DNA from: Myxococcales bacterium | Lineage (GTDB): Bacteria > Myxococcota_A > UBA9042 > JABWCM01 > BTVJ01 | DNA length: 64,000 nucleotides | Direction: 5' to 3' | Assembly (NCBI GenBank): GCA_045863395.1 | Contig: BTVJ01000001.1 | Location: 66,406-130,405 of the forward strand | In this document: positions 1-64,000 of the stretch, in pieces | Layout: each line of letters begins with the position of its first letter | How positions within the stretch are numbered: the first letter of the stretch is position 1 | Notes under the pieces: generated by a model | The model's database searches: none | The model's input: the letters and a program-made list of their open reading frames with translations, nothing else | Told to the model about the DNA's origin: nothing | Position numbers and translations under genes: made by a program

Positions 1-1871
1 GGGACGGGGTCGCAGGCGTCGCCCAGCACGTCATAGCCGTAGACCCGCTCGGCGTCCGCGTTGCAGTTGGACTGGTCGGGATTGAAGACGCCGGGGCAGT
101 TGTCCCGGTCTCCACAGACGCCGTCGCCGTCGCCGCCCGCCCCGAGCTGGTCGCTCGTGCTGTAGGGGTCGTCCGGGCAGTCGTCGCAGGCGTCCACCAC
201 GCCGTCGTCATCGGAGTCCAAGTGGACCTGGGTGTTGCACGTCGGAGCAGGGTCGACGGCGGTCGGGATGCCGTCGCCGTCCATGTCCGGGTCGAACAGG
301 AACCGGATGGTGGTGGTCGCGCCGTCGCAGGCGGGGAGGAGCGCCGCCCCGGCGCCGTCGCAGGGAGCGTAGTCCGTCTCCGTCTCGATGCCGGTCACGG
401 GGAGCCAGCCCTGCCCGTAGGGCTGGCCGTAGGGGCCGAAGGGCGAGGCAAACCACTGCCACTTCTGATAGGTCATGGAGGCGGACACCCAGCCCGCGAT
501 GTCAGTGGCCTCCGGGAGCCCCTCCTCCTCGTAGCTCAGGAGGTCGCCTGCAAGCCCCTCCACCGTGCGGTGCACGCCGCCGATGGCCACCCGAAGCTCC
601 TCCTCGACCATGGGGTAGACGTAGCCCTGGGCGGCGAAGAAGATGCCGTCACACACGAGCTGCTGCCAGTCGTCGGCCAGGAGCTCCAGCTTGACGGAGA
701 CGTCCGCGCTGCTTGACAGGCTCCCGAGCTGGAGCGTCGGCGTCCCAGCGACGACGGGGACGACCTGGAACATATCCTCCAGGTGGAAGTCCTTGGCGCC
801 CGGGAACAGACCGGACGTCCACGCTCCGCCGCCGGGGGCTGGCAGGGCGGGGATGAGCCCCAGCCGGAGCGGGAGCCTCTCCAGGCGCAGCGACAGGCGC
901 ACCGTGCTGCACCCGACCTCCGTCAGCGCGTCGTTCACGGCCCCCGGGATGGCCCCCAGGAACTGGGCGCAGACGGGGTCCGAAGCCTCGGGGGAGCCCA
1001 GGACGCAGGTGATCTGCCGCTCGATGGGCGTCTCGGGCACGATGCGCGCGTGGAACCAGAGCCCGGCCGCGTTGACGGCCCCTTGCCCGCAATCGAGCGC
1101 CGCACAGACCTCGGGAGACGGTGTGCCGAGGGTCGTGTAGCGGGCGATGGTCGGCAGCATCTCCTTCTCGAGGCGCAGCGGGGGAAACTCACCGAGGAGA
1201 TCGCTCGGCAGGTTCAGATCGACCGGCGTGCTGGCGCAGCCGACGTCGGGAGCCCCGATGACGCTCAGCAGGTTGAAGTTGACCGACGGCGCCGGCGCGG
1301 GGAGGTTCTCGGGACCCTGCCCCCCATCGCCCGGCGTGCGATCCCAGTACAGGGTCATGCAGCTCGCCTCGGGGGCGTCGTTGCAGGCCGCTGAGCCAAA
1401 GCAGAGGGGCTCGACGGGCGACCAGCCCTCGCAGCCGGGGTGACGGCAGAGTCCGTCGCTGCACTCCACGGGGCGGGCACAGTCGGCGTTGGTGGTGCAG
1501 CGGAAGTTGCTGTCTCCGCACCGACCCGCGTCCGTGCATGTCGGCGGGATGACGCAGTCCGCATCGGTGGAGCAGGGGACGGTGGAGAAGCACCCCGCCT
1601 CGATGTGCCCGAGGGAGTTCCAGGCGAGGTCGGGGTGCTCGGGCAGCGTCAGCTCGTGGAAGAGCTGCTTGAGCGGCTTGATGCGCGCATCGGTCACGGT
1701 GAGCTTGCCGTTTGCCGCGAGCGAAGGCTCCAGAGGGCCGCCGAAGGGCTGCCCGCCCGCGGACTCGCCCGCCAGGTTCGTCTGGGCGGTGTGCGGCTCG
1801 CGGCAGCCGGCGGACGCCAGCAGCGCGAAGAGGAGAGAGGCTCCCAGGGGAGCGCAGCGAATCGGTCTCAT
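1..1871 (-). CDS. Secreted lipoprotein with C-terminal thrombospondin type-3 (TSP3) Ca-binding repeats. Partial: the C-terminus runs off the left edge.
   Basis: ATG at 1871..1869 is preceded by AGGAGG 7 nt upstream. N-terminus MRPIRCAPLGASLLFALLASAGC (lipobox). Frame stays open to position 1. Residues encoded by 1..300 read LFDPDMDGDGIPTAVD...DSDDDGVVDACDDCPDDP...GDRDNCPGVFNPDQSNCNAD, the TSP3 repeat signature. Not in the ORF track because it is edge-truncated. Confidence 0.7.
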   Translation of the reverse strand, partial: MRPIRCAPLGASLLFALLASAGCREPHTAQTNLAGESAGGQPFGGPLEPSLAANGKLTVTDARIKPLKQLFHELTLPEHPDLAWNSLGHIEAGCFSTVPCSTDADCVIPPTCTDAGRCGDSNFRCTTNADCARPVECSDGLCRHPGCEGWSPVEPLCFGSAACNDAPEASCMTLYWDRTPGDGGQGPENLPAPAPSVNFNLLSVIGAPDVGCASTPVDLNLPSDLLGEFPPLRLEKEMLPTIARYTTLGTPSPEVCAALDCGQGAVNAAGLWFHARIVPETPIERQITCVLGSPEASDPVCAQFLGAIPGAVNDALTEVGCSTVRLSLRLERLPLRLGLIPALPAPGGGAWTSGLFPGAKDFHLEDMFQVVPVVAGTPTLQLGSLSSSADVSVKLELLADDWQQLVCDGIFFAAQGYVYPMVEEELRVAIGGVHRTVEGLAGDLLSYEEEGLPEATDIAGWVSASMTYQKWQWFASPFGPYGQPYGQGWLPVTGIETETDYAPCDGAGAALLPACDGATTTIRFLFDPDMDGDGIPTAVDPAPTCNTQVHLDSDDDGVVDACDDCPDDPYSTSDQLGAGGDGDGVCGDRDNCPGVFNPDQSNCNADAERVYGYDVLGDACDPV

Positions 1872-2190
1872 CGAAGACCTCCTGGAGGTGGTGCGTGTCG
1901 AGCAGGAGGCACTGCCTGTGCCCCATGACCCCAGGATGGCCGGCGCGCGTCGCCATGGTCAGTGTGAAGTTTGGCAGGGGAGGCACTGCGCGATGGTGGT
2001 CGGTGGGACCCTCCACGAAAGTGTAGGCGGCGAGCTACACCGTCGGCTCCGTTGCGGCATGGACGCAACTGCACTGCGCGCGACCGTGCGGCCCCTGTAG
2101 GGTCTGAGGCGTCCACGAGCTTGCCAGCGGGGACCGGGTCCAGTAAGGATCGCCACCCCACACGCGAGCGCCGACCGGGAGGTCTCCCAG

Positions 2191-3219
2191 ATGAAGTTCT
2201 CGACGCTCGTCGAACGCATGGTGCCGCTGGTCGCGGAGCTGTTCGCGACCCTGAAGTCCAACGATCCGCTCCGCATGGACTTCGCCGAGATCGGGCAGAA
2301 GACCCTGCTCGACATCGTCGGCGTGCTCCGGCAGGAGGGGCTGACCAACGACGAGATCGCCGCGACCCTCGACCTGTCCATCGCCGGCTTCTACAAGCGG
2401 GTCCGCGAGCTGCGCGACACCTACTCGCCCGGGCGCGGGCGGGGACGCAAGACGCTGTGGGAGAAGGTCTACGAGCACATCCTGGAGCGCTCGGGCAACT
2501 CCCCGCGGAAGGCCGTGCGCTACGCCCAGGTGCAGTCCGCCTTCCCGTCGGTGGCGGACGAGCGGCTGCGCTCCACCTTGCGGTTCCTGGTGCGCTACGG
2601 TCTCCTGACCATCACCGGGCCCTCCCAGCAGCCCGAGTACCGCATCGTGCCCCGGGACGAGGAGCCCGGCGGCAGCTACCACGCGGTGGTCGTGACCCTC
2701 TACAGGGAGGGGCCCCTGTCGCTCGCCGAGCTTGCCGGGCGCCTGGAGGCCCCCGAGGCGGAGTGCGCCGCCCACGTCGAGCGCCTGCGAGCGGCCGGGA
2801 AGCTGCTGGAGCTGGCCGGGGCCCCGGGGGAGCCGGCGCGCTACCGCGCCACGGGCTACCACATCGAGCCCGAGAGCGAGGAGGGCTTCCAGGCGGCGCT
2901 GTGGGACCACTTCCACACGGTGGTCCGCGCGATCTGCAAGAAGGTCCGCATGCGCCGGCACCTCGCCCAGCTCCACGATGTCAACGGCGGGACGACGTTC
3001 AGCTTCGACGTCCCCCTGGACCACCCGCTGTATGCCGAGGTGTCCGGCTTCCTGGCGGAGACCCGCGTCCGCATGGAGAGCTGGCTGGAGCAGGTCCGGG
3101 CCCTCGACGAGGGGCATGAGGGGGCGCGCGCGCGGATCACCATCTACACGGGGCAGATGGTGGAGGAGCTGGTCGACGGCGTGCCGGTGCGCACCGAGCG
3201 CGACGAGGGGGAGGAGTGA
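2191..3219 (+). CDS. Hypothetical protein with an N-terminal HTH resembling sigma-70 region 4 (LTNDEIAATLDLSIAGFYKRVRELRD).
   Basis: 342-aa ORF with balanced composition, unlike the Arg/Pro-rich junk in overlapping frames. GGGAGG lies upstream of the ATG. A 4-nt ATGA overlap with the next gene suggests an operon. Confidence 0.6.
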   Translation: MKFSTLVERMVPLVAELFATLKSNDPLRMDFAEIGQKTLLDIVGVLRQEGLTNDEIAATLDLSIAGFYKRVRELRDTYSPGRGRGRKTLWEKVYEHILERSGNSPRKAVRYAQVQSAFPSVADERLRSTLRFLVRYGLLTITGPSQQPEYRIVPRDEEPGGSYHAVVVTLYREGPLSLAELAGRLEAPEAECAAHVERLRAAGKLLELAGAPGEPARYRATGYHIEPESEEGFQAALWDHFHTVVRAICKKVRMRRHLAQLHDVNGGTTFSFDVPLDHPLYAEVSGFLAETRVRMESWLEQVRALDEGHEGARARITIYTGQMVEELVDGVPVRTERDEGEE

Positions 3220-4604
3220 TGGCTTGCAGGCGCCTGCCGTGGCTCGTGGCGGCCTTGATCGGGGGGTGCGCGGGCGGGAGCGATCCCGCTCCACATGAGG
3301 ACGCCGCGCCCACCACATCGACGGACACGGAGTCGCCGGGCGCCGATGCATCGAGCCAAGACACCGGGGCTGTTCCCGCCTCCCTCCCGCCGGAGGATCC
3401 GACAGCCACGACGGGAACGCCCGTGCTGCTGGGCGACTCGGTGATCCTTGCCACCCAGGATGGGGTGTCCGAGCCGGGCGCGCAGCTCGGCTTTGGGGGT
3501 GCCTCGGTGATCGAGGCCCTCGCAGCCGCGGACTCCGAGGGCGCCTCGCTGTTCGCCGTGGTGCGCGACGGGCAGCGGGGCCGGCTGCGGGGGCTCACGC
3601 TCGATGGGCTCGCCTGGGAGCTCCCGGCGGCCGACACGGTGCGGCGCCCCGGGGTCCACGGGGACCGGCTGCTGGTGGTGTCCCGCGACGGAGAGGCGTG
3701 GCGGGCCGAGTGGGTGGATCGCTTGTCGGGGGCCGTCCTGGCGACGCACCCGTTCACGCAGGGGCCGGTGACCGCCCCTGCGCGGCTCCGCAGCGCGTCG
3801 ACCGACTGGCTCGTGGGTGCCGGGCACCGCCTGGTAGTGCTCCGAGCGACGGAGGGAGGCGTCGCGAGCCTCGGGTCCATCGCAGAGACCGACACGGAGC
3901 TGGCCCGGGTGACCTCGGTGGTGACGTCAGGGGGGTGGGTCGTCGCCGCCACGGGGTGGCTCGACGAGGCGCAGGACCCCGGGCTCGGTGACGCGCTGTC
4001 GTTTCACGGCATCGGCGGCGCCGACGACGCGCCGGAGCCCTTCTTCATCGCCCACCCCGCGCCCGCGCCGGGGCCCATCCTGGCGCCCCCGGTGCTCGCC
4101 ATGGTCGATGTGTGCCAGGGCGGGTGCAGCAAGAAGGCCGTGGTGTCGAGCGGCGGCAGCCACTGGTTCGGCGGGTGGGACGCCGAGTCGGGCAAGGTCC
4201 TGTGGCTCCGCGATGACCTGCCCGAGCGGGTGACGAGCCTGTCGCTCGGCGGCGGGCGCATCTACTCGGGAGGCAGCCACTGGCACCCGGGCGACGCTCC
4301 GCCGAAGCCCGGCTACACGCTGCGGGGCTGGACGGTGGTGCCGCCGGAGTCGGGTGGCTGGAGCATCGTGGAGCACCTGGGCGTCCAGGGCGCGCCCGAC
4401 GCGCTGATCGTCGGGGTCCCGAGCGCGCTGGTGCGCGCCGGCGCCGTGACCGTGGTCGCCCTGCCCTACGAGGGCCCGGCCCTGCTGAGCAACATCGCAG
4501 ACCCCCTGGCCTCTCCCCCGGCCTGCGGGTGGCCCCGGTCCTTCGGAGACGACCTGAACGCCGGCACGCACGTGACCTCGGACCCGACCTGCTTCGGTCC
4601 CTGA
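3216..4604 (+). CDS. Hypothetical lipoprotein.
   Basis: 462 aa. N-terminus MMACRRLPWLVAALIGGCAGG is a signal peptide plus lipobox. ATGA overlap with the upstream gene. Confidence 0.6.
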   Translation: MMACRRLPWLVAALIGGCAGGSDPAPHEDAAPTTSTDTESPGADASSQDTGAVPASLPPEDPTATTGTPVLLGDSVILATQDGVSEPGAQLGFGGASVIEALAAADSEGASLFAVVRDGQRGRLRGLTLDGLAWELPAADTVRRPGVHGDRLLVVSRDGEAWRAEWVDRLSGAVLATHPFTQGPVTAPARLRSASTDWLVGAGHRLVVLRATEGGVASLGSIAETDTELARVTSVVTSGGWVVAATGWLDEAQDPGLGDALSFHGIGGADDAPEPFFIAHPAPAPGPILAPPVLAMVDVCQGGCSKKAVVSSGGSHWFGGWDAESGKVLWLRDDLPERVTSLSLGGGRIYSGGSHWHPGDAPPKPGYTLRGWTVVPPESGGWSIVEHLGVQGAPDALIVGVPSALVRAGAVTVVALPYEGPALLSNIADPLASPPACGWPRSFGDDLNAGTHVTSDPTCFGP

Positions 4605-4638
4605 TCGCCCGCGTGACACGGGAGGCGCTGACCTCCGA

Positions 4639-5763
4639 TCACCGCCGCGCCATGCGCGCCTTGATCTCTGCCTGGGTCATGATCCCGTCGGGGTGGGCGA
4701 CCGTCACGCGGTCCAGGTCTGCGAGATCCATGCCCCACTCCCGCAGCGCGGCGTCCATGTACGCCACGGTGAGCTGGTTCGGGCGGCTCGGCGCGCGCTG
4801 GCCCACGGCCCGCGCCTCGCGCTCCGCCAGGGTGAGGCGCGCGTCCGCCGCGCGGAGCTGGCGGATGCCGGCGATGGCGATCTGCTCCTGGAACCGCACC
4901 GCCAGAGGGCTCGCCGCGGCCACCAGGCGCTCGAAGGCGTCGCGGTGCAGCTCCAGCGCGATGACCTCGCCGGAGGTGCGCACCGTGGCCGAGCGCGGGC
5001 TGGAGTCGACGAGCGCCATCTGGCCGACCATGGCGCCGGCCTCCAGCACGCCGAGCAGCCGCTCCTGCTGGCCGACGGCCTTCAGTACGTGGACCTGCCC
5101 CCACGCCAGCACGAAACAGGACGCCCCGCGCGCGCCCTCGCGGCAGAGCACCTGGCCGTCGGGGAAGCGGCGGGGCGGCGCGACGGTGACGAGGGCCGAC
5201 AGCTCCCGCTCGGCGTACCCCCGAAACGTCGGCAGCGCCCGCAGGTCCACGCCGCGGGGGGCCTCGGACACGGCGGGGGCCTGCGGCTCGGCGGCGTCGG
5301 CCCGCTGACCGAAGCCCTGCCACAGGCGGTCGATGAGGGCGTTGGTGTCGCGGATGCGCCGCGTGACCGTGTGGATGATCTCGCGGGTCATGCACAGGGC
5401 CACCGCCGGGAGCGCCCGCTGCAGGGCGAGGAGCGTGCCGCGGTCGACCTCGACGACCACGGAGTCGCGGGTGGCGCGAACGCTGGCGGATCGGGGCGCC
5501 GGGTCGACGCAGGACATCTCGCCCACCACCTCGCCCGGACCGAGGGTCGCGACCGTGGCGCCGCCCTCCGTGGTCACCGCCAGGGAGCCGTCCACGACAA
5601 GCGCCATGGAGTCGCCCGGCGCGCCCTGCCGAAACAGCGTCTCGCCCGCCTCGACCTTCCGCCCGCGCACCATGGTCGCGAGCTGCTCCAGGTCCTCCCC
5701 CCGCGCCCCGGCGAGCAGGCGCGAGCGACCGAGCACCTGGGCGATCTTTCGCGTATCCGCCAT
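4639..5763 (-). CDS. Protein with tandem cyclic-nucleotide-binding (cNMP/Crp-like) domains.
   Basis: True start is ATG 5763 (MADTRKIAQVLGR..) with GGAGGG 4 nt upstream. Two cNMP-binding cores are visible: FRQGAPGDSMALVVDGSLAV..GEMS and LCREGARGASCFVLAWGQVHV..VGQMALVD. The ORF-track entry 4639..6606 extends upstream only as Arg-rich antisense of the methyltransferase gene. Confidence 0.75.
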   Translation of the reverse strand: MADTRKIAQVLGRSRLLAGARGEDLEQLATMVRGRKVEAGETLFRQGAPGDSMALVVDGSLAVTTEGGATVATLGPGEVVGEMSCVDPAPRSASVRATRDSVVVEVDRGTLLALQRALPAVALCMTREIIHTVTRRIRDTNALIDRLWQGFGQRADAAEPQAPAVSEAPRGVDLRALPTFRGYAERELSALVTVAPPRRFPDGQVLCREGARGASCFVLAWGQVHVLKAVGQQERLLGVLEAGAMVGQMALVDSSPRSATVRTSGEVIALELHRDAFERLVAAASPLAVRFQEQIAIAGIRQLRAADARLTLAEREARAVGQRAPSRPNQLTVAYMDAALREWGMDLADLDRVTVAHPDGIMTQAEIKARMARR

Positions 5764-5886
5764 GTGACCCTCCTGATCGCGACAAGGAGGCACCAGACGG
5801 CGCACGGCGTCAAGGGAACTCCGGCGCCGAGACCCGATCTGGGCGCGAGAGCACGCGTGCGGTAGCCTGGGAGTGATGGAGGCACC

Positions 5887-7314
5887 ATGACCCCCCTGAC
5901 CGACGCCGTCCGCCGCCAGTACGAGCGGTTCCCCTACCCCCCCGTTCCGGTGCTGGCGGCGCCCGCGCGCGGCCAGGGGGAGCGCCTGCGGTGGGAGACG
6001 GGCAGAGCGCTGGCTGCCACGGCGACCATGGACCACGGCCTGCCGGAGCGCCACGACGGCATGCGCATCCTGGTCGCGGGGGCCGGGACGCTGGAGGCGC
6101 TGGTCGTCGCGGGCGCCCACCCGCGCGCGAGGGAGGTGGTCGCGGTCGACCTGAGCGCCGCCTCCCTCCGCGCCCTTGGCCGGCGGGTCGCCCTCGCGCG
6201 GACGGCCAACGCGGTGCGCCTGGGGCCACTCCTGGGACGGCGCCTGCCGCCGGTGCGCCGCGTCTGCGCCGACCTGCACACCTGGTCTGGAGGCACCTTC
6301 GACTTCATCCTGGCCAACAACGTGCTCCAGCACGTGCCGGACCCGGCCGCGCTGCTCGCCCGTCTGGCCGGTTGGCTCTCGCCCGGCGGCATGGTGCGGG
6401 TCGTAACCTACCCCTCCATGGGCCGCTGCTGGATCCGCTGGACCCGCCGGTGGCTGGAGCTGCATGGGGTGCGCGCGGAACCTGGAGCGCGGGGCAGGGC
6501 GGCTGCCGCAGCGATGGCGCTCCCGCCGGGACACCCGCTGCGGAGCTGCTGGGATGGCCACCTGGAGACGGGGACGGACGCGGGCGTGGTCGACGGGTTC
6601 CTTCACGCCCTGGAGCGCCCCCTGCCCCCGCTGGCGTGGGCGCAGGCCCTCAGTACCTGCGGCCTGCGCCTCGTCGCCGAGGCCAACGAGTCATCCGGTG
6701 AGGCGCTCGTGGAGCTGCTGCCAGAGACCGCCGCCCTGGGCCCCTGGGAGCGGATGCAGGTGCTCGACGACCTGCTGGAGACCTCCGACAACCACGTCTG
6801 GTGGCTGCGGCACGGAGAGACGGAGGCGCCAGGGACCGCCGGCGACTCTCCCCCCCCCGGCAGCGCCACGGACCTGTCGCCAGAGACTCCCGTGGAGAGC
6901 GTCCTCACGTCGCCCACGTGGAGCCTCCCGTCTGCCATCTATGCCGAGCTTGGGGCGTCGCTCCGGCGAGCGGCGTCCCTGCTCCACGGGGCGGGCGTGA
7001 CCCTGGACGAGGCGGTGGACACCCTGCGCCGCGAGGTTGGCCCCCACGTCCACGCACGAAGCGGCGCTGAGCTCGCCCGGCTGTCCATTGGCGAGCACGA
7101 CCTGGCCGCCATTCTCGGGACCCCTCCACCCTGGGACGACTCCACCTGGGAGGCGGCCGCGGCTGCGGGCGTGACACACCTGATCCACGACGGCGCGCGG
7201 GTGCCCGGGCAGACCCTGGCAGAGCAAGCGGCGTGGCTCCACTGTCTCCACGGGGCCATGCGGTCCCGGATCCCGATTCAGGTGGCAATGACCGGGGGCG
7301 CTGGGAGTCCCTGA
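5887..7314 (+). CDS. Class I SAM-dependent methyltransferase with a C-terminal extension of unknown function.
   Basis: Motif I-like ILVAGAGTLEA. Motif FDFILANNVLQHVPDPAALL is typical of Methyltransf_11/12/23 families. GGAGG 6 nt upstream of the ATG. Confidence 0.7.
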   Translation: MTPLTDAVRRQYERFPYPPVPVLAAPARGQGERLRWETGRALAATATMDHGLPERHDGMRILVAGAGTLEALVVAGAHPRAREVVAVDLSAASLRALGRRVALARTANAVRLGPLLGRRLPPVRRVCADLHTWSGGTFDFILANNVLQHVPDPAALLARLAGWLSPGGMVRVVTYPSMGRCWIRWTRRWLELHGVRAEPGARGRAAAAAMALPPGHPLRSCWDGHLETGTDAGVVDGFLHALERPLPPLAWAQALSTCGLRLVAEANESSGEALVELLPETAALGPWERMQVLDDLLETSDNHVWWLRHGETEAPGTAGDSPPPGSATDLSPETPVESVLTSPTWSLPSAIYAELGASLRRAASLLHGAGVTLDEAVDTLRREVGPHVHARSGAELARLSIGEHDLAAILGTPPPWDDSTWEAAAAAGVTHLIHDGARVPGQTLAEQAAWLHCLHGAMRSRIPIQVAMTGGAGSP

Positions 7315-7322
7315 CCGGGTCG

Positions 7323-9365
7323 TCAAGGCCCCGGCGCGACGATGCTCTTGACGGAGACCCCCGCCGCATAGCCGTAGGACACGTACCGATCATACCCGTA
7401 CACCATCACGCCGATGGGCTGATCGGACACCAGGGAGTGGGCGCCGTCGCTCAGCCGGGAGCGCAGCAGCATGAAGTCTCCCTTCCCCACGGGCTGCGCG
7501 GCGCTCGTGTCCACCGTCGCGCCATCCGCGAGCAGGCTCGCCCCCGCAGGCAGGATCACGCTCACGTGGTCCTCCGCATACTTGTCGGGGGTCAGGAAGC
7601 GATAGTCCTTGCGAAACGCCGAGACAGGGGTGAGCAGCAGGAAGGAGGGGTCCCCCGTGGCGGCGTCGTAGCCGTACCCCGCAGCCTCGCACTGCTTCGG
7701 CCCCCCACAGGTCAGGAGACAATCGTGGTGGGACTTGCACTCCACGTCCGTCCCCTGGCAGACACCGGCTCCGCCCGCAGTGACGCAGGCCGAGTGGTTC
7801 GGGATCGGCGCGTCCTGGCTGGCCAGGAACTGGCCGACGACGACCGGCTTGTTCGCCACGATCTCGAACGACTGTTGGGACCCGAAGTCGAAGAGCTCCC
7901 CGCGCGCCAATGCTGGGATGCTGGCGACGGCGGGGAACGTCTCCACCGTGGTGCCGTCGTGCAGCGCCAGGATCCGCCAGTAGTCCGGCTCACCATGACG
8001 GGGAGCGCTCCTGGGAGCGATATACCGCTTGTCGTAGGCTCCGACCGGGAAGAGCTGCTCCTCCAGGTGGTCACAGCAGCAGACGGACGGGCAGTCCGCG
8101 TCGCTGCCGCATGGCAGCGAGGTCTCATCGCACTTCCCCTGGAGACACCGGGTAACCGACGGGACTGACGCACACTCGTTGCCGCCAAACACGGCGACGG
8201 GCTTGTCGGAGGTGACGGTGGCCCCCGTCAGGTCGTCGCCCATCCCAAGAGTCTGCAACGTGAGCACGTCATACTGCTCCAGCTCGAACAGGCCCTCCTT
8301 GCCGGGAGACAGACCCGTGAACTTGCGCGCCCCTCCGGCACTCCCCGTAGTCTGACACCGAGTCTCAACGAGGACCTTCGTCGTCCCCTTCTGCGTCGCG
8401 ACGATGGAGACGAACCCGCGATTCTGCTCCCCCTGGTGCTCGCGCGACATCACCAGATAGTCAGTCCCGAGCAGCGACACCGGCAGGAGCAGCGACGCGT
8501 CGTTGGAGAACACGTCCACGTTGGAGAGCGGGTTGAACTGGTACGCGATGAGCGGCATGTCGCTCTCGATACGCCACGCGAGGGGCTCAAGGGCGGAGCC
8601 ATCCACGTTCCGGGGAGGAAGATTGGCGACCTCGACCGCACCGGGCTTCACCTCCAGGGTGGTGAACTCCTCGTCCTGCGTCGAGATGCGGACCTTGGCG
8701 GGGATCGTCGCGCTGACGTTGCTCAGCACGACGGCGAAGGGGGCGTTGGCGGCGTCCTGCGTCGGGTCCGTCGGATCGAGGAAGTTGTCGAGGTCCACCG
8801 CCCAATACTCGCAGCCCACGTTCGAGGCGTCCTTGATGCTGACCGCGCACGGAGACACGCAGAGCCCGAGGTGGCAGACCGTCTTGGTGACGAGCGGATC
8901 GCAGTCACCGATGGGGACCATGCCCGACCCGTCGTCTGCACACCGCCCGACGGTGCTGTCATCGAGGCAGACCGTGGTCCCGGGGTGGCAGGAGACGCAG
9001 CCGCCGTCACGGCAGACTCCTGGCTCGCAGGACTCCTGGTAGAATCCATCTCCCTCAGCGTTGCAGATCTTCCGGACGTTCGCCTCGCAGGTCGCCATGT
9101 CCGGAAGGCAGCCGCCCTCGCAGAACCCGTCCTTGCACGACGTCCCCGCGGGGCAGGGATACTCCTTCGCAGGCTCGCCGCCCCCCTGACACAGGAGCAC
9201 GGTGTCTCCACTGCACGAGGTGGTCCCAGCGACGCAGGGCGGAGGGCCCGCGTCCACGACCGCGGGGGACGGATCGTCCGTGCTCGCGCAGCCGGCAGCA
9301 AGCAGGGCGCCGAGCACGGAGACCGCGAGGAGATGCGAAGCAAGGTCAGAGACACGCGCCGACAT
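7323..9365 (-). CDS. Secreted cysteine-rich lipoprotein with N-terminal EGF-like Cys repeats and a large C-terminal beta-rich domain.
   Basis: 680 aa. Lipobox LLAAGCAS. N-terminal third holds repeated CxxGxxxCxxGxC modules. Composition looks real. Confidence 0.7.
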   Translation of the reverse strand: MSARVSDLASHLLAVSVLGALLAAGCASTDDPSPAVVDAGPPPCVAGTTSCSGDTVLLCQGGGEPAKEYPCPAGTSCKDGFCEGGCLPDMATCEANVRKICNAEGDGFYQESCEPGVCRDGGCVSCHPGTTVCLDDSTVGRCADDGSGMVPIGDCDPLVTKTVCHLGLCVSPCAVSIKDASNVGCEYWAVDLDNFLDPTDPTQDAANAPFAVVLSNVSATIPAKVRISTQDEEFTTLEVKPGAVEVANLPPRNVDGSALEPLAWRIESDMPLIAYQFNPLSNVDVFSNDASLLLPVSLLGTDYLVMSREHQGEQNRGFVSIVATQKGTTKVLVETRCQTTGSAGGARKFTGLSPGKEGLFELEQYDVLTLQTLGMGDDLTGATVTSDKPVAVFGGNECASVPSVTRCLQGKCDETSLPCGSDADCPSVCCCDHLEEQLFPVGAYDKRYIAPRSAPRHGEPDYWRILALHDGTTVETFPAVASIPALARGELFDFGSQQSFEIVANKPVVVGQFLASQDAPIPNHSACVTAGGAGVCQGTDVECKSHHDCLLTCGGPKQCEAAGYGYDAATGDPSFLLLTPVSAFRKDYRFLTPDKYAEDHVSVILPAGASLLADGATVDTSAAQPVGKGDFMLLRSRLSDGAHSLVSDQPIGVMVYGYDRYVSYGYAAGVSVKSIVAPGP

Positions 9366-10029
9366 GGTCCTCTCCTACGAGCTTGCTGCACGTGTCACCC
9401 GGGGGGCAGCCAGGGGCACCCAGCTTGCACGCCATGCGACAGAATCCGTCCACACAGAAGGAGTCGGCGCTGCACTCATCCTGGTTCGAGCACGAGCGGC
9501 CGATGGGGGTCTCGCCCCCTACCTTGCACACGCCATCGTAAGGGGCGAACTTCTTGGGGTCGGCGAGGGCCTGACAGATGGCGCCCGTTCCACAGAGCAC
9601 GAGGCCGGTCTTGCACAAGGCGTGGCAGGTCCCAGCCGACGCCGTGGTGGCCACACATGCGGCCCCTTCGGCGCAGCGGTGCTCGGGATCGGTGCAGCCG
9701 GGCTCTCCGGGGTCGAGGACCTGCGTGCAGAGGCGATCCCCCGACTCCCACTCCACACAGACCCGCCCCCCGCTGCACGACGGGCTCCCGCCGCACACGC
9801 AGGCGGGCTGGAAGTCCAGAAGCTCGCAGGACTCGCCGAGGCCGCAGCAGGTGCCGCCGCAGAGGTCGCACGCCGGGCTCGCCGGCACATCCGCGGGCGC
9901 GACCTCTCCCGCCCCGAGCGTGTCGAGTCCACCAGTAGCTGGCGCGTCCTGGCAACCCGCTACACCCGAGAGAGCTGCCAGCGTCGCCCACCAAAGCGCC
10001 CGAATGCACGAAGTCATCGCGTGGCCCAT
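9346..10029 (-). CDS. Small secreted cysteine-rich lipoprotein.
   Basis: Start is ATG 10029 (GGGAGGG ~14 nt upstream) or ATG 10017. Signal peptide MTSCIRALWWATLAALSGVAGC. About 30 Cys. Overlaps the start of the upstream gene 7323..9365 by 20 nt, so probably co-operonic. Confidence 0.6.
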   Translation of the reverse strand: MGHAMTSCIRALWWATLAALSGVAGCQDAPATGGLDTLGAGEVAPADVPASPACDLCGGTCCGLGESCELLDFQPACVCGGSPSCSGGRVCVEWESGDRLCTQVLDPGEPGCTDPEHRCAEGAACVATTASAGTCHALCKTGLVLCGTGAICQALADPKKFAPYDGVCKVGGETPIGRSCSNQDECSADSFCVDGFCRMACKLGAPGCPPGDTCSKLVGEDHVGACL

Positions 10030-10124
10030 CCTCGGCTTGGTTCCCTCCCCGGAGACACCACCTGGAGCGACACCGGGCACGGCTCGGGGGAAACATCGCC
10101 CACGGCCGGCGAGCCGTCAATGGG

Positions 10125-10688
10125 TCAACTGAGCCAGGCGAGCACGCCGAAGGCGAGAAGCCCCAGCAGCGCCGAGGCGGCCGCCAGCTTGCGGTAGGGC
10201 CGGGCCATGACGGCGATGGCTCCCCCCGAGACGAAGAGCCCGACCAGGCCGAGGGCCCACACCGCGGCGAGGAACCGAAACGCCACGCCTCCCTTGGCCT
10301 TGTGGAGCTGCACGAAGTACCGGTGGGGGGACGCCTCCAGGATCTTCAGCGTGGCTCGGGTAGGGTCCGCGGTCGGGTGGATCTGGACGTCCCGCGAGCT
10401 CCCCGTCCACTCGAAGTACTGGGAGGTGCCGCCCTTGCGAAGTCCCGCTCCGCCCGTGGGCACATCGAGTCCCCGGGCCTTGAGCTCCGCCTCTGCGAGC
10501 GCCACCAGCGCCGAGAGCTCCACGGGCAGGGGATCCCCGAGGTCGAGGGTCACCTCCATCGCCTTGTGCTCCCCTTTGACGCCCCAGGTGTAGAGGCCGC
10601 CGGTGACGGCGTACATCAGGCCCATGGGCAACAGGAAGGCCGCCAGGATCGTGTGGATCTTCGTCAGTGTCACGCGCACGCTCGCCAC
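10125..10688 (-). CDS. Hypothetical bitopic membrane protein with TM helices at both ends.
   Basis: Real part starts at GTG 10688, 10679 or 10673 (VASVRVTLTKIHTILAAFLLPMGLMYAV..) and ends ..LLGLLAFGVLAWLS. The ORF-track extension 10689..11228 is Arg/Gly junk overlapping the downstream gene in another frame. Start codon uncertain. Confidence 0.5.
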   Translation of the reverse strand: MASVRVTLTKIHTILAAFLLPMGLMYAVTGGLYTWGVKGEHKAMEVTLDLGDPLPVELSALVALAEAELKARGLDVPTGGAGLRKGGTSQYFEWTGSSRDVQIHPTADPTRATLKILEASPHRYFVQLHKAKGGVAFRFLAAVWALGLVGLFVSGGAIAVMARPYRKLAAASALLGLLAFGVLAWLS

Positions 10689-10735
10689 TCCTCGGGACAG
10701 CCGCGACCGATGCTCGGGTCCCTCGCCCCGCGCGC

Positions 10736-12451
10736 TCAGGGGTCGACGTAGATCGGGTTGGCCTCCGCCCACCGGTAGGGCCGCGCCGCTGCCTCGTCGA
10801 GCGGCGCCATGGCCCCTGCCAGGTGGAGAGGCGTGATCCAGAGCTCGAGCTGGTAGCCGCCTGCGTCCGTCAAGGGCAGCGCTGTGACGGCGCCCCACTC
10901 GTCCGTCTCCCAGGCAGCGACGGGGGCCTGGTCGGGCAGGAGGCGCCAGAGAACGGTGTGCAGCTCCGCTCCCCCGACGTCCAGGTCGGCCCACCGGTTC
11001 TGCGCCCCGGGAATCGGAGCGGCCGGCAGGCGCACCCAGAGCACCGGCGCGTCTGCGAGGCTCACCCGACCGCCCACCTCCGTGGGCCCGGCGGCGGTCA
11101 TCGCGACGACGTCGAGGCCCTCCGGCTCGCCGAACAAGTTCCACACGGTGATGTTCCGCCCCGCCAGGAGGGCCTCGGTCTCGGCGCCGGGAGACACGCC
11201 GGTCACCAGCAGCCGGTTGTGCAGCCAACCGAAGATGCGATCATAGGAGTCGAGGCGGTCGCCGTCCTCCATGATCACGGGCCCTCCCTTCTTCAGGGTC
11301 GCGACCAGGTTGGGGAACGCGGCCTCCAGCAGACCGCACAGGCTCTCGTACTCTCCGCCGGGATCACAGTACCCGCTGAGATCCACGTTCTCGTGGACGT
11401 CGTGGCCGACGACGCCCGCGATGGGGCGCTGCGCCGCTACGGCCCGCCACTTGGCCATCCCTGGCTCCGGGAACACGTCGAGCATGACCAACCCGACCAG
11501 GTCCGGGTCTGGCCCCCCGGGGGCCGGGTCCACGAACGCCTCGAGCTCGAAGAGGCGCTCCGGCGCATCCGAGAGCACCGCGTTGAAGTTCGCGTGGAAG
11601 TTGTACATCTCCATGCCGTCGAGCGGCAGCGCCGCGATGGTCTCCGCCGAGAGCTCGTCCTCTTCGCTGTGGGCGATGAGGGCGACGCCCCCTGCCTGGT
11701 GGATGGCATCGACGACGGCGGCGCGCTGCTCCTCGGGCGTCTCGTCCTTCAGCGGCACCTTCTCGAGGGCCGCGGGGTCCAGGTGGCGCTGGAGGGCCAC
11801 CGGCATGGTGTGCGTGCCCTCGAACCCGACCCGCAGCACGGCCGGGCGGGTCCCTGCCCCGTCGGGGCAGGCCAGCACGTTGGCGATGGGCGTCCCGTCG
11901 TCGCCGAGCACCAGCGCGTCGCCGGACTCCGGGTGCTCGTGGAGCAGCTCCACGAACGGGTAGTCGCTCATGTGCGCCGGGTGGTCCGTCAGCAGCATGA
12001 AGTCGAAGCCCGTCGCACAGACGGCCGCCCGGAGCCGGGCGACGCACGCGGCGTCCATCACGCCTCCCTCGATGCCGTGCCCATCGCACGCGTCGTGGCT
12101 GAACGCCGAGTGGACGTGGATGGCGGTGCGCGCGGCAACCAAGCCCCGCTCGGCGAGGAGCGGCGGAGCGGGGCCGAGGTCGACCGTGTCCGCGGCGTCA
12201 ACGCCGTCAGCGCCGTCGCTCCCATCAGGGCCGCCGGCGCCGTCCACCGCTCCGGAGCCGTCTGCCGGTACCGTCCCGTCGCTCACCCCATCGGTCGCGA
12301 CCTCGTCCGGGGTCGGGGTGTCGCCGGCCGGGGCCCCGGTGTCCGCGGACACCTCCGCTGCGTGCAGGTCTGTAGCCCCCACCGGGCCGCCGTTGGACCC
12401 GGCGCAAGCCGCCACCCCTCCCCACGCCACGACCACCCAGCCGAACTTCAT
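10736..12451 (-). CDS. Secreted lipoprotein, PHP-domain-like metal-dependent phosphoesterase.
   Basis: 571 aa. Signal/lipobox MKFGWVVVAWGGVAACAGS, followed by a low-complexity Asp/Gly/Ala linker. Motif IHVHSAFSHDACDG matches the PHP N-terminal HxHxxxSxDG metal site. Confidence 0.6.
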   Translation of the reverse strand: MKFGWVVVAWGGVAACAGSNGGPVGATDLHAAEVSADTGAPAGDTPTPDEVATDGVSDGTVPADGSGAVDGAGGPDGSDGADGVDAADTVDLGPAPPLLAERGLVAARTAIHVHSAFSHDACDGHGIEGGVMDAACVARLRAAVCATGFDFMLLTDHPAHMSDYPFVELLHEHPESGDALVLGDDGTPIANVLACPDGAGTRPAVLRVGFEGTHTMPVALQRHLDPAALEKVPLKDETPEEQRAAVVDAIHQAGGVALIAHSEEDELSAETIAALPLDGMEMYNFHANFNAVLSDAPERLFELEAFVDPAPGGPDPDLVGLVMLDVFPEPGMAKWRAVAAQRPIAGVVGHDVHENVDLSGYCDPGGEYESLCGLLEAAFPNLVATLKKGGPVIMEDGDRLDSYDRIFGWLHNRLLVTGVSPGAETEALLAGRNITVWNLFGEPEGLDVVAMTAAGPTEVGGRVSLADAPVLWVRLPAAPIPGAQNRWADLDVGGAELHTVLWRLLPDQAPVAAWETDEWGAVTALPLTDAGGYQLELWITPLHLAGAMAPLDEAAARPYRWAEANPIYVDP

Positions 12452-12612
12452 GGTTCACCGCCATACGCAGGGTCGCCACTCTGCCACGGCGAGTGGAGGC
12501 GCGCAAACACGGGATCCCCACAGGTCGAGGCCGGCACGACGAGCTTCCGGGGAGCGACCACCTGTCGCGTCTCACCCAGGTGGTGTACCCTCCCGCGACG
12601 GAGGCCCAACCC

Positions 12613-13251
12613 GTGAACCGTCTGTTCCCGCTCGTCGCGCTCACCCTGCTGTCCGGCTGCCCGTCGCCGGCCATGAACCTCACCCGCGCCCGATCCGCCG
12701 GACCGGGCGCCATCGAGGTGCTGCCCTTCGTCGCGGTGGTCGCCGGAAAGGCGGAGCGGGCTGACCGGGAGGGCGTCATCGAGGGGTTCGGCCTGGACGG
12801 TGGCGTCGGGGCACGGTTCGGGCTCACGGAGTGGCTGGAGCTCGGACTCATGGCCAGCGCCGCCGAGGCCGGCTACGTCCGCTTCGACACCAAGCTGACC
12901 TTCGTCGACACCCCGGACTTCGCCATGGCGGTAGCCCCCGGCGTGGCGAGCCACATCCAGCTCTCGCTGGACGGGGACCCGGCCGTCGAGCTGCGCGCGC
13001 CGCTCCTCGTGGACGTGGAGCTGGGCCGAGGGATCGCCCTTGTGCTGGGTCCGTCCTACCTCGCCAACCTGTACGTGGCCCCGAACGGAGACACGACGTG
13101 GGAGCACTGGGTGGGCGCGAGCATCGGCGTCGACATCCCCTTCGGCAAGGGCGTGCGCCTGCTGCCCGAGGTGTCCATGCCGTTCCCCCTGGACTCCCGG
13201 TGGGACGCCATCGCGGTCACCATCGCCTTCGCGCCGGTCATCGAGCTGTAG
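12613..13251 (+). CDS. Hypothetical lipoprotein.
   Basis: GTG 12613 with GGAGG 10 nt upstream. N-terminus VNRLFPLVALTLLSGC (lipobox). The upstream part of ORF-track entry 12493..13251 has no signal peptide and is probably not translated. Confidence 0.5.
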   Translation: MNRLFPLVALTLLSGCPSPAMNLTRARSAGPGAIEVLPFVAVVAGKAERADREGVIEGFGLDGGVGARFGLTEWLELGLMASAAEAGYVRFDTKLTFVDTPDFAMAVAPGVASHIQLSLDGDPAVELRAPLLVDVELGRGIALVLGPSYLANLYVAPNGDTTWEHWVGASIGVDIPFGKGVRLLPEVSMPFPLDSRWDAIAVTIAFAPVIEL

Positions 13252-14514
13252 TCAGGGCGCGGCGTAGGTGCCCTCGGGGTAGATCAGGTGCTTCGCCCGC
13301 TTCTGCCCGAAGGCGGTCAGCTCGTCCTGCCAGCTCGCCTCGATCTTCTTCCAGGAGCGCCCCTTCCGAAGCATGGCCAGGATGTCGTCGTTGCCCCACA
13401 CCCGCCCGAACAGCTTCTCGTTCTTGACCTCGAAGTCCTTGGGGTACATGCGCTGGATGGTCGTCAACAGCACGAGCGCCGTGCGCAGCGGGCGGAACTT
13501 TCGCGGGTCGATCAGCATGAGCTGCACCCCGTGCAGGAGCTGCCCCGTCCGCTTCCCGTACCGCGGCCTGTACGTCATGGGCCGGAAGAAGACGCCGTCG
13601 AGTCCCTCGGCGTTGAGCGCGGCCGCCAGCTTCTTCGGCTCGAAGAAGGGGGCCCCCATCAGCTCGAAGGGCTGCGAGTTGCCTCCGCCCTCGTTGATGT
13701 TGGTGCCGGCGCCGCCCACCATGCCCGTGGCCACATACATATAGGCATTGAGCGTATGGGGGATGCCGGGCGAGGTCGGCACCCACTGGAGCCCGGTATC
13801 CTCCCAGCGCATCCACCGCTGCCAGCCCTCCATCTCCACCACCGTCAGGTCGCACTTCAGGCCCATCTCTTCATTATAGAAGCGCGCCAGCTCCCCCATG
13901 GTCATGCCGTGGGTCACGGGGATGGGCGCCCACCCGATGAGGCTCTTGTACTTGGGGGCGCGAATGGCCCCCTCGAACACGAGCCCCCCGTGCGGGTTCG
14001 GGCGATCGAGCACGATGACGGGCACCTTGGCGCGCCCCGCCGCGGTCATGACCTTGCCGAGCGTCGTGATGTAGGTGTAGGTGCGAGACCCGATGTCCTG
14101 GATGTCGAAGAGCACCACGTCCACGCGCTTGAGGGCCTCGGCGCTCGGCTCGCTGCGCTTGCCGAAGAGCCCCTCGACGGGCACCCGCGTGTCCGGGTCC
14201 ACGTAGTCGCCGCCCCCATCCCCGTTCGCCAGCGCCCCCCGCAGCCCGTGCTCCGGCGCGAAGATCTGCACGAGCTTTACCCGCTTGTCGCTGGCGATGC
14301 GGTCCACCGTCGGCGTCAGCGCCCCGTCCACGCCCGAGGCGTTGGTGACGAGCCCCACCCGCTTTCCGGCCACCAGCTCGATGCGGCTGTCGAGCAGCAC
14401 GTCGATGCCGAGCTTCACCCGAGCGTGGGCCGTGGTGCCGGCGAGGACGCCACCGATGGCAACGGTGGCGAGGAGGAGGGGCAGCGCCCCAGAGCGACGA
14501 GGTGGTGTCTTCAT
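13252..14514 (-). CDS. DUF1343 family protein, NamZ/YbbC-like exo-beta-N-acetylmuramidase.
   Basis: 420 aa with a signal peptide. Conserved N-terminal block LGIDVLL..GKRVGLVTNASGV..LVQIFAPEHGLRG is characteristic of PF07075, recalled from memory. Confidence 0.75.
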   Translation of the reverse strand: MKTPPRRSGALPLLLATVAIGGVLAGTTAHARVKLGIDVLLDSRIELVAGKRVGLVTNASGVDGALTPTVDRIASDKRVKLVQIFAPEHGLRGALANGDGGGDYVDPDTRVPVEGLFGKRSEPSAEALKRVDVVLFDIQDIGSRTYTYITTLGKVMTAAGRAKVPVIVLDRPNPHGGLVFEGAIRAPKYKSLIGWAPIPVTHGMTMGELARFYNEEMGLKCDLTVVEMEGWQRWMRWEDTGLQWVPTSPGIPHTLNAYMYVATGMVGGAGTNINEGGGNSQPFELMGAPFFEPKKLAAALNAEGLDGVFFRPMTYRPRYGKRTGQLLHGVQLMLIDPRKFRPLRTALVLLTTIQRMYPKDFEVKNEKLFGRVWGNDDILAMLRKGRSWKKIEASWQDELTAFGQKRAKHLIYPEGTYAAP

Positions 14515-14573
14515 GGGAGGGAAGTGTGGGGGGCGGGAGGGGCTACGTCAACTCCGGGACAGTCCCCAACAGC

Positions 14574-16568
14574 CTACTTGCACGCGTCCGGGCACCCATC
14601 CCCGTCGGTGTCGATGGGCGTGCCAATCAAGCACGCGAAGGCGTCGCAGAAGGCCTTGCAGCTATCGGGGCAGCCGTCGTTGTTCGTGTCGACGGCCTTG
14701 TAGCCCGGGGCGCAGTCGATGGCGAGCATGCAGTAGCACTTGTCGGGGCAGCCGTCGCCGTTGGTGTCGGTGGCCCACTGCTCCTTGGAGCAGAACAGCT
14801 CCTTGCACGCCGGCTTGCAGGCGTCGTCGCAGCCGTCGCCGTCCGAGTCGACGGGGTAGTAGCCCGGGGCGCAGTCGATGATCATGCCACACACGCAGCT
14901 CTCCAGGCAGCCGTCGCCATCCAGGTCCACGGGCAGCTTGGGCGGCTTGCAGAGCACGTTGTGGCAGGACTTCTGGCACGAGTCCGCGCAGCCGTCGCCG
15001 TTGGTGTCCACGGGGAAGTAGCCGGGCAGACAGTCGATGGCGTACTGGCACTGGCACAGGTCGTCGCAGCCGTCACCGTCCGCGTCCACGGGGACCGTCT
15101 CTTTCGAGCACTCGAGGGGCTTGCAGGCGCAACCCTCGTAGGCCTTCTTGCACGCCCCGAGATCCATGAACCCCGCGCCGCAGTCGGCCCCGGAACAAGA
15201 GCAGCCGCTCTGGCCGACGCACTCCTTGCCGTTCCAGAACCAGCCGAGGAACATGTCGCAGGCCCCGACGCCGTAGGCGTCCTGGGGCGCGCACGGGCTG
15301 ACCTTGCACTCCCCGTCGTGGGCCTTCTGGGCGCCGGCGGCGAGCCGCTCGCAGTCGTTTGGCCACGTGGTGCCCTTGCAGTCACAGACCGGCGCCCACA
15401 GCTTCGGGCAGACCTCGGGCTTCGGGACGCAGGTGCCCATGTTGTCCACGATGTCGCACGTGCCCGCCGGCATGTCGCAGAGGAGGCCCTCGGGACACAC
15501 GAACCCCGCGATGCCGCCACAGAACTGCGGCTTGCACTCGCCCTTGTAGGCGACGTTCACGCCGTTGCCCGCGGCCTCGCAACCGTTGCCGTAGGTCTTG
15601 CCGTCGCAGCCGCACACGGGGTCAAAGATCGCGATGCACGCCTCGGGGCGCGGCTGGCACTTGCCGCTGCCCTTGCAGCCATCCTTCGCGCAGTAGTCGC
15701 CCTCGGCGCAGTCCGCGTTGGACTCGCACGTGACCTCCATGCACTGCCAGGCGTCGGGCGGGATGAAGCCGCACTGCTCTTCGCAGAGGCCCAGATCGCT
15801 GCAGGTCCAGAAGTTGCCGCAGTTCATGCACTTGAGGAAGCAGCCGTTCTCGAACTCCAGGCCCGCGTCGTAGCAGTCGCAGCGCTCCTTGCAGCTCTTC
15901 TTGCAGGTGTCGTTGCAGCCGTCACCGTCCGAGTCCCAGGCGACGAAGCCAGCCGCGCACTTGATGGCGATGTCGCAGCAGGCCCCGTCGTGGTTCATGG
16001 ACACCCCGGCCGCCTTCATGTCGCACTCGTTCGAGTAGGTCTTGCCGTCGCAGCCGCACACAGGGTCCCACACGTCGGGGCAGGCCTGGGGAGGCTTGAC
16101 GCAGGTGCCCTGCATGTCGGCCCAGGAGCAGGTGCCCGGCGGATAGAGACAGAACGAGCCTCTGGGGCAGCCGACGCCAGCGATGCCGCCGCACTTGGGC
16201 ACGCACTTGCCATCGTGGTTCTTGCCGACCCCCGCCTTCAGGCGCTGGCAGTCATTGGCGTAGGTCTTGCCGTCGCAGCCGCAGACGGGCGCGCTCACGC
16301 GCGGGCACTCCGTCGGGGGCGTGACGCACTTGCCCCACCCACCCGGATTGCCGCATTGACCCGCGTGCCGCTCGCAGAGGCTCCCCTTCGGGCACTGCAG
16401 CTCCTTGGGTCCGCCGCAGAGCAGCGTCGCCTCCCCCTCCACCGTGGCGAGCTCGTTCGATCCCCCGAGCGTTCCCCGGCCGTCGCTCGGTGCGCCCACC
16501 TCGGCGCACGCGGCCAGCGCAAGCGCCGCGACAAACAGCGGCGCCCACAGCGGGTGCATCCTGATCAT
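14574..16568 (-). CDS. Secreted multi-Kazal-domain lipoprotein (putative serine-protease inhibitor) with C-terminal tandem Cys repeats.
   Basis: ATG 16568 with GGAGG 7 nt upstream. Lipobox LALAACAEV. At least five Kazal signatures: CPRVSAPVCGCDGKTYANDC, CPDVWDPVCGCDGKTYSNEC, CIAIFDPVCGCDGKTYGNGC, CPKLWAPVCDCKGTTWPNDC and others. C-terminus carries about six copies of IDCAPGYxxVDTxGDGCxDxCK. Confidence 0.8.
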   Translation of the reverse strand: MIRMHPLWAPLFVAALALAACAEVGAPSDGRGTLGGSNELATVEGEATLLCGGPKELQCPKGSLCERHAGQCGNPGGWGKCVTPPTECPRVSAPVCGCDGKTYANDCQRLKAGVGKNHDGKCVPKCGGIAGVGCPRGSFCLYPPGTCSWADMQGTCVKPPQACPDVWDPVCGCDGKTYSNECDMKAAGVSMNHDGACCDIAIKCAAGFVAWDSDGDGCNDTCKKSCKERCDCYDAGLEFENGCFLKCMNCGNFWTCSDLGLCEEQCGFIPPDAWQCMEVTCESNADCAEGDYCAKDGCKGSGKCQPRPEACIAIFDPVCGCDGKTYGNGCEAAGNGVNVAYKGECKPQFCGGIAGFVCPEGLLCDMPAGTCDIVDNMGTCVPKPEVCPKLWAPVCDCKGTTWPNDCERLAAGAQKAHDGECKVSPCAPQDAYGVGACDMFLGWFWNGKECVGQSGCSCSGADCGAGFMDLGACKKAYEGCACKPLECSKETVPVDADGDGCDDLCQCQYAIDCLPGYFPVDTNGDGCADSCQKSCHNVLCKPPKLPVDLDGDGCLESCVCGMIIDCAPGYYPVDSDGDGCDDACKPACKELFCSKEQWATDTNGDGCPDKCYCMLAIDCAPGYKAVDTNNDGCPDSCKAFCDAFACLIGTPIDTDGDGCPDACK

Positions 16569-16723
16569 GATCCTTCCTCCTTGCGATTGCGGGTCTCAGC
16601 CACCCCGTCCCTTCCGCACGCGGCTCCACCTCGTCGAGGGATCTCTCCATCACCGGGGAATTTTCGCGCGCCGATGCCACCGTACTCCCGACCGGCGCGG
16701 CGCACAACGGGGAGCCAGCCGGA

Positions 16724-18112
16724 CTACAGCGTGAACACCAAGTAGTACAGGATCTTGAGCATGACGCTGTCCGCCTGCTCGTCGTTGTGGAAGGTCGTGT
16801 AGACGAGGCGCCCCGCCCCGGGCTGGGGCTGGTGGGAGAGCACCACGGGCTGGATCAGCGTGAAGTAGTCCTTGAAGGGCGCGGGGTCCTCGAACTTCAC
16901 CGCCGCGGACACATGCACCGCGCTGCCGGGCCCCGGAGCCTCCACGGCGATGAGCGGACCCGGGCCGTACTTGGCGGTGAACGTCCCGACCCCGACGTAC
17001 TCGGACAGCTTCGGGTCGAGGATCGTGCACGGGATCGAGACGTTGGACGCCGCCTGCTGCGGTCCGTCGTTCGCCATGGGCGTCTTTGGCAGGTCCACCG
17101 AGCCGTAGAAGTCGAAGGCGTCGGGGAAGGCCGCCTCCAGGTAGGCCCACGCCAGGTCCGACGCATACAGGGAGCCCCCGCCAAGCACGAACTCCCGCAG
17201 GTTGTCCGCGATCTCCGGGTAGGAGTGCACGTACTTCAGCGGGGCGCTGCCACAGTTGAAGAACAGGACCTTGTACTGCGCCAGCAGCGCCGGGTCACGC
17301 AGCACCTGGACCGCCTCGATGTCGTCCGGGTCGACGTCGTTGAAGTACTCCCACTCGAACTCATAGTACGTGAAGTCGAACCCGAGCTGGTCGAGCAGCT
17401 CGTGCTGGTGGTCCCACTGGCCCCAGAACACCGCGATGGGTACGGCGTTGGCCTTGAAGCACTGCTTCTTGCCGACCCCCGAGAGGTCCGTCGTCTTCCC
17501 CGTCTTCACGTCGATGGTGTACTGGTTGGTGAAGGATCCCGCACTTACGTACACCTTGTGGAGGCCACAGGGCACCTCGGGGAACCAGTAGCTCCCGTCG
17601 GGCCCGGACCAGGTCTCCAAGGTTGCGGGCAGGCCGTCGCAGCCGATGACGCTGACCGTCACGTGGGCGTTCCCCACGTAGACCTGCTCACTCGGCGCGC
17701 AGATGATGCCCTTGACCGAGCCGGTGCCACAGGGAGTGCAGGACTCCGAGTGGCCGGTGTCGGGCGCTGCATCCTGCGTGTCCGCCGACGTCCCCGCGTC
17801 CAAGGCAGCGTCGTGGCTCGCTCCATCTGGTTGAGCGTCTGCCGCGGCGGCGTCAATGGTGGTGCTGCTCCCGGAGTTGGACGAGCCAGCGCCGTCGGCT
17901 GCCTCGAACCCGGGCGTGCACGGCCCGCAGTCGGCCCACCCGGAGCCGTCCTCGTTGCAGGTCTGAGTGCCCACTTGCCCGCCGGCGCAGGGACAGCTCA
18001 CCACCCTCCCCGCCTCGCAGACCGCCCCCCCGGAGTCTGCACCGGAACTGCAGCTCGCTGCCAGAAGGCCGCAGACCAGCGCTCCAAGAGCCCCATTGGA
18101 TGTCCTCCGCAT
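16724..18112 (-). CDS. Hypothetical secreted lipoprotein: Cys-rich N-terminus, carboxypeptidase-regulatory-like middle, unknown C-terminal domain.
   Basis: 462 aa. Lipobox LLAASCSSG. Middle segment HVTVSVIGCDGLPATLETWSGPDGSYWF. Confidence 0.6.
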   Translation of the reverse strand: MRRTSNGALGALVCGLLAASCSSGADSGGAVCEAGRVVSCPCAGGQVGTQTCNEDGSGWADCGPCTPGFEAADGAGSSNSGSSTTIDAAAADAQPDGASHDAALDAGTSADTQDAAPDTGHSESCTPCGTGSVKGIICAPSEQVYVGNAHVTVSVIGCDGLPATLETWSGPDGSYWFPEVPCGLHKVYVSAGSFTNQYTIDVKTGKTTDLSGVGKKQCFKANAVPIAVFWGQWDHQHELLDQLGFDFTYYEFEWEYFNDVDPDDIEAVQVLRDPALLAQYKVLFFNCGSAPLKYVHSYPEIADNLREFVLGGGSLYASDLAWAYLEAAFPDAFDFYGSVDLPKTPMANDGPQQAASNVSIPCTILDPKLSEYVGVGTFTAKYGPGPLIAVEAPGPGSAVHVSAAVKFEDPAPFKDYFTLIQPVVLSHQPQPGAGRLVYTTFHNDEQADSVMLKILYYLVFTL

Positions 18113-18245
18113 CGGGCGAGGCTAACTGTCCGAGGCCCTGTCCGTCAACGTCGCAGAACGCCTTGACACGCATGGGGCGCGGGAACAGGATGTCGGCCGC
18201 CGCCCCCGGAACGGCCCACGGCCAGGGGTCCGGCCCAGGAGCCGC

Positions 18246-21173
18246 ATGGCCACCAGAGACCCAGAAGACCCGCACGAACCCATCGAGGCGCTGGTCGATC
18301 ACCTGGCTCACCTGCTCCCCGGCCAGGGCCCGATCTCCGTGTTCGTCCACCACAACACGCTGCACGCCTTCGAGGACCGCCCGTTCGAGCGCGCGGTCGT
18401 GGAGGCGGGCGCGCTGTTCGGCTGCGAGCCCTGGCTGACCACGGGCGCCTACCGGGATGCCATCACCGAGGGGCGAATCACCGACGCGGACCTGGAGGCC
18501 GTCCTCGACGCAGAGGCGCAAGCGGACGCCCCCGTCGGTGGCGTGACGACGCGGCGCGCCATCCGCCTGCTGGTGCTGCGCCACGGGCTCCCCGAGGCGA
18601 GCGGCCAGGACCTGCGCTGGCTGCTCAGCGAGACCGACGCTCTGAGCAGCCTGCGCGCCGACGCCCCGGCGGCGGCGCGGATACGGCTCCACGGCGATCC
18701 GCCGACGTCCGAGGCAGCGGCCGCCCAAGCGCTGTGGGACGCGTGCCTGTCTGCCGTGAGCCCTCTGGCTCCGCCGCCTTCCCCCGCTCCCGCCAGGATG
18801 CCGCGCCACAGAGACCTCCTGCTGGCCGCGACTGGGGTGGACACGGACAGCATCGTCCATCCCGTGCTGATCCGCCTCTGCGCGGCCTGGCTCGACCAGG
18901 GACTCGCCTACTGGCCCATGCCGGATCGGGACCGCGGCCTCTGGGGGAGCGTCTGCTCGGTCTACGGGGGCGCCCGCTTCGTGGAGCCCTGGCTCACGGC
19001 GGCGGCCGCCGAGCTGTCCGGCGCTGGCGAGCCTGCCGCCGTGGTCACCCGCTCCCTTGCCGATCTCGGGGTGGAGCCGGGCGAGCGGCGGGCCTTCCTG
19101 ACGCCCACCCTGCTGGCCTTGCGCGGCTTCGGGGGCATGGTCCGGCAGCTCGAGGAGCGCCCCGACCGCGCCCCCACGAACCCGCTCCCGGCTCGGGTCT
19201 TGGACCTGCTCGCGCTGCGCCTGGTGCTCGAGCGCCACGCCCTGGCGCACGTCGCGCGGGAGACGCTGGGCTTCAGCGGCCCCCTGGCGTCGCTGCGCGC
19301 CCACCTGCGCGCCCAGCTCCCGCCACCCGTGGCCCCCACGGCGCAGGAGCGCGCGTGGCTCCTGTTCCAGCTCGCCCAGCTCCTCGGCCTGCCGGCAGCG
19401 CGGGTCCAGGGCCTGAGCGCAGACGACACGGCAGCGCTCCTCGCAGAGCTGGACGCCCTGCCCTCCCTCGAGAGGCGGCGCCTGCTCCACCTGGCCTACG
19501 AACGGAGCCACGCGACCATGGTCCTCGATGGGCTCGCGGTCCACACGGCCCACCCCCCGCACCCGCCGCCACCGGCCGAGTTCCAGGTGATCGCGTGCAT
19601 CGACGACCGGGAGGAGTCCCTGCGCCGCCACCTGGAGGAGCTCGCCCCGTCCTGCGAGACCTTCGGCGTCGCAGGGTTCTTCGGGGTCGCCATGTACTTC
19701 CGCGGCGCGGCCGACGCGCGCCCTCGCCCGCTCTGCCCGATCACCGTGCGTCCGGATCACCAGATCGGCGAGGAGGTGGACGAGGGTCTCACCGTACGGG
19801 CCGGCCGCCGCGAGCGAGCCCGACGCCTGATCGGCGGCGCCGCCATCTCGCTGCGCGTGTCGAGCCGGACCCTGGCCCGAGGGTCCGTGCTGACGGCGGC
19901 CCTGGGCCTCGCGGCCGCCGTCCCGCTGGTCCTGCGCGTCCTCTTTCCGCGGCTCGTCAGCGCCGCCAACGCCGCCGTCGCGTGGGTCCTGCGCCCGGCG
20001 TCCCGCTCGCGCCTCGCGCTGGACCGGCAACCCGCCGCAGCGCCCGTCCTCGGTACCTACGTGGGCTTCACCGTCGAGGAGATGGCCGGCATGGTACGCC
20101 GCCTCCTGGAGGACATCGGCCTGACCCGCCGCCTCTCCCGCCTGGTGCTGGTCCTCGGACACGGATCGTCCAGCGTCAACAACCCCCACCTGTCCGCCTA
20201 CGAGTGCGGCGCCTGCGGAGGGAACGGTGGCGGCCCAAACGCACGAGCATTCGCACAGATGGCGAATGACGGTCGCGTTCGCGCCATGCTCTCGACGCAA
20301 GGGATCGTCATACCGCCGGAGACACACTTTCTTGGTGCGTTTCACGACACGTGTCGCGACGCCATCTCCATCTACGACGAAGAGCGCATCCCCGCGACGC
20401 ACCGGGAGGCGGTCGCCCAGGTCCATCGGGTCCTGGACCAGGCGCGGGCCCGCAACGCCCACGAGCGGTCCCGCCGCTTCGAGTCCGCCCCCTCGTGGTT
20501 CCCCCCGGGCCTGGCCCTGGCCCACGTGGAAGGGCGCGCCAGCGATCTGGCCCAACCCCGCCCCGAGTACGGGCACTCCACCAACGCGGTCGCCATCATC
20601 GGGCGCCGCGAGCGTACGCGAGCCCTGTTCCTGGACCGCCGCGCCTTCCTCGTCTCCTACGACCCGACCACGGACCCGGACCGCTCGATCCTGGCTCGCG
20701 TCCTGGCGGCGGTTGTCCCCGTGGGCGTGGGGATCAACCTGGAGTACTGGTTCAGCCGGGTGGACCCGACCGGGTACGGGTGCGGGACCAAGCTGCCGCA
20801 CAACCTGACCGGCATGGTCGGGGTCATGGACGGCCACTCCAGCGACCTGCGCACGGGCCTGACGTGGCAGATGGTGGAGATCCACGAGCCCGTGCGCCTG
20901 CTCGTCATCGTGGAGGCCCCCCCCGAGGACCTGCTGCGGGTCGTGGCCGCCAATCCGAGCATCGAGCGCCTCGTCCGCAACCGGTGGATTCGCGTGGCCA
21001 CTCTGGCGCCCGACGGGGCGCAGCTCCACGTGCTGGGCCCCCATGGTGGCTTCGAGCCCTACGCGCCGTCATCGCGCCGGCTCCCCATCGTGCCCGCGTC
21101 GGCGGACTGGTACCGCGGCCACCGAGACCACCTTCGCTGTGCCCGCACGGGCCCCCTGGAGGTGAGCCTGTGA
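18246..21173 (+). CDS. dabA: DabA-like protein (DUF2309/UPF0753), the putative carbonic-anhydrase-like subunit of a DAB inorganic-carbon pump.
   Basis: 975 aa. Conserved Zn-site-like motifs IACIDDREES (Cys-x-Asp) and HGSSSVNNPHLSAYECGACGG (His..Cys), plus the C-terminal block NLEYWFSRVDPTGYGCGTKLPHN. GGAG 7 nt upstream of the ATG. Confidence 0.85.
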   Translation: MATRDPEDPHEPIEALVDHLAHLLPGQGPISVFVHHNTLHAFEDRPFERAVVEAGALFGCEPWLTTGAYRDAITEGRITDADLEAVLDAEAQADAPVGGVTTRRAIRLLVLRHGLPEASGQDLRWLLSETDALSSLRADAPAAARIRLHGDPPTSEAAAAQALWDACLSAVSPLAPPPSPAPARMPRHRDLLLAATGVDTDSIVHPVLIRLCAAWLDQGLAYWPMPDRDRGLWGSVCSVYGGARFVEPWLTAAAAELSGAGEPAAVVTRSLADLGVEPGERRAFLTPTLLALRGFGGMVRQLEERPDRAPTNPLPARVLDLLALRLVLERHALAHVARETLGFSGPLASLRAHLRAQLPPPVAPTAQERAWLLFQLAQLLGLPAARVQGLSADDTAALLAELDALPSLERRRLLHLAYERSHATMVLDGLAVHTAHPPHPPPPAEFQVIACIDDREESLRRHLEELAPSCETFGVAGFFGVAMYFRGAADARPRPLCPITVRPDHQIGEEVDEGLTVRAGRRERARRLIGGAAISLRVSSRTLARGSVLTAALGLAAAVPLVLRVLFPRLVSAANAAVAWVLRPASRSRLALDRQPAAAPVLGTYVGFTVEEMAGMVRRLLEDIGLTRRLSRLVLVLGHGSSSVNNPHLSAYECGACGGNGGGPNARAFAQMANDGRVRAMLSTQGIVIPPETHFLGAFHDTCRDAISIYDEERIPATHREAVAQVHRVLDQARARNAHERSRRFESAPSWFPPGLALAHVEGRASDLAQPRPEYGHSTNAVAIIGRRERTRALFLDRRAFLVSYDPTTDPDRSILARVLAAVVPVGVGINLEYWFSRVDPTGYGCGTKLPHNLTGMVGVMDGHSSDLRTGLTWQMVEIHEPVRLLVIVEAPPEDLLRVVAANPSIERLVRNRWIRVATLAPDGAQLHVLGPHGGFEPYAPSSRRLPIVPASADWYRGHRDHLRCARTGPLEVSL

Positions 21174-22507
21174 GCCCGGAGCTGTTGGCGACGACCCTCG
21201 CGTTGTCGTCCGCGTTTGCCCCCGCGGCCCTCTTCGCCACCCTCGGCGTCGCGTCCCTCGCGGGGCGCCCTCTCCCCGAGGGGGTCACGGGGACGCTGGT
21301 CCGCTTCACGTTCACGCTGGCGGTCCTCTGCAACCTTGCGCTGATCGGCGTGATGGCCTCGGCGGGCCTCGACCGGCTCGTCATTCCTCTCGGCGCCTGG
21401 TTCTCGGTCGGCCACTACTCCTTCCACGTGGGCCTGCTCATCGACCGGCTCTCGGCCCCCTTCGCCTTGCTCACCGTGGTCCTCTGCGGCGTCGTCGGCT
21501 CCTTCGCGCACCGCTACCTGCACCGGGAGCCAGGCTACAACCGCTTCTTCGTCCTGCACGCGCTGTTCGCCACCGGCATGACCCTGACTGTGCTCGGGGC
21601 CTCCATCGAGACGATCTTCTTCGGCTGGGAGCTCGTGGGCCTTGCCTCCGCGCTGCTCATCGCCTTTTACCACGAGCGCCCCGAGCCGGTCCGAAACGGC
21701 CTGCGCACCCTGGCCATCTACCGCCTCACCGACATCGGCCTGCTCGGCGCCGCGGTCCTGCTGCACCACCTGGTCGGCACGGGTCAGCTCCTGCACGTCC
21801 TTGGAGACGCCCCCTGGCCACACGGCGCGACCGCCATCGACGCGGGACCGGCGACCGCCGCCGCGCTCCTGCTCATGATCGCGGCCATCGGCAAGTCCGC
21901 GCAGTTGCCGCTCTGCGGGTGGCTCCCGCGCGCCATGGAGGGGCCCACCCCGTCGAGCGCCATCTTCTATGGGGCCCTCTCCGTGCACGCCGGGGCGTAC
22001 CTGCTGCTGCGGGCGGCCCCCCTGCTCGACCGCTCGCCCGCTGCGGCCGCCGCGGTCACCGTTATCGGCGCCCTGACCGCCCTGCACGCCACCTTCGTCG
22101 GGCGCGTCCAGTCCGACGTCAAGTCGGCGCTGGCCTATGCGTCGCTCACCCAGGTGGGCGTGATCATCGCCGAGGTGGGCCTCGGGTTCCGCTGGCTCCC
22201 GGTGGCCCACGCCGTGGGCCACGCCTGCGTCCGCACGCTCCAGCTCCTGCGGGCCCCGTCGGCGCTGCACGACTTCACCACCACCGCCAACGCGGTCGGC
22301 GGAGTGGTGCCGCGGACGGGCGGCCACCTGGAGCGCCTGGTCCCGCCCTCCTGGCAGCGCCACCTCTATCGCTGGAGCCTGGAGCGCGGCCACCTGGACC
22401 CCTGGCTCGACCGCTGGGTCGTCGCGCCGGTGCTGCGCGCCCTCCGGGTCCTCGACCGCGCCGAGCGTCGCTGGACCGACCGGCTCGGGGGTGGACGTCG
22501 TGGCTGA
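21170..22507 (+). CDS. dabB: DabB-like NuoL/MnhA-family proton-translocating membrane subunit.
   Basis: GTG 21170 overlaps the dabA stop (GTGA). Polytopic. Motif LCGWLPRAMEGPTPSSAIFYGALSVHAGAYLLLR matches the NuoL/MrpA [22 protein letters not shown] signature. ORF-track entry 20351..22507 is extended upstream out of frame with dabA. Confidence 0.8.
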   Translation: MSPELLATTLALSSAFAPAALFATLGVASLAGRPLPEGVTGTLVRFTFTLAVLCNLALIGVMASAGLDRLVIPLGAWFSVGHYSFHVGLLIDRLSAPFALLTVVLCGVVGSFAHRYLHREPGYNRFFVLHALFATGMTLTVLGASIETIFFGWELVGLASALLIAFYHERPEPVRNGLRTLAIYRLTDIGLLGAAVLLHHLVGTGQLLHVLGDAPWPHGATAIDAGPATAAALLLMIAAIGKSAQLPLCGWLPRAMEGPTPSSAIFYGALSVHAGAYLLLRAAPLLDRSPAAAAAVTVIGALTALHATFVGRVQSDVKSALAYASLTQVGVIIAEVGLGFRWLPVAHAVGHACVRTLQLLRAPSALHDFTTTANAVGGVVPRTGGHLERLVPPSWQRHLYRWSLERGHLDPWLDRWVVAPVLRALRVLDRAERRWTDRLGGGRRG

Positions 22508-23924
22508 GCTCTCCTTCCCGTGGCTGACCCTCGTTGTCGCCCTCCCGACGCTGGCCTCGGCGATCACCTGGCTGCGCCTCCGCCCGGAGACGGTCCGCCG
22601 CGTCTCCCTCGCAGGTGTGGGGCTCACCCTCGGGGTCGCGATCGCCGTCGCGTGGGTCTCCGCTGGGCAGGGTCCCCTGCGGGACCCCCTGCTCGGCGCC
22701 ATCGCGGGCCGCCCCCTGCTCGGCGTGGACGAGCTGTCAGCCCTGCTCCTGCCCTTCGGCGCGCTGGTCTTCGCGCTCGTGGTGCTCGTGATGCCCCTCA
22801 CCCGGCTGGGCACCCACGAGGAGCCGCGCACACTGGCAGCCGAGGCCATCGTGCTCGCTACGTTCTGTGCCCAGGATCCCGTGGTGCTCGCCGTGCTGTG
22901 GGCCTTCGCAATCATCCCACCACTGCTCGCCCTGAGGGCGCGCGGCGAGGCGACGGCGGGGACCCTGCGTGTCTTCGCCGTCTACATGGGCGTCGCGGTG
23001 GTCACGTTCGTGGCCGGCGCCGTCCTCCTCGCAGTGGGGGGCGACGCCGCGCTGGTCGGCTCGGCGCTGGTGACCGCGGCCGTGCTGGTGCGCAAGGGCA
23101 TCGTCCCCATGCACTCCTGGCTTCCCCCCCTCATGGAGCGCGGCCCCATGAGCCTTGCGACGCTGTTCTCGGTGCCACAGCTCGGCGCCTACGCCTTCGT
23201 CCGCCTCGTGTTGCCGACCGCCCCGGACGACCTCCTCAGCATCGTCGGCGAGCTGTCCCTGCTGACCGCCGTGTATGGCGCCGCCCTGGCCCTGGTCCAG
23301 ACCGAGGCCCGGCGCGCCTTCGGGTTCCTCTTCCTGAGTGAGTCGGCGCTGGTCCTCGCGGGCCTGGAGGGCGCCTCCGAGGTCGGCCTGACCGGCGCCC
23401 TGGTCGTGTGGCTGTCCGCCGGCCTCGCGCTGACGGGCTTCGGCATGACCTTGCGTGTGTTGGAGGCGCGCCGAGGCGACCTCTCGCTGCTCCACTTCCA
23501 CGGGGGCTACCGCAGGACGCCGCTGCTCGCTGCGTGCTTCCTGCTCCTGGGCCTGGCGAGCGCCGGCTTCCCCGGCACCCTCGGCTTCATCGGCGGCGAG
23601 CTCCTCATCGACGGCGCGGTCGCCGCCCACCCCCAGGTGGGCTTCGCCGTGGTGCTCGCGGCGGCGCTGAACGGCATCACCGTCATTCGCATGTACGGCG
23701 TGCTCTTCGCGGGAGCCCGGCGCCACGCCCCGTATTCCCAGCGCCTTCGACGCCGGGAGGCCCTCGGCTTCCTCACCCTGGTCGCGTTGCTTCTGGCCGC
23801 GGGACTGGCACCACGCGCGCTGGTCTCCTCTCGAGCCCGGGCCGCCGCAGAGTCCCTGGAGTCTCGCACGTCTCGTGCCAGCGCCCCGAGCGCCGAGCTT
23901 GATCCAGATCAATCCCAGGATTGA
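22491..23924 (+). CDS. Second antiporter-like membrane subunit, NuoM/NuoN/MrpD family.
   Basis: 477 aa, polytopic. Motif IVPMHSWLPPLMERGPMSLATLFSVPQLGAYAFVRLVLP matches the NuoM/MrpD TWLPDAH-type signature. Overlaps dabB by 17 nt. Confidence 0.75.
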   Translation: MDVVAELSFPWLTLVVALPTLASAITWLRLRPETVRRVSLAGVGLTLGVAIAVAWVSAGQGPLRDPLLGAIAGRPLLGVDELSALLLPFGALVFALVVLVMPLTRLGTHEEPRTLAAEAIVLATFCAQDPVVLAVLWAFAIIPPLLALRARGEATAGTLRVFAVYMGVAVVTFVAGAVLLAVGGDAALVGSALVTAAVLVRKGIVPMHSWLPPLMERGPMSLATLFSVPQLGAYAFVRLVLPTAPDDLLSIVGELSLLTAVYGAALALVQTEARRAFGFLFLSESALVLAGLEGASEVGLTGALVVWLSAGLALTGFGMTLRVLEARRGDLSLLHFHGGYRRTPLLAACFLLLGLASAGFPGTLGFIGGELLIDGAVAAHPQVGFAVVLAAALNGITVIRMYGVLFAGARRHAPYSQRLRRREALGFLTLVALLLAAGLAPRALVSSRARAAAESLESRTSRASAPSAELDPDQSQD

Positions 23925-24200
23925 GCAAGATCAATGCGCGAGCCACGAGACAGGGAGTATGGTTCCCGTCGTTGCCCCGACAGACGAACCAGAGAGGCAG
24001 GAGATAGCACCTCTGGACCACCATGGAGGTCACGGGCCACAGACCAGAGAGAATTTCGGAGTGGGTGTGGCGTCGGTGGCCCGGCGTCGGCCGGCTGGGT
24101 GGCCGGTCAGACATTTCGTCACGGGATCAACGGGTTTCGGGGTTCGAGAGCGCGAAGACGTCGCCGGGAGTCGAACCCCGAGGGTAGACTGGAGGAAGTC

Positions 24201-24542
24201 ATGTTCGTTCGCAAGCTCGTCACATTCATCTCGACCGCAGCTCTCACCACCGTCCTGGGAGTCGGCCTCGCGTCCGCAGATGGCAAGGACATCTTCACCA
24301 AGAACGGCTGCACCAAGTGCCACTCGGTCAAGAGCGCCGGCGTGATGAAGGAGGGCGGCGAGGAGGCGAAGGGCACCAAGGAGCTGTCCACGGTCGGCTC
24401 CCGGGAGGGCGTCACGGAGGACGCGCTGAGCGGCTTCCTCAAGAAGACGTCCGAGCTCCACGGAAAGAAGCACGCGAAAGAGTTCAAGGGGAGCGACGCA
24501 GACCTCAAGGCGCTCGTCGGCTGGCTCGCCAGCCTGAAGTAG
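24201..24542 (+). CDS. Small class I c-type cytochrome.
   Basis: ATG 24201 with GGAGG 6 nt upstream. 113 aa. Signal peptide MFVRKLVTFISTAALTTVLGVGLASA. Single CxxCH heme site, GCTKCH. Confidence 0.75.
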   Translation: MFVRKLVTFISTAALTTVLGVGLASADGKDIFTKNGCTKCHSVKSAGVMKEGGEEAKGTKELSTVGSREGVTEDALSGFLKKTSELHGKKHAKEFKGSDADLKALVGWLASLK

Positions 24543-24719
24543 CGTCCACCACTCAGAGCAGGGCTCCGCGGCCACCGCGTACCACGAAGACCCCCGTACC
24601 GACGGCGACCCGAGCAGGTCGCGTGCTACGACGCCTCACCAACGAGACAACCAGCTACTCACTGACTGCTACGGGCCGCGGAGCTCTGCGCTCGACTCGC
24701 ACGGCGGACAGCCGCGCTG

Positions 24720-27029
24720 TCAGGGGAGAGTCTCTGGAGCGCGCGTCCGGAATCGGCCATCGATTTCGCCTATCAGGTCGACGACGCTGTCCATGTAGCG
24801 CAGGTCGTCTCGCTCCTCCGCCCACCGGTTGGCGAGCAGGTTCAGGTAGAGGCTGCCGTCGTGGCACTCCATGACGAGCTGGGAGCTGGGAATCGACCGC
24901 TCCTCGCAGGATTCGTGGGGACCTGTGCAGGCTGGGTCCATGCACAGGCGCGTCCCGCTCGGCCCCTTGCGGCATGCGCACTCCCGCTGCCCGGTCACCT
25001 GGTCCACCCAGCAGCACGACCCGTCCGGAATGACGACGAGCACCCGCGCGAGCTGCCCATCGATCATGAAGGGAGCCAGGGCGACGCTGGCTGGCGCCAG
25101 GTCGACGGGCTCCTGCCCGTGCCCGTGCAGCATGAAGATCACGGGATAGCGCTGGTCCGCGAAGGCGGGGTCGTTGTAGCCAGGCGGCAGGATGGCGGTG
25201 TAGTTGCGGCGCGCCTTCATGGAGGGGCTGTAGAAGGTCAGGTTCTGGCTGAGATCCGACGTCAGGCCACCTCCCTTGCGGATGTCCGGGTCCGGCATGC
25301 GGCGGACCGCGAACGCGAGGAAGCCCACGAGCCGGTTGAGGGCCTGACCGATGTTCCCGACGTGCTTGCCGTCGCCCTTGTCGATCTGCGCCTGGGTCGC
25401 GTCCGGGCTCCCGTACTCCACCAGGACGTGCTTGCCGATGCCCTTCGCCGAGATGTCCGCCGACTGGATGGCGCCGATGAAGGCGTCCTCCTGGGAGTCG
25501 GGGAGCAGCGCGTCGGGGGCGCCTGCAAAGTTGTGATAGACCCGGATGTCCTCGCCCCGCGCCCGCAACGCCCCCACCACCTGCCGAGTGGCGACGAGCG
25601 AGTGCAACGTATCGCGGATGCCGCCATCGAACCAGAAGTCCAGGTTCTCGAGGTCTTCGGCCGGGAGATTCCGGATCTGCGTGAGCGCGTCCACGGCGCG
25701 CATGCGGTCAAACGCCGCGGTATAGTCGTAGACCCCGTTGCCCTCCCCATGGTCGGCGAACCCGCTCAGTCCCGCAGGGACCCCGTCGACTCCGAGGTCA
25801 TCAAAGGGCTCCCCGAACTCGTAGGACTCGTTGCCCTCCGTCCCCTCCGGCTTGTCCCACCAGTGGTAGTCATCGCCGTTGGGGTCTCCGTCGGCGGCGA
25901 TGGCCTCCGAGGGGAGACACCCGCCCAACCCATCCTCTCGGGAGCTGGGGCAGCCGTCGGCGCCGACGTCGCTCCACCGCTCGGCGGGGTTCACGAGGAT
26001 GGGCTCCCCCAGGTCGCGGCGCCCGTTGCCGTTGATGTCCACGGCCAGGAGCACGTCGACGGGGCGATCGTGCGCCACGGCCGGGTCGAACTCGTTCTTC
26101 GCCAGGCCAGGGGTCACTTGCTTGTCGGAGTCGCAAAACGGGATCACGGGCCAGGCTCCCGCCGGGTTGTACTCGGCGTTGAAGGATGCCTCGGCCGGTA
26201 CGGGCAGGGGGGCGGCGCAGCGGTCTTTCGGACTGGTGGAACTCCACCACTCCCACGACACGCCCGCCGGCAGGTAGGCGCTCTTTCCTTGGGCCGTCGA
26301 GAAGTTGCCGAAGGCCATCATGAACGACTGGAGGATGTCGGCGTAGAACTCGCGGTCGAAGGTCTTGCCGTCGTTGTCGAAGTGAAGGTGGTTCCAGTCC
26401 TGGGCGAACTCGTACTCGAAGGTGGGCTGCACCGGTCCACACGTCACAGGGGGAACGGCGACAGCATCGTTCAGGTCTGGAGCCGCCTCGAGCTGCTCCA
26501 GCGGGCAGAAGCCGCCGAGGTGGAGCCGCCTCCCCGCGGGCACGAAGTACGAGAAGTTGATGTAGCCGCCCATGGCGCCTACCACGTCGAACTTCTCTGG
26601 GTTCTGCAGCGCGATGAAGGCCGCCGCGGCGCCCATGGACACGCCACCGATGGCCCGGAAGTTCCATGTGCGCGGGGGGCCGGGTGGGTCGTCGGGCCCC
26701 GCGTCGGACTCGGCGTCTGGGTGCGCGTCCGGCGCAGCGTCCGGCGCGTCGGGCCCGGCGGCGTCCGGTGATCCGCCGACGTCATGCAGGGGGACATCGA
26801 CGGTCGCGTCCGTGGCCGCCGTGTCCTCGACGTGGGCCTCGTCGACGGCGGCGTCTTTGGCGGTGGCGATGTCGAGCCCCCCTGTGGCGGCATCCGCAGC
26901 GCTCGGCCCATCGCCGCCGCACCGGGACGCGGCGGTCACCATGAGCAAGGAGGCGAGCGTCCAGCGAACCGCCATCCAACGTGGGACAGTCTGGCGGAGG
27001 GGACCAGGGGGCCGTGTCAGAGGAGCCAT
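24720..27029 (-). CDS. Secreted alpha/beta-hydrolase, putative esterase family.
   Basis: Signal MAVRWTLASLLMVTAASRCGG. GxSxG nucleophile GGVSMGAAAAF and FMLHGHGQEP. Alternative start ATG 26975. Overlaps the stop of upstream gene 27017..30589 by 13 nt. Confidence 0.7.
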   Translation of the reverse strand: MAPLTRPPGPLRQTVPRWMAVRWTLASLLMVTAASRCGGDGPSAADAATGGLDIATAKDAAVDEAHVEDTAATDATVDVPLHDVGGSPDAAGPDAPDAAPDAHPDAESDAGPDDPPGPPRTWNFRAIGGVSMGAAAAFIALQNPEKFDVVGAMGGYINFSYFVPAGRRLHLGGFCPLEQLEAAPDLNDAVAVPPVTCGPVQPTFEYEFAQDWNHLHFDNDGKTFDREFYADILQSFMMAFGNFSTAQGKSAYLPAGVSWEWWSSTSPKDRCAAPLPVPAEASFNAEYNPAGAWPVIPFCDSDKQVTPGLAKNEFDPAVAHDRPVDVLLAVDINGNGRRDLGEPILVNPAERWSDVGADGCPSSREDGLGGCLPSEAIAADGDPNGDDYHWWDKPEGTEGNESYEFGEPFDDLGVDGVPAGLSGFADHGEGNGVYDYTAAFDRMRAVDALTQIRNLPAEDLENLDFWFDGGIRDTLHSLVATRQVVGALRARGEDIRVYHNFAGAPDALLPDSQEDAFIGAIQSADISAKGIGKHVLVEYGSPDATQAQIDKGDGKHVGNIGQALNRLVGFLAFAVRRMPDPDIRKGGGLTSDLSQNLTFYSPSMKARRNYTAILPPGYNDPAFADQRYPVIFMLHGHGQEPVDLAPASVALAPFMIDGQLARVLVVIPDGSCCWVDQVTGQRECACRKGPSGTRLCMDPACTGPHESCEERSIPSSQLVMECHDGSLYLNLLANRWAEERDDLRYMDSVVDLIGEIDGRFRTRAPETLP

Positions 27030-30000
27030 GTGATGATGATGCCCTTGATCAGGTCCGCGACGAGGCTCTGCGCGATGCCGTCCGTGGCCACCGACACGTC
27101 GAGGTCCACCGAGGCGGGCGCGCCCTCGTCGATGTCGGCGGCGAGGACGAAGCGCACGGTCAGGAACACGGGGTTGCCAACGACCTCACCTTGCTCGTCC
27201 AGCCAGGCCGTGGAGAGAGGCGAGGTGGGGTCACCGGCGTTGACGATGATCACGCCACCGAAGCCGCTCCAGTCTGCGATCTTCGTCGGGGCGATGCTGA
27301 CCGAGTGTCCCGACTGGAGCGAGGTGGAGCCGGCGCCGGTGGCGGGTACATCGAAGCAGTTGGGACCGAAGCACCAGCGGGAGTAGAAGTTGTCCAGAGT
27401 CAGGGCCGCCGTATCGTACGAGAGGGTGAACTCCAAACCCGTCGGGACTGGCTCCGCCTCGGAGGCACGGGCGATGCGAAGTGAGCAGTCCACCGTCGCC
27501 CCCTTCACTCCGAACACCGTGCAGAAGGTCGTGGAGCACGATGGATTGAGCGTCCCACCCGCGCACTGTCCTGCCTCGCACGAGTCGTCGAGCGTGCACT
27601 CGTCGCCGTCGTCGCAGGGCACCCCCGACGAGGGCGCGTGGGAGCAGCCAGCCACCTCGGCGCAGGAGTCCACCGTACAGGGGTTCCCATCGTCGCACGC
27701 CGCGTTCTGCGGCGCATGCAGGCACTGGCCCCCAATGCCGCAGGAGTCCAGTGTGCATGGGATGCCGTCGTCGCACGCCTTGGGACCGCCGGGCTTGCAC
27801 GCGGTGCCGTTGCACCCGTCCCCCTCGGTGCAGGGGTTACCGTCGTCACAGGGCGTCCCGCCCGCAGCCGCCGTGGACACGCAGCCGCTCAGAGTGCTGC
27901 ACGTGTTCGCGGTGCATGGGTTCCCGTCCTCGCAGACGCCATGGTCGGCCACATGCTTGCACCCAAAGCCCTGCACACACGAGTCGGCCGTGCAGAGGAT
28001 GCCGTCATTGCAGGCGGCGTCTGTGGGCGAGAAGACGCAGCCGCTCACCGGATCGCACGTGTCGAGCGTACAGGCGATGCCGTCGGTGCACGACGCGTTG
28101 TTTGGAGTGAACGTGCACCCGGTCTGCGGGTTGCACCCGTCCTGTGTGCAAGGGATGCCGTCGCTGCAGACCAGCGGCGTCCCCTTCGCGCAGGCCCCTG
28201 CGTTGCACTTCTCCGTTCCCGTGCAGACGCTCAGATCGTCGCAGTCGCCATCCACGGTGCACTCCGCAGACTCCTCCTTGCAGTCCGCGTCACAGCCGTC
28301 GAGCGGGTCCTTGTTCCCGTCATCGCACTCCTCCCCCGGGTCCAGGAAGTCGTTGCCGCAGGACTCGTCGGAGGTGCAGTCCGCACTGCAGCCGTCGCCG
28401 CCATCCTGGTTGTCGTCATCGCAGACCTCGCCGCAGGCCCAGTCGGTGGTGCCGTCGCCGCAGTAGGGAGCAGGGCCGTCCAGCTCGCAGCCCCCGCTCG
28501 CGATGTTGCACACCTCGACGCCGTTGCAGGGGTCGCCATCGTCGCAGACCAGCGGCGCTCCAGGGGTGCACGTCCCGCCAGCGCACTTGTCGTTGGCCGT
28601 ACACGGGTCCCCGTCGTCGCAGGGAGCGCTGTTGAAGCTGTGCCCGCACCCACCGCCGGTGCAGAAGTCCGTCGTGCAGGGGTTGGCGTCCTCACAGTCC
28701 TTGAGGCTCCCGGGGACGCACGCGCCGGAGTCGCAGGAGTCACCCTCGGTGCAGCCGTCGCCGTCACTGCACGGTCCCTCGACGGGCTGGTTGATGCACG
28801 TGCCGGTCAGGGCGTTGCACAGGTCGCTGGTGCAGGGGTTCTTGTCATCGCAGGTGTTGACGCCCTTTGGGAGACAGGCGCCGTCCTTGCAGGCATCCCC
28901 CGTCGTGCACGAGTCCCCATCGTCGCAGGGGAGGGTGTTCGGGGTGTGCTTGCACCCCGTCGCGGGGGCGCAGGTGTCGGTGGTACAGACGTCTCCGTCG
29001 TCACACGCTTTGGTGGTCCCAACGCACGCCCCACCCGCGCAGGAGTCGTTCTCGGTGCAGGCGTTGCCATCGTCGCAGGCGCCGGCTGTCGGCTCGTTGA
29101 GGCAGGACCCACCCGCGCATGAGTCCACGGTGCAGGGGTCGCCGTCGCCGCAGTTGATCAGGGTCCCTTTGCACGCCCCGGCGGCGCAGACATCATTGTA
29201 TGTACAAGCGTCTGCGTCATCACACGCGCCAGCGTTGGGCTCGTGCTTGCAGCCCCCCGGGGAGCCGGTGTCGCACGTGTCCTTGGTACAGACATTTCCG
29301 TCGTCGCAGTTGACGGCGATCGGAGTGTTGAGGCAGCCGCCGGTCTTCGGGTCGCACGCGTCGGTCGTGCATGGGTCGCCGTCGTTGCAGTCGATGGCGA
29401 CCGGTGTATAGAGGCACCCTCCGGTGAGGGGGTCGCAGGACACGTCCGTGCACCCGTCGCCGTCGTTGCAGAACAGCGGCTTGAGCGCCGAGGTGCACTC
29501 ACCGGTCAGCGGATCGCAGCCGTCGTTCGTGCACAGGCTCCCGTCGTCGCAGTCGAGGGCTACCGGGGTGAACGCACAGCTCCCCGTCTCTGGATCGCAG
29601 GCGTCATCCGTACAGAGGTTCCCGTCGAAGCAGTTGCCTGCGGCTGGGACGTGGGCACAGGTCCCGTCGTCAGGGTTGCAGGCGTCGTCGGTGCACTCGT
29701 TGTCGTCATCGCAGTCCAGCACCGCGGGCAGGGACACGCAGCCTCCGCTCCCGGGATCGCACGCGTCCGTCGTGCAGGCGTCGCCATCGTCGCAGCCAAG
29801 CAGACCCTGCCCCTTGCAGGCACCTTGCGAACACACGTCCCCGAGGGTACAGGGGTCGCCGTCGTCGCACGCCTTCGTGTTGGGGTTGTTTCGGCAGCCC
29901 TTCTTCTTGTCACACGTGTCCGTTGTGCAGGGGTTGTCGTCTTCGCAGTCGTCCTGCACCCCTTGGCAGCCGCCCCCGTCGCACTCGTCTTCGATGGTGC

Positions 30001-30589
30001 AAGGATCGCCGTCGTCGCACGCCAGCCCATCCTTCATGGCTCCGGTCTGGCACGCGCCGTCCTCGCAGCTCGCGGTCTGACAGGAGATGCCCTCCACCAG
30101 ATAGGCACAGTCGTCATCCTTGGAGCACTCGCTGGCGCCGGCGTCGAGGTCACCCCCCGTGTCGCCCTGAATGACCGTAACCTTGATGGACGCCCGCCCG
30201 GCGGTCCCACCGACGGCCTCACCGGCGTCGTCCACCACCTCGACTGCGATGGTGTGCGCCCCGAGGGGCACCGCAGTGAAGGTGAACCCGTCCCCCTCGA
30301 AGATGCGGCCCTTCTCCTTGCCGTCCAGCGTCATGGTGAGAACGTTGCCGAACTCCGACAGCTCGATGCCTTCCACCTCCACCTTGACGACGATGTCGGC
30401 GTCGAAGCCCGGAGTCTCGATGACCGCGCCATCGGTGGGCGACGCGATGGTGAGGCGTAGCTCGGTGCCGCCAGCGTCCTTGGCTCCACCGAACCCGGAG
30501 AAGGGCGGGAGCTTGGATGCCTCCACGCACCCCAAGGCGAGGGGCACGAGCGCGGCCAGGAGCCACTGAACCGAGCGGGTCACCGTCAT
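27017..30589 (-). CDS. Giant secreted Myxococcus-type cysteine-rich repeat lipoprotein (1190 aa), with an N-terminal Ig-like domain and a ~160-aa C-terminal domain shared with four neighbouring genes.
   Basis: ATG 30589 with GGAGG 6 nt upstream. Lipobox LALGCVEAS. More than 25 CxDDGNPCTxDxC repeats. Block of [18 protein letters not shown]../CGNDFLDPGEECDDGN motifs. C-terminal domain contains ..[42 protein letters not shown]. Confidence 0.8.
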   Translation of the reverse strand: MTVTRSVQWLLAALVPLALGCVEASKLPPFSGFGGAKDAGGTELRLTIASPTDGAVIETPGFDADIVVKVEVEGIELSEFGNVLTMTLDGKEKGRIFEGDGFTFTAVPLGAHTIAVEVVDDAGEAVGGTAGRASIKVTVIQGDTGGDLDAGASECSKDDDCAYLVEGISCQTASCEDGACQTGAMKDGLACDDGDPCTIEDECDGGGCQGVQDDCEDDNPCTTDTCDKKKGCRNNPNTKACDDGDPCTLGDVCSQGACKGQGLLGCDDGDACTTDACDPGSGGCVSLPAVLDCDDDNECTDDACNPDDGTCAHVPAAGNCFDGNLCTDDACDPETGSCAFTPVALDCDDGSLCTNDGCDPLTGECTSALKPLFCNDGDGCTDVSCDPLTGGCLYTPVAIDCNDGDPCTTDACDPKTGGCLNTPIAVNCDDGNVCTKDTCDTGSPGGCKHEPNAGACDDADACTYNDVCAAGACKGTLINCGDGDPCTVDSCAGGSCLNEPTAGACDDGNACTENDSCAGGACVGTTKACDDGDVCTTDTCAPATGCKHTPNTLPCDDGDSCTTGDACKDGACLPKGVNTCDDKNPCTSDLCNALTGTCINQPVEGPCSDGDGCTEGDSCDSGACVPGSLKDCEDANPCTTDFCTGGGCGHSFNSAPCDDGDPCTANDKCAGGTCTPGAPLVCDDGDPCNGVEVCNIASGGCELDGPAPYCGDGTTDWACGEVCDDDNQDGGDGCSADCTSDESCGNDFLDPGEECDDGNKDPLDGCDADCKEESAECTVDGDCDDLSVCTGTEKCNAGACAKGTPLVCSDGIPCTQDGCNPQTGCTFTPNNASCTDGIACTLDTCDPVSGCVFSPTDAACNDGILCTADSCVQGFGCKHVADHGVCEDGNPCTANTCSTLSGCVSTAAAGGTPCDDGNPCTEGDGCNGTACKPGGPKACDDGIPCTLDSCGIGGQCLHAPQNAACDDGNPCTVDSCAEVAGCSHAPSSGVPCDDGDECTLDDSCEAGQCAGGTLNPSCSTTFCTVFGVKGATVDCSLRIARASEAEPVPTGLEFTLSYDTAALTLDNFYSRWCFGPNCFDVPATGAGSTSLQSGHSVSIAPTKIADWSGFGGVIIVNAGDPTSPLSTAWLDEQGEVVGNPVFLTVRFVLAADIDEGAPASVDLDVSVATDGIAQSLVADLIKGIIITWLL

Positions 30590-30852
30590 TCCATGCCTCC
30601 GCTACCCCCTCGGGGAAGTCAGCCTCTGCGAGCGCCGGCTCGTGAGCATCCGGACGTTCTCCCCCGTCCAGGAACCCGACCGTGTGTGGGATCCACGCCC
30701 GGGTTTGGTAGCGTGCAAGGGCCCCTGGCGTCAACCGCCCACGGTTACCGGGGGATCGATCCAGCCGGACTTCAGGCTGGTCGCCGAACGCGGGACCGGA
30801 GACATCCTCGTGGACGCAAGCTCGCGCCCCCGTCCTGGACGCCCGATGTTCC

Positions 30853-32835
30853 CTAGGGCTCACCGCTCACGATGATCCCGCCGGTCACGGTCACAGGGAG
30901 GGAGAATGCGTCCGCGTCGGCCGCGGCGACGCCGTCCAATGTAACCAGAACGGGGGCCGACGCGGGAGCGGGGGAGAGGAGCTCGAAGCGCGCACGGAAG
31001 ACGACTGGATCGCCGACCAGCGCGCCCGCCTCGTTGTACCAGGCCTCGGTGAGGGGCGTGTGGGGAGCCCCGGGGTGCACGATGATGGCCGCGCCGCTGC
31101 CAGACCACCCCTCGAAGGTCGTCGGAGCAATGCTCACCTGGTGACCCGTGGAGAGGGGAAGGGCCCCCTGCCCCGCGACCACCTGGTCGAAGCAGCCCAC
31201 TCCCTCGAAGCACAGCTCGTCGAAGAACCCGATGATGCGGGCGCGCTCCTTCGGGTAGTCCATCACCAGCTCCAGCGCGGTGGCGGGAGGGGCGCCCGAG
31301 CTGACGGCCGCGAGGCGCACGGGGCAATCGATCTGATCGAGTGCATCCCCTGTCATGGCGCACGCGGCAGCGGCGATGGAGGTCGCGGCATCACCGACCA
31401 CGATCTTCTGCTCGGAGACCACGGCCGGGATCGACTCGGCCGCCGCGTTGGCCACCACCACGTTGGAGAGGGTCACCGGGTCCGTACCATCGACCTTCCG
31501 CTTGAAGACGGCCTGTACGAATTGCGGGTCTCCCTGGATGGTCCCCTCGGGATCCAAGTACGCATCGGAGATGGGCGCCGTGGGGTCCGAGATGTTGGCG
31601 ATCACCACCGAGCCCTTGCCCGCCCAGGCGGCGGCGTCGCCCGGCGACAAGCTCACCGAGTGTCCCGATGGCCACAGAGGAACAGGGGGCGTGGACATGA
31701 GCTGGCAGGGGCCCCCGATGCAGGACTCGTCCTCGAACCGAACGAACGCGATGCGGTTCGCGTCGTACAGCACGGTCATCTGGAGCGCGGCCGGTAGAGC
31801 GACGGATTGGCCGATTCGGACCAGGCGGAAGGGGCAGACGACCTCCGCGTCTGCCGCGCCCGTGACCAGACAGATGGGCTCGCCGAGCGGGGGAACACAC
31901 TCCGGGTCGGGTGTGCCGGAGCAGACCCCCTGCGAGCACACGTCTCCGAGGGAGCACGGGTCTCCGTCGTCGCACGGAGCCGTATTGGGAGTACCGACGC
32001 AGCCGCCGTCCACGCAGGCGTCATCCGTACATGGGTCATTGTCGTTGCAGGCCAGCGCGGGGCCAGGGGTGCAGATGGTGCCGGCGCAGGTCCCGCTGCC
32101 CGTGCAAGGGTTGCCGTCGTCACAAGGCTGCTCGTCCCGAACGACCAGCTCACAGGCGTCGCCGTTGCACGCCTCCAACTGGCACGGGCCAAGAACCGCG
32201 GGCGACACAAGCTTCCCGGTGCAGTCGGAGTCGGTCTTGCAGAGCAGGATGTTCTTCTGCTCGCACCGGTTGTTGGCGCACACCTCACCGTCTCCACACT
32301 CGGCGGCAGTGAGGCAGCAGCCTGCCACCGCCTCGTAGCTGCACAGCCCCTCCTCGCAGGCCTCTGTGCTGCACGGGTTCTTGTCCGCGCACTCCCCATC
32401 GGTGGTGCAGGCGGACACGACGGAGAACGTCACGGAGTCCTTGGAGCCGGAGCCCTCGTAGGCGCTCCCATCCCCCTTGACCGCCTGGGCCCCAAGGACG
32501 TGCAGCCCGGGCTCGGTGACAATGACGGTCCCCGTCAACGCGCGAAGGGTCATCGCGGAGGCACCGTCGAGGGACAGGGCGACGCCGTCGCCCCCGGCCG
32601 CAAGGGAGATGCCCTGGACCTCCAAGACCACCGGGACGCCAGCGGCGGCGACCGACAGCTCGAAGGCCTCGTCGTCCATCGGTCGGACGAAGGAGACGAC
32701 CACCGAGCTGGCGCTCGTGGCGTCCCCCGCGTCGGCCGAATCGGAGACCGTTGCGTCAGAGCAGCCGGTCAGGGCGACGCACCCGAAAAGTATGGCGACC
32801 AGGTGTCGCCGCCCGGACCAAAGCGGGTCGCGCAT
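30853..32835 (-). CDS. Secreted Cys-rich repeat lipoprotein (660 aa): Ig-like N-domain, a few Cys repeats, then two tandem copies of the shared ~160-aa C-terminal domain.
   Basis: True start is ATG 32835 (MRDPLWSGRRHLVAILFGCVALTGC, lipobox). It overlaps the upstream stop (TGATG). The ORF-track N-terminal extension to 33183 is Arg-rich junk. Two domain copies contain SGHSVSLSP..GKGSVVIANISDPTAPI and STGHQVSIAPT..GSGAAIIVHPGAPHTPL. Confidence 0.75.
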   Translation of the reverse strand: MRDPLWSGRRHLVAILFGCVALTGCSDATVSDSADAGDATSASSVVVSFVRPMDDEAFELSVAAAGVPVVLEVQGISLAAGGDGVALSLDGASAMTLRALTGTVIVTEPGLHVLGAQAVKGDGSAYEGSGSKDSVTFSVVSACTTDGECADKNPCSTEACEEGLCSYEAVAGCCLTAAECGDGEVCANNRCEQKNILLCKTDSDCTGKLVSPAVLGPCQLEACNGDACELVVRDEQPCDDGNPCTGSGTCAGTICTPGPALACNDNDPCTDDACVDGGCVGTPNTAPCDDGDPCSLGDVCSQGVCSGTPDPECVPPLGEPICLVTGAADAEVVCPFRLVRIGQSVALPAALQMTVLYDANRIAFVRFEDESCIGGPCQLMSTPPVPLWPSGHSVSLSPGDAAAWAGKGSVVIANISDPTAPISDAYLDPEGTIQGDPQFVQAVFKRKVDGTDPVTLSNVVVANAAAESIPAVVSEQKIVVGDAATSIAAAACAMTGDALDQIDCPVRLAAVSSGAPPATALELVMDYPKERARIIGFFDELCFEGVGCFDQVVAGQGALPLSTGHQVSIAPTTFEGWSGSGAAIIVHPGAPHTPLTEAWYNEAGALVGDPVVFRARFELLSPAPASAPVLVTLDGVAAADADAFSLPVTVTGGIIVSGEP

Positions 32836-35800
32836 CACGGCGAGGTCTTGATCACAAGGTTGAGGATCTCCACCGGCAGACCGGTCGCAGACGCGTCGGA
32901 GGCGACCACGTTGTCCATCGTCACCTCGACCGGCGTTGACGCGGACACGGCCTCCGCCAGGGTGAACACCGCGGTGAACACGATGTCGTCGTCCACGACG
33001 ACCCCGTTGTCGAAGTACCCCGTGGCCAGCGGTGCCGTCGGATCGCTGGAGTTGGAGAGAACCACCGACCCGCCGGTCACCCAGCTCCCGAGGGCGGGGC
33101 TCAGCGACACCGCGTGACCCGACTGGAGCGAGGAGAAGTTGGTCGGGATGTCCCACGGAACGCAGACGGTCGGGACGAAGCACTTCTCTCCGTCATTGAA
33201 GTGGCTGATGACCGCCTTCGTGCCGTCGTAGTGCATGTTGAACTGGAGCGCCGTCGGGACGGGGGCACCAATCGACGAGCGGGCCAGGCGAATCGGGCAC
33301 TCCACGGTCTCGCCCTGGTCGCCGGAGAGCAGGCACGTCAGTCCGGCCTGGGGATCCGTACAGGCCTCGTAGGTCGGGCCAGAGCACACCCCGCCCGTGC
33401 ACGCGTCGGGTACCGTGCACTGCTCACCGTCGTCGCACGGAGCCCCGTCGGCGGCCGCGACGCCGCACAGGCCCGTCGCCGGGTTGCATGCGTCCACCGT
33501 GCAGGGATCACCGTCGTCGGCGCATGTGGTGGTCGTCCCACCGCCGCAGGTGCCGCCAACGCACGTCGTGCCGGTCGTACAGGGGTTGCCGTCGTCGCAG
33601 GCTCCGCCGTCAGCCGTCGGAAGCCCGCAGGAACCGGTGAGCGGGTTGCAGACGTCCTGGGTGCAAGCGCTGCCATCGTCCGCGCATGTCACCGCGCTGC
33701 CCACGCAGGCGCCGCCAGAGCAGGCATCACCCGTCGTGCAGAGGTCGCCGTCGTCGCAGCTCGTCCCCGAGGCGTTGGCTGCGACGCACGCTCCGGCAAA
33801 GCACACGTCACCCGTCGTGCATGCGTCACCATCGTCGCAGAGGGTGCCATCGGGCGCCAGAACGCCGCACAGCCCAGTGACCGCGTCGCACAGGTCGAGG
33901 ACGCACGGGTTGCCCTGGGGCTCGCAGGTGGCCCCAGCTCCGGTGCAGACACCGTTGAGACAGGCGTCACCCGAGGTGCAGGCCTCCCCGTCCGTGCAGG
34001 GATTCCCGTTCGCGGCGTTGAGGCCGCACGCTCCAGACACGGGATTGCACACGTCGACCGTGCAGGTGTTGTCGTCGGTCCCGCACGTGACGAGGCTCCC
34101 CGAGCAAACGCCGGCCGTGCAGGTCGTCAGGTTGGTGCACGGGCTCCCGTCCTCGCAGAGGGTCCCATCGACGAGGGCGACGCCGCATGCCCCGGTCTGC
34201 GGGTTGCAGACGTCGGTCGTGCAGGGGTTGCCATCGCTGCCACAGGACTTGGGAGTCCCACCGCACACCCCGCCCGTGCACATGTCGGCTGTGGTGCAGA
34301 GATCCCCGTCGCTGCAGGCGGTCCCATTGGCGACGGCCGAGCCCGAGCAGGTGCCCATCGAGCAGGTGTCACCGGCGGTGCAGGCGTTCTCGTCGTCACA
34401 CGGCGAGCCGTTGGGGACCGCCAGGCCAGTGCATACGCCCTGCATGCACAGGTCGTTGCCGGAGCAGCCGTTCCCGTCGTCGCAGACTGTGCCGTCGGAG
34501 ACCGTCTCCGACACGCACACGCCGTCGAGGCAGGAGTCGGTCGTGCACGGGTTCCCGTCATCACAGGCGGAGCCGTTGGCTGCGGGCACGCCGCACTGAC
34601 CCTGCTCGTTGCAGGAGTCCAGGGTGCAGGGGTTGTCGTCGTCCGGACAGATCACGGGCGCCGCCGAGCAGGTACCGCCGATGCACTGATCGGCGATGGT
34701 GCATGAGTCACCATCGCTGCACGCGGTCCCGTCGGTGACGGGCACGCCACACACACCCGTACCCGCGTCGCAGGTATCGGCCGTACAGGGATTGCCGTCA
34801 TCGGCGCAGCCCACCACGGCGCCAGCGCAGACCCCGGCGACGCAGACGTCACCGGTCGAGCAGGCCGCGGCATCGTCGCAGGACGAACCGTCCTCCGCGA
34901 GCACGCCGCAGCCGCCCGTCGCAGGGTTGCAGACGTCGCTGGTGCACGGGTTGCCGTCGCTGGCACAGGTCTTCTCCAGGCCCACGCAGGTGCCGGCGGA
35001 GCAGGCGTCCGCGATGGTGCAGGAGTCCTCGTCGTCGCAGGCGGTCCCGTCGGCGAGCGCCGTGGCCTCGCACGTACCGCTGGCGCAGGAGCCGACACTG
35101 GACGTGCACGGGTTCCCATCGTCGCAGGTGGAGCCATCAGCGAGCGGGGTCCCCGCGCACAGGCCACCGGAGCACGTGTCGCCCGTGGTGCACGCCTCCT
35201 CGTCGTCGCACGAGGCGCCATCCTGGTTGCCCGTGACGGTGCAGGAACCTGCCTGGCACGCCTCGATGACGCACGGGCCACCCTCGTCGCAGGGCGTCCC
35301 GTTGACAACTGCTACGCCACACGCGCCACTCGATGGGTCGCAGGCATCCGTGGTGCACGGGTTCCCGTCATCGGCGCAGGTCTTGGGCGTGCCGCCACAG
35401 ACGCCGCCCGAGCAGGTGTCGAGCACCGTACACACATCGCCGTCGTCGCAGGCGATGCCGTCGGCGGCGGGAGCGCCGCAGACCCCCGTCCCCGGGTTGC
35501 AGACGTCAGACGTGCACGGGTCGCCGTCGTCGGCGCACGCGACGGGCGTGCCCTGGCAGGCGCCGGCCGCGCAGGCATCGCCGGTGGTGCAGGGGTTGCC
35601 GTCATCGCAGGCCGTGCCGTTTGCGGCGGGCAGCCCGCAGGCGCCGCTGCCGGTGTTGCAGGCCTCGACGGTACAAGGGTTGCTGTCGTCGGGGCACTCG
35701 GTCGCCGTACCGGCGCACTCCGCGGACACACAGGCGTCATTGACGGTGCACGCCGCCCCATCCGAGCAGACCGCCCCGTCCTCCACCGCGATGCCGCAGA

Positions 35801-38800
35801 GGCCAGACGCGGGATTGCAGGTGTCCGTCGTGCAGGCGTTCCCGTCACTGGAGCACGTCACCGCCACGGCCCCGCAGGCGCCACCCAGACAGACGTCGCT
35901 CACCGTGCACAGGTCACCGTCGCTGCACCCCGAGCCGTCGGGGAGACCCACTCCGCAGGTTCCGTTCGCCGGGTTGCACTGGTCGGTCGTGCATGGATTT
36001 GCGTCGTCGTCGCAGGTGACGGACGTGCCGGCGCAGGTCCCCCCGGAGCACGCGTCCAGGTAGGTGCAGGTGCTCCCGTCTGAGCATGGGCTACCGTTGG
36101 TGACAGCCACCCCGCAGGCTCCGGTCGCCCCATTGCAGACATCGTCCGTGCATGGGTTGCCGTCGTTGGCGCAGGACTTGAGCGTCCCGGTGCAGGCCCC
36201 TGCCACGCACGCATCGGCGACGGTACACAGGTCCCCGTCGTCGCAGCTCGTGCCGTTGGGAACCGCCTGGCCGACGCAGGCTCCACCCACGCACGCATCG
36301 TTGAGGGTGCACGTGTCGCCGTCATCACACCCGCCTGCGTAGAGCGGGGTGCCGAGGCAGGACCCGCCAAGGCATTGATCGCCGCTGGTGCAGGCGTTGT
36401 CGTCGTCGCAGCCCGCACCATCGGGCCCTGGGGCCTCGAAAGCGCAGATGCCGGCAGAGCAGGACCACGTGGAGCAGGAGTCACCCCCGGCGCAGGGGGT
36501 CAGCTCTGCTACGGGGACCCCGCAGGTGCCGGTGGCGGGGTTGCAGGCGTCGGTCGTGCACTCGTTGCCGTCGTCGCCGCACACGACCGCGACGCCATTG
36601 CAGGTGCCAGCGACGCAGGCGTCGCCGCTCGTGCATGCATTGGAGTCGTTGCACGACGTACCGTTGGGCCTCGCCACGCCGCACGCGCCCGTCGCCGCGT
36701 CGCAGACGTCGTCTGTGCAGGGGTTGCCGTCATTGGCGCAGCTCTTGGGCGCGCCGCCGCACGTGCCCGCAACGCACAGATCGCCTACCGTGCACAGATC
36801 TCCGTCATCGCACGCCGTGCCGTCTTCCACCGCGACACCGCACAGGCCGGTCACCGAGTCGCACACGTCCGTCGTGCATGCGTTGCCGTCGTCGCCGCAG
36901 GTCTTGGGAGCGCCCGAGCAAGTGCCGGAGGAGCATGTGTCTCCCAACGTGCAGGCGTCTCCGTCACTACACACGGTGCCGTTGGGGACCACCGTGCCGG
37001 CGCAGGCACCCGCGACGCAGGTGTCGTTGATGGTGCAGGGGTTGCCGTCATCGCACGAGCCCAGGATGGGCGCGCCGGGCTGGCAGGCGCCGCCCTGGCA
37101 CGTGTCACCGCCCGTGCAGGCGTCCCCGTCGCTGCAGGGAGCGCCATTCGCGAGCGGCGCGCCGACGCACACCCCCGCCTGGCAAGCGTCCGTCGTGCAG
37201 GTGTTGCCGTCGTCACAGCTCGTACCGTTCGGCAGCGCCACGCCGCACGCCCCCGTCGCGGGGTTGCACGCGTCCTGGGTGCAGGAGTTTCCGTCGTCGC
37301 CGCAGGTCTTCAGCGTCCCGGAGCAGACCCCGGCCTGGCACAGGTCATTCAGGGTGCACGGGTTCCCGTCATCGCAGGCCGTCCCGTTCGAGCCGGGCGC
37401 AGTGCAGTCCCCCGGCACACACGACGCCGTACACTCGGCCGAGCAACCCGCTTCGGCGCCGCCACAGGACCCCGAGCTGCACGCATCCAGGTACGTGCAG
37501 ATCTCGCCGTCGTCACAGGCCGTCCCGTCGGCGGCCGCAACGCCGCAGGCGCCGGTCATCGGGTTGCAGGCGTCCACGGTGCAGCCGTTGCCATCGTCTG
37601 CGCAGGTCTTGGGCGTGCCGAGGCAGGCGCCGCCCAAGCACTGGTCGCCAGTCGTGCACAGGTCTCCGTCGGTGCAGGACGTCCCGTTGGACACCACGGT
37701 ACCGGCGCAGGCGCCGCCCGAGCACACGTCACCCGCGGTGCAAGGGTTGCCGTCGTCGCAGGGGTTACCGTTGCCAACGCCCGTACCGATGCACGCGCCC
37801 CCGGCGCACATGTCGCCCGTCGTGCAGGCGTCGCCGTCATCGCAGGACGTCCCGTTCGCCAGGGGCGTGCTGATGCAGACACCACCGACGCACGCATCTG
37901 CCGTGCACGGGTTGCCGTCGTCACAAGGACCGCCGTTCGGCACCGGGAGCCCACAGGTCCCTCCCTGGCAGGTCTGGGACGTGCACGCGTCGCCGTCGTC
38001 AGGACAGATCACCGCCAGGCCGCCGCAGGTGCCGCCGGTGCAGGCGTCGCTGGACGTACACAGATCCCCATCGTCGCAGGTCGTGCCGTTGGGAGCCGGG
38101 GCCCCGCAGGAGCCGCTGACGCAGGCGTCAACCGTGCACGGGTCGCCATCGGGGGCACAGAAGACCGAGCCACCCTGACACGCTCCGCTGAGGCACACGT
38201 CGCCCGTGGTGCACGCGTCCCCATCGCTGCAAGATGAGCCATCCCCGGCCCACTGCCCGCATGACCCGGTCGACGCATTGCAGACATCTACTGTGCATGG
38301 GTTGCCGTCGTCTGCGCAGGTGAGGATCACGCCGCCACAGCTCCCGCCTTGGCACTGGTCGCTGTGAGTGCAAGCGTCCCCGTCGTTGCAGGACGCGCCA
38401 TTGGGCAGAGTTGCGCCGCCCCCACAGGTGCCGCCAGTGCAGAGCTCGCCCACGGTGCAGGAGTTGGAGTCGTCGCAGGGGGAGCCGTCGGGGACACCCG
38501 AGCCACCGCCACAGACGCCCGCCGTGCAGGTCTCTCCCGTGGTACACAGGTTGTCGTCGTCACACGGAGATCCGTTGGCGACGGGTGCGCCGACGCACAC
38601 GCCGTTGGAGCAGGAGTCCGCGGTGCATGCGTCGCCATCGTCGCAGGCCGTGCCGTTGGCAGCCGGCGGGTAGCACTCTCCGGTCGCCGGATCGCACTCG
38701 TCTGCCGTGCACTCGTGCCCGTCGTCGGCGCAGGTCTTCGGGGCACCACCACACACCCCGGCGGTGCACACGTCCGCGACGGTGCACTGGTCGCCGTCGT

Positions 38801-41354
38801 CACAGGCGGTACCGTTCGGCACCGCCACGCCGCACGCTCCCGTGGCGAGGTCGCACACGTCCACGGTGCAGGGATCGCCGTCGCTGGCACAGGTCACTGC
38901 GGTCCCGGCGCACACGCCTGCGGAGCAGGTGTCTCCAGACGTACAGACATTGCCGTCGTCGCACGCCGCACCCTCCGCAGCCGGCGCCCCACAGGTACCG
39001 GTCGCCCCGTTGCAGATGTCGCTCGTGCAAGGGTTACCGTCGTCACCGCAGGTGACAGGGGTCCCGGCGCAAGCGCCGGCGCTGCACGCATCCCCCGTGG
39101 TGCAGAGGTTGGCGTCGCTGCATACGGTCCCGTTCGGAAGCGCGAGTCCGCAGCCGCCTGTCGCGGGATCACAGACGTCGCTGGTGCAGGGGTTGCCGTC
39201 GTCCGCGCACGCCTTGGGGGCACCATGGCAGGCGCCAGCCTGACACACGTCGGACACGGTGCAGACATCACCGTCGCTGCACGCCGTGCCGTTGGCAACG
39301 GCTGTGCCAGCGCAGGATCCGCCGGTGCAGGCGTCTCCTGCGGTGCAGGGGTTGCCGTCGTCGCAAGCGCCGCCCTCACCGACCCCAGCACCCGCACACA
39401 CGCCGGCCGTGCAGGCGTCGTTCGCCGTGCAGGCATCACCGTCGTTGCAGGTGGAGCCATTCGGGAGCGCCGTGCCAGCGCACACGCCAGCGCCGCACAC
39501 GTCGAGGGCCGTGCAGGAGTTGCCGTCGTCACAGGAGGTCCCGTTGGGCGCCGGCACACCACAGGCGCCCGTGGCCGGATTGCACAGGTCGAGGGTGCAC
39601 GGATCGCCGTCAGACCCGCAGCCGAGAGCAACGCCCTGGCACACCCCAGCGTTGCACACGTCATTGACCGTGCAGAGGTTCCCGTCGTCGCAGAGGGCCC
39701 CGTTCAGGGCCGTGACGCCACATGCGCCGGTCTGCGCGTCGCAGGCGTCCGCGGTGCAGGGGTTGCCGTCATCGCCGCACGTCGCCGGGATGCCCTGGCA
39801 CGCGCCTCCGATGCACACGTCTCCCGAGGTACAGGCGTCCGCGTCCGTGCAGGTCGTCCCGTCCCCGGCCGCTACACCGCAGGCTCCGGTGTCCGGGTTG
39901 CACACGTCAGTGGTGCAGGCGTTGCCGTCGCTGGGGCAGGACTTTGCGGTACCGGCGCAAGCTCCAGCGGTGCACAGGTCGAGGACGGTGCAGAGGTCTC
40001 CGTCGTCGCAGGCCGTGCCGTTGACCACGGGCGAGCCAGCACAGAGGCCGGACTGGCACACGTCCCCCTGCGTGCACCCGTTGTCGTCGTCGCACGGAGT
40101 CCCGTTGGGGTTCACCCCACCGCCACTGCACGTGCCAGCCTGGCAGGTGTCGGTGGTCGTGCACGAGTTGCCGTCGTCGCAGGACGTCCCGTTCGCCACC
40201 GGCGCACCCGCGCACCCCCCGGCGCCGCACGCGTCGCTGGCAGTGCACGGGTTGTCGTCATCGCAGAGCGTCCCCGGCGCGGCGGCCCCCCCGCACGCGC
40301 CGGTCACGGCGTCGCAGGCGTCAACTGTGCACGGATCCCCATCGTCCGGGCAGGACTTCGGAACACCGGCGCACGCGCCCGCAGTGCAGGAGGTGAGCAG
40401 CGTACAGGGGTCACCGTCGTCGCACGCAGTGCCGTCCGCAGCTACCGAATTGCAGGCGCCCGTCGCCGGGTTGCACGTGTCCTGGGTGCAGGGGTCACCG
40501 TCATCGGAGCAGGTGGTCAGGGCGCCCACACACGCGCCGACCTGGCAGGTGTCGCCCGTGGTGCAGAGGTCCCCATCGTCACAGCCGGTCCCATTCGCAA
40601 ACGGGAAGCCGCACGTACCACTGGCGGGGTTGCACGCATCCAAGGTGCAGGGGTTCCCGTCGTCAGCGCACTGGACCTCGACGGCCTGACAGGTTCCGCC
40701 GACGCAGGTGTCCCCGGTCGTGCAGGTGTCGCCATCGTCGCAGGTCGCGCCCGACAGAGAGACCCACCCGGTGGGGTTGGTCCCCGGCACACACTTCTCG
40801 CAGGTGTTCGTTGGGTTCAGCGCATCAGCCGCGACGCAGTCGCCACCGATGGCGCAGCCGCCAGGACACGAGCAGGCGTTGATGGCGGTCGGGAAGGACA
40901 AGGGATCCAGCGGATCGGTCCCATTGGCGATCTCGCAGGTGTCCGGGTAGGTGTCCCCGTCATCGTCCTCGTCGCAGCCGTTGTGGAGGTCGTCCCGGTC
41001 CGGGTCCGCGACCGCGATGAGCCCGTTGATCCCCTCATCTGAGCTCAGCTTGTAGAGGCGCAGCAGGATGATGCGCTGGACGTCCGTGACGTCCAGCTTG
41101 CCGTCGCACTGAAGATCCGCGTCCGCGTCGCTCACCGCCTGGCAGACGGGATTGGGATCCCCCTGGGCCTGCGTCAGAACAGCGCCGATGTAGCAGTTGA
41201 TGTCGGCGACGTTGACCAGCTCGTCGAGGTTGATGTCTCCCGAGTGGAGAGGGAGCGGGGCCGCAGAAGCCGTCCCTACGCCGAGGGTCCCCGCCAGGAT
41301 CGCCGCCGCGGCGAGTGCCCTCCCCCACGTTGAACACCCACCGTCGGAGCTCAT
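32835..41354 (-). CDS. Giant (2839 aa) secreted repeat protein: signal peptide, dockerin-like Ca-binding pair, about 70 tandem 36-aa Cys repeats, then the shared C-terminal domain.
   Basis: ATG 41354 with GGGAGG 7 nt upstream. ATGA overlap with the upstream gene. Signal MSSDGGCSTWGRALAAAAILAGTLGVGTASAAP. Repeats of the form [48 protein letters not shown]. C-terminus SGHAVSLSP..GGSVVLSNSSDPTAPL..LVIKTSP. Confidence 0.8.
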   Translation of the reverse strand: MSSDGGCSTWGRALAAAAILAGTLGVGTASAAPLPLHSGDINLDELVNVADINCYIGAVLTQAQGDPNPVCQAVSDADADLQCDGKLDVTDVQRIILLRLYKLSSDEGINGLIAVADPDRDDLHNGCDEDDDGDTYPDTCEIANGTDPLDPLSFPTAINACSCPGGCAIGGDCVAADALNPTNTCEKCVPGTNPTGWVSLSGATCDDGDTCTTGDTCVGGTCQAVEVQCADDGNPCTLDACNPASGTCGFPFANGTGCDDGDLCTTGDTCQVGACVGALTTCSDDGDPCTQDTCNPATGACNSVAADGTACDDGDPCTLLTSCTAGACAGVPKSCPDDGDPCTVDACDAVTGACGGAAAPGTLCDDDNPCTASDACGAGGCAGAPVANGTSCDDGNSCTTTDTCQAGTCSGGGVNPNGTPCDDDNGCTQGDVCQSGLCAGSPVVNGTACDDGDLCTVLDLCTAGACAGTAKSCPSDGNACTTDVCNPDTGACGVAAGDGTTCTDADACTSGDVCIGGACQGIPATCGDDGNPCTADACDAQTGACGVTALNGALCDDGNLCTVNDVCNAGVCQGVALGCGSDGDPCTLDLCNPATGACGVPAPNGTSCDDGNSCTALDVCGAGVCAGTALPNGSTCNDGDACTANDACTAGVCAGAGVGEGGACDDGNPCTAGDACTGGSCAGTAVANGTACSDGDVCTVSDVCQAGACHGAPKACADDGNPCTSDVCDPATGGCGLALPNGTVCSDANLCTTGDACSAGACAGTPVTCGDDGNPCTSDICNGATGTCGAPAAEGAACDDGNVCTSGDTCSAGVCAGTAVTCASDGDPCTVDVCDLATGACGVAVPNGTACDDGDQCTVADVCTAGVCGGAPKTCADDGHECTADECDPATGECYPPAANGTACDDGDACTADSCSNGVCVGAPVANGSPCDDDNLCTTGETCTAGVCGGGSGVPDGSPCDDSNSCTVGELCTGGTCGGGATLPNGASCNDGDACTHSDQCQGGSCGGVILTCADDGNPCTVDVCNASTGSCGQWAGDGSSCSDGDACTTGDVCLSGACQGGSVFCAPDGDPCTVDACVSGSCGAPAPNGTTCDDGDLCTSSDACTGGTCGGLAVICPDDGDACTSQTCQGGTCGLPVPNGGPCDDGNPCTADACVGGVCISTPLANGTSCDDGDACTTGDMCAGGACIGTGVGNGNPCDDGNPCTAGDVCSGGACAGTVVSNGTSCTDGDLCTTGDQCLGGACLGTPKTCADDGNGCTVDACNPMTGACGVAAADGTACDDGEICTYLDACSSGSCGGAEAGCSAECTASCVPGDCTAPGSNGTACDDGNPCTLNDLCQAGVCSGTLKTCGDDGNSCTQDACNPATGACGVALPNGTSCDDGNTCTTDACQAGVCVGAPLANGAPCSDGDACTGGDTCQGGACQPGAPILGSCDDGNPCTINDTCVAGACAGTVVPNGTVCSDGDACTLGDTCSSGTCSGAPKTCGDDGNACTTDVCDSVTGLCGVAVEDGTACDDGDLCTVGDLCVAGTCGGAPKSCANDGNPCTDDVCDAATGACGVARPNGTSCNDSNACTSGDACVAGTCNGVAVVCGDDGNECTTDACNPATGTCGVPVAELTPCAGGDSCSTWSCSAGICAFEAPGPDGAGCDDDNACTSGDQCLGGSCLGTPLYAGGCDDGDTCTLNDACVGGACVGQAVPNGTSCDDGDLCTVADACVAGACTGTLKSCANDGNPCTDDVCNGATGACGVAVTNGSPCSDGSTCTYLDACSGGTCAGTSVTCDDDANPCTTDQCNPANGTCGVGLPDGSGCSDGDLCTVSDVCLGGACGAVAVTCSSDGNACTTDTCNPASGLCGIAVEDGAVCSDGAACTVNDACVSAECAGTATECPDDSNPCTVEACNTGSGACGLPAANGTACDDGNPCTTGDACAAGACQGTPVACADDGDPCTSDVCNPGTGVCGAPAADGIACDDGDVCTVLDTCSGGVCGGTPKTCADDGNPCTTDACDPSSGACGVAVVNGTPCDEGGPCVIEACQAGSCTVTGNQDGASCDDEEACTTGDTCSGGLCAGTPLADGSTCDDGNPCTSSVGSCASGTCEATALADGTACDDEDSCTIADACSAGTCVGLEKTCASDGNPCTSDVCNPATGGCGVLAEDGSSCDDAAACSTGDVCVAGVCAGAVVGCADDGNPCTADTCDAGTGVCGVPVTDGTACSDGDSCTIADQCIGGTCSAAPVICPDDDNPCTLDSCNEQGQCGVPAANGSACDDGNPCTTDSCLDGVCVSETVSDGTVCDDGNGCSGNDLCMQGVCTGLAVPNGSPCDDENACTAGDTCSMGTCSGSAVANGTACSDGDLCTTADMCTGGVCGGTPKSCGSDGNPCTTDVCNPQTGACGVALVDGTLCEDGSPCTNLTTCTAGVCSGSLVTCGTDDNTCTVDVCNPVSGACGLNAANGNPCTDGEACTSGDACLNGVCTGAGATCEPQGNPCVLDLCDAVTGLCGVLAPDGTLCDDGDACTTGDVCFAGACVAANASGTSCDDGDLCTTGDACSGGACVGSAVTCADDGSACTQDVCNPLTGSCGLPTADGGACDDGNPCTTGTTCVGGTCGGGTTTTCADDGDPCTVDACNPATGLCGVAAADGAPCDDGEQCTVPDACTGGVCSGPTYEACTDPQAGLTCLLSGDQGETVECPIRLARSSIGAPVPTALQFNMHYDGTKAVISHFNDGEKCFVPTVCVPWDIPTNFSSLQSGHAVSLSPALGSWVTGGSVVLSNSSDPTAPLATGYFDNGVVVDDDIVFTAVFTLAEAVSASTPVEVTMDNVVASDASATGLPVEILNLVIKTSP
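33375..40772 (-). repeat. In-frame array of about 70 degenerate 108-bp (36-aa) Cys-rich repeat units inside the giant gene.
   Basis: Periodic recurrence of the CDDG[ND]xCT..D.C..(A/S/G/V)TG.CG motif across residues ~195-2660 of the 2839-aa product. Repeats are diverged at the DNA level, not identical. Confidence 0.7.
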
Positions 41355-42007
41355 CGGGCGCCTCCCGTCACGATGACGCCAGCCTCGGTCCTCGCCGGGA
41401 CTGCCGCCGCGTCCTGATCCGCCGCCACCAGCGCCGTCGCCGTCACGACGACGGGGGAGGACGCCGGCGCCTCACCGGAGAGCCGGAACCGTGCGGTGGC
41501 CACGACCGCGTCACCCTCGACCGCGCCGCTCCGAAGGACGGCCTGCGTGATCGGCGTCGTCGGGCTCGTGAAGTGGGCGATGACCAGCGACCCCTTGCCA
41601 GCCCAGGCCTCCGGCTGGTCCGGGCTCTGGAGCACGCTGTGCCCCGTGCGCGCGACGACCGGCTCCTCGGCAGTCAAACGACGCTCGGCGGCTCCGGCAT
41701 CGAACAGCCCGATGAAGGTGGCGCGGGCGCTGTCATACCCGAGCGTGAGCTGGAGCGCGCGAGCGGCGACCGTGTCCGGCACCGCGGCGAGGCGCACCGG
41801 GCAGGACACCACGGCGCCGGCCGCACCGGAGAGCTGACAGATGGCGGCGCCGGACAGGGGCGCCACAGCCGCAGGGCTCGTAGGAACGACGGCCTCCGTG
41901 GCCGTCGCCTCCGTGGGCTTCTCAGGCGCCTTGGTGGTCTGCTGGGTCCCCTCGCAGCCCACGATGGTGACGCCGAACACGAGAGACAGTGCGATGAGCT
42001 TCTTCAT
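41351..42007 (-). CDS. Small lipoprotein (218 aa) made up only of the ~160-aa domain shared by the four giant proteins.
   Basis: ATG 42007 with GGGAGG 5 nt upstream. Lipobox VTIVGCEG, then a Thr/Ala/Pro linker. Domain signature ..CPVRLAAV..ARTGHSVLQSPDQPEAWAGKGSLVIAHFTSPTTPI..VIVTGGAR. Its stop overlaps the giant gene's start. Confidence 0.7.
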   Translation of the reverse strand: MKKLIALSLVFGVTIVGCEGTQQTTKAPEKPTEATATEAVVPTSPAAVAPLSGAAICQLSGAAGAVVSCPVRLAAVPDTVAARALQLTLGYDSARATFIGLFDAGAAERRLTAEEPVVARTGHSVLQSPDQPEAWAGKGSLVIAHFTSPTTPITQAVLRSGAVEGDAVVATARFRLSGEAPASSPVVVTATALVAADQDAAAVPARTEAGVIVTGGAR

Positions 42008-42035
42008 GGGGGTCCTCCCGACGGTGGTTCGACGC

Positions 42036-45000
42036 CTACTGCGCCCAGGTGACGATGATTGCGTTGATGATCTCGGAGACCAGGGTGGCTGCCTGCCCGT
42101 CCGCGCTTACCAGGTTGGTCAGCTCCACCTGGGCCGGGTTGCCGGCCGCGACGTCGCTGAGGAGCTTGAACTTGACGCGCACCATCTCGGGTTCGCCCTC
42201 GATGGCGCCCGCCTCGATGTACGCGTTGCTCAACGGCACGGTGGGATCTGACGTGTTGACGATGACCACCGCTCCGGATCCCTTCCAGTCCGCTACCTTC
42301 GTTGGCGCGATGGACACGGAGTGCCCCGTCGAGAGCGGCGTCGAGCCAGGCCCGGTGACGGGTGTCTCGAAGCACCCGAAGCCCGGGAAGCACAGCTCGT
42401 CATAGAAGTTGTCGAGCTGAAGGACGGTCTCGTCGTAGTCCACCGCGAACTCGATGCCCGTCGCGGGCGGATCCGCCTCGGTCTCGCGCGCAACGCGAAC
42501 CGAGCAGGTGACGATCTCGCCCGTCGATCCTGACAGGTCGCAGACGAAGCCCGGCGGGGCCCCGCACCCGGGGTGGGGACCACCCGCAACGCAGACGCCG
42601 TCCTGGCACTGGTCGTCTTGGGTGCAGGGGTTGCCGTCGCTGCACGGGAGCGCGCTCAGCGGGATGTGGTAGCACCCGTCCAAGGCATCACAGGCATCTG
42701 CGGTGCACGCATTGCCATCGTCACAGAGCTGGTTCTCTGCCAGGTTGACGCACGTCCCCTGTGCCGTGCAGGAGTCGACGGTGCAGGCGATGCCGTCGTC
42801 ACAGTTCACCAGTGGCCCTGCGGTGCATTTGACCCCGGCGCACGTGTCGTTGGTGGTGCAGGGGTTCCCGTCGTCGCACGCAGCGCCCGGCGCCTTCACA
42901 TACTGCTGGCAGCCCGCCACCAGGTCGCAGATGTCGTCGGTGCAGGAGTTCCCGTCGCTGCACGCCAGATCGTCCGGCACGAACACGCACCCAAGGACCG
43001 GGTCGCAGGTGTTGAGCGTGCAGGCGACCCCATCTGCGCAGTTCAACGACGTCCCGGGCTTGCAGCCGCCCGCCACGCACTTCTCGATGCCGGTGCAGAC
43101 GCTGCCGTCGTCGCAGTCCGCGTCGGTGGTGCAGTCGAGGCTCTCGACCAGGCACTCGGGGCTGCACCCATCGTTGGGCAGCTCGTTGCCGTCATCGCAG
43201 TCCTCCCCGGGATCGGTGAAGCCGTTGCCGCACTCCTCGTTGGACGTGCACGACGCGTTGCACCCGTCGTCGGAGAGCTCGTTGCCGTCGTCGCAGGCCT
43301 CACCGGGGTCCACAAAGCCGTTGCCACACTCCTCGTTGGAGGTACACGACGCGTTGCAGCCGTCGCCGGAGTCGTTGTTGCCGTCGTCGCACACCTCGCC
43401 GCACGCGAGGTCCTCGGTGCCGTCGCCGCAGTAGGGCGCGTCACCGGCCTGACAATAGAGACTGCCGGCGTCGCAGGTCTCCGCCCCATTGCAGGGGTCC
43501 CCGTCATCGCAGAGGGCCGCGGCCGCCGGGATGCACCGATCCGTGGGCGCTGACACGATGAGGCCGTCCTGTACCCAAGTGTGCAGCTCCGCGCCCGCCG
43601 TGCTCCAGGACGTGACGTTGTGCAGGTAGACGAACACGGGCGCCTCGACCGGGATGTCGATCTTCGTCGACATATGGAGGGTGAGGATCTCCGGGTCGCC
43701 CTGGACGGCGCCACCGGCGAGCCACGCCTCCGTCAGTGGCGACGCGGGGTCGCTGACGTTGGCCAGATGCACGTCCACGTTGCCGAGCCAGTTCGCGGGG
43801 CTCGCGGGCGTCAAGCTCGCGGTGTGCCCGCTCGGAGAGAGCTTGTTCGGCGGAACCGCCGCAGCGACGCAGCTCGCCCCGAAGCACACGGTGTCGGTCA
43901 TGCCCTGCATCTTGAGGCTGGCCGACTCGAACTGGAGCACGAAGTGGAGGGTGCCGGGCAGTGGCGTCCCATCATCGAAGCGGGCGTGCTTGATCGGACA
44001 GGTGATCGACGTGCCCGTCGGCCCCGCCACGGCGCACAGGGCCGCTGCGTCCAACGCACAGCTCGGGAGGAGGGCGCCGGGGGTACAGGCGCCAGCCGCG
44101 CACACGTCGCCCTGGGTGCAGGGGTCCTTGTCGTCGCAGGGCGCAGTGTTGAACGCGGTCGTGCACGCGCCGGTGACCGCGTCGCATGCGTCGTCGGTGC
44201 AGGGATCCCCGTCGTTGCAGACCTTGGCGACGCCGCCACACGCCCCGTCCTTGCACGTGTCCTGGGAGGTGCACGCGTTGCCGTCGTTGCAGGGGGCGGT
44301 GTTGGGCGTGTAGATGCATGCGCCGTTCGTCGGGTTGCATGCGTCGTTCGTGCAGGGGTTGCCGTCGTCGCAGGCGGTCGAGGTCCCGGGCGTGCACTCC
44401 CCTGCGGAGCAGACGTCGTCGGTCGTGCAGGGGTCGTGGTCATCGCAGGGGGCCGTGTTGGGCGCCGTGGTGCACCCCCCGGTCGCAGGATCGCAGGAGT
44501 CGTCCGTACACGGATCGTCGTCGTCGCACACCACGAGGGGCACCCCGAAGCACGCACCCGTTGCAGGGTCGCAGGCCTCATCGGTGCAGGCGTCGCCGTC
44601 GTCGCAGAGGACCGCCGCGAGGTGGGCGCACGCCCCGGTCGCAGGATCGCAGGCGTCCGTGGTGCACAGGTTGCCGTCGTCGCAGTTCAGGGTGATGGGC
44701 GTGTTGGAGCAGTTGCCCGTCGCCGGGTTGCACGAATCGGTGGTGCAGAGGCTTCCGTCGTCGCAGTCCTTCTCGGGACCGGCCGTGCAGACGCCGGCCT
44801 GGCACGCGTCCCCCACGGTGCAGCCGTCCCCGTCGTCGCAGGCCAGGCCCGCGGCCGCATCGCTGAGCACGCACTGCCCGCTCGACGGGTTGCACGCCAC
44901 GGTCTTGCAGGCGGGCGGCGCCGCGCAGTCGACGATGGTCGCCGTGTCGAGCACGCAGGAGCCATCCTGGCACTTCAGGGTCCCGTTGCAGAGGTTGCCG

Positions 45001-45815
45001 TCCTCCTTCGAGGCGCAGTCGGCCGTCGTGTTGCACTCCCCGCAGATATCGGGGCCCGCCTTGCAGGCGCCCCCCTGGCACTGGTCGGGCCCCGTGCAGG
45101 CGTCGCCGTCGTCGCAGGCCGCCACGTTGTTCGTGTAGACGCACCCCAGGTCCGGGTTGCAGGCGTCGTCAGTGCAGCCATTGTCGTCGTTGCAGGCCTT
45201 GGGTTTGCCAGCGACGCACGCGCCGGCGTCGCAGTGGTCGTCCTCGGTGCAGGCGTCGCCGTCGTCGCACACCGTGGTGGTGGGCTCGTTCACGACCCGG
45301 CAGGTGCCCTCGTCCTTGTCACAAGACGCGGTCTGGCAGGGCCCCGACGCCTTGCTCGCACAGTCCGCGTCGGTGGTGCACTCCGGCGCATCTGCCTTCT
45401 TCTTGACGACGACGGTCACCTCGTCGACGTAGTCGGCGCCGTCAAAGGGCACGCCCTCACTGCGCAGGGCCTGCACCCCAAGAGTGTGGGATCCGAGCGG
45501 GACGGCGGCGAAGGTGTAGGTGTGGCCCGTCGCCAGCGTGGCCACCTCGACGCCGTCAAGGGACAGCGACAGCAGGGGCCCTCCGTCGGCCAGCTCCAGC
45601 CCGAGCACCTGGAGCTCGGCGACGATGTCGACGGTGTCGGTGGTGGTCTCGAAGACCTCCCCCGCCGAGGGAGAGAGGAAGGAGACGGAGACGGTGCCAC
45701 CGCCTGCGTCGGCGTCACTCGTGGTCTGCACCACCGAGTCGTCCGAACAGGCGGCGAGCGCCAGCAGCGCGCTCGCCCAAGCCGACATCCATGTCATCCT
45801 CGCCCGACCGATCAT
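42036..45815 (-). CDS. Giant secreted Cys-rich repeat lipoprotein (1259 aa): Ig-like N-domain, Cys repeats, one internal and one terminal copy of the shared C-terminal domain.
   Basis: True start is ATG 45815 ([26 protein letters not shown]) with GGGAGG 7 nt upstream. The ORF-track extension to 45980 has no RBS. Contains a [18 protein letters not shown]../[16 protein letters not shown] block. Terminal domain ..[41 protein letters not shown]. Confidence 0.75.
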
Positions 45816-46196
45816 GCGGTTCCTCCCGTTGGTGGCCAGCCACTGGCCGTTGCAGAGCCCCTGATCGACCACCAACGGCCGCCCTGGTGCTCTGCGCCCG
45901 ACGCGACACACCAGCAAGCCGGACCCGGGACAACCCTCGCGGGACTGCCGGTCCTGGTCGTCGGGCGAACGGACGCTCAATGCCGATCCCTAGCTCTGTT
46001 CGACCCTCCCAGTCAACGCCAAACATCCACGCGGCCATCGGGGGGGGAGGACGCTGTCACCCGTCCGAGGGCATCGATGGCGCTCCGGACCGCGGCCCAA
46101 GCGCACTTCAGCGTCAGGGGAATCCGTTGAGGCCCCCCCTGGTTTGTGCTACGGTCCGCGACCCTGGGCGGGAGCAACGGAAGTGATCGAGGGTTC

Positions 46197-46796
46197 ATGA
46201 CGGAGCAAATCCCACCGCGAGGCCTCGTGACCCAGACGGCGCTGGTCGTCGTCCTCGGGGCGTTGGTCGGCCTGGGTGCCCACGCCGCCAGCGCTCCGGA
46301 CTTCGACGCGGCCCTGGCGCCTCCGGCCCAGGCAGACTCCTCAGAGATCGCCCGCCTGCGCGAGGAGACCCCACAGGCACCCACCAGCGACGCGGACGTG
46401 GCGCCGGAGCGTCCCCGAGTCGTCATCCCCAAGCGCGTCTCGTTCATCGACCTCAGGTCGCAGCTCTACGCCCAGCCAGGCGTGTCGATCATCGACGCCC
46501 GCGACCGATCATCCTACGAGGGCGGCCACATCCCCGGGTCGCTGCACCTGGACCTCGACGACCTGGAGCGCGACCCCAACGCCGGCGGCCCCGTGCTTGC
46601 CCAGGTACCCCGCACCGACGTCGTCGTGGTCTACTGCTCGGGCGGCGACTGCGACATCAGCATGCGCCTCGCACGGAAGCTGATCGCCCGGGGCTACGAC
46701 AAGGTCCTCGTGTACGAGGGCGGCTGGACGGAGTGGCTGCAGGAGGACGGGACCCGCGCGACCGGCGCTGAGCCGGGCACTCCGGACGGAGGCTGA
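46197..46796 (+). CDS. Membrane-anchored rhodanese-domain protein (sulfurtransferase-like).
   Basis: ATG 46197 with GAGGG upstream. One TM helix (ALVVVLGALVGLGAHAA). Rhodanese fold, with the VVVYCSGGDCDIS loop holding the candidate catalytic Cys, followed by LVYEGGWTEW. Confidence 0.7.
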   Translation: MTEQIPPRGLVTQTALVVVLGALVGLGAHAASAPDFDAALAPPAQADSSEIARLREETPQAPTSDADVAPERPRVVIPKRVSFIDLRSQLYAQPGVSIIDARDRSSYEGGHIPGSLHLDLDDLERDPNAGGPVLAQVPRTDVVVVYCSGGDCDISMRLARKLIARGYDKVLVYEGGWTEWLQEDGTRATGAEPGTPDGG

Positions 46797-46798
46797 CC

Positions 46799-47269
46799 AT
46801 GGCGTGGCTTCGTCACCCGGCGCTGCTCTGGGCGAGCAGGCTCCTGCTCGGCGCCGTCTTCCTCTACGCGGCCTGGTACAAGATCACCGACCTGCCGGGG
46901 TTCGCCGCCAACATCAACAACTACGGCATGGTGCCCATCGGGCTGCTCCCCCTGTTCGCCACGGTGCTCGCGGGCGTGGAGGTCGTGACCGGCCTCGCCC
47001 TCGTGACGGGGGTGTGGCGCAAGGGGGCGGCGCTCGTCGTGTCGGCGATGCTCCTGATGTTCATCGTCGCCATCGGCGTCGCTTACGCTCGCGGCAAGAG
47101 CATCGACTGCGGCTGCTTCACGGCCGAGATGAGCGCAGAGAAGGCCGGAGAGGTGCGCGCACACATGCTGCGCCGCATCGTGGAGGATGTCGGCATGCTC
47201 GCGCTGGGCCTCAACCTGTTCGTTCAGGACCTCACCTCCCCTCGGGTCCCGGAGCCATCCCTTGTCTGA
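46799..47269 (+). CDS. MauE/DoxX-family redox-associated membrane protein.
   Basis: 156 aa with 4 predicted TM helices. The CGCF motif (SIDCGCFTAE) is typical of the MauE family. This family is commonly adjacent to rhodanese genes, from established knowledge. Confidence 0.7.
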   Translation: MAWLRHPALLWASRLLLGAVFLYAAWYKITDLPGFAANINNYGMVPIGLLPLFATVLAGVEVVTGLALVTGVWRKGAALVVSAMLLMFIVAIGVAYARGKSIDCGCFTAEMSAEKAGEVRAHMLRRIVEDVGMLALGLNLFVQDLTSPRVPEPSLV

Positions 47270-47483
47270 CGACACCCTGCTCGAGCTGCTGGTCACCCCA
47301 CACACCCACGAGCGCCTCCGCCCGGGCACCCCCGCGGAGCTGCGCCAGGCCCAAGGGATGTGGGCAGAGCGCTCCCCGGAGCCCCTCCCGGCCATCCTCG
47401 TCACTGCGGATGGGTCCCGGGCCTGGCCGATCCTCGACGGCATCCCGGACCTCCTCTCCGAGCACGCCCTCACCCTGCGCTGA
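47262..47483 (+). CDS. Trm112-like (DUF343) small protein, Cys-less variant.
   Basis: TTG 47262 with GGAG 7 nt upstream. Overlaps the MauE 3' end by 8 nt. Pattern LLELLVTPHTHERL....AWPILDGIPDLLSEHA resembles Trm112/YcaR (LLEILxCP....YPIxDGIPxLL) with the Zn-Cys residues replaced. Confidence 0.45.
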   Translation: MSDDTLLELLVTPHTHERLRPGTPAELRQAQGMWAERSPEPLPAILVTADGSRAWPILDGIPDLLSEHALTLR

Positions 47484-47493
47484 GTCCGCCCCA

Positions 47494-50400
47494 ATGAACA
47501 GCCCGGCCGACCTCGGAGGGGGGATCCGCATCCGCGGCGCCCGCCAGCACAACCTGCGCGACGTGGACGTGGACATCCCGCTCGGCCGAATCACCGTCGT
47601 GACGGGCCCGAGCGGGTCCGGGAAGTCGTCGCTGGCCTTCGACACGCTCTACGCGGAGGGGCAGCGGCGCTACGTGGAGTCGTTCAGCGCCTACGCGCGC
47701 CAGTTCATGGATCGTATGGACCGCCCCGACGTGGACGCCGTCGACGGGGTGCTGCCGGCGGTGGCCATCGACCAGACCAACGCGATTCGGTCGTCCCGGT
47801 CCACCGTGGGCACCGTCACCGAGATCGCCGACCACGTGAAGGGGCTCTACGCCAGGGCCGGGCAGCTCCACTGCGGGACTTGTGGCCTGCCCGTTCGCAG
47901 CGAGGACCCGCCGGCGGTGCTCGCGGATCTGTTGGCCAGGGCCGAGGGGCGGCGCGCCGTGGTCACGTTCCCGCTCGACGTCAGCGGCAAGGCGGCAGGC
48001 GCGGCGGCGGAGTGGCTCGTCGCGGAGGGGTTCGGGCGCCTGTGGGACGGGCGGGTGGTCGAGGTGGCCGACGCGGGGCTCCACAAGCGCAAGAAGGGCG
48101 CGCCGCCCATCGAGGTGCTGGTGGACCGGGTGGTGCTCCGGGCGGACGACGAGGCGCGGGCCCGCATCGCGGACAGCATCGAGACCGCCATGTCCCGTGG
48201 CCGGGGGCGCGTCATCGTACACGTGGAGCAGGGCGAGGGCTTCGAGGCGCGGGCCTACAGCCGCGGGCGCCACTGTGCCCGCTGCGACGTCGCCTGGCCG
48301 GACCCGGTGGAGAACCACTTCTCGTTCAACTCGCCGCTCGGCGCCTGCCCGGCGTGCAACGGCTTCGGGCGCATCATCGCCCTCGACCTGGACCTGGCCA
48401 TCCCCGACCACGGCCAGACGCTGGCCGGCGGCGCGATCCGGCCCTGGACCACCGACTCCACCGAGGCCGAGCGGCGCGCGCTGGCGCGCTTCTGCGAAAA
48501 GGTCGGCATCCCCCTGGACGTGCCGTGGCGGGACCTGGACGACGACCAGCGGCGCCTGGTGGTCGACGGATCGAGGCCGCATCGGTTCCCCGGAGTGCGA
48601 GGCTGGTTCAAGTGGCTCGAGGGCAAAACCTACAAGATGCACGTGCGGGTGTTCCTGGCGCGTTATCGGGCGTATGTTCCCTGCGGGACCTGCTCAGGCG
48701 CGCGTTTTCAGCCCCATGCGCTCCTCTATCGCCTCGGAGGGCTCACCCTCGCGCAGCTCTACGCCCTCGATCTGGAGCACGCGCGGGCCTTCTTCGACGC
48801 CCTCGAGCTGACACGGGAGCAGGCAGAGGCGGTGGCCGGCCTGCTCCGGGAGGTGCGCTCGCGGCTCCGCTACTTGGTGGAGGTGGGCCTCGGGTACCTG
48901 ACCCTCGACCGGCAGTCGCGCACGCTGTCCGGCGGCGAGGTGCAGCGGGTCAACCTGACGACGGCGATCGGGAGCCACCTGGTCAACACCCTCTACGTCC
49001 TCGACGAGCCCTCCATCGGGCTGCACCCGCGGGACAACGACCGGCTGATGGGGATCCTGGAGCGCCTGCGGGCCAACCGGAACACCATCGTGGTCGTCGA
49101 GCACGACGAGGCGATCATCATGCGGGCCGACCACGTCATCGACATGGGGCCCGGAGCGGGAGACGGCGGGGGACGCGTGGTCTACGAGGGGTCGCCGGCG
49201 GGCCTGCTCGGCGCCAGCTCTCTGACGGCCCGCTTCCTGAGCGACGGCGGACGGTCAGCGCCCCGAGCGCCCCGCCCCGGCACCGGGCACATCCGCATCC
49301 GGGGCGCCCGAGAGAACAACCTGCGCTCGCTGGACGTGGACATCCCGCTTGGGGCGCTGACGGTCGTGGCCGGGGTCAGCGGCTCGGGCAAGAGCACGCT
49401 CGTCGAGGACGTGCTCCACCGGGGCCTGCTCCGGCAGCGGGGGGAGCCCGTCGAGGCGCCAGGTGCCCACGACGCGATCACGGGGGCCGACGGGCTCACC
49501 GCGGTGGTGCTCGTCGACCAGCGCCCCGTGGGCACGACGCCGCGGGCCAACCCGGCGACCTACGTCAAGGCGTGGAGCGCCATCCGGGAGCTGTTCGCCG
49601 CGCTGCCGGAGTCCGCGCGCCTCGGCTTCACGGGCGGGACGTTCTCGTTCAACACGGCCGGGGGGCGCTGCGACGGCTGCGAGGGCACGGGCTTCGAGCG
49701 CATCGAGATGCAGTTCCTCTCCGACGTGTTCGTGACCTGCGAGCAGTGCGGCGGGCGCCGCTTCAAAGAAGAGGTCCTCTCGGTGCGGCTCCGGGGGCGC
49801 TCCGTCGCCGACGTGCTCGACCTGACCGTCTCGGAGGCAGTGCAGTTCTTCCGGACCGAGGTCGCCGCGCGCCGCCCCCTGGAGGTGCTGGCCCAGGTCG
49901 GCCTCGACTACCTCCGCCTCGGGCAGCCTCTCAGCACGCTCTCCGGCGGGGAGGCGCAGCGCCTGAAGCTGGCCGGGCACCTCGGGGCTCGCGGCAGCAC
50001 CGGGGCGCTGGTGCTGCTGGACGAGCCGACCACGGGCCTCCACGTGTCCGACGTGCGGGTGCTCATCGACAACCTCCACCGCCTGGTCGACCAGGGCAAC
50101 ACGGTGGTGGTCATCGAGCACCACCTGGACGTCATCGCAGCGGCGGACCACGTCATCGATCTCGGACCGGAAGGGGGGACCAGTGGGGGCGGCCTGGTGG
50201 TCGCCGGACCTCCCGAGGTGATCGCGGCCCATGAGGGGAGCCACACAGCGCGGTTCCTGCGCGCGCACCTGGGGCGGGCGGGGCTCCCCCTCGGGGTGGC
50301 GGAGGCGCCGACCGCATCGCTGCTCGCCCCGGACGACATCGAGATCCGGGGCGCCCGCGTCCACAACCTCAAGAACCTCTCCCTCCGCATACCCCGGGAC

Positions 50401-52818
50401 CGGCTGGTGGTGATCACGGGCCCCAGCGGCTCCGGCAAGTCGTCGCTGGCCTTCGACCTGCTCTTCGCCGAGGGCCAGCGGCGGTTCGTGGACTGCCTCT
50501 CCCCATATGCGCGCCAGTACGTGCAGCAGCTCGCGCGGCCCGACCTGGACGAGCTCCTCGGCGTGCCGCCCACGGTCAGCATTGCCCAGCGCACGACCCA
50601 GTCCGGCCGCCGCTCGACGGTGGCGACCATCACCGAGATCTGGCACTACCTCCGGCTGCTCTGGGCGCGCCTCGGCGTGCAGCACTGCCACCGCTGCGGT
50701 GCCAAGGCGTCGGGGCTCGGCGCCGACGAGGTCCTTGCGCGCGTGATGGCCCGGCACGAGGGCAAGGATGTACGGCTGCTCGCCCCGGTGGTGCGGGGAC
50801 GCAAGGGTTTCCACAAGGACGTCATGGAGCGGGCGCGAGCGCAGGGCTTCCAGGAGCTGCGCATCGACGGCCGCCTGGTGGCCATCGGGGACGCGAAGCC
50901 CCTGGAGCGGTTCAAGGAGCACGACGTGGAGGTGGTGGTGGCCCGCTGGACCGTCGGGGCGCGACCCGCGGCTCGGGACTTCGTGGCACAGGCCCTGGAG
51001 CTGGGCAACGGCACCATCGCGGTGATGGAGGTCGAGACGAAGCGTCCTCGCACGTACAGTCGCGAGAGGTGGTGCGAAAGCTGCGAGATCGGCTTCGATC
51101 CGCCAGATCCCCGTACATTCAGCTTCAACACATCCGAGGGCGCCTGCCCCGCCTGCGACGGCACCGGAGAGGAGGGCTCCCCGGACGACGACGCCCCCCC
51201 CGGCCTCCCCTGCGCGGAGTGCGGGGGCGCGCGCCTCAAGCCCACAGCCCGGGCCGTGCGCTTCGCAGGCCGCGGCATCGCTGAAGTGGCCGCGTTGACC
51301 CCCGGGGGCCTCCTCGAGCTGCTGTCGGACTTGACGCTCACGGACCGGGAGCAGGCCATCGCCGGCCCGGCCCTGGCGGAGGTCGCCTCCCGGTGCCTGT
51401 TCCTGGAGCGGGTCGGCCTCACCTACCTGACGCTGGATCGGGGCGGGCATACGCTTTCCGGGGGCGAGGCGCAGCGGATCCGCCTTGCGAGCCAGCTCGG
51501 GGCCCAGCTCTCCGGGGTGCTCTACATCCTCGACGAGCCGACCATCGGCCTCCACCCGAGCGACAACGATCTGCTGCTCGACGCGCTGGCCGACCTGCAG
51601 CGGCGGGGCAACGGGGTCGTGATCGTCGAGCACGACGAGGCGACCATCCGCCGGGCGGCGCACATCATCGACATGGGGCCCGGGGGCGGGCTGCTGGGCG
51701 GGCACGTCACGGCCCAAGGGACGCTCGCCGACATCCTCGCCAGCGAGGCGTCCGTCACAGGGCGGTCCTTGCGCCTCGGGGCGGCGCGCTCGGTCAGGGT
51801 CCCGCGCCCTTGTCCATCCGACGGCGCGCGCATCGGCGTCAGGGGCTTCAGCCACCACAACCTCGGGAGCGTGGACGCAGACTTCCCGCTCGGGCGCCTC
51901 ACGGTCGTCACGGGAGTGAGCGGCTCGGGCAAGTCGAGCCTGGTGCGCGACGGGCTCGCGCGGTCGGTGGCCGCCGCCCTGCGAGGGGAGGAGCCGCCTG
52001 CGCGGTTGAGCGGGATCGAGGCCATCGCTGCGCTGCGCGAGATTGATCAAGCGCCCATCGGAAAGACGCCGCGCAGCATCCCCGCGACCTACGTCGGGTT
52101 CTATACCGCGATCCGGGAGCTCTTCGCGGGGCTGCCCGAGGCGCGGATGCGCGGCTTCACCGCGGCCCGCTTCAGCTTCAACACCAAGGGCGGGCGCTGC
52201 GAGCACTGCGCGGGCCAGGGCCAGGTGAAGCACGAGATGAGCTTCCTGCCGGACGTCTGGGTCACCTGCGAGGTGTGTGGTGGGCGGCGCTTCGACGAGG
52301 AGACCCTGCGCGTGCGCTACCGCGACCGCACGATCCACGACGTGCTCGCCATGACCGTCGATGAGGCGGCTGCGCTCTTCGAGCCCGTGCGGCGGGTGCG
52401 CGCCCCCTTGGCCCTGCTCTCGGACGTGGGCCTCGGATACCTGCACCTGGGGCAGGCGAGCAATGCGCTGTCCGGTGGCGAGGCACAGCGGGTGAAGCTC
52501 GTCGAGGAGCTCGCCCGGCGGGGCACGGGGAGCACCCTCTACGTCATGGACGAGCCGAGCACGGGCCTGCACCTGGACGACCTCGGGAGGCTCCTGACGG
52601 TGCTGCACCGGCTGGTGGACCGGGGGGACACGGTCGTGGTCATCGAGCACGACCTGGACGTCATCGCGGCCGCCGACTGGGTGATCGACCTGGGGCCGGG
52701 AGGAGGCGCCGACGGAGGGCGTGTCGTGTTCCAGGGGCCCCGGGAGGAGCTCGTCCGGTGCGGCGCGAGCAGGACGGCGCCGTATCTGCGCGCACACCTG
52801 CTGTCGGGCGCAGCGTAA
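47494..52818 (+). CDS. uvrA: Tandem-duplicated UvrA-like ABC ATPase: two complete UvrA units fused in one 1774-aa polypeptide.
   Basis: Four Walker-A/UvrA N-blocks: [50 protein letters not shown] (aa ~10); [37 protein letters not shown] (~600); [50 protein letters not shown] (~950); [37 protein letters not shown] (~1450). Four LSGGE signature motifs and CxxC zinc modules are also present. The frame is continuous from ATG 47494. The ORF-track start 46804 is an out-of-frame extension. Confidence 0.85.
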
Positions 52819-52974
52819 CCGTCGCCCGAACCGCCCGGAATAACGCGCCTTGCTGCGCATGTCTTGACTTTTCCGGCCACTGGGCGACCATTCGCGTTCT
52901 GTGCCTCGCTCTGGACTTCCTGCCAGACGTCAGGCGGGGGTCGCAGCCATCAACCCGACATCGGAGGTGTCGCC

Positions 52975-53505
<531 letters not shown>

Positions 53506-53544
53506 TCCACGGGCCCCGACGCTCCAGCCGGGGCGCTCGGTGCA

Positions 53545-54030
53545 TCACTCGGAGGACTGCTGCACCGCCTTCAGGTATCCCTCCGTCGCTGCTGCGGCCT
53601 GCTTGACCTTCCAGTTCCTGCTGACGACCAGGACGGAGACCAGGACGCCGACGAGCACGAGGCCCAGCACCGCGTGGACGATCTTGTACCTGGCGCCGCC
53701 CTCCTTGCGGGGCTCGTCGCGGAGCGAGCCCATGAACCGCTGCATGACGAGCTGGGCCGCGATGCCGACGACGACGAGCGTCAGCTTCATGTGGAAGCCA
53801 GGGTTCTTCAGGAGCGCGGGGTCGTCGATCAGCATCCATGTGCCCGTCCCGAGCGCGAGCACGAGCCCCGGCAGCAGCGCGCCGAAGTAGAGGCGCCGCT
53901 CGATGGCGGAGAGGCGCGTCTGGACCGCCAGCTCCTCCTTGACGTGGTAGCCGAGCATGCGAGAGAGGATCAGCAGGCTGCCCATCCAGAAGATGACGCC
54001 GAGCAGGTGGACGACGAGGAGCCAGTTCAT
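53545..54030 (-). CDS. HemJ/CopD-family (UPF0093) membrane protein, putative protoporphyrinogen IX oxidase HemJ.
   Basis: ATG 54030 with GGAG 6 nt upstream. 161 aa. N-terminal signature MNWLLVVHLLGVIFWMGSLLILSRMLGYHV resembles the HemJ family N-terminal pattern (roughly M.W.KA.H.....W.AGLFYL.RLFVYH, from memory). Three or four TM helices. The remainder of ORF-track entry 53545..56829 is antisense junk. Confidence 0.65.
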   Translation of the reverse strand: MNWLLVVHLLGVIFWMGSLLILSRMLGYHVKEELAVQTRLSAIERRLYFGALLPGLVLALGTGTWMLIDDPALLKNPGFHMKLTLVVVGIAAQLVMQRFMGSLRDEPRKEGGARYKIVHAVLGLVLVGVLVSVLVVSRNWKVKQAAAATEGYLKAVQQSSE

Positions 54031-54190
54031 GGGTTCTCCGGGGTTCGACGGGGTCAAGCGGCCCGCGGGGGCGCCGGTCAGCGAGGGTCGGACTATATGC
54101 CAGGCCACCCCGTCGCGCCAATGTACCGTCCGGCCTGGATGATCGGCGCGGCGGGAGCTACCCTGGCGCTCGGAGCCACACGGAGGGATC

Positions 54191-55375
54191 ATGAGAGGAC
54201 TTCGACTCCTTGGCTGCGTCACGGTGGCCGCGCTGGTCGGTTCGGCGCAGGCCGCTCGGGGCGACGCGAGGGCGCTCAAGAAGGACCTGGATGCCCTTGG
54301 AGCATGCGCCGAGGCGACCATCGAGGCCTGCCCCGCCCTCGCCCGGCTGGTCGAGGCAGGCGACGTGGCCGTCCCCGCACTGGCCGGGCGCCTCGTCGTG
54401 GGCGACGACGCGGCGCGGGTCAGCGCGGTCAAGGCGCTCGGATTCATCGGGAGCGAGGCGGCGACAGATGCGCTCCTCGCAGCTCTCCGGGAGCGCAGGG
54501 TCAGCACGGACGTGCTCGTCATCGTCGCGGAGACCCTCGGGAGGTCAGGAGCCGCGTCGGCCGTCGAGCCGCTCGTGGCGCTCCTGGCCTCGGACGAGCC
54601 GCGTGACAAGCTGGCGGCCATCACCGCAATGTTGATGCTGCGGGCGGCGGCGACCGTGGAGCCTCTGATCCATACCCTGTCCCACCACAACCCGAACGTA
54701 CAGGTGTCAGCGGCGACCGCCCTCGGGGTCATCGGTGACCCGACCGCCGCGGCCCCGCTCACAGAGCTGCTGGGCGCTCCCACGGTGTGGCCGGTCCGGG
54801 TGGCCGTGGTGGAGGCGCTCGGCCGCATCGGAGAGCCGTGGACCGCCGGGGCCGTCGAGCCGATGCTCGCACACCCCCGCCCCGAGGTTCGCCGAGCCGC
54901 GGCACTTGGGCTCGGGGAACTCGGAGCCACGTGGGCAGGTCCAGCCCTCGTTCGGGCAGTGTCGGACCCGGACACCGTAGGAGAGGCAGCCATAGCGGTC
55001 GGCAAGCTGGGGGTCCGGGAGGCGGTACCGATGCTGGTGCGAGCGGCGCGCGAGCCGCTGACCGACGAGGCGCAGGCGCAGGTGATGGCTGCCATTGGTG
55101 GCCTCGGGAGCGCGGAGGTGCTGCCCGACCTGGAGCCGCTCATCCAGAGCCGCCACGAGCGGCTGGTCGTCCTGACGGCAGAGGCGATGGGCCGCATCGG
55201 GCACCCGGACGCCGCCGACGCCCTGGTCTCGCTGCTGGACTCGCGGGAGAAGGGCACCCGGGAGATCGCCGTCTGGGCGCTGGAGCAGGTCACCGGAGAG
55301 CTCCTCGGGCAGGACGCCGCCGCGTGGAGACGCTGGCTCGCCGAGCGTGACGCGCGCCGCGAGGGCACCCCGTGA
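54191..55375 (+). CDS. Secreted HEAT-repeat (PBS-lyase-like) protein.
   Basis: Signal MRGLRLLGCVTVAALVGSAQA. Repeated ..VR..A..ALG.IG...A...L units. GGAGGG upstream of the ATG. Confidence 0.7.
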   Translation: MRGLRLLGCVTVAALVGSAQAARGDARALKKDLDALGACAEATIEACPALARLVEAGDVAVPALAGRLVVGDDAARVSAVKALGFIGSEAATDALLAALRERRVSTDVLVIVAETLGRSGAASAVEPLVALLASDEPRDKLAAITAMLMLRAAATVEPLIHTLSHHNPNVQVSAATALGVIGDPTAAAPLTELLGAPTVWPVRVAVVEALGRIGEPWTAGAVEPMLAHPRPEVRRAAALGLGELGATWAGPALVRAVSDPDTVGEAAIAVGKLGVREAVPMLVRAAREPLTDEAQAQVMAAIGGLGSAEVLPDLEPLIQSRHERLVVLTAEAMGRIGHPDAADALVSLLDSREKGTREIAVWALEQVTGELLGQDAAAWRRWLAERDARREGTP

Positions 55376-55686
55376 TCGGGAGGCTGCTGATCTGCGCGAC
55401 CTTGCTGCTCATGACACAGGTCGGGTGCAGAGACGACGGAGCTCCCGGCGCGTGCCGTCAGGTCATCGACGCCTGGTGCGGGCGCTTTGCGTCGTGCTTC
55501 GAAGAGGCGGACAGGGAGGGGTGCAACACGATGGCGGCCGCCAGCATGGGCGAGCACGGGTGCGCGGCAGCCAGCGCCGTGCGCGATCCGGGGGAGGTCG
55601 CGGAGTGCCGCGCCGCCGTGGAGGCCTTGACGTGCGACTCCCTGCGCTCGATGCCGTCCGTGTGCGGCGGGTTGTTCCTCCACTGA
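55372..55686 (+). CDS. Small secreted Cys-rich protein.
   Basis: GTG 55372 overlaps the upstream stop (GTGA). Signal-like N-terminus MIGRLLICATLLLMTQVGC. 8 Cys in 104 aa. Confidence 0.45.
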   Translation: MIGRLLICATLLLMTQVGCRDDGAPGACRQVIDAWCGRFASCFEEADREGCNTMAAASMGEHGCAAASAVRDPGEVAECRAAVEALTCDSLRSMPSVCGGLFLH

Positions 55687-55857
55687 CGTCGCCCAGGTGG
55701 TGAGCACCCTGCCCGGCGTGCAGACACAACGGCCTGACTTTGGGGGTTTACGGGCCGGGCGCTTTCTGATAAGTAGAGCGGGCTCGGCGCCGCTGGCGCG
55801 GAGCGGGCGAACTTTTGCCAACGATTTCATCAACTTACCCACCCGAGAGACAGGCTC

Positions 55858-58110
55858 ATGGATGTGATCCTCGGCGCGGCGGTGCTCGTCTTTGCGGCGG
55901 CAACGCTGTACCTGTGGTTTCGTGCGGCGGAGCGTGGCCAGGAGCTGGACAAGCTCCGGGCGGCGGAGAGCGAGGCGCGGCGGGAGCTGACCACCGCGCA
56001 GAAGAAGCTCGACGACCAGCAGAAGAAGTACGGTCAGGCCGCCGACGAGCTGGCCAAGGCGCAGCAGCAGTACAAGGAGACCAAGCAACAGCTTCACCAG
56101 TCCAAGGAGGAGCTGCAGAAGCGCAAGCCTGCCGAGAAGGAGGCCAAGAAGCGCCGAAGTCCGGGCGTTGAGGCAGACGCCCTGCACGACCGTGAGGAGC
56201 TGCGGCGCGCCCACGGCGAGCTGGAGGAGCTCGCGCGGGAGCTGGATCTCACCAGGAAAGAGCTGCGAGAGGCGAGAGCCGAGGCGGAAGAAGCGGAGCG
56301 GCGGGCGGACGAGGCCCAGCGCACGGCGACGGCCCCTGAGACGATCATCGCGCAGGCAGCCGACGGCTCGGGCGTCTCTGAGGAGCAGGTCCGCGAGGCC
56401 GTGGCCCGGGCGCGCCGGGAGGCGACGGACGCCGTCCGCGAGCGTATGCAGGGCGACATCGAGAACCTGAAGAGCCGCATCGAGCGCCTGAAGCGGGAGG
56501 TCGTGGACCGGGAGATGGAGCTCCGCCGCCTGCGCCGCAAGTCCGAGCTGACGGAGCGGGCCTACGGCATCACCGAGGGCCAGCTCGAGATGGCCCATGA
56601 CCGCATCTTCTTCCTTGAGAAGGGGCGCCACCGCCGCCCGCATCGCGCGGAGGCCATGGCCGCTGCCGAGCTCCCAATGACCGGCAACGAGGACGAGACG
56701 TCTCCCATCGCGCCCGCTCAGCTCGACCAGTGGGAGCGCGAGGCCGAGGCCGAGGCCGAGGCGCGCGAGGCGCAGGCGCGCGCCGAGACAGAGGCGGCGG
56801 TGCGCGCTGCGGACGAGAGGGCGGCACACCAGGCCAAGAAGGAGACGCGGCGAAAGGCGACAGAGAAGCCGTCACCGGCCGTCGCAGCGATGAGAGACGA
56901 GCACGCAGAGGAGCTGCGCGAGTCGGCCGAGCGTGCCGCCGAAGAGGATGCGGCGACGGCTCAGGCGCCGCTCGAGACGACAGCCGACCAGGTCGCGCCT
57001 GAGCCTTACCGTGCGACACAGGACGACACTGCGGCAGGCATCGAGCTCGTCCGCGAGGCCGAGGCAGAGGAGCTGGCCCACGCCGGAGCCATCGCCGCGG
57101 AGGAGCTCGCGGGCGGAACGGACCAGGGAGCAGAGGAACCACCAGCGGCAGTGTCAGTGACGCCGTTCACCGGCGAACCCACGGACGAGGCGACGGCGCC
57201 GAGTGCGCTGGAGCCATCCGCGGGCGAGGCCCAGGTGTCTGCGGAAGACCTGGCTCGGGAGGCGGAGGCGGAAGAGCTCGCCGCGTTCGAGGCTATCGCC
57301 TCCGAGGAAGGCGCCGCAGGAACCGAGCCCGTGGCGGCGCAGGCCCTGGAGGCGGAGGAGGCCGCGCAGCGCGAGGCCGAGGAGGCCGCACAGCGCGAGG
57401 CCGAGGAGGCCGCACAGCGCGAGGCCGAGGAGGCCGCGCAGCGCGAGGCCGAGCAGGCTGCGCAGCGCGAGGCCGAGCAGGCTGCGCAGCGCGAGGCCGA
57501 GGAGGCTGCACAGCGCGAGGCCGAGCAGGCTGCGCAGCGCGAGGCCGAGCAGGCTGCGCAGCGCGAGGCCGAGGAGGCTGCACAGCGCGAGGCCGAGCAG
57601 GCCGCGCAGCGCGAGGCCGAGCAGGCCGCGCAGCGCGAAGCCGAGCAAGCCGCGCAGCGCGAGGCCGCAGCAAGCGAGGCCGCAGAAGCCGCAGCACGCG
57701 AGGCCGCAGAGCGCCAGGCCGCAGAGCGCCAGGCCGCAGAGCGCCAGGCCGCAGAGCGCGAGGCCGCAGAGCGCCAGGCCGCGGCACGCGAGGCCGCAGA
57801 GCGCGAGGCCGCAGAGCGCCAGGCCGCAGAGCGCGAGGCCGCGGAGCGCCAGGCCGCAGAGCGCCAGGCCGCAGAGCGCCAGGCCGCAGAGCGCGAGGCG
57901 GCACAGACCGCGGCCCGCGAAGCCTCGGAGCGCAGGGCGGCCGAAGAGCGAGCCAAGCGTGAGGCCGCAGACGCAGCGCGGGCTGCGTCCGTCGCAGCGA
58001 GTACACCTCCGCCCGCGAGCCCCGCAGCAGCACTGACCGATGACGAGCAGCGCGCCCGGCGCGAGGCACTACGGCGCAAACTGTTTGGCCTTGGCGGTGA
58101 CCAGAAGTGA
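55858..58110 (+). CDS. N-terminally membrane-anchored coiled-coil protein with Glu/Ala/Gln/Arg tandem repeats.
   Basis: TM helix [19 protein letters not shown]. Long heptad-like KEL/REA segments. About 13 copies of AAQREAEE(Q) and about 14 copies of AAERQ(E). The Gln-codon-rich sense frame is plausible. The antisense is Arg/Ser-rich junk. Confidence 0.7.
57361..57672 (+). repeat. Near-perfect 24-bp in-frame tandem repeat, about 13 copies (gccgc[ag]cagcgcgaggccgag[gc]ag).
   Basis: Read directly: units begin at 57361, 57385, 57409 ... 57649, differing by 1-3 nt. Confidence 0.9.
57700..57905 (+). repeat. 15-bp in-frame tandem repeat, about 14 copies (gccgcagagcgc[cg]ag).
   Basis: Read directly. 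Encodes [10 protein letters not shown] units. Confidence 0.85.
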
Positions 58111-58218
58111 TCGACAGCGGGCACCCGGTGCCCCCCCTCCCTCCTCTCGGTCACCGCGCCCACCCGCACTCCCCGTGCCCCCCGGAAGCACACCTGACGA
58201 CGCCCGAAGTCTGGCGCC

Positions 58219-58248
58219 TTGACAACCGACTGACGAGTCGGTACTTTC
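58219..58248 (+). promoter_or_regulatory. Sigma70-like promoter with an embedded palindromic operator upstream of the TetR gene (TTGACA-18 nt-TACTTT; palindrome ACCGACT-gacg-AGTCGGT).
   Basis: TTGACA 58219..58224 and TACTTT 58243..58248. Perfect 7-bp inverted repeat 58225..58231 / 58236..58242 between them. GGAGG 58257..58261. ATG 58267. Confidence 0.5.
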
Positions 58249-58266
58249 GCGAACAGTGGAGGATGC

Positions 58267-58875
58267 ATGGCAAGGAGACTCCCCGAAGATGAGCGCCGCG
58301 CCCAGATCCTGGCGGCCGCGAAGAAGTGCTTCGTGGAGAAGGGCTTCGCCGCAACCCGCATGGACGACGTAGCCACCACTGCCCACCTGTCGAAGGGGGG
58401 GCTCTACTTCCACTTCAAGTCCAAAGAAGAGCTCATGGTCGCCGTGGTCCGCCAGGTGAACGTGACGGTTGAGACCTTCCTCAACGCGGCGCGCGAGTGG
58501 AGAGACCCGATCCCAAAGCAGATCCAGCGCCTGCTGACCCTGTACTTCGGGTACCTGACAATCCATGAGGACGAAGCGCGGCTCAACCAGTGCGTGCTGG
58601 ACGAGGCCCTTCGAAACGAGGTGGTCCGCGACGTATTGCACAGCGGCGAGGACCTGTTCCTCTCGCACCTACGATCCCTGCTGGCGCGCGCCCAGGCCGC
58701 GGGCGAGCTGGGCGCTCACGTGGATCTGGACCTGGCGATCCGCTCCTGCATGATCGTCTTCGAGGGGGTCAAGACCAAGTGGCTTCACTTCAGGGACTGG
58801 CCGTGGACCAAGATCCTAATGCAGACGCAGCGGTTGATCATCGAGAGCATCCTGGAGCTCGAGCTCCCGGACTGA
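58267..58875 (+). CDS. TetR-family transcriptional regulator.
   Basis: N-terminal HTH ILAAAKKCFVEKGFAATRMDDVATTAHLSKGGLYFHFKSKEEL is the TetR_N signature. 202 aa. Confidence 0.8.
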   Translation: MARRLPEDERRAQILAAAKKCFVEKGFAATRMDDVATTAHLSKGGLYFHFKSKEELMVAVVRQVNVTVETFLNAAREWRDPIPKQIQRLLTLYFGYLTIHEDEARLNQCVLDEALRNEVVRDVLHSGEDLFLSHLRSLLARAQAAGELGAHVDLDLAIRSCMIVFEGVKTKWLHFRDWPWTKILMQTQRLIIESILELELPD

Positions 58876-58877
58876 CT

Positions 58878-59423
58878 GTGCCCCTGCCTCGATGTGCGCG
58901 CCGCTTTCTCCGAGCGGCGGTCCCCGCGATCAAGCCACGGTGGGACGACTTCGATCCCCCGGTGGAGGGGCTGCTCATCGACAAGATCGAGAGCGATCTG
59001 AGCCAGTTCTCCCGCCAACATCGCCTCGCCGTCTTCGCCCTGTTCTTCCTGTTCCAGTGGTCGGGCCCCCTGTTCCTGCGCGGCGTCCGCCCGTTCTCGA
59101 TGCTCTCCCCCGAGCAGCGGCATCGCAGACTCCACACCTTCACCGAGAGCCGCTCCCCGCTGCTTCGCAACCTGGCGAAGGCGCTGATCACGCTGGTGAT
59201 CGTCAACTACTACACGCTCCCGGAGGTGCAAGCCTACATCGGAGTGGACCGCCAGGGGTGGCGAGCAGACCGCATCGCGCTTCAGCGACGTCTGCTGTCG
59301 GCGCACCCCCCCGGCCCGGATGCCCCCCGATCACCAGCGCCCCTCGGATCCCGAGGGGTCGTCGCGCCCGAGTCCTACCTGACTCCGGGAGCCTCCGCCC
59401 CGCGAACCTCGGAGGAGCGTTGA
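58878..59423 (+). CDS. Hypothetical protein, possible partner subunit of the downstream GMC oxidoreductase.
   Basis: GTG 58878 lies 2 nt after the TetR stop. Non-junk composition (..IDKIESDLSQFSRQHRLAVFALFFLFQWSGPLFLRG..VIVNYYTLPEVQAYIG..). Its stop overlaps the start of the next gene (TTGA). Start codon uncertain. Confidence 0.4.
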   Translation: MPLPRCARRFLRAAVPAIKPRWDDFDPPVEGLLIDKIESDLSQFSRQHRLAVFALFFLFQWSGPLFLRGVRPFSMLSPEQRHRRLHTFTESRSPLLRNLAKALITLVIVNYYTLPEVQAYIGVDRQGWRADRIALQRRLLSAHPPGPDAPRSPAPLGSRGVVAPESYLTPGASAPRTSEER

Positions 59424-60949
59424 GCGGCATACTCCAGTACGAAGACACTCATGGCGCCGTGCGGCTGGGATGTGACGCCGTGGTCGTCGGCTCGGGGGCT
59501 GGAGGCGCAACCGTCGCCGCAGAGCTCGCGGAGGGGGGCATCTCCGTCATCGTGCTCGAAGAGGGGCCTCTGCTCCGCACCCAGGACTATGGAGAAGACA
59601 CCTCCGGCGTCATCACCCGCATGATGCGCGACGCCGGCGTCACGGCCATCCTGGGTCGCTCGCCGATCCAGTACATCGAGGGTCGGTGTGTGGGCGGCAG
59701 CACCGTGATCAACGGTGGCATGTGCTGGCGGACCCCGGAGCGAATCTTGCGACGCTGGGCCATGGAGCACGGCCTGGTTGACCATACCTCCGAGCGCCTG
59801 GCGCCCATCTTCCAGCATGTGGAGGAGCGCATCAACGCGCGCCTCCAGGACCCGGGCAGCGAGGGAAAGAACAGCGGGGTCTTCAAACGTGGCTGTGACG
59901 CGCTCGGCTACCGGGTCGTCGAGAACCGGCGGTCCCAGGTGCACTGCGTCGGCACAGCCGACTGCGTGACGGGCTGCCCCACCGGCGCCAAGCAGTCCAC
60001 TCTCCAGAGCCACGTCCCGCTGCTCCTGCGCAACGGAGGACAGCTCCTGACGGACGCGCGCGTCGAGCGGATCACCGTCAAGGGCGGCAAAGCGACCGGC
60101 GTCGCGGGGCGCCTCCAGAACCCCGTGACCCGCAAGCTCGACCGCAGCTTCGAGGTGAGCGCGAAGCTGGTCTTCATCGCGGGAGGGGCCATCCAGACGC
60201 CGCTCCTCCTCCAACGCAACAAGATCTGCAACGGCAGCAAGCAGCTCGGGCGCAACTTCACGATCCACCCCAACGTCAAGATGATGGCCCTTTTCGACGA
60301 GGACATCGACGCCAGCTACGGGGCCCACCAGGCCTTCCAGTGCGTGGAGTTCCACGAGGAGGGCATCTTGCTCGCCCCCGGCGGAGTAGCCCCGGCGATC
60401 ACCGCCATGGGCGTCTCGGGCTTCGGCCGCGAGCACATGGCGCTCATGCGCAACTACCGCAAGCTGGCCACCGGCGGCATCCTGGTCGACGACCATGCCT
60501 CCGGCTCGGTGCGGGCACTCCCCGGAGGGCTCCCTCTGGTCCGCTACGACGTCACCGACGTAGACCAGCAGAAGTTTCTGCGGGCCGCCGCGCTGTGGAG
60601 CGAGGTGTACTTCGCCGCGGGGGCCAAGGCCATCCTGCCCGCCTTTCACGGGATCGGGGTGCTGCGATCCATGGACGACGTGCGAGAGCGCCTGTTCCGG
60701 CGCCCGCCCCGCGTCGAGGATACGGAGTACTTCACGGCCCACCTCATGGGCACGTGCCGCATGGACGCCGACCCGCGCTTCGGCGTCGTCGACCCCAATG
60801 GGGAGAGCCACGACGTGCCGCGCCTCTTCGTCACGGACGCGAGCGTGCTCCCGACGCCCATCGGCGTGAACCCGCAGGAGACGATCATGGCGCTGGCGAC
60901 GCGCACCGCCTGGCACGTGCTGCAGAACCGCAGCCGCTACTTCTCTTGA
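59420..60949 (+). CDS. GMC-family FAD-dependent oxidoreductase.
   Basis: TTG 59420 with GGAGG 4-5 nt upstream. N-terminal FAD fold CDAVVVGSGAGGATVAAELAEGG..VIVLEEG. C-terminal GMC signature HLMGTCRMDADPRFGVVDPNGESHDVPRLFVTDASVLP. ORF-track entry 58892.. has a 176-aa Arg/Pro junk extension. Confidence 0.8.
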   Translation: MSGILQYEDTHGAVRLGCDAVVVGSGAGGATVAAELAEGGISVIVLEEGPLLRTQDYGEDTSGVITRMMRDAGVTAILGRSPIQYIEGRCVGGSTVINGGMCWRTPERILRRWAMEHGLVDHTSERLAPIFQHVEERINARLQDPGSEGKNSGVFKRGCDALGYRVVENRRSQVHCVGTADCVTGCPTGAKQSTLQSHVPLLLRNGGQLLTDARVERITVKGGKATGVAGRLQNPVTRKLDRSFEVSAKLVFIAGGAIQTPLLLQRNKICNGSKQLGRNFTIHPNVKMMALFDEDIDASYGAHQAFQCVEFHEEGILLAPGGVAPAITAMGVSGFGREHMALMRNYRKLATGGILVDDHASGSVRALPGGLPLVRYDVTDVDQQKFLRAAALWSEVYFAAGAKAILPAFHGIGVLRSMDDVRERLFRRPPRVEDTEYFTAHLMGTCRMDADPRFGVVDPNGESHDVPRLFVTDASVLPTPIGVNPQETIMALATRTAWHVLQNRSRYFS

Positions 60950-61233
60950 GAGGGCCTCAGGTGATCGAGCCCGCGCTGCCGATCCATGGCGGCGAGCTCG
61001 GTGAACCCGCCGATGAGGTCCATCTGTGCGGGATCCTCACCCGCGAGGATGACGGGGACGGTGCGCCAGTGGTACTTGCGAACGAGCTCCATGCGCGCGT
61101 CGTGATCGTCGCTGATGTCGAGCTCGACGAAGGGGACGCCGCGCTCGGTCAGCAGGCGCTTGGCGGCCCGGCAGTAGCCGCAGGTGCGAGTGACGTAGAC
61201 GTGGACCATCGGACGCGCTGGTGATTGGACCAT
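60937..61233 (-). CDS. Glutaredoxin.
   Basis: ATG 61233 with AGGAG 5 nt upstream. Motif VHVYVTRTCGYCRAAKRLL..TVPVILAGEDPAQMDLIGGF (CxxC active site and the TVP..IGG glutathione-site motifs). Confidence 0.75.
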   Translation of the reverse strand: MVQSPARPMVHVYVTRTCGYCRAAKRLLTERGVPFVELDISDDHDARMELVRKYHWRTVPVILAGEDPAQMDLIGGFTELAAMDRQRGLDHLRPSQEK

Positions 61234-61294
61234 GGGCTCCTTCCGTGAGACAGAGGGGCGGCAGGATAGCGGCGCTCCGGAGGTCAGGCAAGCC

Positions 61295-62020
61295 GTGCGC
61301 TTCCCGGATCCCCTGGTGCGAGGGCGCCTGGTGCGACGATACAAGCGCTTCCTTGCTGACATCGAGCTGGACGACGGGCGCGCCGTGACGGCCCACTGCG
61401 TCAACACCGGCAGCATGGCTGGGTGTGCCCCCACCGGCGCACCAGTGTGGGTCTCGCCAGCGAGGAATACGGCCCGCAAGCTCCCCTGGACCTGGGAGAT
61501 CGTCGATGTGGGGACCTCCCTCGTCGGCGTCCACACGGCCCGGGCAAACGACCTCGCCGAGCTGGCGGTCCGCACGGGGCAGATCCCGGGCCTCTCGGGT
61601 TACACGACAGTGCGACGAGAGATGCGCTACGGGGAGTCGAGCCGCTGTGACCTCTGCTTGCTCGACGACACACGCCCGCCGTGTTGGGTGGAGGTCAAGA
61701 ACGTCACCCTCGTCGAAGGGCGCACCGCGCTGTTTCCCGACGCCGTGACCGCGCGCGGCACCCGCCACCTCGGCGAGCTCACTGCGCAGGTGGCTGCCGG
61801 CTGCCGAGCCGCGATGCTCTACGTCGTCCAGCGGACGGACGCGGAGGCCGTCGCGCCGGCGGACCGGGTGGACCCCGCCTATGGCCACGCGCTGAGGAGC
61901 GCGGCGGCTGGCGGTGTCGAGCTGTACGCCATCCAGGTTCGCCCGACACCCGAGGGTCTGGTCATCGAGCGGTGTCTTCCCGTGACAACTCCGCTGTTGA
62001 AACATGGGACCGATGCGTGA
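61295..62020 (+). CDS. sfsA: SfsA family protein (sugar fermentation stimulation protein A homologue).
   Basis: Matches E. coli SfsA blocks: RYKRFLADI, HCxNTGSMxGC, PVWxS, RKLPWTWE, SGY..VRRE..YG, CWVEVKNVTL, FPDAVTxRGxxHL. Start GTG 61295 (GGAGG 11 nt upstream) gives an E. coli-like length. ATG 61232 would overlap the divergent glutaredoxin start. Confidence 0.8.
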   Translation: MRFPDPLVRGRLVRRYKRFLADIELDDGRAVTAHCVNTGSMAGCAPTGAPVWVSPARNTARKLPWTWEIVDVGTSLVGVHTARANDLAELAVRTGQIPGLSGYTTVRREMRYGESSRCDLCLLDDTRPPCWVEVKNVTLVEGRTALFPDAVTARGTRHLGELTAQVAAGCRAAMLYVVQRTDAEAVAPADRVDPAYGHALRSAAAGGVELYAIQVRPTPEGLVIERCLPVTTPLLKHGTDA

Positions 62021-63197
62021 GATAGATCAGGCGATTCAGGGGGCTCCTGACATCAGAAGGCCGCCCAGTTGGGCGACAGGTGAAAAATTGACGAACTCGA
62101 CCAGGATTGCCACGCCAGATTCCCTGACCCGACTCACTGCCGCGGCAGTCGACGCCTTCGAGGCGCGTCGCAACGCTCTGCTTGCGGACGCCGCGCGGCG
62201 GATGATGGAGCGGGACGACATCGCCGCCCTCTCTGGCGACGCTCCAGCCCGCGCCCTGCTCGACAGCCACCGTCAACACGCCGCACTGCTGCGAAGCACG
62301 CTGGCCGGCGGGGACGCGGATCTGCTGGCGCGCGTGCTGCCCTGGGCCTACAGGGCGCTGCACGCCAAGGGGCTGTCCTATGACTTCCTCGGGGAGCAGC
62401 TCGCATGCTGGCAGCAGACGGTCCAGCAACAGATGGTCGCGGAGCACGCGGCGCCAATCCTCTCGCTGTACACCTGGCTGCGCGCCATCCACCCCCAGGT
62501 GGCGGCCGCCGCCGAGAAGCTGCCAGCGCCACGCCGGTCAGACTCCACGACGGACGGGGCGCGCGCCAAGCTCTTCGCCGGGCTGCTGGAGGGGCGCGCC
62601 GACCGCTGTCTGGCCGTGGGTGAGCAGTTCACCGCCACCGCCGCGGACCTGACCACGTTTCTGACCCATGTGGTTCAGCCGACCATCGTCGACGTAGGGA
62701 AGCTCGCCGAGCACGGTCAGCTCACCGCCGCGCGTGAGAGACGCGCGGCGAACATCCTGTCCCAGACCCTCTCGGTCCTCTATACGCGCGTGGTCGTGCC
62801 CGACGGCCGCGTGGGCCTCGCCATCGTGGCAACCGCGGTGCGCGACGCGCGTGATCGGCCCGACTGGATGATGGCGACGTTCCTCGAGGCCGACGGCTGG
62901 CGGGTCACGTGTGTCGATGGCGGCTCGCCGGCAGACACTCTCAGCATGACGGTGCGGGACCTCCGCCCGCACCTGCTGACCATCCCGATGACCGGACCCC
63001 ACGAGGTGGCTGCCGTCGCGAAGGCCATCAAATCCGTGCGCTCCCACAACAAGGCGCGCGCTCCTCAGATCCTGGTCGGCGGCATGGGCATGCACGTGCC
63101 TCAGGGCGATCTGGACAGCCTGGGCGCCGACGCCATCTCGACGGACTACCAGGACGCCGTCCTGACCGCTCGCCGCCTGCTGAATATCGCCGCCTGA
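62004..63197 (+). CDS. B12-binding-domain-like protein (helical B12-binding_2-like N-terminus plus Rossmann-like C-domain) lacking a DNA-binding domain. Canonical DxHxxG is absent.
   Basis: C-terminal pattern GLAIVATAVRDARDRPDWMMATFLEADGWRVTCVDGGSP..ILVGGMGM fits the B12-binding fold by eye. The His-on motif position reads DRPDW. Start is ATG 62004 or 62013. Confidence 0.5.
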   Translation: MGPMREIDQAIQGAPDIRRPPSWATGEKLTNSTRIATPDSLTRLTAAAVDAFEARRNALLADAARRMMERDDIAALSGDAPARALLDSHRQHAALLRSTLAGGDADLLARVLPWAYRALHAKGLSYDFLGEQLACWQQTVQQQMVAEHAAPILSLYTWLRAIHPQVAAAAEKLPAPRRSDSTTDGARAKLFAGLLEGRADRCLAVGEQFTATAADLTTFLTHVVQPTIVDVGKLAEHGQLTAARERRAANILSQTLSVLYTRVVVPDGRVGLAIVATAVRDARDRPDWMMATFLEADGWRVTCVDGGSPADTLSMTVRDLRPHLLTIPMTGPHEVAAVAKAIKSVRSHNKARAPQILVGGMGMHVPQGDLDSLGADAISTDYQDAVLTARRLLNIAA

Positions 63198-63223
63198 TCC
63201 CCCGGCCGAGGGGCCGGCGGTCG

Positions 63224-64000
63224 TCACGCCCTCTCTGAGAAGTGCGCCTCCAGGACCGCCCGCGCCGTCTCGACGCCGTCGATCGCGCTGGACACGATGC
63301 CGCCCGCCCAGCCCGCCCCCTCGCCGGTCGGGTAGAGGCCCGGCAAGGACGTCGACTGGCGGTCCGGACCACGCAGGATCCGCACGGGCGTCGATGTCGT
63401 GGTCTCGACTCCCACCAGCACTGCCTCGTTGGTCAGGAACCCGCGCAGCGAGCGGTCGAGCTGGCGGGCGCCCGCGCGCAGTGCCTCGACGACGGGCCCG
63501 GGCAGCGTCCCGCCGAGGTCCGCCGGAGTCAGCCCGGGCCGATAGCTCACACGCCGCGGCAGGTCGGCGCTCGGCCGCCCCGCCACGAAGTCGGCCAGTC
63601 GCTGTGCGGGCGCCCGGTAGCCCCCCCCTCCGAGGCGGTACGCCCGCGCCTCCCACTCGCGCTGGAACGCGATGCCTGCCAAGGCCCCGTGGGCTGCCAG
63701 ATCCCCGGGAGCCTCAATCCAGAAGTCCGCAGGCTCCACGGTGACCACCAGCGCCGCGTTGGCCCAGGGGGAGCCCCGGTTCGAGTTGCTCATGCCGTTG
63801 ACGTTCAGGTGATCGAGCTCGGTGGGGGTCGGGATGATGTAGCCGCCCGGGCACATGCAGAAGCTGTAGACGCCGCGGTCGCCGACCCGGCACGACAGGA
63901 AGTACTCCGCGGCCTCGACCCCGGGGGCGCGCCGCACTGGGCCGAGCTGCACCTCGTCGATGAGCGCCTGGGGGTGCTCGACCCGGGCGCCGATGGCGAA
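63224..64000 (-). CDS. FAD-dependent protein (COG2509-like uncharacterised dehydrogenase). Partial: the N-terminus lies beyond the right edge.
   Basis: C-terminal signature GLYPTGEGAGWAGGIVSSAIDGVETARAVL. The frame stays open through 64000 (..FAIGARVEHPQALIDEVQLGP..). Confidence 0.65.
   Translation of the reverse strand, partial: FAIGARVEHPQALIDEVQLGPVRRAPGVEAAEYFLSCRVGDRGVYSFCMCPGGYIIPTPTELDHLNVNGMSNSNRGSPWANAALVVTVEPADFWIEAPGDLAAHGALAGIAFQREWEARAYRLGGGGYRAPAQRLADFVAGRPSADLPRRVSYRPGLTPADLGGTLPGPVVEALRAGARQLDRSLRGFLTNEAVLVGVETTTSTPVRILRGPDRQSTSLPGLYPTGEGAGWAGGIVSSAIDGVETARAVLEAHFSERA

Follow-up and report, generated by a model that had tools for sequence, protein, structure and literature searches.

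What is the domain of about 160 residues that recurs in the giant proteins of one gene cluster of an uncultured Myxococcales bacterium, and what would the proteins that carry it build together? The window, that is, the whole stretch of 64,000 nucleotides that was analyzed, contains five adjacent genes that we call C, A, B, D, and E in their order from position 45815 down to 27017, and all the features described below lie on the minus strand. An HMM made from five copies of the domain and run over the six reading frames of the whole window confined it to this gene cluster, with independent E-values of 1e-34 to 5e-85, which is far beyond chance, so the reading of the copies as non-homologous was rejected. 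Seven homologous copies were found in the five genes, instead of the eight counted in the first-pass annotation, which had credited gene D with two internal copies besides a C-terminal one; D has just two, an internal and a C-terminal one.

The domain had been considered not assignable to a known family by eye, and the profile search does assign it: the copy of A matches Pfam Cohesin (PF00963) with 27.6 bits against a gathering score of 24.1 (E 3.7e-6, profile positions 8–134 of 139). Protein A is 100% identical to the NCBI entry ‘MAG: hypothetical protein AMXMBFR64_00690 [Myxococcales bacterium]’, and a precomputed PF00963 annotation is also present on the database protein identical to A. Other copies remain individually under the Pfam cut-off (20.2 bits for C and 14.4 bits for B), and we take the copies of C and B as cohesins as well because of their homology to A at the E-values of 1e-34 to 5e-85. 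The structural comparison proposed by the first-pass annotation, with Foldseek on a model of the AlphaFold type, came out positive: the AF2 model of the domain (pLDDT 95.1) adopts a beta-sandwich (jelly-roll) fold that matches solved cohesins on superposition, and its top ~50 matches in the PDB are all cohesins with a probability of 1.0, the best of them type I (6kgc, 5nrk, 2vn5, 1ohz), with the type II, type III, C. perfringens, and archaeal cohesins scoring just slightly under these. In a sequence search of the PDB with a seven-copy profile, the best matches were the cohesin chains 5nrm/5nrk, at a weak E-value of 0.035. By profile and predicted fold, the domain is a divergent cohesin carrying conserved cysteines, and since the subfamily profile retrieves just 377 cluster representatives among 1.84 billion proteins, it forms a separate clade. 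Over 232 copies from public data, conservation reaches 98–100% in the first Cys pair, 93–96% in the GH dipeptide, and 86% in the Trp. The motifs listed beforehand hold for the first Cys pair, YD, GH-VS--P, W-G-G, DPT-P, and the hydrophobic C-terminal strand, but not for the second Cys pair, which is absent in A and in all A orthologues. The conserved cysteines of the cohesins probably form disulfides.

In five of the seven copies, no more than a few residues separate the end of the domain from the end of the protein, as would be expected if the domain were a C-terminal sorting or secretion signal comparable to the T9SS C-terminal domain or to the MYXO-CTERM type. A T9SS-like domain would be a single and strictly C-terminal copy, however, and here internal copies exist in C and D, scaffoldin-like relatives carry tandem arrays of up to eight cohesins, the 218-aa protein A would be a signal with no cargo, and the fold and the profile both point to a cohesin; the explanation is very improbable, and the copies in internal or tandem position are in effect enough to refute it.

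In the cohesin–dockerin “plug and socket” pairing familiar from cellulosomes, cohesins are the receptor half; they are heterotypic docking modules that bind dockerins in a Ca-dependent manner. The simplest socket of the locus is gene A (41351..42007), whose translation agrees with the earlier description of a 218-aa protein in which a lipobox and a T/A/P linker precede a single copy of the domain: after the signal peptide and the lipobox read from the translation, MKKLIALSLVFGVTIVGC (TIVGC, with Cys18), there is a T/A/P/E-rich linker at about residues 19–52 and a cohesin at about residues 53–216 (41360..41854), and we propose that A may serve as a membrane-anchored socket. An A-like gene (P0006) lies on a contig of 1.1 kb where no downstream dockerin gene is visible, and it is uninformative.

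Genes C, D, and E encode longer lipoproteins, each of which has an Ig-like domain at the N-terminus, then Cys-rich repeats, and a cohesin at the C-terminus. Gene C (42036..45815; 1259 aa, lipobox LLALAAC) matches Pfam Dicty_CTDC, DUF4215, and weakly Cohesin, together with NCBIfam TIGR02232, and carries an internal cohesin (43548..44048; 108 bits with the five-copy HMM and 222 bits with the seven-copy HMM) besides the C-terminal one (42042..42557; 272 bits). Gene D (30853..32835; 660 aa, VALTGC), matched in length and start by its orthologue P0014, ends in two tandem cohesins, the first at 31396..31878 (116.7 and 204.9 bits with the five- and seven-copy models, respectively) and the second at 30859..31380 (256.8 bits). 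Gene E (27017..30589; 1190 aa, PLALGC), identical to P0034, matches Dicty_CTDC with an E-value of 3e-67 and has its cohesin at 27023..27541 (263.6 bits). The C-terminal cohesins of C, D, and E fall in one cluster (cluster 55), where 12 of 12 copies are C-terminal, none occurs in a dockerin protein, and seven of the eight full-length members are lipoproteins. Signal peptides and lipoboxes were called by eye and by regular expression with the pattern [LVI][ASTVI][GAS]C; on this basis, a lipoprotein signal opens four of the five proteins of the locus (A, C, D, and E), B has an ordinary signal peptide, and the lipobox is kept in the orthologues.

The candidate plug is in gene B (32835..41354), which encodes a secreted giant of 2839 aa with, in order, a Sec signal peptide, the dockerin, an acidic Cys/Asp-rich segment, about 2500 aa of Cys-rich repeats matching Pfam Dicty_CTDC, and a C-terminal cohesin (32838..33353; 233 bits). 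The dockerin (41046..41246, residues ~37–103) consists of two Ca-loop-plus-helix segments with three conserved cysteines, DINLDELVNVAD followed by INCYIGAVL and DLQCDGKLDVTD followed by VQRIILLRL, spaced by 40 residues. As the criterion for a segment, we used a 12-residue EF-hand-like loop with acidic or amide residues at positions 1, 3, 5, 9, and 12, and then a helix; in loop 2, position 3 is Gln. These two segments are the sole matches to the motif in all six frames of the window. Pfam Dockerin_1 (PF00404) is the top family for the module of B at 19.0 bits and for those of its orthologues at 20–21 bits, all below the cut-off of 22.9, with E-values of 4e-4 to 1.6e-3; the module of B shares, furthermore, 57% (E 6e-27) and 50% identity (E 2e-22) with two modules of the family that pass the Pfam cut-off with 26.2 and 34.0 bits, respectively. 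An HMM of the dockerin subfamily, which has three invariant cysteines, gives the B module 84–87 bits, and the subfamily profile retrieves PF00404-annotated proteins, with 10 short proteins returned; a homologue search with the N-terminus of B returned one fragment, and in the PDB, four of seven matches were dockerins, all seven of them weak. The AF2 model of the isolated module, made from a two-sequence alignment, places helices directly after each loop at low confidence (pLDDT 43.5), and since the quality of this model is too low for a fold search, the assignment of the N-terminal module of B as a probable dockerin rests on its sequence. The first-pass proposal of a docking module stands in its heterotypic version, favored by the cohesin match and by a putative dockerin in the next, coupled gene, while nothing supports a homotypic one; the alternative proposal of a cell-surface anchoring domain gives way to an anchoring assigned to the lipid and not to the domain.

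It could also be argued that these cohesin-fold domains are ligand-binding or adhesive tips on Cys-rich stalks, directed to the prey envelope, a polysaccharide, or the matrix, instead of receptors for dockerins, the EF-hand-like module of B being then merely a Ca-binding structural element; we consider this improbable. In the window and the related loci, the dockerins sit solely on the Cys-rich repeat giants, and according to Pfam none of the cluster proteins carries a glycoside hydrolase or a CBM.

The wider family indicates how anchors and plugs are distributed. These statistics cover the top 150 of the 377 cluster representatives, with many fragments among them. A dockerin is present in 29 of the ~155 family proteins examined, starting within the first 100 residues in 25 of 28, and among 125 family proteins starting with Met, 56 have a lipobox, 27 a dockerin, and none both (Fisher p = 6e-9), so the lipobox and the dockerin are mutually exclusive N-terminal devices across the family. 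Several relatives (P0010–P0012, P0016, and P0021) combine one dockerin with one to six cohesins per polypeptide, and the same MAG encodes a second dockerin-plus-cohesin protein (P0102), whose dockerin passes the Pfam cut-off. A scan of reference-genome contigs with a pattern taken from a four-sequence alignment gave 76 matches, none of which was confirmed by tblastn.

We propose, with a probability of about 0.65, that the locus encodes divergent, cysteine-bearing cohesins of a non-cellulosomal cohesin–dockerin assembly system on the cell envelope, with B preferably docking on A. Within this proposal, dockerin–cohesin binding is predicted from homology and gene context, and the pairing of the B dockerin with the A cohesin is its weakest step, preferred because translational coupling is conserved. 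The start of B overlaps the stop of A by 4 nt (ATGA), as the stop of B overlaps the start of D (TGATG), and the A/B overlap is found in the window and in L001–L006 and L009, that is, in every orthologous locus examined, persisting where the identity of A falls to 49–50%, which argues for stoichiometric co-production. Against this pairing step, and only this one, stands another wiring of the same chemistry, in which the B dockerin would bind either the cohesins at the stalk tips of C, D, and E or, in a head-to-tail polymer, the C-terminal cohesin of a second B molecule, with A serving a dockerin protein encoded elsewhere. Among the modules of the locus, conservation is highest in the dockerin (76–90% identity among orthologues vs. 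48–85% for the cohesins), and it is the C-terminal cohesin of B, the best conserved cohesin (80–85%), that keeps pace with it, the cohesin of A being the least conserved (50–78%); docking of a nearly invariant dockerin on a better-conserved cohesin, for example that at the C-terminus of B or those on the stalk tips of C, D, and E, therefore fits at least equally well. The clade of the B C-terminal cohesin (cluster 68; five of five copies C-terminal, no lipobox) occurs in dockerin-bearing proteins in three of three full-length members, the same genome has P0102 as another dockerin-plus-cohesin protein, and one locus (L010) has two such genes close to each other with no A-like gene between them. 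The A/B overlap kept in every orthologous locus speaks against this wiring, and so does the fact that, as a rule, a cellulosomal scaffoldin does not bind the dockerin that it carries itself; we regard it as a less likely competitor.

Returning to the preferred assembly with B on A, the N-terminal lipid would tether the exported lipoproteins to the membrane and leave their cohesin sockets displayed, with a short flexible linker beneath that of A and a long Cys-rich stalk carrying those of C, D, and E at its distal end. By inserting its Ca-binding dockerin into one of these lipoprotein cohesins, B would be held on the cell, and its own C-terminal cohesin may act as a further socket for another dockerin protein, for example P0102 of the same genome, which would allow a chain-like or hierarchical extension of a fibrillar surface layer. 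The window contains one dockerin for seven cohesins, and thus the plug is identified there for few of the sockets. Given that no carbohydrate-active enzymes were found among the cluster proteins, this would be a surface assembly system and not a cellulosome. A bolder and rather doubtful extension is that uncultured Myxococcota build on their outer membrane a modular fiber layer made wholly of cohesin–dockerin links, with lipoproteins as roots, dockerin–cohesin giants of 1,000–3,000 aa that polymerize head-to-tail or branch on multi-cohesin proteins, and family-specific disulfides locking both modules; if true, the cellulosome-type connector would have been put to a new use, building a structural assembly at the cell surface, for instance for prey contact or cell–cell cohesion, instead of an enzyme scaffold.

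With this model, five “hypothetical” giant surface proteins become a testable assembly of cohesin sockets and one dockerin plug, which gives a handle on the role of the enigmatic myxobacterial Cys-rich repeat giants and would extend cohesin–dockerin assembly to a diderm phylum with lipid anchoring in place of SLH or sortase. The system would be unusual in having cysteines in both the cohesin and the dockerin modules and structural cargo, the Cys-rich stalks, instead of enzymes. If the conserved cysteines form disulfides, orthogonal cohesin–dockerin pairs may suit designer scaffolds under oxidizing conditions.

Among known systems, the anchoring scaffoldins SdbA, OlpA, OlpB, and OlpC of Clostridium (Acetivibrio) thermocellum also join cohesins to a cell-surface anchor, but theirs consists of C-terminal SLH repeats for a Gram-positive wall, whereas here a diderm has a lipoprotein signal at the N-terminus instead; the SLH/sortase anchoring of cellulosomes has no counterpart, as Pfam finds neither SLH nor LPXTG on the cluster proteins, and the lipoboxes of A, C, D, and E would take over this role. 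The identity between those scaffoldins and the cohesins described here is just 11–21%, and the Cys pairs and the GH/W invariants are specific to the present family. Unlike in the C. thermocellum system, no CBM and no dockerin-bearing glycoside hydrolases were found by Pfam on the cluster proteins, and the cellulosome hallmarks, namely dockerin-bearing carbohydrate-active enzymes and a CBM-bearing scaffoldin, are missing from the window and the related loci. Like CipA of C. thermocellum and ScaA/ScaB of A. cellulolyticus, B and its relatives join one dockerin and one or more cohesins on a single polypeptide, allowing hierarchical assembly; in contrast to scaffoldins of that type, where the dockerin is C-terminal and the cohesins are separated by Pro/Thr linkers, the dockerin here has three invariant cysteines and is almost always N-terminal after the signal peptide (25 of 28), and the cohesins are spaced by long Cys-rich Dicty_CTDC/TIGR02232 repeats. 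The stalks of B, C, and E match the myxobacterial cysteine-rich acidic repeat families TIGR02232 (myxo_disulf_rpt), Dicty_CTDC, and DUF4215, models that cover just the repeats and leave aside the cohesins and dockerins at the ends, by which the proteins would be linked. Non-cellulosomal cohesins are known from Archaeoglobus fulgidus (2xdh), from the GH84/GH33 cohesin modules of Clostridium perfringens (2jh2, 2w1n, 2vo8), and from scaffoldin-like proteins of ANME archaea (PMC9012536), all of them in phyla other than Myxococcota, and non-cellulosomal archaeal cohesin–dockerin pairs have been experimentally verified (PMC9012536). In the literature searched, we found no account of this subfamily in Myxococcota, of its anchoring by a lipoprotein signal, or of its link to giant Cys-rich repeat proteins. 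Non-cellulosomal cohesin–dockerin systems as such are already recognized in many genomes, and what is new here is the cysteine-containing, lipid-anchored variant from uncultured Myxococcota.

The 218-aa lipoprotein encoded by gene A (41351..42007, minus strand) carries a divergent cohesin. As the first-pass annotation had described, and as the translated ORF confirms, it consists of a signal peptide ending in a lipobox (MKKLIALSLVFGVTIVGC, Cys18), a linker rich in T/A/P/E (approximately residues 19-52) and a single copy of a conserved domain of ~165 residues. That domain had been considered not assignable to a known family by eye, but it does belong to one, since it matches Pfam Cohesin (PF00963) over nearly the complete profile with 27.6 bits against a curated threshold of 24.1 (E 3.7e-6), and the precomputed database annotation of an identical protein (100%; AMXMBFR64_00690, a hypothetical protein of a Myxococcales bacterium MAG) is likewise Cohesin. 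An AlphaFold2 model of residues 51-218, built with a 12-sequence alignment, is all-beta with a pLDDT of 95.1 and a pTM of 0.88, and when this model was compared with the PDB by Foldseek, a route initially suggested for testing the domain against cohesin and other beta-sandwich folds, the best ~50 matches were all cohesins at probability 1.0, spanning types I and II, C. perfringens modules and the archaeal 2xdh. The sequence identity to solved cohesins is 9-21%, and a profile of the seven copies in the window, searched against 1.84 billion proteins, retrieves just 377 cluster representatives, the named members being from MAGs of uncultured "Myxococcales bacterium" and from JABWCM01 bins of the Myxococcota. 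Because of the Pfam match, the confident cohesin fold, the low identity and this restricted retrieval, the domain is a distinct, divergent cohesin subfamily.

The copies were sought with an HMM built from five of them against the six-frame translation of the window, and the search was repeated with a seven-copy model. The seven copies found are all encoded by the minus strand and have independent E-values between 1e-34 and 5e-85: one in A (41360-41854), the C-terminal cohesin of B (32838-33353), two in C (43548-44048 and 42042-42557), two in D (31396-31878 and 30859-31380) and the C-terminal cohesin of E (27023-27541); the six-frame search gave no further copy above noise. The eight copies claimed earlier were thus one too many, because D holds two in total. 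The other window copies align with that of A at 25-42% identity and have in common with it the first Cys pair, the GH motif, the W and several Pro and Gly residues. In 232 copies collected from public data, conservation is 98-100% for C57 and C69, 93-96% for G122-H123, 86% for W135 and 90% for a second Cys pair, which is absent from A and from every A orthologue. Among the motifs originally listed, the first Cys pair, GH and W hold for A, and the second Cys pair does not; apart from these small corrections to copy count and Cys pair, the repeated domain is real and non-random. In some relatives (the C-terminal copy of P0009, and P0017, P0026, P0030, P0048 and P0118), a Cys-rich insertion of 25-35 residues between the conserved W and the G.G.VVI strand splits the cohesin, which is why HMMER reports two half-domains there.

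Gene A belongs to a closely packed minus-strand cluster in a window of 70.5% G+C, in the order C (42036..45815, 1259 aa, lipobox), A, B (32835..41354, 2839 aa), D (30853..32835, 660 aa, lipobox) and E (27017..30589, 1190 aa, lipobox). The C stop and the A start are separated by 28 nt, A and B are translationally coupled through a 4-nt stop/start overlap (ATGA), and the B stop overlaps the D start as TGATG. An esterase-like gene (24720..27029, minus strand, 769 aa, weak match to Pfam Esterase, PF00756), without cohesin or dockerin, is probably co-transcribed with the cluster because its start overlaps the E stop by 13 nt. C, D and E also share a domain of ~100 aa directly after the lipobox (LSLDG… Y.F..VPLG.H.L.V.A…; 45400-45750, 32400-32750 and 30150-30520, minus strand), which opens the lipoprotein relatives P0009, P0017, P0024 and P0026 as well; it has no Pfam or NCBIfam match and is probably an Ig-like, membrane-proximal module. 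The many long plus-strand ORFs in 33114-41042 and 42573-46130 (up to 897 aa, SPSSQ/VHG-rich), antisense to the Cys-rich repeat genes, were rejected as genes, being shadow ORFs of high-GC repeats.

Protein B has, besides its C-terminal cohesin, a signal peptide (…GVGTASA|APLPLH) followed by an N-terminal module (41046..41246, minus strand) that we treat as a dockerin. Its two segments, DINLDELVNVAD-INCYIGAVL and DLQCDGKLDVTD-VQRIILLRL, are spaced by 40 residues and arranged as the duplicated "Ca loop plus helix" of dockerins, and a loose regular expression for one of them had no match elsewhere in the six frames of the 64 kb. Among Pfam families, Dockerin_1 gives the best match to the isolated 68-residue module of B and to those of two orthologues, scoring 19-21 bits where the cut-off is 22.9; dockerins make up four of seven weak PDB matches; and an AF2 model of the module alone, of low confidence (pLDDT 43.5), places helices directly after each loop. 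This direct evidence is sub-threshold and suggestive, and what appears decisive is the transitive evidence: the same module occurs in 29 of ~155 cohesin-subfamily proteins examined, two of these modules exceed the Pfam cut-off (P0102 with 26.2 bits, P0135 with 34.0 bits), and the B module shares 57% identity (E 6e-27) and 50% identity (E 2e-22) with them, respectively. The profile of this dockerin subfamily also finds short proteins with a precomputed PF00404 annotation. The subfamily has three invariant Cys, an odd number, in helix 1 (D[IV]xC), the linker (PxC) and loop 2 (DLxCD), and in a second subclass (…ACL.PPGDV…) another Cys, the fourth, lies just upstream. A Cys left unpaired might lock cohesin and dockerin together covalently.

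That the domain is a docking module, as had been proposed, is supported by its cohesin family membership together with the adjoining dockerin. In all orthologous loci recovered (L001-L006 and L009), an A orthologue overlaps the B orthologue that follows it by the same 4 nt, even where the identity of A falls to 49-50%, and the neighbourhood is syntenic (UvrA-like, DoxX and rhodanese genes, then C, A, B and D). Between loci, the dockerin is the best-conserved module, with 76-90% identity; the cohesins reach 48-85% and the B signal peptide 52-55%. Lipobox and dockerin are mutually exclusive: among 125 Met-starting family proteins, drawn from the best 150 of the 377 representatives, many of them fragments, 56 have a lipobox, 27 a dockerin, none both and 42 neither (Fisher p = 6e-9). 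Since no protein has both, and since 25 of 28 dockerins begin in the first 100 residues, where a lipid anchor would otherwise sit, the two look like alternative N-terminal holding devices. The cohesin clades show the same split. One clade unites the C-terminal cohesins of C, D and E (12/12 C-terminal, none in dockerin proteins, lipoproteins in 7/8 full-length members), the clade of the A cohesin consists of lipoproteins (6/6), and that of the B C-terminal cohesin contains solely non-lipoproteins, with a dockerin in 3/3 full-length members. Scaffoldin-like relatives have up to eight cohesins with Cys-rich repeats between them. The MAG of the window itself encodes a second dockerin-plus-cohesin protein, P0102. 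In locus L011, a 2008-aa protein (296-6322, plus strand) with a C-terminal dockerin of this subfamily, and with no Pfam match and no cohesin, is encoded directly upstream of P0012 (dockerin, LTD/lamin-tail domain and four cohesins) and would be an example of a dockerin-only partner.

Cohesin-dockerin pairs are Ca-dependent, of high affinity and type-specific. By analogy with them, lipoproteins A, C, D and E would be tethered by lipid and display their cohesins, B would be secreted and then retained by its dockerin plugging into one of these, and the distal cohesin of B could receive a further dockerin protein. The A/B coupling favours the A cohesin as the partner of the B dockerin; the pattern of conservation favours the C-terminal cohesin of B itself or the tips of C, D and E. 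Because the proteins are secreted, the conserved Cys of both modules may form stabilizing disulfides, in the cohesin between C57 and C69. Non-cellulosomal cohesin-dockerin pairs have been verified in archaea (summarized in PMC9012536).

Elsewhere in the window, the minus strand encodes a secreted 664-aa protein (14574-16568) with three Pfam Kazal_1 stretches, of protease-inhibitor type, followed by repeated D.DGDGC.D.C acidic Cys motifs, and three nearby envelope proteins, namely an IgGFc_binding-domain lipoprotein (7323-9365), a NamZ exo-beta-N-acetylmuramidase (13252-14514) and a CarboxypepD_reg-like lipoprotein (16724-18112; 30.1 bits, below the cut-off of 32.3). The plus strand encodes a rhodanese, a DoxX/MauE membrane protein and a UvrA-like protein of ~1800-2000 aa with duplicated ABC/UvrA domains (46146-52818), a block whose synteny with the cohesin cluster extends to L001, L005 and L009, as well as a 750-aa Glu/Ala/Arg/Gln-rich, probably coiled-coil protein (55858-58110) with long tandem AAQREAE(E/Q) and ERQAA repeats.

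The system is not a cellulosome, given that the cluster proteins yielded no Pfam match to a CBM, a glycoside hydrolase, SLH or a sortase signal and that the sole dockerin cargo seen is a Cys-rich repeat stalk (Dicty_CTDC / TIGR02232). The cohesin family is already known, and so are non-cellulosomal cohesin-dockerin systems, among them ANME proteins that combine a dockerin with as many as five cohesins (PMC9012536); a preprint on Omnitrophota giant genes mentions dockerin-like folds, but in another context, and our literature search found no description of this Myxococcota cohesin subfamily. What is new is a Cys-containing version with lipoprotein anchoring and N-terminal dockerins, associated with giant surface proteins, rich in Cys, of uncultured Myxococcota. 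It would work like the anchoring scaffoldin of a cellulosome together with a primary or adaptor scaffoldin.

What the first reader, a model, noticed from the sequence alone, without database searches (positions are those of the whole stretch)
41046..41243. Dockerin-like Ca-binding loop pair at the N-terminus of the 2839-aa giant
Residues ~38-103 read HSGDINLDELVNVADINCYIGAVL..(20 aa)..DADADLQCDGKLDVTDVQRIILLRL. These are two D-x-[ND]-x-D-[GE]-x-[LV]-[ND/D]-x-x-D-x-x-x-[IL] segments followed by hydrophobic helices, the hallmark of type-I dockerin (F-hand) modules. Combined with the shared beta-rich C-terminal domain in neighbouring genes, a cohesin-dockerin-like assembly is conceivable. This is speculative.
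Basis: inference. Interest (0 to 1): 0.6.

Follow-up and report, generated by a model that had tools for sequence, protein, structure and literature searches.

The report
Dockerin on a myxobacterial giant protein
The start of a 2839-residue secreted protein from an uncultured myxobacterium carries a genuine but divergent dockerin module, and five genes of the same cluster (the giant included) carry its usual partner, the cohesin module, so the cluster probably plugs giant cysteine-rich surface proteins onto lipid-anchored proteins rather than building a cellulose-degrading machine.

Summary
Window 41046-41243 (minus strand) encodes residues 38-103 of a 2839-aa ORF, with two 12-residue Ca-loop/helix repeats (D40-D51, D80-D91). 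It is a dockerin homologue. Alone it misses Pfam's cut-off (18.4 vs 22.9 bits). A profile of 71 relatives hits only dockerins among solved structures (best E 5e-8). 60 of those 71 match Pfam Dockerin_1. An AlphaFold model (pLDDT 95) has dockerins as its top 28 PDB matches.

The "beta-rich shared domain" is a cohesin. There are seven copies in five adjacent genes. One passes Pfam Cohesin, and its model (pLDDT 95) has cohesins as its top 50 PDB matches.

Four of the five proteins look like lipoproteins. Only the giant has a dockerin. Its gene overlaps start/stop with the cohesin lipoprotein genes on both sides.

Most likely, by inference only, the dockerin docks Ca-dependently onto a lipoprotein cohesin. 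The giant's own C-terminal cohesin might extend a chain.

It is not a cellulosome and cannot be called "type I". It belongs to a three-cysteine, N-terminal dockerin subfamily with a TSP3-like extension, so far found only in metagenome data (relatives' contigs labelled Myxococcota; the adjacent gene deposited under Myxococcales as "hypothetical"). Non-cellulosomal cohesin-dockerin pairs are known, so this is a new variant of moderate interest.

The parts
32835..41354 (-). Giant gene, 2839 aa. Order of parts: signal peptide, dockerin, TSP3-like extension, a long array of CDDGxxCT-type cysteine-rich repeats, C-terminal cohesin-like domain.
   Evidence: GC3 0.85. Whole-protein Pfam shows only Dicty_CTDC (15 stretches) and DUF7107.
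41262..41354 (-). Signal peptide, residues 1-31 (…AILAGTLGVGTASA|APLPL). It looks like a signal peptidase I site and has no lipobox.
   Evidence: Read directly from the translation; inference, no predictor was run.
41046..41243 (-). Dockerin module, residues 38-103. Two F-hand repeats, with the family's near-invariant C54, C71 and C83.
   Evidence: Pfam 14-18.4 bits, below the cut-off; family profile vs PDB, all hits dockerins, best 5e-8; close subfamily only: dockerin 4fl4_A, E 0.0056; AF2 pLDDT 95.4; top 28 PDB matches are dockerins; column counts.
41202..41237 (-). Ca-binding loop 1, D40-I-N42-L-D44-E-L-V-N48-V-A-D51.
   Evidence: Among 71 relatives: D40 in 69, position 3 N47/T15/D7, D44 in 55, position 9 N44/D12, D51 in 71.
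41082..41117 (-). Ca-binding loop 2, D80-L-Q82-C83-D84-G-K-L-D88-V-T-D91.
   Evidence: Among 71 relatives: D80 in 71, position 3 N33/Q18/D15, C83 in 69, D84 in 59, G85 in 58, D91 in 71.
40902..41006 (-). TSP3-like acidic extension, residues 117-151 (DPDRDDLHNGCDEDDDGDTYPDTCEIANGTDPLDP). Probably a third Ca site.
   Evidence: Weak TSP3_bac match here (15.6 bits). The pattern is invariant in 14 close homologues. Homologue P0008 passes the Pfam TSP3_bac cut-off (29.3 > 25).
32841..33344 (-). C-terminal cohesin-like domain of the giant, residues ~2671-2838.
   Evidence: 32% identical to the Pfam-positive cohesin of the 218-aa protein. Located with the window's own domain profile (by construction).
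41351..42007 (-). 218-aa lipoprotein (lipobox IVGC) with a single cohesin domain at about 41360-41848. Its stop overlaps the giant's start (ATGA).
   Evidence: Pfam Cohesin 27.6/28.7 bits > 24.1. AF2 pLDDT 95.4 and top 50 PDB matches all cohesins. Overlap seen. Deposited as NCBI GMV38353.1 'hypothetical protein'.
30853..32835 (-). 660-aa lipoprotein (MRDPLW…LTGC|SD) with two cohesin-like domains (about 31390-31881 and 30859-31374). Its ATG overlaps the giant's TGA (TGATG).
42036..45815 (-). ~1259-aa lipoprotein (…LALAAC|SDD) with cysteine-rich repeats and two cohesin-like domains (about 43545-44048 and 42042-42551).
   Evidence: (Dicty_CTDC; Cohesin 20 bits, below the cut-off).
27017..30589 (-). 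1190-aa probable lipoprotein (LALGC|VE, a relaxed lipobox) with cysteine-rich repeats and a C-terminal cohesin-like domain (about 27026-27532).

Best explanation
Residues 38-103 of the giant fold as a dockerin: two Ca2+-binding loop-helix (F-hand) repeats packed as an antiparallel helix pair. The module sits directly after a cleavable signal peptide. It belongs to a divergent subfamily with three conserved cysteines and a TSP3-like acidic extension. That subfamily has so far turned up only in metagenome data: relatives sit on contigs labelled Myxococcota, and the adjacent gene is deposited under Myxococcales.

The beta-rich domain shared by the giant's C-terminus and by four neighbouring proteins is a cohesin. 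Those four proteins look like lipoproteins.

Proposed mechanism (inferred, not shown): after export, the Ca-loaded dockerin inserts its helix face onto the beta-sheet face of a cohesin carried by a lipid-anchored neighbour. The first candidate is the 218-aa single-cohesin lipoprotein, whose gene overlaps the giant's start codon. This would tether the 2800-residue cysteine-rich repeat protein to the cell envelope. Because the giant also ends in a cohesin, further dockerin-bearing copies could add head-to-tail. The lipoproteins, which have cohesins but no dockerin, would act as anchors. The system would be structural or adhesive, not a multi-enzyme cellulosome.
For: Dockerin identity:
- Family profile A2 against all PDB sequences gives 20 hits at E<=0.01, every one a dockerin, best 4fl4_A at 5e-8.
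- The close subfamily alone (A4, 14 sequences) gives one hit, the dockerin 4fl4_A, E 0.0056.
- 60 of 71 relatives match Pfam Dockerin_1 (best 9e-10), against 12 for the best EF-hand family.
- The AF2 model has pLDDT 95.4 and three helices. PDB matches 1-28 are all dockerins, with query-normalised TM 0.40-0.71.
- The Ca-ligand columns at positions 1, 5 and 12 are conserved in 55-71 of 71 relatives.

Cohesin identity:
- Pfam Cohesin is above the cut-off for the 218-aa protein.
- The AF2 model has pLDDT 95.4 and the top 50 PDB matches are all cohesins, best 5nrk_A at 9e-6.
- Seven mutually alignable copies lie in five genes.

Partnership:
- There is one dockerin and seven cohesins in one co-directional cluster. 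Stop/start overlaps occur on both sides of the giant (ATGA at 41351-41354; TGATG at 32835).
- 18 of 88 dockerin-family hits carry this same cohesin type in the same polypeptide, including 11 of the 17 closest.
- The pairing is seen again in four related loci.
- The closest homologue, P0002, also carries two classical Pfam cohesins at 89 bits.
Against: - The sequence itself fails Pfam's Dockerin_1 gathering score (14-18.4 vs 22.9 bits).
- Loop 1 has Glu at position 6 where Gly is usual, and loop 2 has Gln at position 3, so full Ca occupancy is not assured.
- Foldseek E-values for the 78-residue dockerin model are weak (0.08-1), although the ranking is uniform.
- Only 3 of the 7 window cohesin-like domains (9 of 25 once relatives are added) reach Pfam Cohesin even at lenient E-values, and the cohesin profile finds no significant PDB sequence match.
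- The stand-alone cohesin lipoprotein next to the dockerin gene is not conserved in the four related loci examined.
- No binding, Ca dependence, localisation or expression data exist.
- In a diderm it is not known how, or whether, these proteins reach the cell surface. No secretion genes are in the window.
- Many non-cellulosomal dockerin-like modules have no demonstrated partner.
Confidence: 0.6

Rival explanations
1. Orphan dockerin-like Ca module. The segment is a dockerin homologue but does not bind cohesins. It serves as a Ca2+-stabilised N-terminal cap or spacer, together with the adjacent TSP3-like Ca site, that rigidifies or folds the giant repeat protein. The neighbouring cohesin-fold domains do something else, for example bind glycans or cell-surface ligands.
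For: - A Ca-binding TSP3-like stretch follows directly and is co-conserved.
- Dockerin and TSP3 repeats co-occur in giant proteins of other phyla without a proven cohesin partner (bioRxiv 10.1101/2023.11.21.568195).
- Non-cellulosomal modules often lack known partners (PMC9012536 citing Peer et al. 2009).
- Most of the 88 family hits (70) carry no cohesin-like domain in the same chain.
Against: - This cohesin type is strongly enriched in the closest dockerin relatives (11 of 17).
- The genes are arranged with start/stop overlaps.
- The cohesin fold has few known roles other than dockerin binding; this last point is my own knowledge.
Confidence: 0.2
2. Self-assembly only. The dockerin's true partner is the giant's own C-terminal cohesin, either in cis as an autoinhibited loop or in trans as head-to-tail polymers. 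The lipoprotein cohesins would serve other, unseen dockerin proteins encoded elsewhere in the genome.
For: - N-terminal dockerin plus C-terminal cohesin on the same chain is the conserved feature across relatives.
- The stand-alone cohesin lipoprotein neighbour is not conserved.
Against: - The ATGA and TGATG overlaps with the cohesin lipoprotein genes in this window.
- The seven cohesins are only 25-42% identical to the reference copy (the 218-aa protein's domain), so specificities cannot be read from sequence.
- Only 64 kb of the genome is visible.
Confidence: 0.15
3. Chance resemblance: an acidic, D/N-rich stretch that merely looks like EF-hand loops, with no dockerin domain present.
For: Pfam Dockerin_1 is below its gathering score. 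The single-sequence PDB hit is only E 0.73.
Against: Profile, fold, conservation and uniqueness in the window all point the other way.
Confidence: 0.02

Closest known systems
Cellulosomal dockerins of Clostridia (Pfam PF00404; e.g. PDB 4fl4_A, 1ohz_B, 2ccl_B, 6kgf_D)
   Same: - Two ~22-residue loop-helix repeats with D/N ligands at positions 1, 3, 5, 9 and 12.
- Three-helix fold.
- Best sequence-profile and fold matches.
   Different: - N-terminal rather than C-terminal.
- Carried by a non-enzymatic giant repeat protein.
- Three near-invariant cysteines (helix 1, linker, loop 2).
- 40-residue loop-to-loop spacing and a fused TSP3-like extension.
- V-A / V-T at positions 10-11.
- Below the Pfam cut-off on its own sequence.
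Anchoring scaffoldins of cellulosomes (cohesin + SLH proteins such as OlpA/OlpC/SdbA; PDB 3ul4, 4dh2, 2bm3 among the fold matches)
   Same: Small cell-bound proteins with one or two cohesins that receive a dockerin from a large secreted protein. The cohesin fold is matched.
   Different: - The anchor here is inferred to be an N-terminal lipid (lipobox), not SLH domains or sortase.
- The host is a diderm (a Myxococcales MAG).
- The cohesins carry an invariant Cys pair and an SGH motif.
Non-cellulosomal cohesin/dockerin modules (Peer et al. 2009, as summarised in PMC9012536; Archaeoglobus fulgidus cohesin 2xdh; Clostridium perfringens NagH/NagJ 2ozn; ANME archaeal dockerin+multi-cohesin proteins)
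   Same: Cohesin and dockerin outside cellulose degradation. Proteins combine one dockerin with several cohesins. 2xdh, 2ozn, 2jh2 and 2vo8 are among the fold matches.
   Different: A different lineage, different cargo (cysteine-rich Dicty_CTDC-like repeats), the cysteine-bearing subfamily, and apparent lipoprotein anchoring.
Dockerin-type giant proteins of Omnitrophota (bioRxiv 10.1101/2023.11.21.568195)
   Same: Giant extracellular proteins that combine dockerin/EF-hand repeats with bacterial TSP3 repeats, proposed to act in attachment.
   Different: Those proteins have many dockerin repeats along chains of 30,000 aa or more, and no paired cohesin operon is described. Here there is one dockerin, one TSP3-like unit and seven neighbouring cohesins.

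Membership tests
Dockerin (F-hand pair; Pfam PF00404 Dockerin_1) | Two tandem ~22-residue segments, each a 12-residue Ca-binding loop (ligands at positions 1, 3, 5, 9, 12) followed by a helix | tested here: met
   D40/N42/D44/N48/D51 and D80/Q82/D84/D88/D91, each followed by a predicted helix. Deviations: E at position 6 of loop 1, Q at position 3 of loop 2.
Dockerin (F-hand pair; Pfam PF00404 Dockerin_1) | Significant sequence similarity to experimentally characterised dockerins | tested here: met
   Family profile vs PDB: 20 hits, all dockerins, best 5e-8. Close-subfamily profile: only hit is a dockerin, E 0.0056. Single sequence alone: E 0.73.
Dockerin (F-hand pair; Pfam PF00404 Dockerin_1) | Score at or above Pfam's gathering cut-off (22.9 bits) for the sequence itself | tested here: inconclusive
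   14.0, 15.7 and 18.4 bits depending on the excised length; E 0.0025 at best; covers profile positions 2-53 of 57. 60 of 71 relatives match at E<=0.1, best 9e-10. This is an operational threshold, not a structural criterion.
Dockerin (F-hand pair; Pfam PF00404 Dockerin_1) | Three-helix dockerin fold | tested here: met
   AF2 pLDDT 95.4, pTM 0.85. Foldseek PDB ranks 1-28 are all dockerins, TMq 0.40-0.71. This is a prediction, not an experiment.
Dockerin (F-hand pair; Pfam PF00404 Dockerin_1) | Ca2+-dependent folding and binding to a cohesin | not testable with these tools
   N-terminal, on a non-enzymatic giant. The repeats are about 27% identical to each other by eye. Positions 10-11 are V49-A50 and V89-T90.
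Cohesin (Pfam PF00963) | Pfam gathering score and the beta-sandwich cohesin fold | tested here: met
   218-aa protein: 27.6/28.7 bits > 24.1. AF2 pLDDT 95.4; top 50 PDB matches all cohesins. The other six domains are assigned through 25-42% identity to it. Only 3 of the 7 reach Pfam at E<=1.
Cellulosome (multi-enzyme cohesin-dockerin complex) | Dockerin-bearing glycoside hydrolases, and a scaffoldin with a carbohydrate-binding module | tested here: not met
   The only dockerin in 64 kb is on the giant. No GH or CBM family was found on the cluster proteins. The adjacent esterase-like protein has no dockerin.

The most novel reading that the evidence does not exclude
The cluster encodes a self-extending extracellular fibre or matrix. 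Lipoprotein cohesins nucleate it at the outer membrane. Giant 'dockerin(N)-cysteine-rich repeats-cohesin(C)' subunits then daisy-chain head-to-tail through a disulfide-braced, Ca-dependent cohesin-dockerin pair private to this myxobacterial lineage. That would be a new use of the cellulosome connector, as a polymerisation device for cell-surface architecture, adhesion or predation in a diderm.
Probability: 0.2. Interest if true: 0.7.

Novelty: new variant of a known kind. Interest (0 to 1): 0.45.

Why it matters
Routine annotation does not see these modules. The giant scores only for Dicty_CTDC and DUF7107, and the cohesin lipoprotein is deposited as 'hypothetical protein'.

Recognising a matched dockerin and seven cohesins in one cluster with overlapping genes turns an uninterpretable set of cysteine-rich giants into a concrete hypothesis that can be tested by cloning: which cohesin binds the dockerin, and is binding Ca-dependent.

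It also extends cohesin-dockerin systems to a lipoprotein-anchored, diderm setting in Myxococcales. It defines a three-cysteine dockerin subfamily of at least 88 cluster representatives. That subfamily could supply orthogonal, possibly disulfide-stabilised connector pairs for protein engineering.

Tried and rejected
- Word-indexed homologue search with the first 201 residues found only one error-ridden fragment (P0001). The exhaustive HMMER scan was needed.
- Single-sequence PDB search was not significant (E 0.73, although the top hit was a dockerin).
- NCBIfam gave nothing for the giant, the 218-aa protein or the 660-aa protein.
With A4 the tool chose the TSP3-like peptide pattern and returned only three loci that match residues 84-124, not the dockerin.
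- Cohesin profiles A1 and A3 against PDB sequences were not significant. Fold comparison was needed instead.
- Peer et al. 2009 (PMC3035643) is not held, so it is cited only through PMC9012536.
- A generic EF-hand sensor was considered and rejected: EF-hand Pfam families match at most 12 of 71 relatives, against 60 of 71 for Dockerin_1.
- The C-terminal beta domain as a sorting signal was considered and rejected: it also occurs internally, in tandem, and as the whole mature part of a lipoprotein.
- A conserved 'cohesin lipoprotein next to dockerin gene' synteny was considered. It is not seen in L009-L012.

Full report
**1. The observation**

The window is about 70% G+C. ORF 32835..41354 on the minus strand is 2839 aa. 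Its third-position GC is 0.85, like the other real genes of the window. Coordinates 41046-41243 correspond exactly to residues 38-103.

The protein begins with a typical signal peptide (…GVGTASA|APLPL; read by eye). Then come GDINLDELVNVADINCYIGAVL, a 15-residue spacer and ADLQCDGKLDVTDVQRIILLRL. In dockerin register the loops are:
- D40-x-N42-x-D44-x-x-x-N48-x-x-D51
- D80-x-Q82-x-D84-G-x-x-D88-x-x-D91

A permissive loop regex matches only these two sites in the six-frame translation of all 64 kb. Four independent assemblies from other sequencing runs carry the region at 99.86% identity with an identical peptide. The minor corrections are a spacer of 15 rather than 20 aa, Q rather than N/D at position 3 of loop 2, and E rather than G at position 6 of loop 1.

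**2. Is it a dockerin?**

On its own the segment gives Pfam Dockerin_1 at 14.0-18.4 bits. The E-value is 0.0025 at best, and the match covers profile positions 2-53 of 57. This is below the gathering score of 22.9. The best single-sequence PDB hit is a dockerin, but only at E 0.73.

An exhaustive HMMER scan of 1.84 billion representatives found 88 relatives at E<=1e-3, 23 of them at E<=1e-10. Their consensus is GDxNxDGxxNVxDVQC…P.CL…ADLxCDGxxxVxDVQxxI.

I aligned 71 of them with the window sequence first (alignment A2).
- 60 of the 71 match Dockerin_1 at E<=0.1 (best 9e-10). The best EF-hand family is matched by 12.
- The A2 profile against all PDB sequences returns 20 hits at E<=0.01. All are dockerins: 4fl4_A at 5e-8, then 2y3n_B, 5lxv_B, 5nrm_B, 1ohz_B and others.
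- A profile of only the 14 closest sequences still returns one hit, the dockerin 4fl4_A, at E 0.0056.
- AlphaFold2 with A2 as alignment gives pLDDT 95.4 and pTM 0.85, with helices after each loop and a short linker helix.
- Foldseek ranks 1-28 against the PDB are all dockerins, with query-normalised TM of 0.40-0.71. The E-values are weak, as expected for 78 residues.
- Ligand positions 1, 5 and 12 of both loops are conserved in 55-71 of 71 sequences.

I conclude that it is a dockerin homologue with the dockerin fold. That conclusion is by homology and prediction only.

**3. What is special about it**

- The subfamily has three near-invariant cysteines: C54 three residues into helix 1, C71 in the linker and C83 at loop-2 position 4. 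They are present in 69-70 of 71 sequences.
- In the close relatives the module lies directly after the signal peptide. The exceptions are P0017, and P0032 further out, where it is C-terminal.
- It is followed by an invariant acidic pattern, D.D.D..HN.CD.DDD.D…D.CE…GT.PLD. In homologue P0008 this stretch passes Pfam's bacterial TSP3 repeat cut-off (29.3 > 25). The window's copy scores 15.6 bits.
- Recognition positions 10-11 are V-A and V-T.

None of this fits the 'type I' label. The criteria for that label are from my own knowledge of the C. thermocellum modules.

**4. The partner**

- once in a 218-aa protein (41351-42007)
- twice in a ~1259-aa protein (42036-45815)
- once at the giant's C-terminus
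- twice in a 660-aa protein (30853-32835)
- once in a 1190-aa protein (27017-30589)

The 218-aa protein passes Pfam Cohesin (27.6/28.7 bits > 24.1). Its AlphaFold model, built with an alignment of 25 such domains, has pLDDT 95.4. The top 50 PDB matches are all cohesins, best 5nrk_A at E 9e-6. They include the non-cellulosomal cohesins 2xdh and 2jh2. Sequence evidence for the other copies is weaker: 3 of 7 reach Pfam at E<=1, and profile searches against PDB are not significant. They are, however, 25-42% identical to the Pfam-positive copy.

The four non-giant proteins start with lipoboxes: IVGC, LAAC, LTGC, and a relaxed LALGC. These were read by eye and are an inference. The dockerin profile finds no second dockerin in the window.

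**5. Gene arrangement**

- The 218-aa gene's stop overlaps the giant's start (ATGA, 41351-41354).
- The giant's stop overlaps the ATG of the 660-aa gene (TGATG at 32835).
- The 1259-aa gene ends 28 nt upstream of the 218-aa gene.
- The 1190-aa gene overlaps a 769-aa esterase-like gene that has no dockerin.

Such overlaps indicate one operon and suggest coupled translation (established general knowledge).

**6. Relatives**

Of the 88 dockerin-family hits, 18 carry this same cohesin type in the same chain, including 11 of the 17 closest. Most of the rest are short fragments.
- Contigs of the closest relatives are labelled Myxococcota_JABWCM01.
- In another genome, two dockerin+cohesin genes of 953 and 1473 aa lie two genes apart.
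- The closest homologue, P0002 (67% identity), additionally holds two classical cohesins (89 bits) and a classical-looking dockerin. The lineage therefore clearly uses these connectors.
- A stand-alone cohesin lipoprotein next to the dockerin gene is not seen in those loci.
- The 218-aa protein is NCBI GMV38353.1, 'MAG: hypothetical protein [Myxococcales bacterium]'.

**7. Mechanism**

Shown: domain identities, by homology and predicted fold. Also shown are their co-occurrence and the gene overlaps.

Inferred:
- Ca-dependent docking of the giant's N-terminus onto a lipoprotein cohesin. The 218-aa protein is the first candidate.
- Tethering of the cysteine-rich repeat giant to the envelope.
- Possible head-to-tail extension through the giant's own C-terminal cohesin.

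No glycoside hydrolase, CBM or dockerin-bearing enzyme is present, so it is not a cellulosome. How these proteins would cross the outer membrane is unknown.

The rivals are an orphan Ca-stabilised cap, self-assembly only, and chance. They are weighed in their own section.

**8. Known context and novelty**

Non-cellulosomal cohesin and dockerin modules are documented across bacteria and archaea. Proteins with one dockerin plus several cohesins occur in ANME archaea (PMC9012536). Dockerin+TSP3 giant proteins are described in Omnitrophota (bioRxiv 10.1101/2023.11.21.568195).

In the held literature I found no natural lipoprotein-anchored cohesin and no cysteine-braced dockerin. That search was limited.

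I rate this a new variant of a known kind. It is moderately interesting, mainly because it is directly testable and invisible to routine annotation.

Noticed in passing
window 40902-41006 (giant residues 117-151): A TSP3-like acidic Ca-binding stretch (DPDRDDLHNGCDEDDDGDTYPDTCE…GTDPLDP) follows the dockerin. Its D/C pattern is invariant in 14 close homologues, and one homologue (P0008) passes Pfam TSP3_bac.
   Followed up: partly
giant residues C54, C71, C83 (window ~41193-41195, 41142-41144, 41106-41108): Three near-invariant cysteines in the dockerin subfamily, which is an odd number. About 14-20 more distant members add a fourth Cys 5-6 residues before loop 1. The disulfide pairing is unknown, because model coordinates could not be inspected.
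   Followed up: partly
the seven cohesin-like domains (e.g. window 41360-41848, 32841-33344): This cohesin subfamily has an invariant Cys pair near its N-terminus (C…SG..G..V.C), and most copies have an S-G-H motif, an invariant Trp and a further C..C pair. Classical cohesins are not known for these features (my own knowledge).
   Followed up: no
window 33360-40877 (giant) and the bodies of the 1190- and 1259-aa genes: A long array of CDDG(D/N)xCT-type cysteine-rich repeats (15 stretches reach Pfam Dicty_CTDC; also DUF7107/DUF4215 matches). Long antisense 'shadow' ORFs (e.g. 38349-41042 +, 897 aa) are artefacts of the high GC content.
   Followed up: partly
window 24720-27029 (-): A 769-aa esterase-like protein (Pfam Esterase, 31.5 bits) is the last gene of the cluster and overlaps the end of the 1190-aa gene by 13 nt. 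It has no dockerin or cohesin.
   Followed up: partly
window 46804-52818 (+): A 2004-aa protein with UvrA interaction and DNA-binding domains and ABC ATPase features, about twice the length I recall for a normal UvrA (my own knowledge). It looks like a fused or duplicated UvrA-like protein, divergently oriented from the cluster.
   Followed up: no
window 18246-21173 (+) and 22491-23924 (+): DabA (777 bits) and a Proton_antipo_M (DabB-like) gene: a DAB-type inorganic carbon uptake pair.
   Followed up: no
window 7326-9374 (-), 14577-16595 (-), 13255-14547 (-): Secreted-looking proteins with domains that are unusual in bacteria: an IgGFc_binding domain (198 bits) and three Kazal-type protease-inhibitor domains. 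Next to them is a NamZ exo-muramidase.
   Followed up: no
P0002 / locus L009 10001-16216: The closest homologue carries two flavours of connector in one chain. It has the Cys-type dockerin (N-terminus) with the Cys-type cohesin (C-terminus), and also two classical Pfam cohesins with a classical-looking dockerin (residues 1595-1650). This suggests two orthogonal specificities.
   Followed up: partly
L005 386-736: In the only word-index homologue (a contig with 0.22x coverage), loop 2 of the dockerin is broken by what look like two compensating frameshift errors. The alternative frame reads …SQCDGSIDD…, which restores the DLQCDG motif.
   Followed up: yes

Follow-up and report, generated by a model that had tools for sequence, protein, structure and literature searches.

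Canonical UvrA is a head-to-head dimer of two identical chains. Each chain of the class I enzymes used here for comparison, from E. coli, G. stearothermophilus (Bst; 2r6f/3uwx), T. maritima (3pih), M. tuberculosis (3zqj) and C. thermocellum (9gx*), contains two ABC nucleotide-binding domains (NBDs), three Zn modules, a UvrB-binding domain and an insertion domain. In E. coli UvrA, R216 and E222 have been defined experimentally as residues of the UvrB/Mfd surface, R722, R724 and R730 have a DNA-binding role, and the protein without residues 290-400 supports repair with poorer damage discrimination (PMC3025350). Such elements have been altered in engineered mutants (deletion 290-400; R216A/E222A; R712A/R722A/R724A/R730A), in which the homodimer has the defect in both protomers and function is impaired or lost (PMC3025350). 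The two UvrA-UvrB interfaces have a trans geometry, and the role of the wedge residues Y60/F64 has been described (PMC12796330). The UvrA-UvrB stoichiometry is debated (PMC7835731); structure 9ga3 shows a UvrA2-UvrB1 assembly, and in canonical assemblies both sites are chemically equivalent. Class II UvrAs, such as D. radiodurans UvrA2 (2vf7), DrrC and Ecm16 (7sh1), have neither a UvrB-binding domain nor the first Zn module and act independently of UvrB/UvrC (PMC9328131). Two-unit forms exist as the chlamydial-type fused UvrA (NF001885/PRK00635, 1,809 profile positions), an excinuclease ABC subunit A of ~1,800 aa, and as class II-type fused proteins of ~1,600 aa (N-IC+N-IC, 25 representatives), whose units are without UvrB-binding domains and which form clades separate from the fusions described below.

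The window, the whole 64-kb stretch of DNA analysed here, encodes a fused UvrA with the following features (coordinates in the window, strand, description).

46146-46796, +: rhodanese gene (Pfam)
46799-47269, +: MauE/DoxX gene (Pfam)
about 47263-47483, +: small unassigned ORF, Pfam match absent
47494..52818, +: fused uvrA-uvrA ORF, open for 1,774 codons to a TGA stop, NCBIfam UvrA
47524..50271, +: UvrA unit 1 (aa 11-926), complete class I layout
47605..47628, +: Walker A of unit 1 NBD-I, GPSGSGKS, K44 = E. coli K37
47866..48294, +: UvrB-binding domain of unit 1 (aa 125-267), Pfam UvrA_inter 44.6 bits
48385..48666, +: insertion (DNA-binding) domain of unit 1, shortened to 94 aa (aa 298-391)
49372..49395, +: Walker A of unit 1 NBD-II, GVSGSGKS, K633 = E. 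coli K646
49522..49953, +: signature domain II of unit 1 with Zn3 (aa 677-820), DNA-contact patch degenerate
50272..50337, +: inter-unit tether (aa 927-948), Ala/Pro/Gly-rich, sequence not conserved
50338..52794, +: UvrA unit 2 (aa 949-1767), class I layout without insertion domain
50419..50442, +: Walker A of unit 2 NBD-I, GPSGSGKS, K982
50680..51093, +: UvrB-binding-type domain of unit 2 (aa 1063-1200), Pfam UvrA_inter 83.2 bits
51178..51204, +: nine-residue bridge replacing the unit 2 insertion domain (aa 1229-1237)
51913..51936, +: Walker A of unit 2 NBD-II, GVSGSGKS, K1480
52051..52482, +: signature domain II of unit 2 with Zn3 (aa 1520-1663), DNA-contact arginines retained
52864..53505, +: infC, translation initiation factor IF-3 (Pfam IF3_N and IF3_C)
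47524, 49291, 50338 and 51832, +: four N-blocks of one repeat family (aa 11, 600, 949 and 1447)
aa 38, 627, 976 and 1474: four Walker A copies, GxSGSGKS (motif scan)
aa 478, 816, 1321 and 1659: four LSGGE copies
aa 503, 842, 1346 and 1685: four Walker B copies
aa 535, 874, 1378 and 1717: four H-loops

The ATG at 47494 is a sensible start, because it lies 10 nt past the stop codon of the preceding small ORF, and UvrA profile position 6 pairs with residue 11 of the product; the same frame is open upstream as far as 46804, and that part overlaps the MauE gene, which is read in a different frame. The GC3 of the ORF is 0.89, as in real genes of this 70% GC window. Its product, identical to the database record of MAG Myxococcales AMXMBFR64_00740, matched the NCBIfam UvrA models NF001503 (2,043.7 bits) and TIGR00630 (1,971.2 bits), and the units alone scored 1,022.7 and 1,027.5, just short of the NF001503 equivalog cut-off of 1,147. 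A chance match is excluded by the E values of about 1e-233 to 1e-255 obtained for the halves against solved UvrA structures. The Q-loop is intact in all four ABC sites alongside the Walker A/B, LSGGE and H-loop motifs, and three Zn modules were found in each unit. Among relatives, the lysines equivalent to K37 and K646 are invariant (198/198 in unit 1 and in unit 2), while Y60/F64 correspond to Y/F and Y/Y in the two units. The open frame, intact motifs and structure matches confirmed what an earlier note on this DNA had read from the letters alone, namely an uninterrupted single-chain double UvrA with four N-blocks and Zn-module cysteines, whose second unit, expected at ~nt 50340, begins at nt 50338. 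The gene is real; its product is made up of two complete UvrA units and has in total four ABC ATPase sites, all intact, and six zinc modules.

The same note had regarded the fusion as rare and, with low confidence, as confined to a few lineages such as Streptomyces-like genomes, which did not hold. All of the best 120 database matches are two-unit proteins (1,766-1,964 aa), about 150 cluster representatives at 50% identity likewise have two units, and a search with peptides specific to the window protein found 509 stretches encoding relatives in 185,579 species-representative genomes. Named sources include Myxococcales, Desulfobacterales (among them the isolate Desulfatitalea alkaliphila), Binatia, Planctomycetota, Eisenbacteria, Tectimicrobiota, Parasutterella/Burkholderiales and Steroidobacteraceae. 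Double-UvrA fusions are thus widespread and already annotated as UvrA, the usual database name being "excinuclease ABC subunit UvrA". The role outside canonical NER also raised in that note fits class II UvrAs, which are without the UvrB-binding domain (PMC9328131), and the duplicated class II-like proteins of ~1,600 aa. Within the family, unit 1s have unit 1s and unit 2s have unit 2s as their closest neighbours, proteins with two full units included, and the fused architecture was present in 79 extracted genome loci; as these sequences group, the duplication and fusion is old.

The new result is an asymmetry between the units that, by alignment, is conserved among 198 relatives: the UvrB/Mfd contact features fall to unit 1, together with an insertion domain that unit 2 is without in this subtype, and the signature-II DNA arginines to unit 2. 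Unit 1 aligned with Bst UvrA 2r6f over its full length (E 1.5e-255), and its AlphaFold model (mean pLDDT 88.4, pTM 0.83) gave 3uwx_A, the UvrA of a UvrA-UvrB complex, as top fold match (TM 0.84). Its UvrB-binding domain is trimmed, with the RKG..H segment missing and the RIDG and EH.ID motifs also lost, and retains R182, D211, R212, R224, S228 and E230, equivalent to E. coli R176, D205, R206, R216, S220 and E222; of 198 unit 1 sequences, 197 retain R216 and 185 retain E222. In the model this domain has pLDDT 85-96, and helix 219-235 bears R224/E230. The shortened insertion domain (Pfam UvrA_DNA-bind, 49.7 bits over profile positions 1-65 of 110) covers 91/112 Bst positions with pLDDT 86-97. 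In signature domain II, E. coli R722/R724/R730 are replaced by A708/L710/T716 and P757 by S743, and the R730 position is T/H/S/Y in 198/198 unit 1 sequences, with arginine retained in 0/198.

Unit 2 presents the reverse pattern. Its model is slightly higher in score (mean pLDDT 91.0, pTM 0.88), and its UvrB-binding-type domain strictly conserves the canonical RKG..H, RIDG and EH.ID motifs, with EHDVEV and a 16-residue stretch retained and K159, G160, R178 and H198 kept in >=93% of 198 sequences. The R216/E222 positions are A1159/A1165, and the R216-E222 helix is without conservation among the 198 unit 2 sequences. Scoring of the halves domain by domain, a check that had been proposed for this ORF, thus placed a UvrB-binding domain in both and the insertion domain in the first half only: unit 2 gave no UvrA_DNA-bind match in Pfam, aligned at 7/112 insertion-domain positions, and matched C. 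thermocellum UvrA 9gxk in two blocks that skip chain residues 310-425. The bridge in its place is flanked on either side by the Zn2 CxxC pairs, both retained, and is the only region where pLDDT falls, to about 68. This deletion is shared by 79/79 genome-derived relatives analysed. Signature domain II keeps the DNA-contact residues R1541, R1551, R1553 and R1559 plus P1586; across unit 2 sequences the four arginines are retained in 198/198, 188/198, 182/198 and 196/198, the last three counts being those of the R722/R724/R730 equivalents. A broader sample that takes in more divergent fused UvrAs shows mixed residue patterns, and its alignments are less dependable.

Set against known systems, the units share 42-50% identity with solved class I UvrAs, with a fold match of TM 0.82-0.84, and the canonical activity, ATP-dependent damage sensing and UvrB loading, would be expected of the fused protein. 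Unlike the canonical homodimer, two units per chain fix a 1:1 stoichiometry and allow the 'dimer' to be asymmetric. Unit 2 is a natural counterpart of an insertion-domain deletion with R216A/E222A added, and unit 1 a natural, partial counterpart of the R712A/R722A/R724A/R730A DNA-patch mutant; in contrast to the engineered proteins, each defect sits in one unit only and would be complemented by the other. The chlamydial-type profile, the basis of our comparison with that family, is collinear across the junction (aa 387-1066 on positions 389-1059), but the score of 1,161.5 bits against a cut-off of 3,054 means that the protein does not rank as an equivalog; five further representatives of ~1,800 aa are also under this cut-off. 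An ABC-ATPase core, Zn modules and an insertion domain are shared with class II UvrAs, from which the fused protein differs in having a UvrB-binding domain and first Zn module in both units.

The rhodanese, MauE/DoxX and small ORFs (46146..47483, +) are tightly spaced and co-oriented with fused uvrA, and infC starts 46 nt 3' of it on the same strand. Of the upstream trio named in the earlier note, the rhodanese and MauE were borne out by Pfam; its 'Trm112-like' member, the small ORF, matched no Pfam family even at E 0.1. P0002, a relative that is 80% identical and comes from a different sample, has the same fusion, the same upstream order and infC downstream, and the rhodanese/MauE/small-ORF order is missing beside more distant relatives. 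Neither a LexA-type box nor a recognisable promoter was found for fused uvrA.

Overall, these data are best explained, at a probability of about 60%, by a single-chain pseudo-heterodimeric damage sensor of nucleotide excision repair (NER). Ancestral duplication and fusion would have been followed by a division of work, with unit 1 supplying the insertion (DNA-clamping) domain and the UvrB/Mfd contact surface and unit 2 the canonical arginine patch with which signature domain II contacts DNA. The two units, connected by a flexible tether of ~25-30 residues, would probably fold back into a head-to-head 'dimer' within one molecule. It is quite likely that the fused UvrA works with UvrB, as an ATP-driven sensor that passes DNA to it in UvrABC repair; uvrB, uvrC and mfd were found neither in the window nor adjoining any relative examined, and the partners are therefore assumed. 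Loss of one insertion domain would be tolerable, since E. coli UvrA with deletion 290-400 still repairs. Because the UvrA-UvrB interfaces lie in trans (PMC12796330), the intact pair would be the UvrB-binding domain of unit 1 and signature domain II of unit 2; both elements of the reciprocal site are degenerate, tentatively suggesting one productive UvrB-loading site per molecule, which would correspond to one of the two symmetric UvrB positions in 9ga3 and 9ga4 (M. tuberculosis) and 9gy7 (C. thermocellum). UvrB is possibly bound by unit 1 alone, as judged from two experimentally tested residues and three co-conserved ones. Against this, UvrA_inter scores 83.2 bits in unit 2 versus 44.6 in unit 1, and the strict conservation of the three canonical motifs indicates that the unit 2 domain is under selection for something. 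That the fused UvrA is the only one in the cell we put at even odds.

Other explanations were weighed against this one. The source is a metagenome-assembled genome and its annotation calls the product 'hypothetical protein', which would suit a misjoining in assembly, either of neighbouring uvrA-like genes or through collapse or expansion of a tandem duplication, or else a frameshifted pseudogene. We rejected such an artefact as extremely improbable, as the units are 42-52% identical and share no long, highly similar DNA able to mislead an assembler (similarity is confined to short motif blocks, the best being 57-174 nt long and 60-87% identical). The reading frame passes through the junction, codon bias is uniform across it, and hundreds of independently made assemblies, among them an isolate's genome and complete chromosomes, have the same stop-free fusion; in 199 fused proteins the normalised linker is never under 26 aa (median 30). 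Conservation of fusion and neighbours in P0002 and strong purifying selection on both units, with hundreds of invariant columns, also oppose it. The non-canonical or drug-resistance role raised in the earlier note is not favoured either, given the UvrB-binding domain in both units, the contact residues in unit 1 and housekeeping neighbours (infC), and we found no pointer to it. A class II-like self-resistance ATPase that clears intercalators from DNA without UvrB/UvrC, as DrrC or Ecm16, has precedents in antibiotic producers (PMC9328131) and in the ~1,600-aa fused proteins, but is very unlikely here: class IIa proteins are without the Zn1 module and UvrB-binding domain (PMC9328131), unit 1 scores 853 bits with 2r6f versus 603 with DrUvrA2 and 514 with Ecm16, there is no biosynthetic cluster near the gene, and the fusion occurs in many groups that are not known for antibiotic production, Desulfobacterales and Parasutterella among them.

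A less remote, though still unlikely, alternative is an accessory paralogue, in which a separate canonical 940-aa uvrA does the bulk of NER and the fused protein, with or without UvrB, is specialised for a lesion subset, transcription-coupled repair or a response to a particular stress. Bacteria commonly carry UvrA paralogues (PMC9328131), and this reading would accommodate the sub-cut-off NF001503 scores of the single units, the conserved lineage-specific substitutions in signature domains I/II and the Zn3 region of both units, co-oriented genes that are not repair genes, and a stand-alone 965-aa UvrA with unit-1-type residues in another genome (P0252), by which unit-1-type units are not always fused. 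It is weakened by the UvrB-binding domain in both units, which the known non-NER class II proteins have lost, by the near-invariance of the tested contact residues in unit 1 and by intact ATPase sites, Zn modules and wedge residues. In Chlamydiae, moreover, a fused UvrA is the only UvrA known. Complementary losses would be expected if the two halves jointly supply one full set of UvrA functions.

The preferred reading, a single-chain NER sensor with its work divided between two units, would, if there is one productive UvrB site, amount to an A-A':B1 machine, in which, unlike in the UvrA2-UvrB1 and UvrA2-UvrB2 systems, asymmetry appears to be hard-wired into the fused sequence.

The fused uvrA gene occupies one uninterrupted open reading frame, and each of its halves matches solved UvrA structures (E ~1e-233 to 1e-255), in agreement with the earlier note, which had described it as a single-chain double UvrA with four N-blocks. 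These blocks are real, each of the four ABC domains has its Walker A, Q-loop, LSGGQ/E, Walker B and H-loop motifs intact, and the Cys pairs of Zn1, Zn2 and the Zn3 hairpin are present in both units.

47494-52818, + strand: fused uvrA-uvrA ORF, one open frame of 1,774 codons, TGA end
nt 47524, 49291, 50338 and 51832, + strand (aa 11, 600, 949 and 1447): N-blocks, repeat family D1
aa 38, 627, 976 and 1474: Walker A
aa 478, 816, 1321 and 1659: LSGGE
aa 503, 842, 1346 and 1685: Walker B
aa 535, 874, 1378 and 1717: H-loops

The GC3 of the ORF is 0.89, like that of other real genes in this window of ~70% GC. The ATG at 47494, 10 nt past the stop of an upstream small ORF, is likely to be the start codon, given that position 6 of the UvrA profile falls on residue 11. 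Upstream, the frame has no stop as far as 46804 (46804-47493, + strand, 230 codons) and runs through MauE and the small ORF, both of which use other frames; shadow frames of this sort are typical of high-GC DNA, and a mechanical ORF list gives a 2,004-aa ORF because of it. An assembly artefact was ruled out. The two units share only 42-52% protein identity, and their DNA similarity is limited to short motif blocks of 60-87% identity, leaving nothing to mislead an assembler and indicating that the duplication is old. The same fusion with the same neighbours is also found in an 80%-identical protein (P0002) from a different sample, labelled Myxococcota JABWCM01, and a database entry from a Myxococcales MAG (AMXMBFR64_00740, contig of 426,642 bp) gives the identical protein under the name 'hypothetical protein'.

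The domains were placed with the sequence of Geobacillus stearothermophilus (Bst) UvrA (2r6f) as a ruler, with the domain limits of the structure paper. Unit 1 (aa 11-926) contains every class I domain. Of the two domains for which the earlier note had proposed to score both halves, the UvrB-binding domain is present in both and the insertion domain in the first half only, being replaced in unit 2 (aa 949-1767) by a short bridge flanked by both CxxC pairs of Zn2.

aa 125-267: UvrB-binding domain of unit 1 (Pfam UvrA_inter, PF17760, 44.6 bits against a cut-off of 23.3)
aa 298-391: insertion (DNA-binding) domain of unit 1, shortened to 94 aa (Pfam UvrA_DNA-bind, PF17755, 49.7 bits, profile positions 1-65 of 110)
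aa 927-948: tether of 22 aa between the units
aa 1063-1200: UvrB-binding-type domain of unit 2 (UvrA_inter, PF17760, 83.2 bits against a cut-off of 23.3)
aa 1229-1237: bridge of 9 residues replacing the insertion domain of unit 2 (2r6f ruler; no UvrA_DNA-bind match in unit 2)

The same deletion in unit 2 is found in 15 of the 120 best protein matches and in all 79 genome-derived relatives that were extracted. AlphaFold modelling of the two units separately predicts a well-folded structure for each, with mean pLDDT values of 88.4 (unit 1) and 91.0 (unit 2); the trimmed UvrB-binding domain of unit 1 reaches 85-96, and in unit 2 the bridge alone is weak (pLDDT ~68). The top structural match of the unit 1 model is 3uwx_A, the UvrA of a UvrA-UvrB complex (TM 0.84). 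Measured between fixed reference points on the units, the linker has a minimum of 26 aa and a median of 30 (n = 199 fused proteins), and it is Ala/Pro-rich and unconserved in sequence.

Several known types of UvrA were considered as the closest equivalent. Both units exceed the TIGR00630 cut-off of 729.8 on their own (987 for unit 1 and 990 for unit 2), and the whole protein exceeds that of NCBIfam NF001503 (2,043.7 against 1,147) only because the scores of the units add up, each falling below 1,147 when taken alone (1,022.7 and 1,027.5). The protein shares with class I UvrA its motifs, three Zn modules and the UvrB-binding domain, and, judged from its sequence, it would work like a class I enzyme. 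However, class I UvrA is a ~940-aa chain of a symmetric homodimer with an insertion domain, whereas the fused protein has two non-identical units in 1,774 aa, with a shortened insertion domain in the first and none in the second. Class II UvrA (UvrA2, DrrC, Ecm16) is devoid of the UvrB-binding domain and the first Zn module (PMC9328131, PMC3167621). Unlike these proteins, the window protein has both elements in both units, which rules out a class II identity. The self-resistance members of class II lie in biosynthetic gene clusters for DNA-binding drugs. Together with the absence of biosynthetic genes from the window, where the neighbours of the fused uvrA encode rhodanese, MauE/DoxX, InfC, repeat proteins and DabA, this also speaks against the role outside NER that had been proposed on reading the sequence; that proposal fits class II-type proteins, not this one. 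Nor is the protein an equivalog of the chlamydial-type fused UvrA, for which NCBIfam has a dedicated model (NF001885): its score is 1,161.5 bits, and the model requires 3,054; five other representatives of ~1,800 aa also fail this model.

The two units differ in which functional residues they keep. Both units of 198 fused relatives were aligned with the UvrAs of E. coli and Bst, and residues with experimentally tested roles in E. coli (PMC3025350) were compared in E. coli numbering. On the UvrB/Mfd surface, unit 1 retains R216 in 197 and E222 in 185 of the 198 relatives, and unit 2 has lost both; the window protein has R224/E230 in unit 1 and A1159/A1165 in unit 2, where the contacts are lost. 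The reverse holds for the DNA-binding residues R712, R722, R724 and R730, which are kept in unit 2 of 198, 188, 182 and 196 relatives. In unit 1, R722 and R724 are variable and R730 is missing from 198/198, with T, H, S or Y in its place, the window protein having A708, L710 and T716 at R722, R724 and R730. The Walker A lysines are invariant in both units of all 198.

A scan of the 579 positions identical between E. coli and Bst UvrA extended this pattern. Within the UvrB-binding domain, R176 (presumably a UvrB contact), D205, R216, S220 and E222 are kept in unit 1 alone, and K159, G160, R178 and H198 in unit 2 alone; unit 2 is also the only one to keep R496 and Q500 of signature I and S699, G706, R730, P757 and T775 of signature II. 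The same division emerged when the UvrB-binding domain was realigned independently and more accurately, with a 'DR' and a helix R..dSlEqA as the consensus of unit 1, and LAP.VrgRKGfH, aRiDG and L.RY.EHdId in unit 2, where the R216-E222 helix is unconserved. Each unit is strongly conserved within its own class, and the asymmetry reflects selection for a division of labour rather than decay. As the chief caveat, unit 2 has the overall better conserved UvrB-binding-type domain (83.2 against 44.6 bits in unit 1), which retains conserved motifs and so clearly has some function; UvrB binding is assigned to unit 1 on the basis of two tested residues and three co-conserved ones. For proteins of this kind we use the descriptive label NBIC+NB-C, defined here as having every domain in unit 1 and no insertion domain in unit 2, the units being orthologous, with R216/E222 but no R730 in unit 1 and the reverse in unit 2. 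The window protein shows all of these features, including the residue pattern, and shares the architecture with 79/79 genome-derived relatives.

Fused UvrAs proved to be widespread. The best 120 matches among 5.8 billion proteins all contain two UvrA units (120/120, 1,766-1,964 aa); the named entries among them are annotated as 'excinuclease ABC subunit UvrA' and come from Myxococcales, Binatia, Planctomycetota, Eisenbacteria, Tectimicrobiota and others. Scanning 185,579 species-representative genomes with peptides specific to the window protein gave 509 stretches encoding relatives, the closest being 60% identical in a set of representatives that does not include the source MAG. The best 80 of these 509 all span residues ~1-1770 and derive mainly from Desulfobacterales, including the isolate Desulfatitalea alkaliphila, with Parasutterella/Sutterellaceae, Burkholderiales, Steroidobacteraceae, Eisenbacteria and Myxococcales among the other sources. 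Complete genomes with this fusion include OY762721.1 (Desulfatiglandales, 4.16 Mb), D. alkaliphila M08but and Parasutterella. The views that such a fusion is rare and restricted to a few Streptomyces-like lineages are thus both contradicted. When 1.84 billion representatives of clusters at 50% identity were searched exhaustively, 10,344 UvrA-like matches were obtained (E < 1e-30), of which the best 150 are almost all two-unit proteins. The commonest architecture at this level is a full unit followed by one without the insertion domain (44 representatives plus 9 truncated), followed by two full units (30 representatives) and by proteins of ~1,600 aa in which both units are without the UvrB-binding domain, like a duplicated class II UvrA (25 representatives); mixed architectures also occur. 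Fused UvrAs are already catalogued and automatically annotated, and the fusion itself is ordinary. The older NER literature may also have a category 'class III' for duplicated UvrA. The open-access literature that we searched describes class I and class II (IIa/IIb), and neither a natural fused UvrA nor an internal asymmetry was found in it, so the asymmetry may be new to the literature.

In a tree of 238 units built by neighbour joining, unit 1s lie closest to other unit 1s and unit 2s to other unit 2s, including those from proteins with two full units, indicating that the insertion domain was lost after the fusion and the asymmetry had arisen. One origin is clear for the family of the window protein, and only for that family. 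A single origin of all fused UvrAs is unlikely: across families the tree gave no single clean split between unit 1 and unit 2, so that more than one fusion event likely lies behind the fused UvrAs as a whole, which are probably several families. In a wider, divergent set, for which the alignments are less secure, contacts in unit 1 with R730 in unit 2 are the commonest pattern (25 representatives), its mirror image, in which unit 2 has the contacts and unit 1 has R730, is still complementary (10 representatives), and symmetric proteins account for 9 representatives. P0209, P0214, P0217, P0226 and P0250, from the database UvrA-like proteins P0121-P0268, serve as examples for the separate ~1,600-aa class and this mirror-image minority of class I-type fusions. 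Another database protein, P0246, was rejected as an unfused intermediate, being a fusion truncated at a contig end. P0252 is a genuine single-gene UvrA of 965 aa (L084 6001-8898, on a 6.45-Mb contig) with residues of the unit 1 type (R216 kept, E222 replaced by a conservative D, R730 by D and P757 by A) and no unit-2-type gene beside it at L084; it could be a relative of unit 1 that was never fused or was split off secondarily, or else a paralogue that has diverged.

The genes around the fused uvrA are as follows.

Upstream of uvrA, + strand: rhodanese, then MauE/DoxX, then a small ORF, on the same strand as uvrA
47187-47483 or 47263-47483, + strand: the small ORF between MauE/DoxX and uvrA
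46 nt downstream of uvrA: infC

This order, from rhodanese to infC, is shared with the 80%-identical relative and not with more distant ones. The small ORF had been labelled Trm112-like, for which we found no support, as it matches no Pfam family even at E 0.1. The locus of the closest relative has a 79-aa ORF in the corresponding position (L086 7747-7986), which makes a real, conserved small gene probable. A tblastn search of all related loci with E. coli UvrB and UvrC and the window neighbours found neither uvrB nor uvrC next to a fused uvrA, and both are absent from the window as well. Nor does mfd or another uvrA occur in the window or in the flanks of the relatives examined. Neither a sigma-70-like promoter nor an intrinsic terminator was detected, and the one match to a Myxococcus-type LexA box is far from uvrA and at chance level.

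Other features of the window were recorded alongside.

14574-16568, - strand: 664-aa protein with Kazal-type serine protease inhibitor domains, uncommon among bacteria
18246-21173, + strand: DabA-type protein (777 bits), a probable inorganic-carbon transporter subunit
22491-23924, + strand: Proton_antipo_M membrane protein downstream of DabA, which could be its DabB partner
27017-30589 and 42036-45980, both - strand: proteins of 1,190 and 1,314 aa rich in Dictyostelium-type CTDC Cys-rich repeats
41351-42007, - strand: grouped with the CTDC-repeat and cohesin proteins
53545-56829, - strand: 1,094-aa ORF with a UPF0093 domain confined to its C-terminus (aa 934-1068)
57349-57903: tandem array of a 24-nt unit, GAGGCCGAGCAGGCCGCGCAGCGC, x13.5 with 94% match, reading EAEQAAQR on the + strand

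One of the two CTDC-repeat proteins also matches DUF4215 and cohesin-like domains and is adjoined by a cohesin-domain protein; L086 has the same pair of repeat protein and cohesin upstream of its uvrA. The long N-terminal part of the 1,094-aa ORF belongs to no family and extends towards the repeat-rich region. The tandem array, which is followed by repeat units of 30 and 45 nt, accounts for the extreme AT skew of +0.53 in the 56-58 kb bin, and the overlapping ORFs at 55858-58110 (+ strand) and 57154-57648 (- strand) match no Pfam family.

Canonical UvrA is a head-to-head dimer with four ATPase sites, in which two insertion domains clamp the DNA. In the fused protein, the two units would form the corresponding pseudo-heterodimer within one chain. 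When the asymmetry is mapped on the geometry of the UvrA-UvrB complex, where the interfaces are formed in trans (PMC12796330), the combination left intact would be the UvrB-binding domain of unit 1 with signature II of unit 2, and in the reciprocal one, the UvrB-binding domain of unit 2 with signature II of unit 1, both elements would be degenerated. The best-supported reading of this pattern is a single-chain, pseudo-heterodimeric damage sensor for UvrABC repair, which would use UvrB and possibly have one productive UvrB-loading site per molecule. In the cell it may be the sole NER sensor or an accessory paralogue beside a canonical UvrA. The loss of one insertion domain is plausible, given that E. 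coli UvrA can still support repair when neither protomer has this domain, although it discriminates less well (PMC3025350). Among solved structures there is an A2B1 assembly (9ga3, M. tuberculosis UvrA2-UvrB1), and A2B2 complexes have been solved too. For the fuller reading we would give a probability of roughly 0.35, about one in three: a natural, hard-wired asymmetric UvrA with one UvrB/Mfd surface (unit 1), one full signature-II patch (unit 2) and, in this subtype, one insertion domain, which would load a single UvrB per complex and give its protomers different jobs in hundreds of lineages.

As the fusion is neither rare nor newly discovered, the value of the finding lies in the asymmetry and not in the existence of the gene. 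For annotation, proteins of ~1,770-1,900 aa of this kind are genuine fused UvrAs and neither mis-assemblies nor 'hypothetical proteins', and come in at least three architectures, two full units, a full unit with one without the insertion domain, and class II with class II, of which the class II pair alone is similar to the drug-resistance type. Any mutation of a homodimer affects both protomers; a single-chain UvrA would permit clean site-specific dissection, with each of the four ATPase sites mutable individually, and a diverged one reveals which features evolution needed in one copy only. The use that the UvrA dimer makes of its four ATPase sites, two insertion and two UvrB-binding domains is still debated, as is the number of UvrB molecules, one or two, that it loads (PMC7835731), and the complementary specialisation described here bears on UvrA-UvrB stoichiometry and on the roles of the protomers in a readily testable form. 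If the proposed reading is true and the fused gene is the sole uvrA, then a second UvrB site, a second insertion domain and the symmetry of the dimer would all be dispensable.
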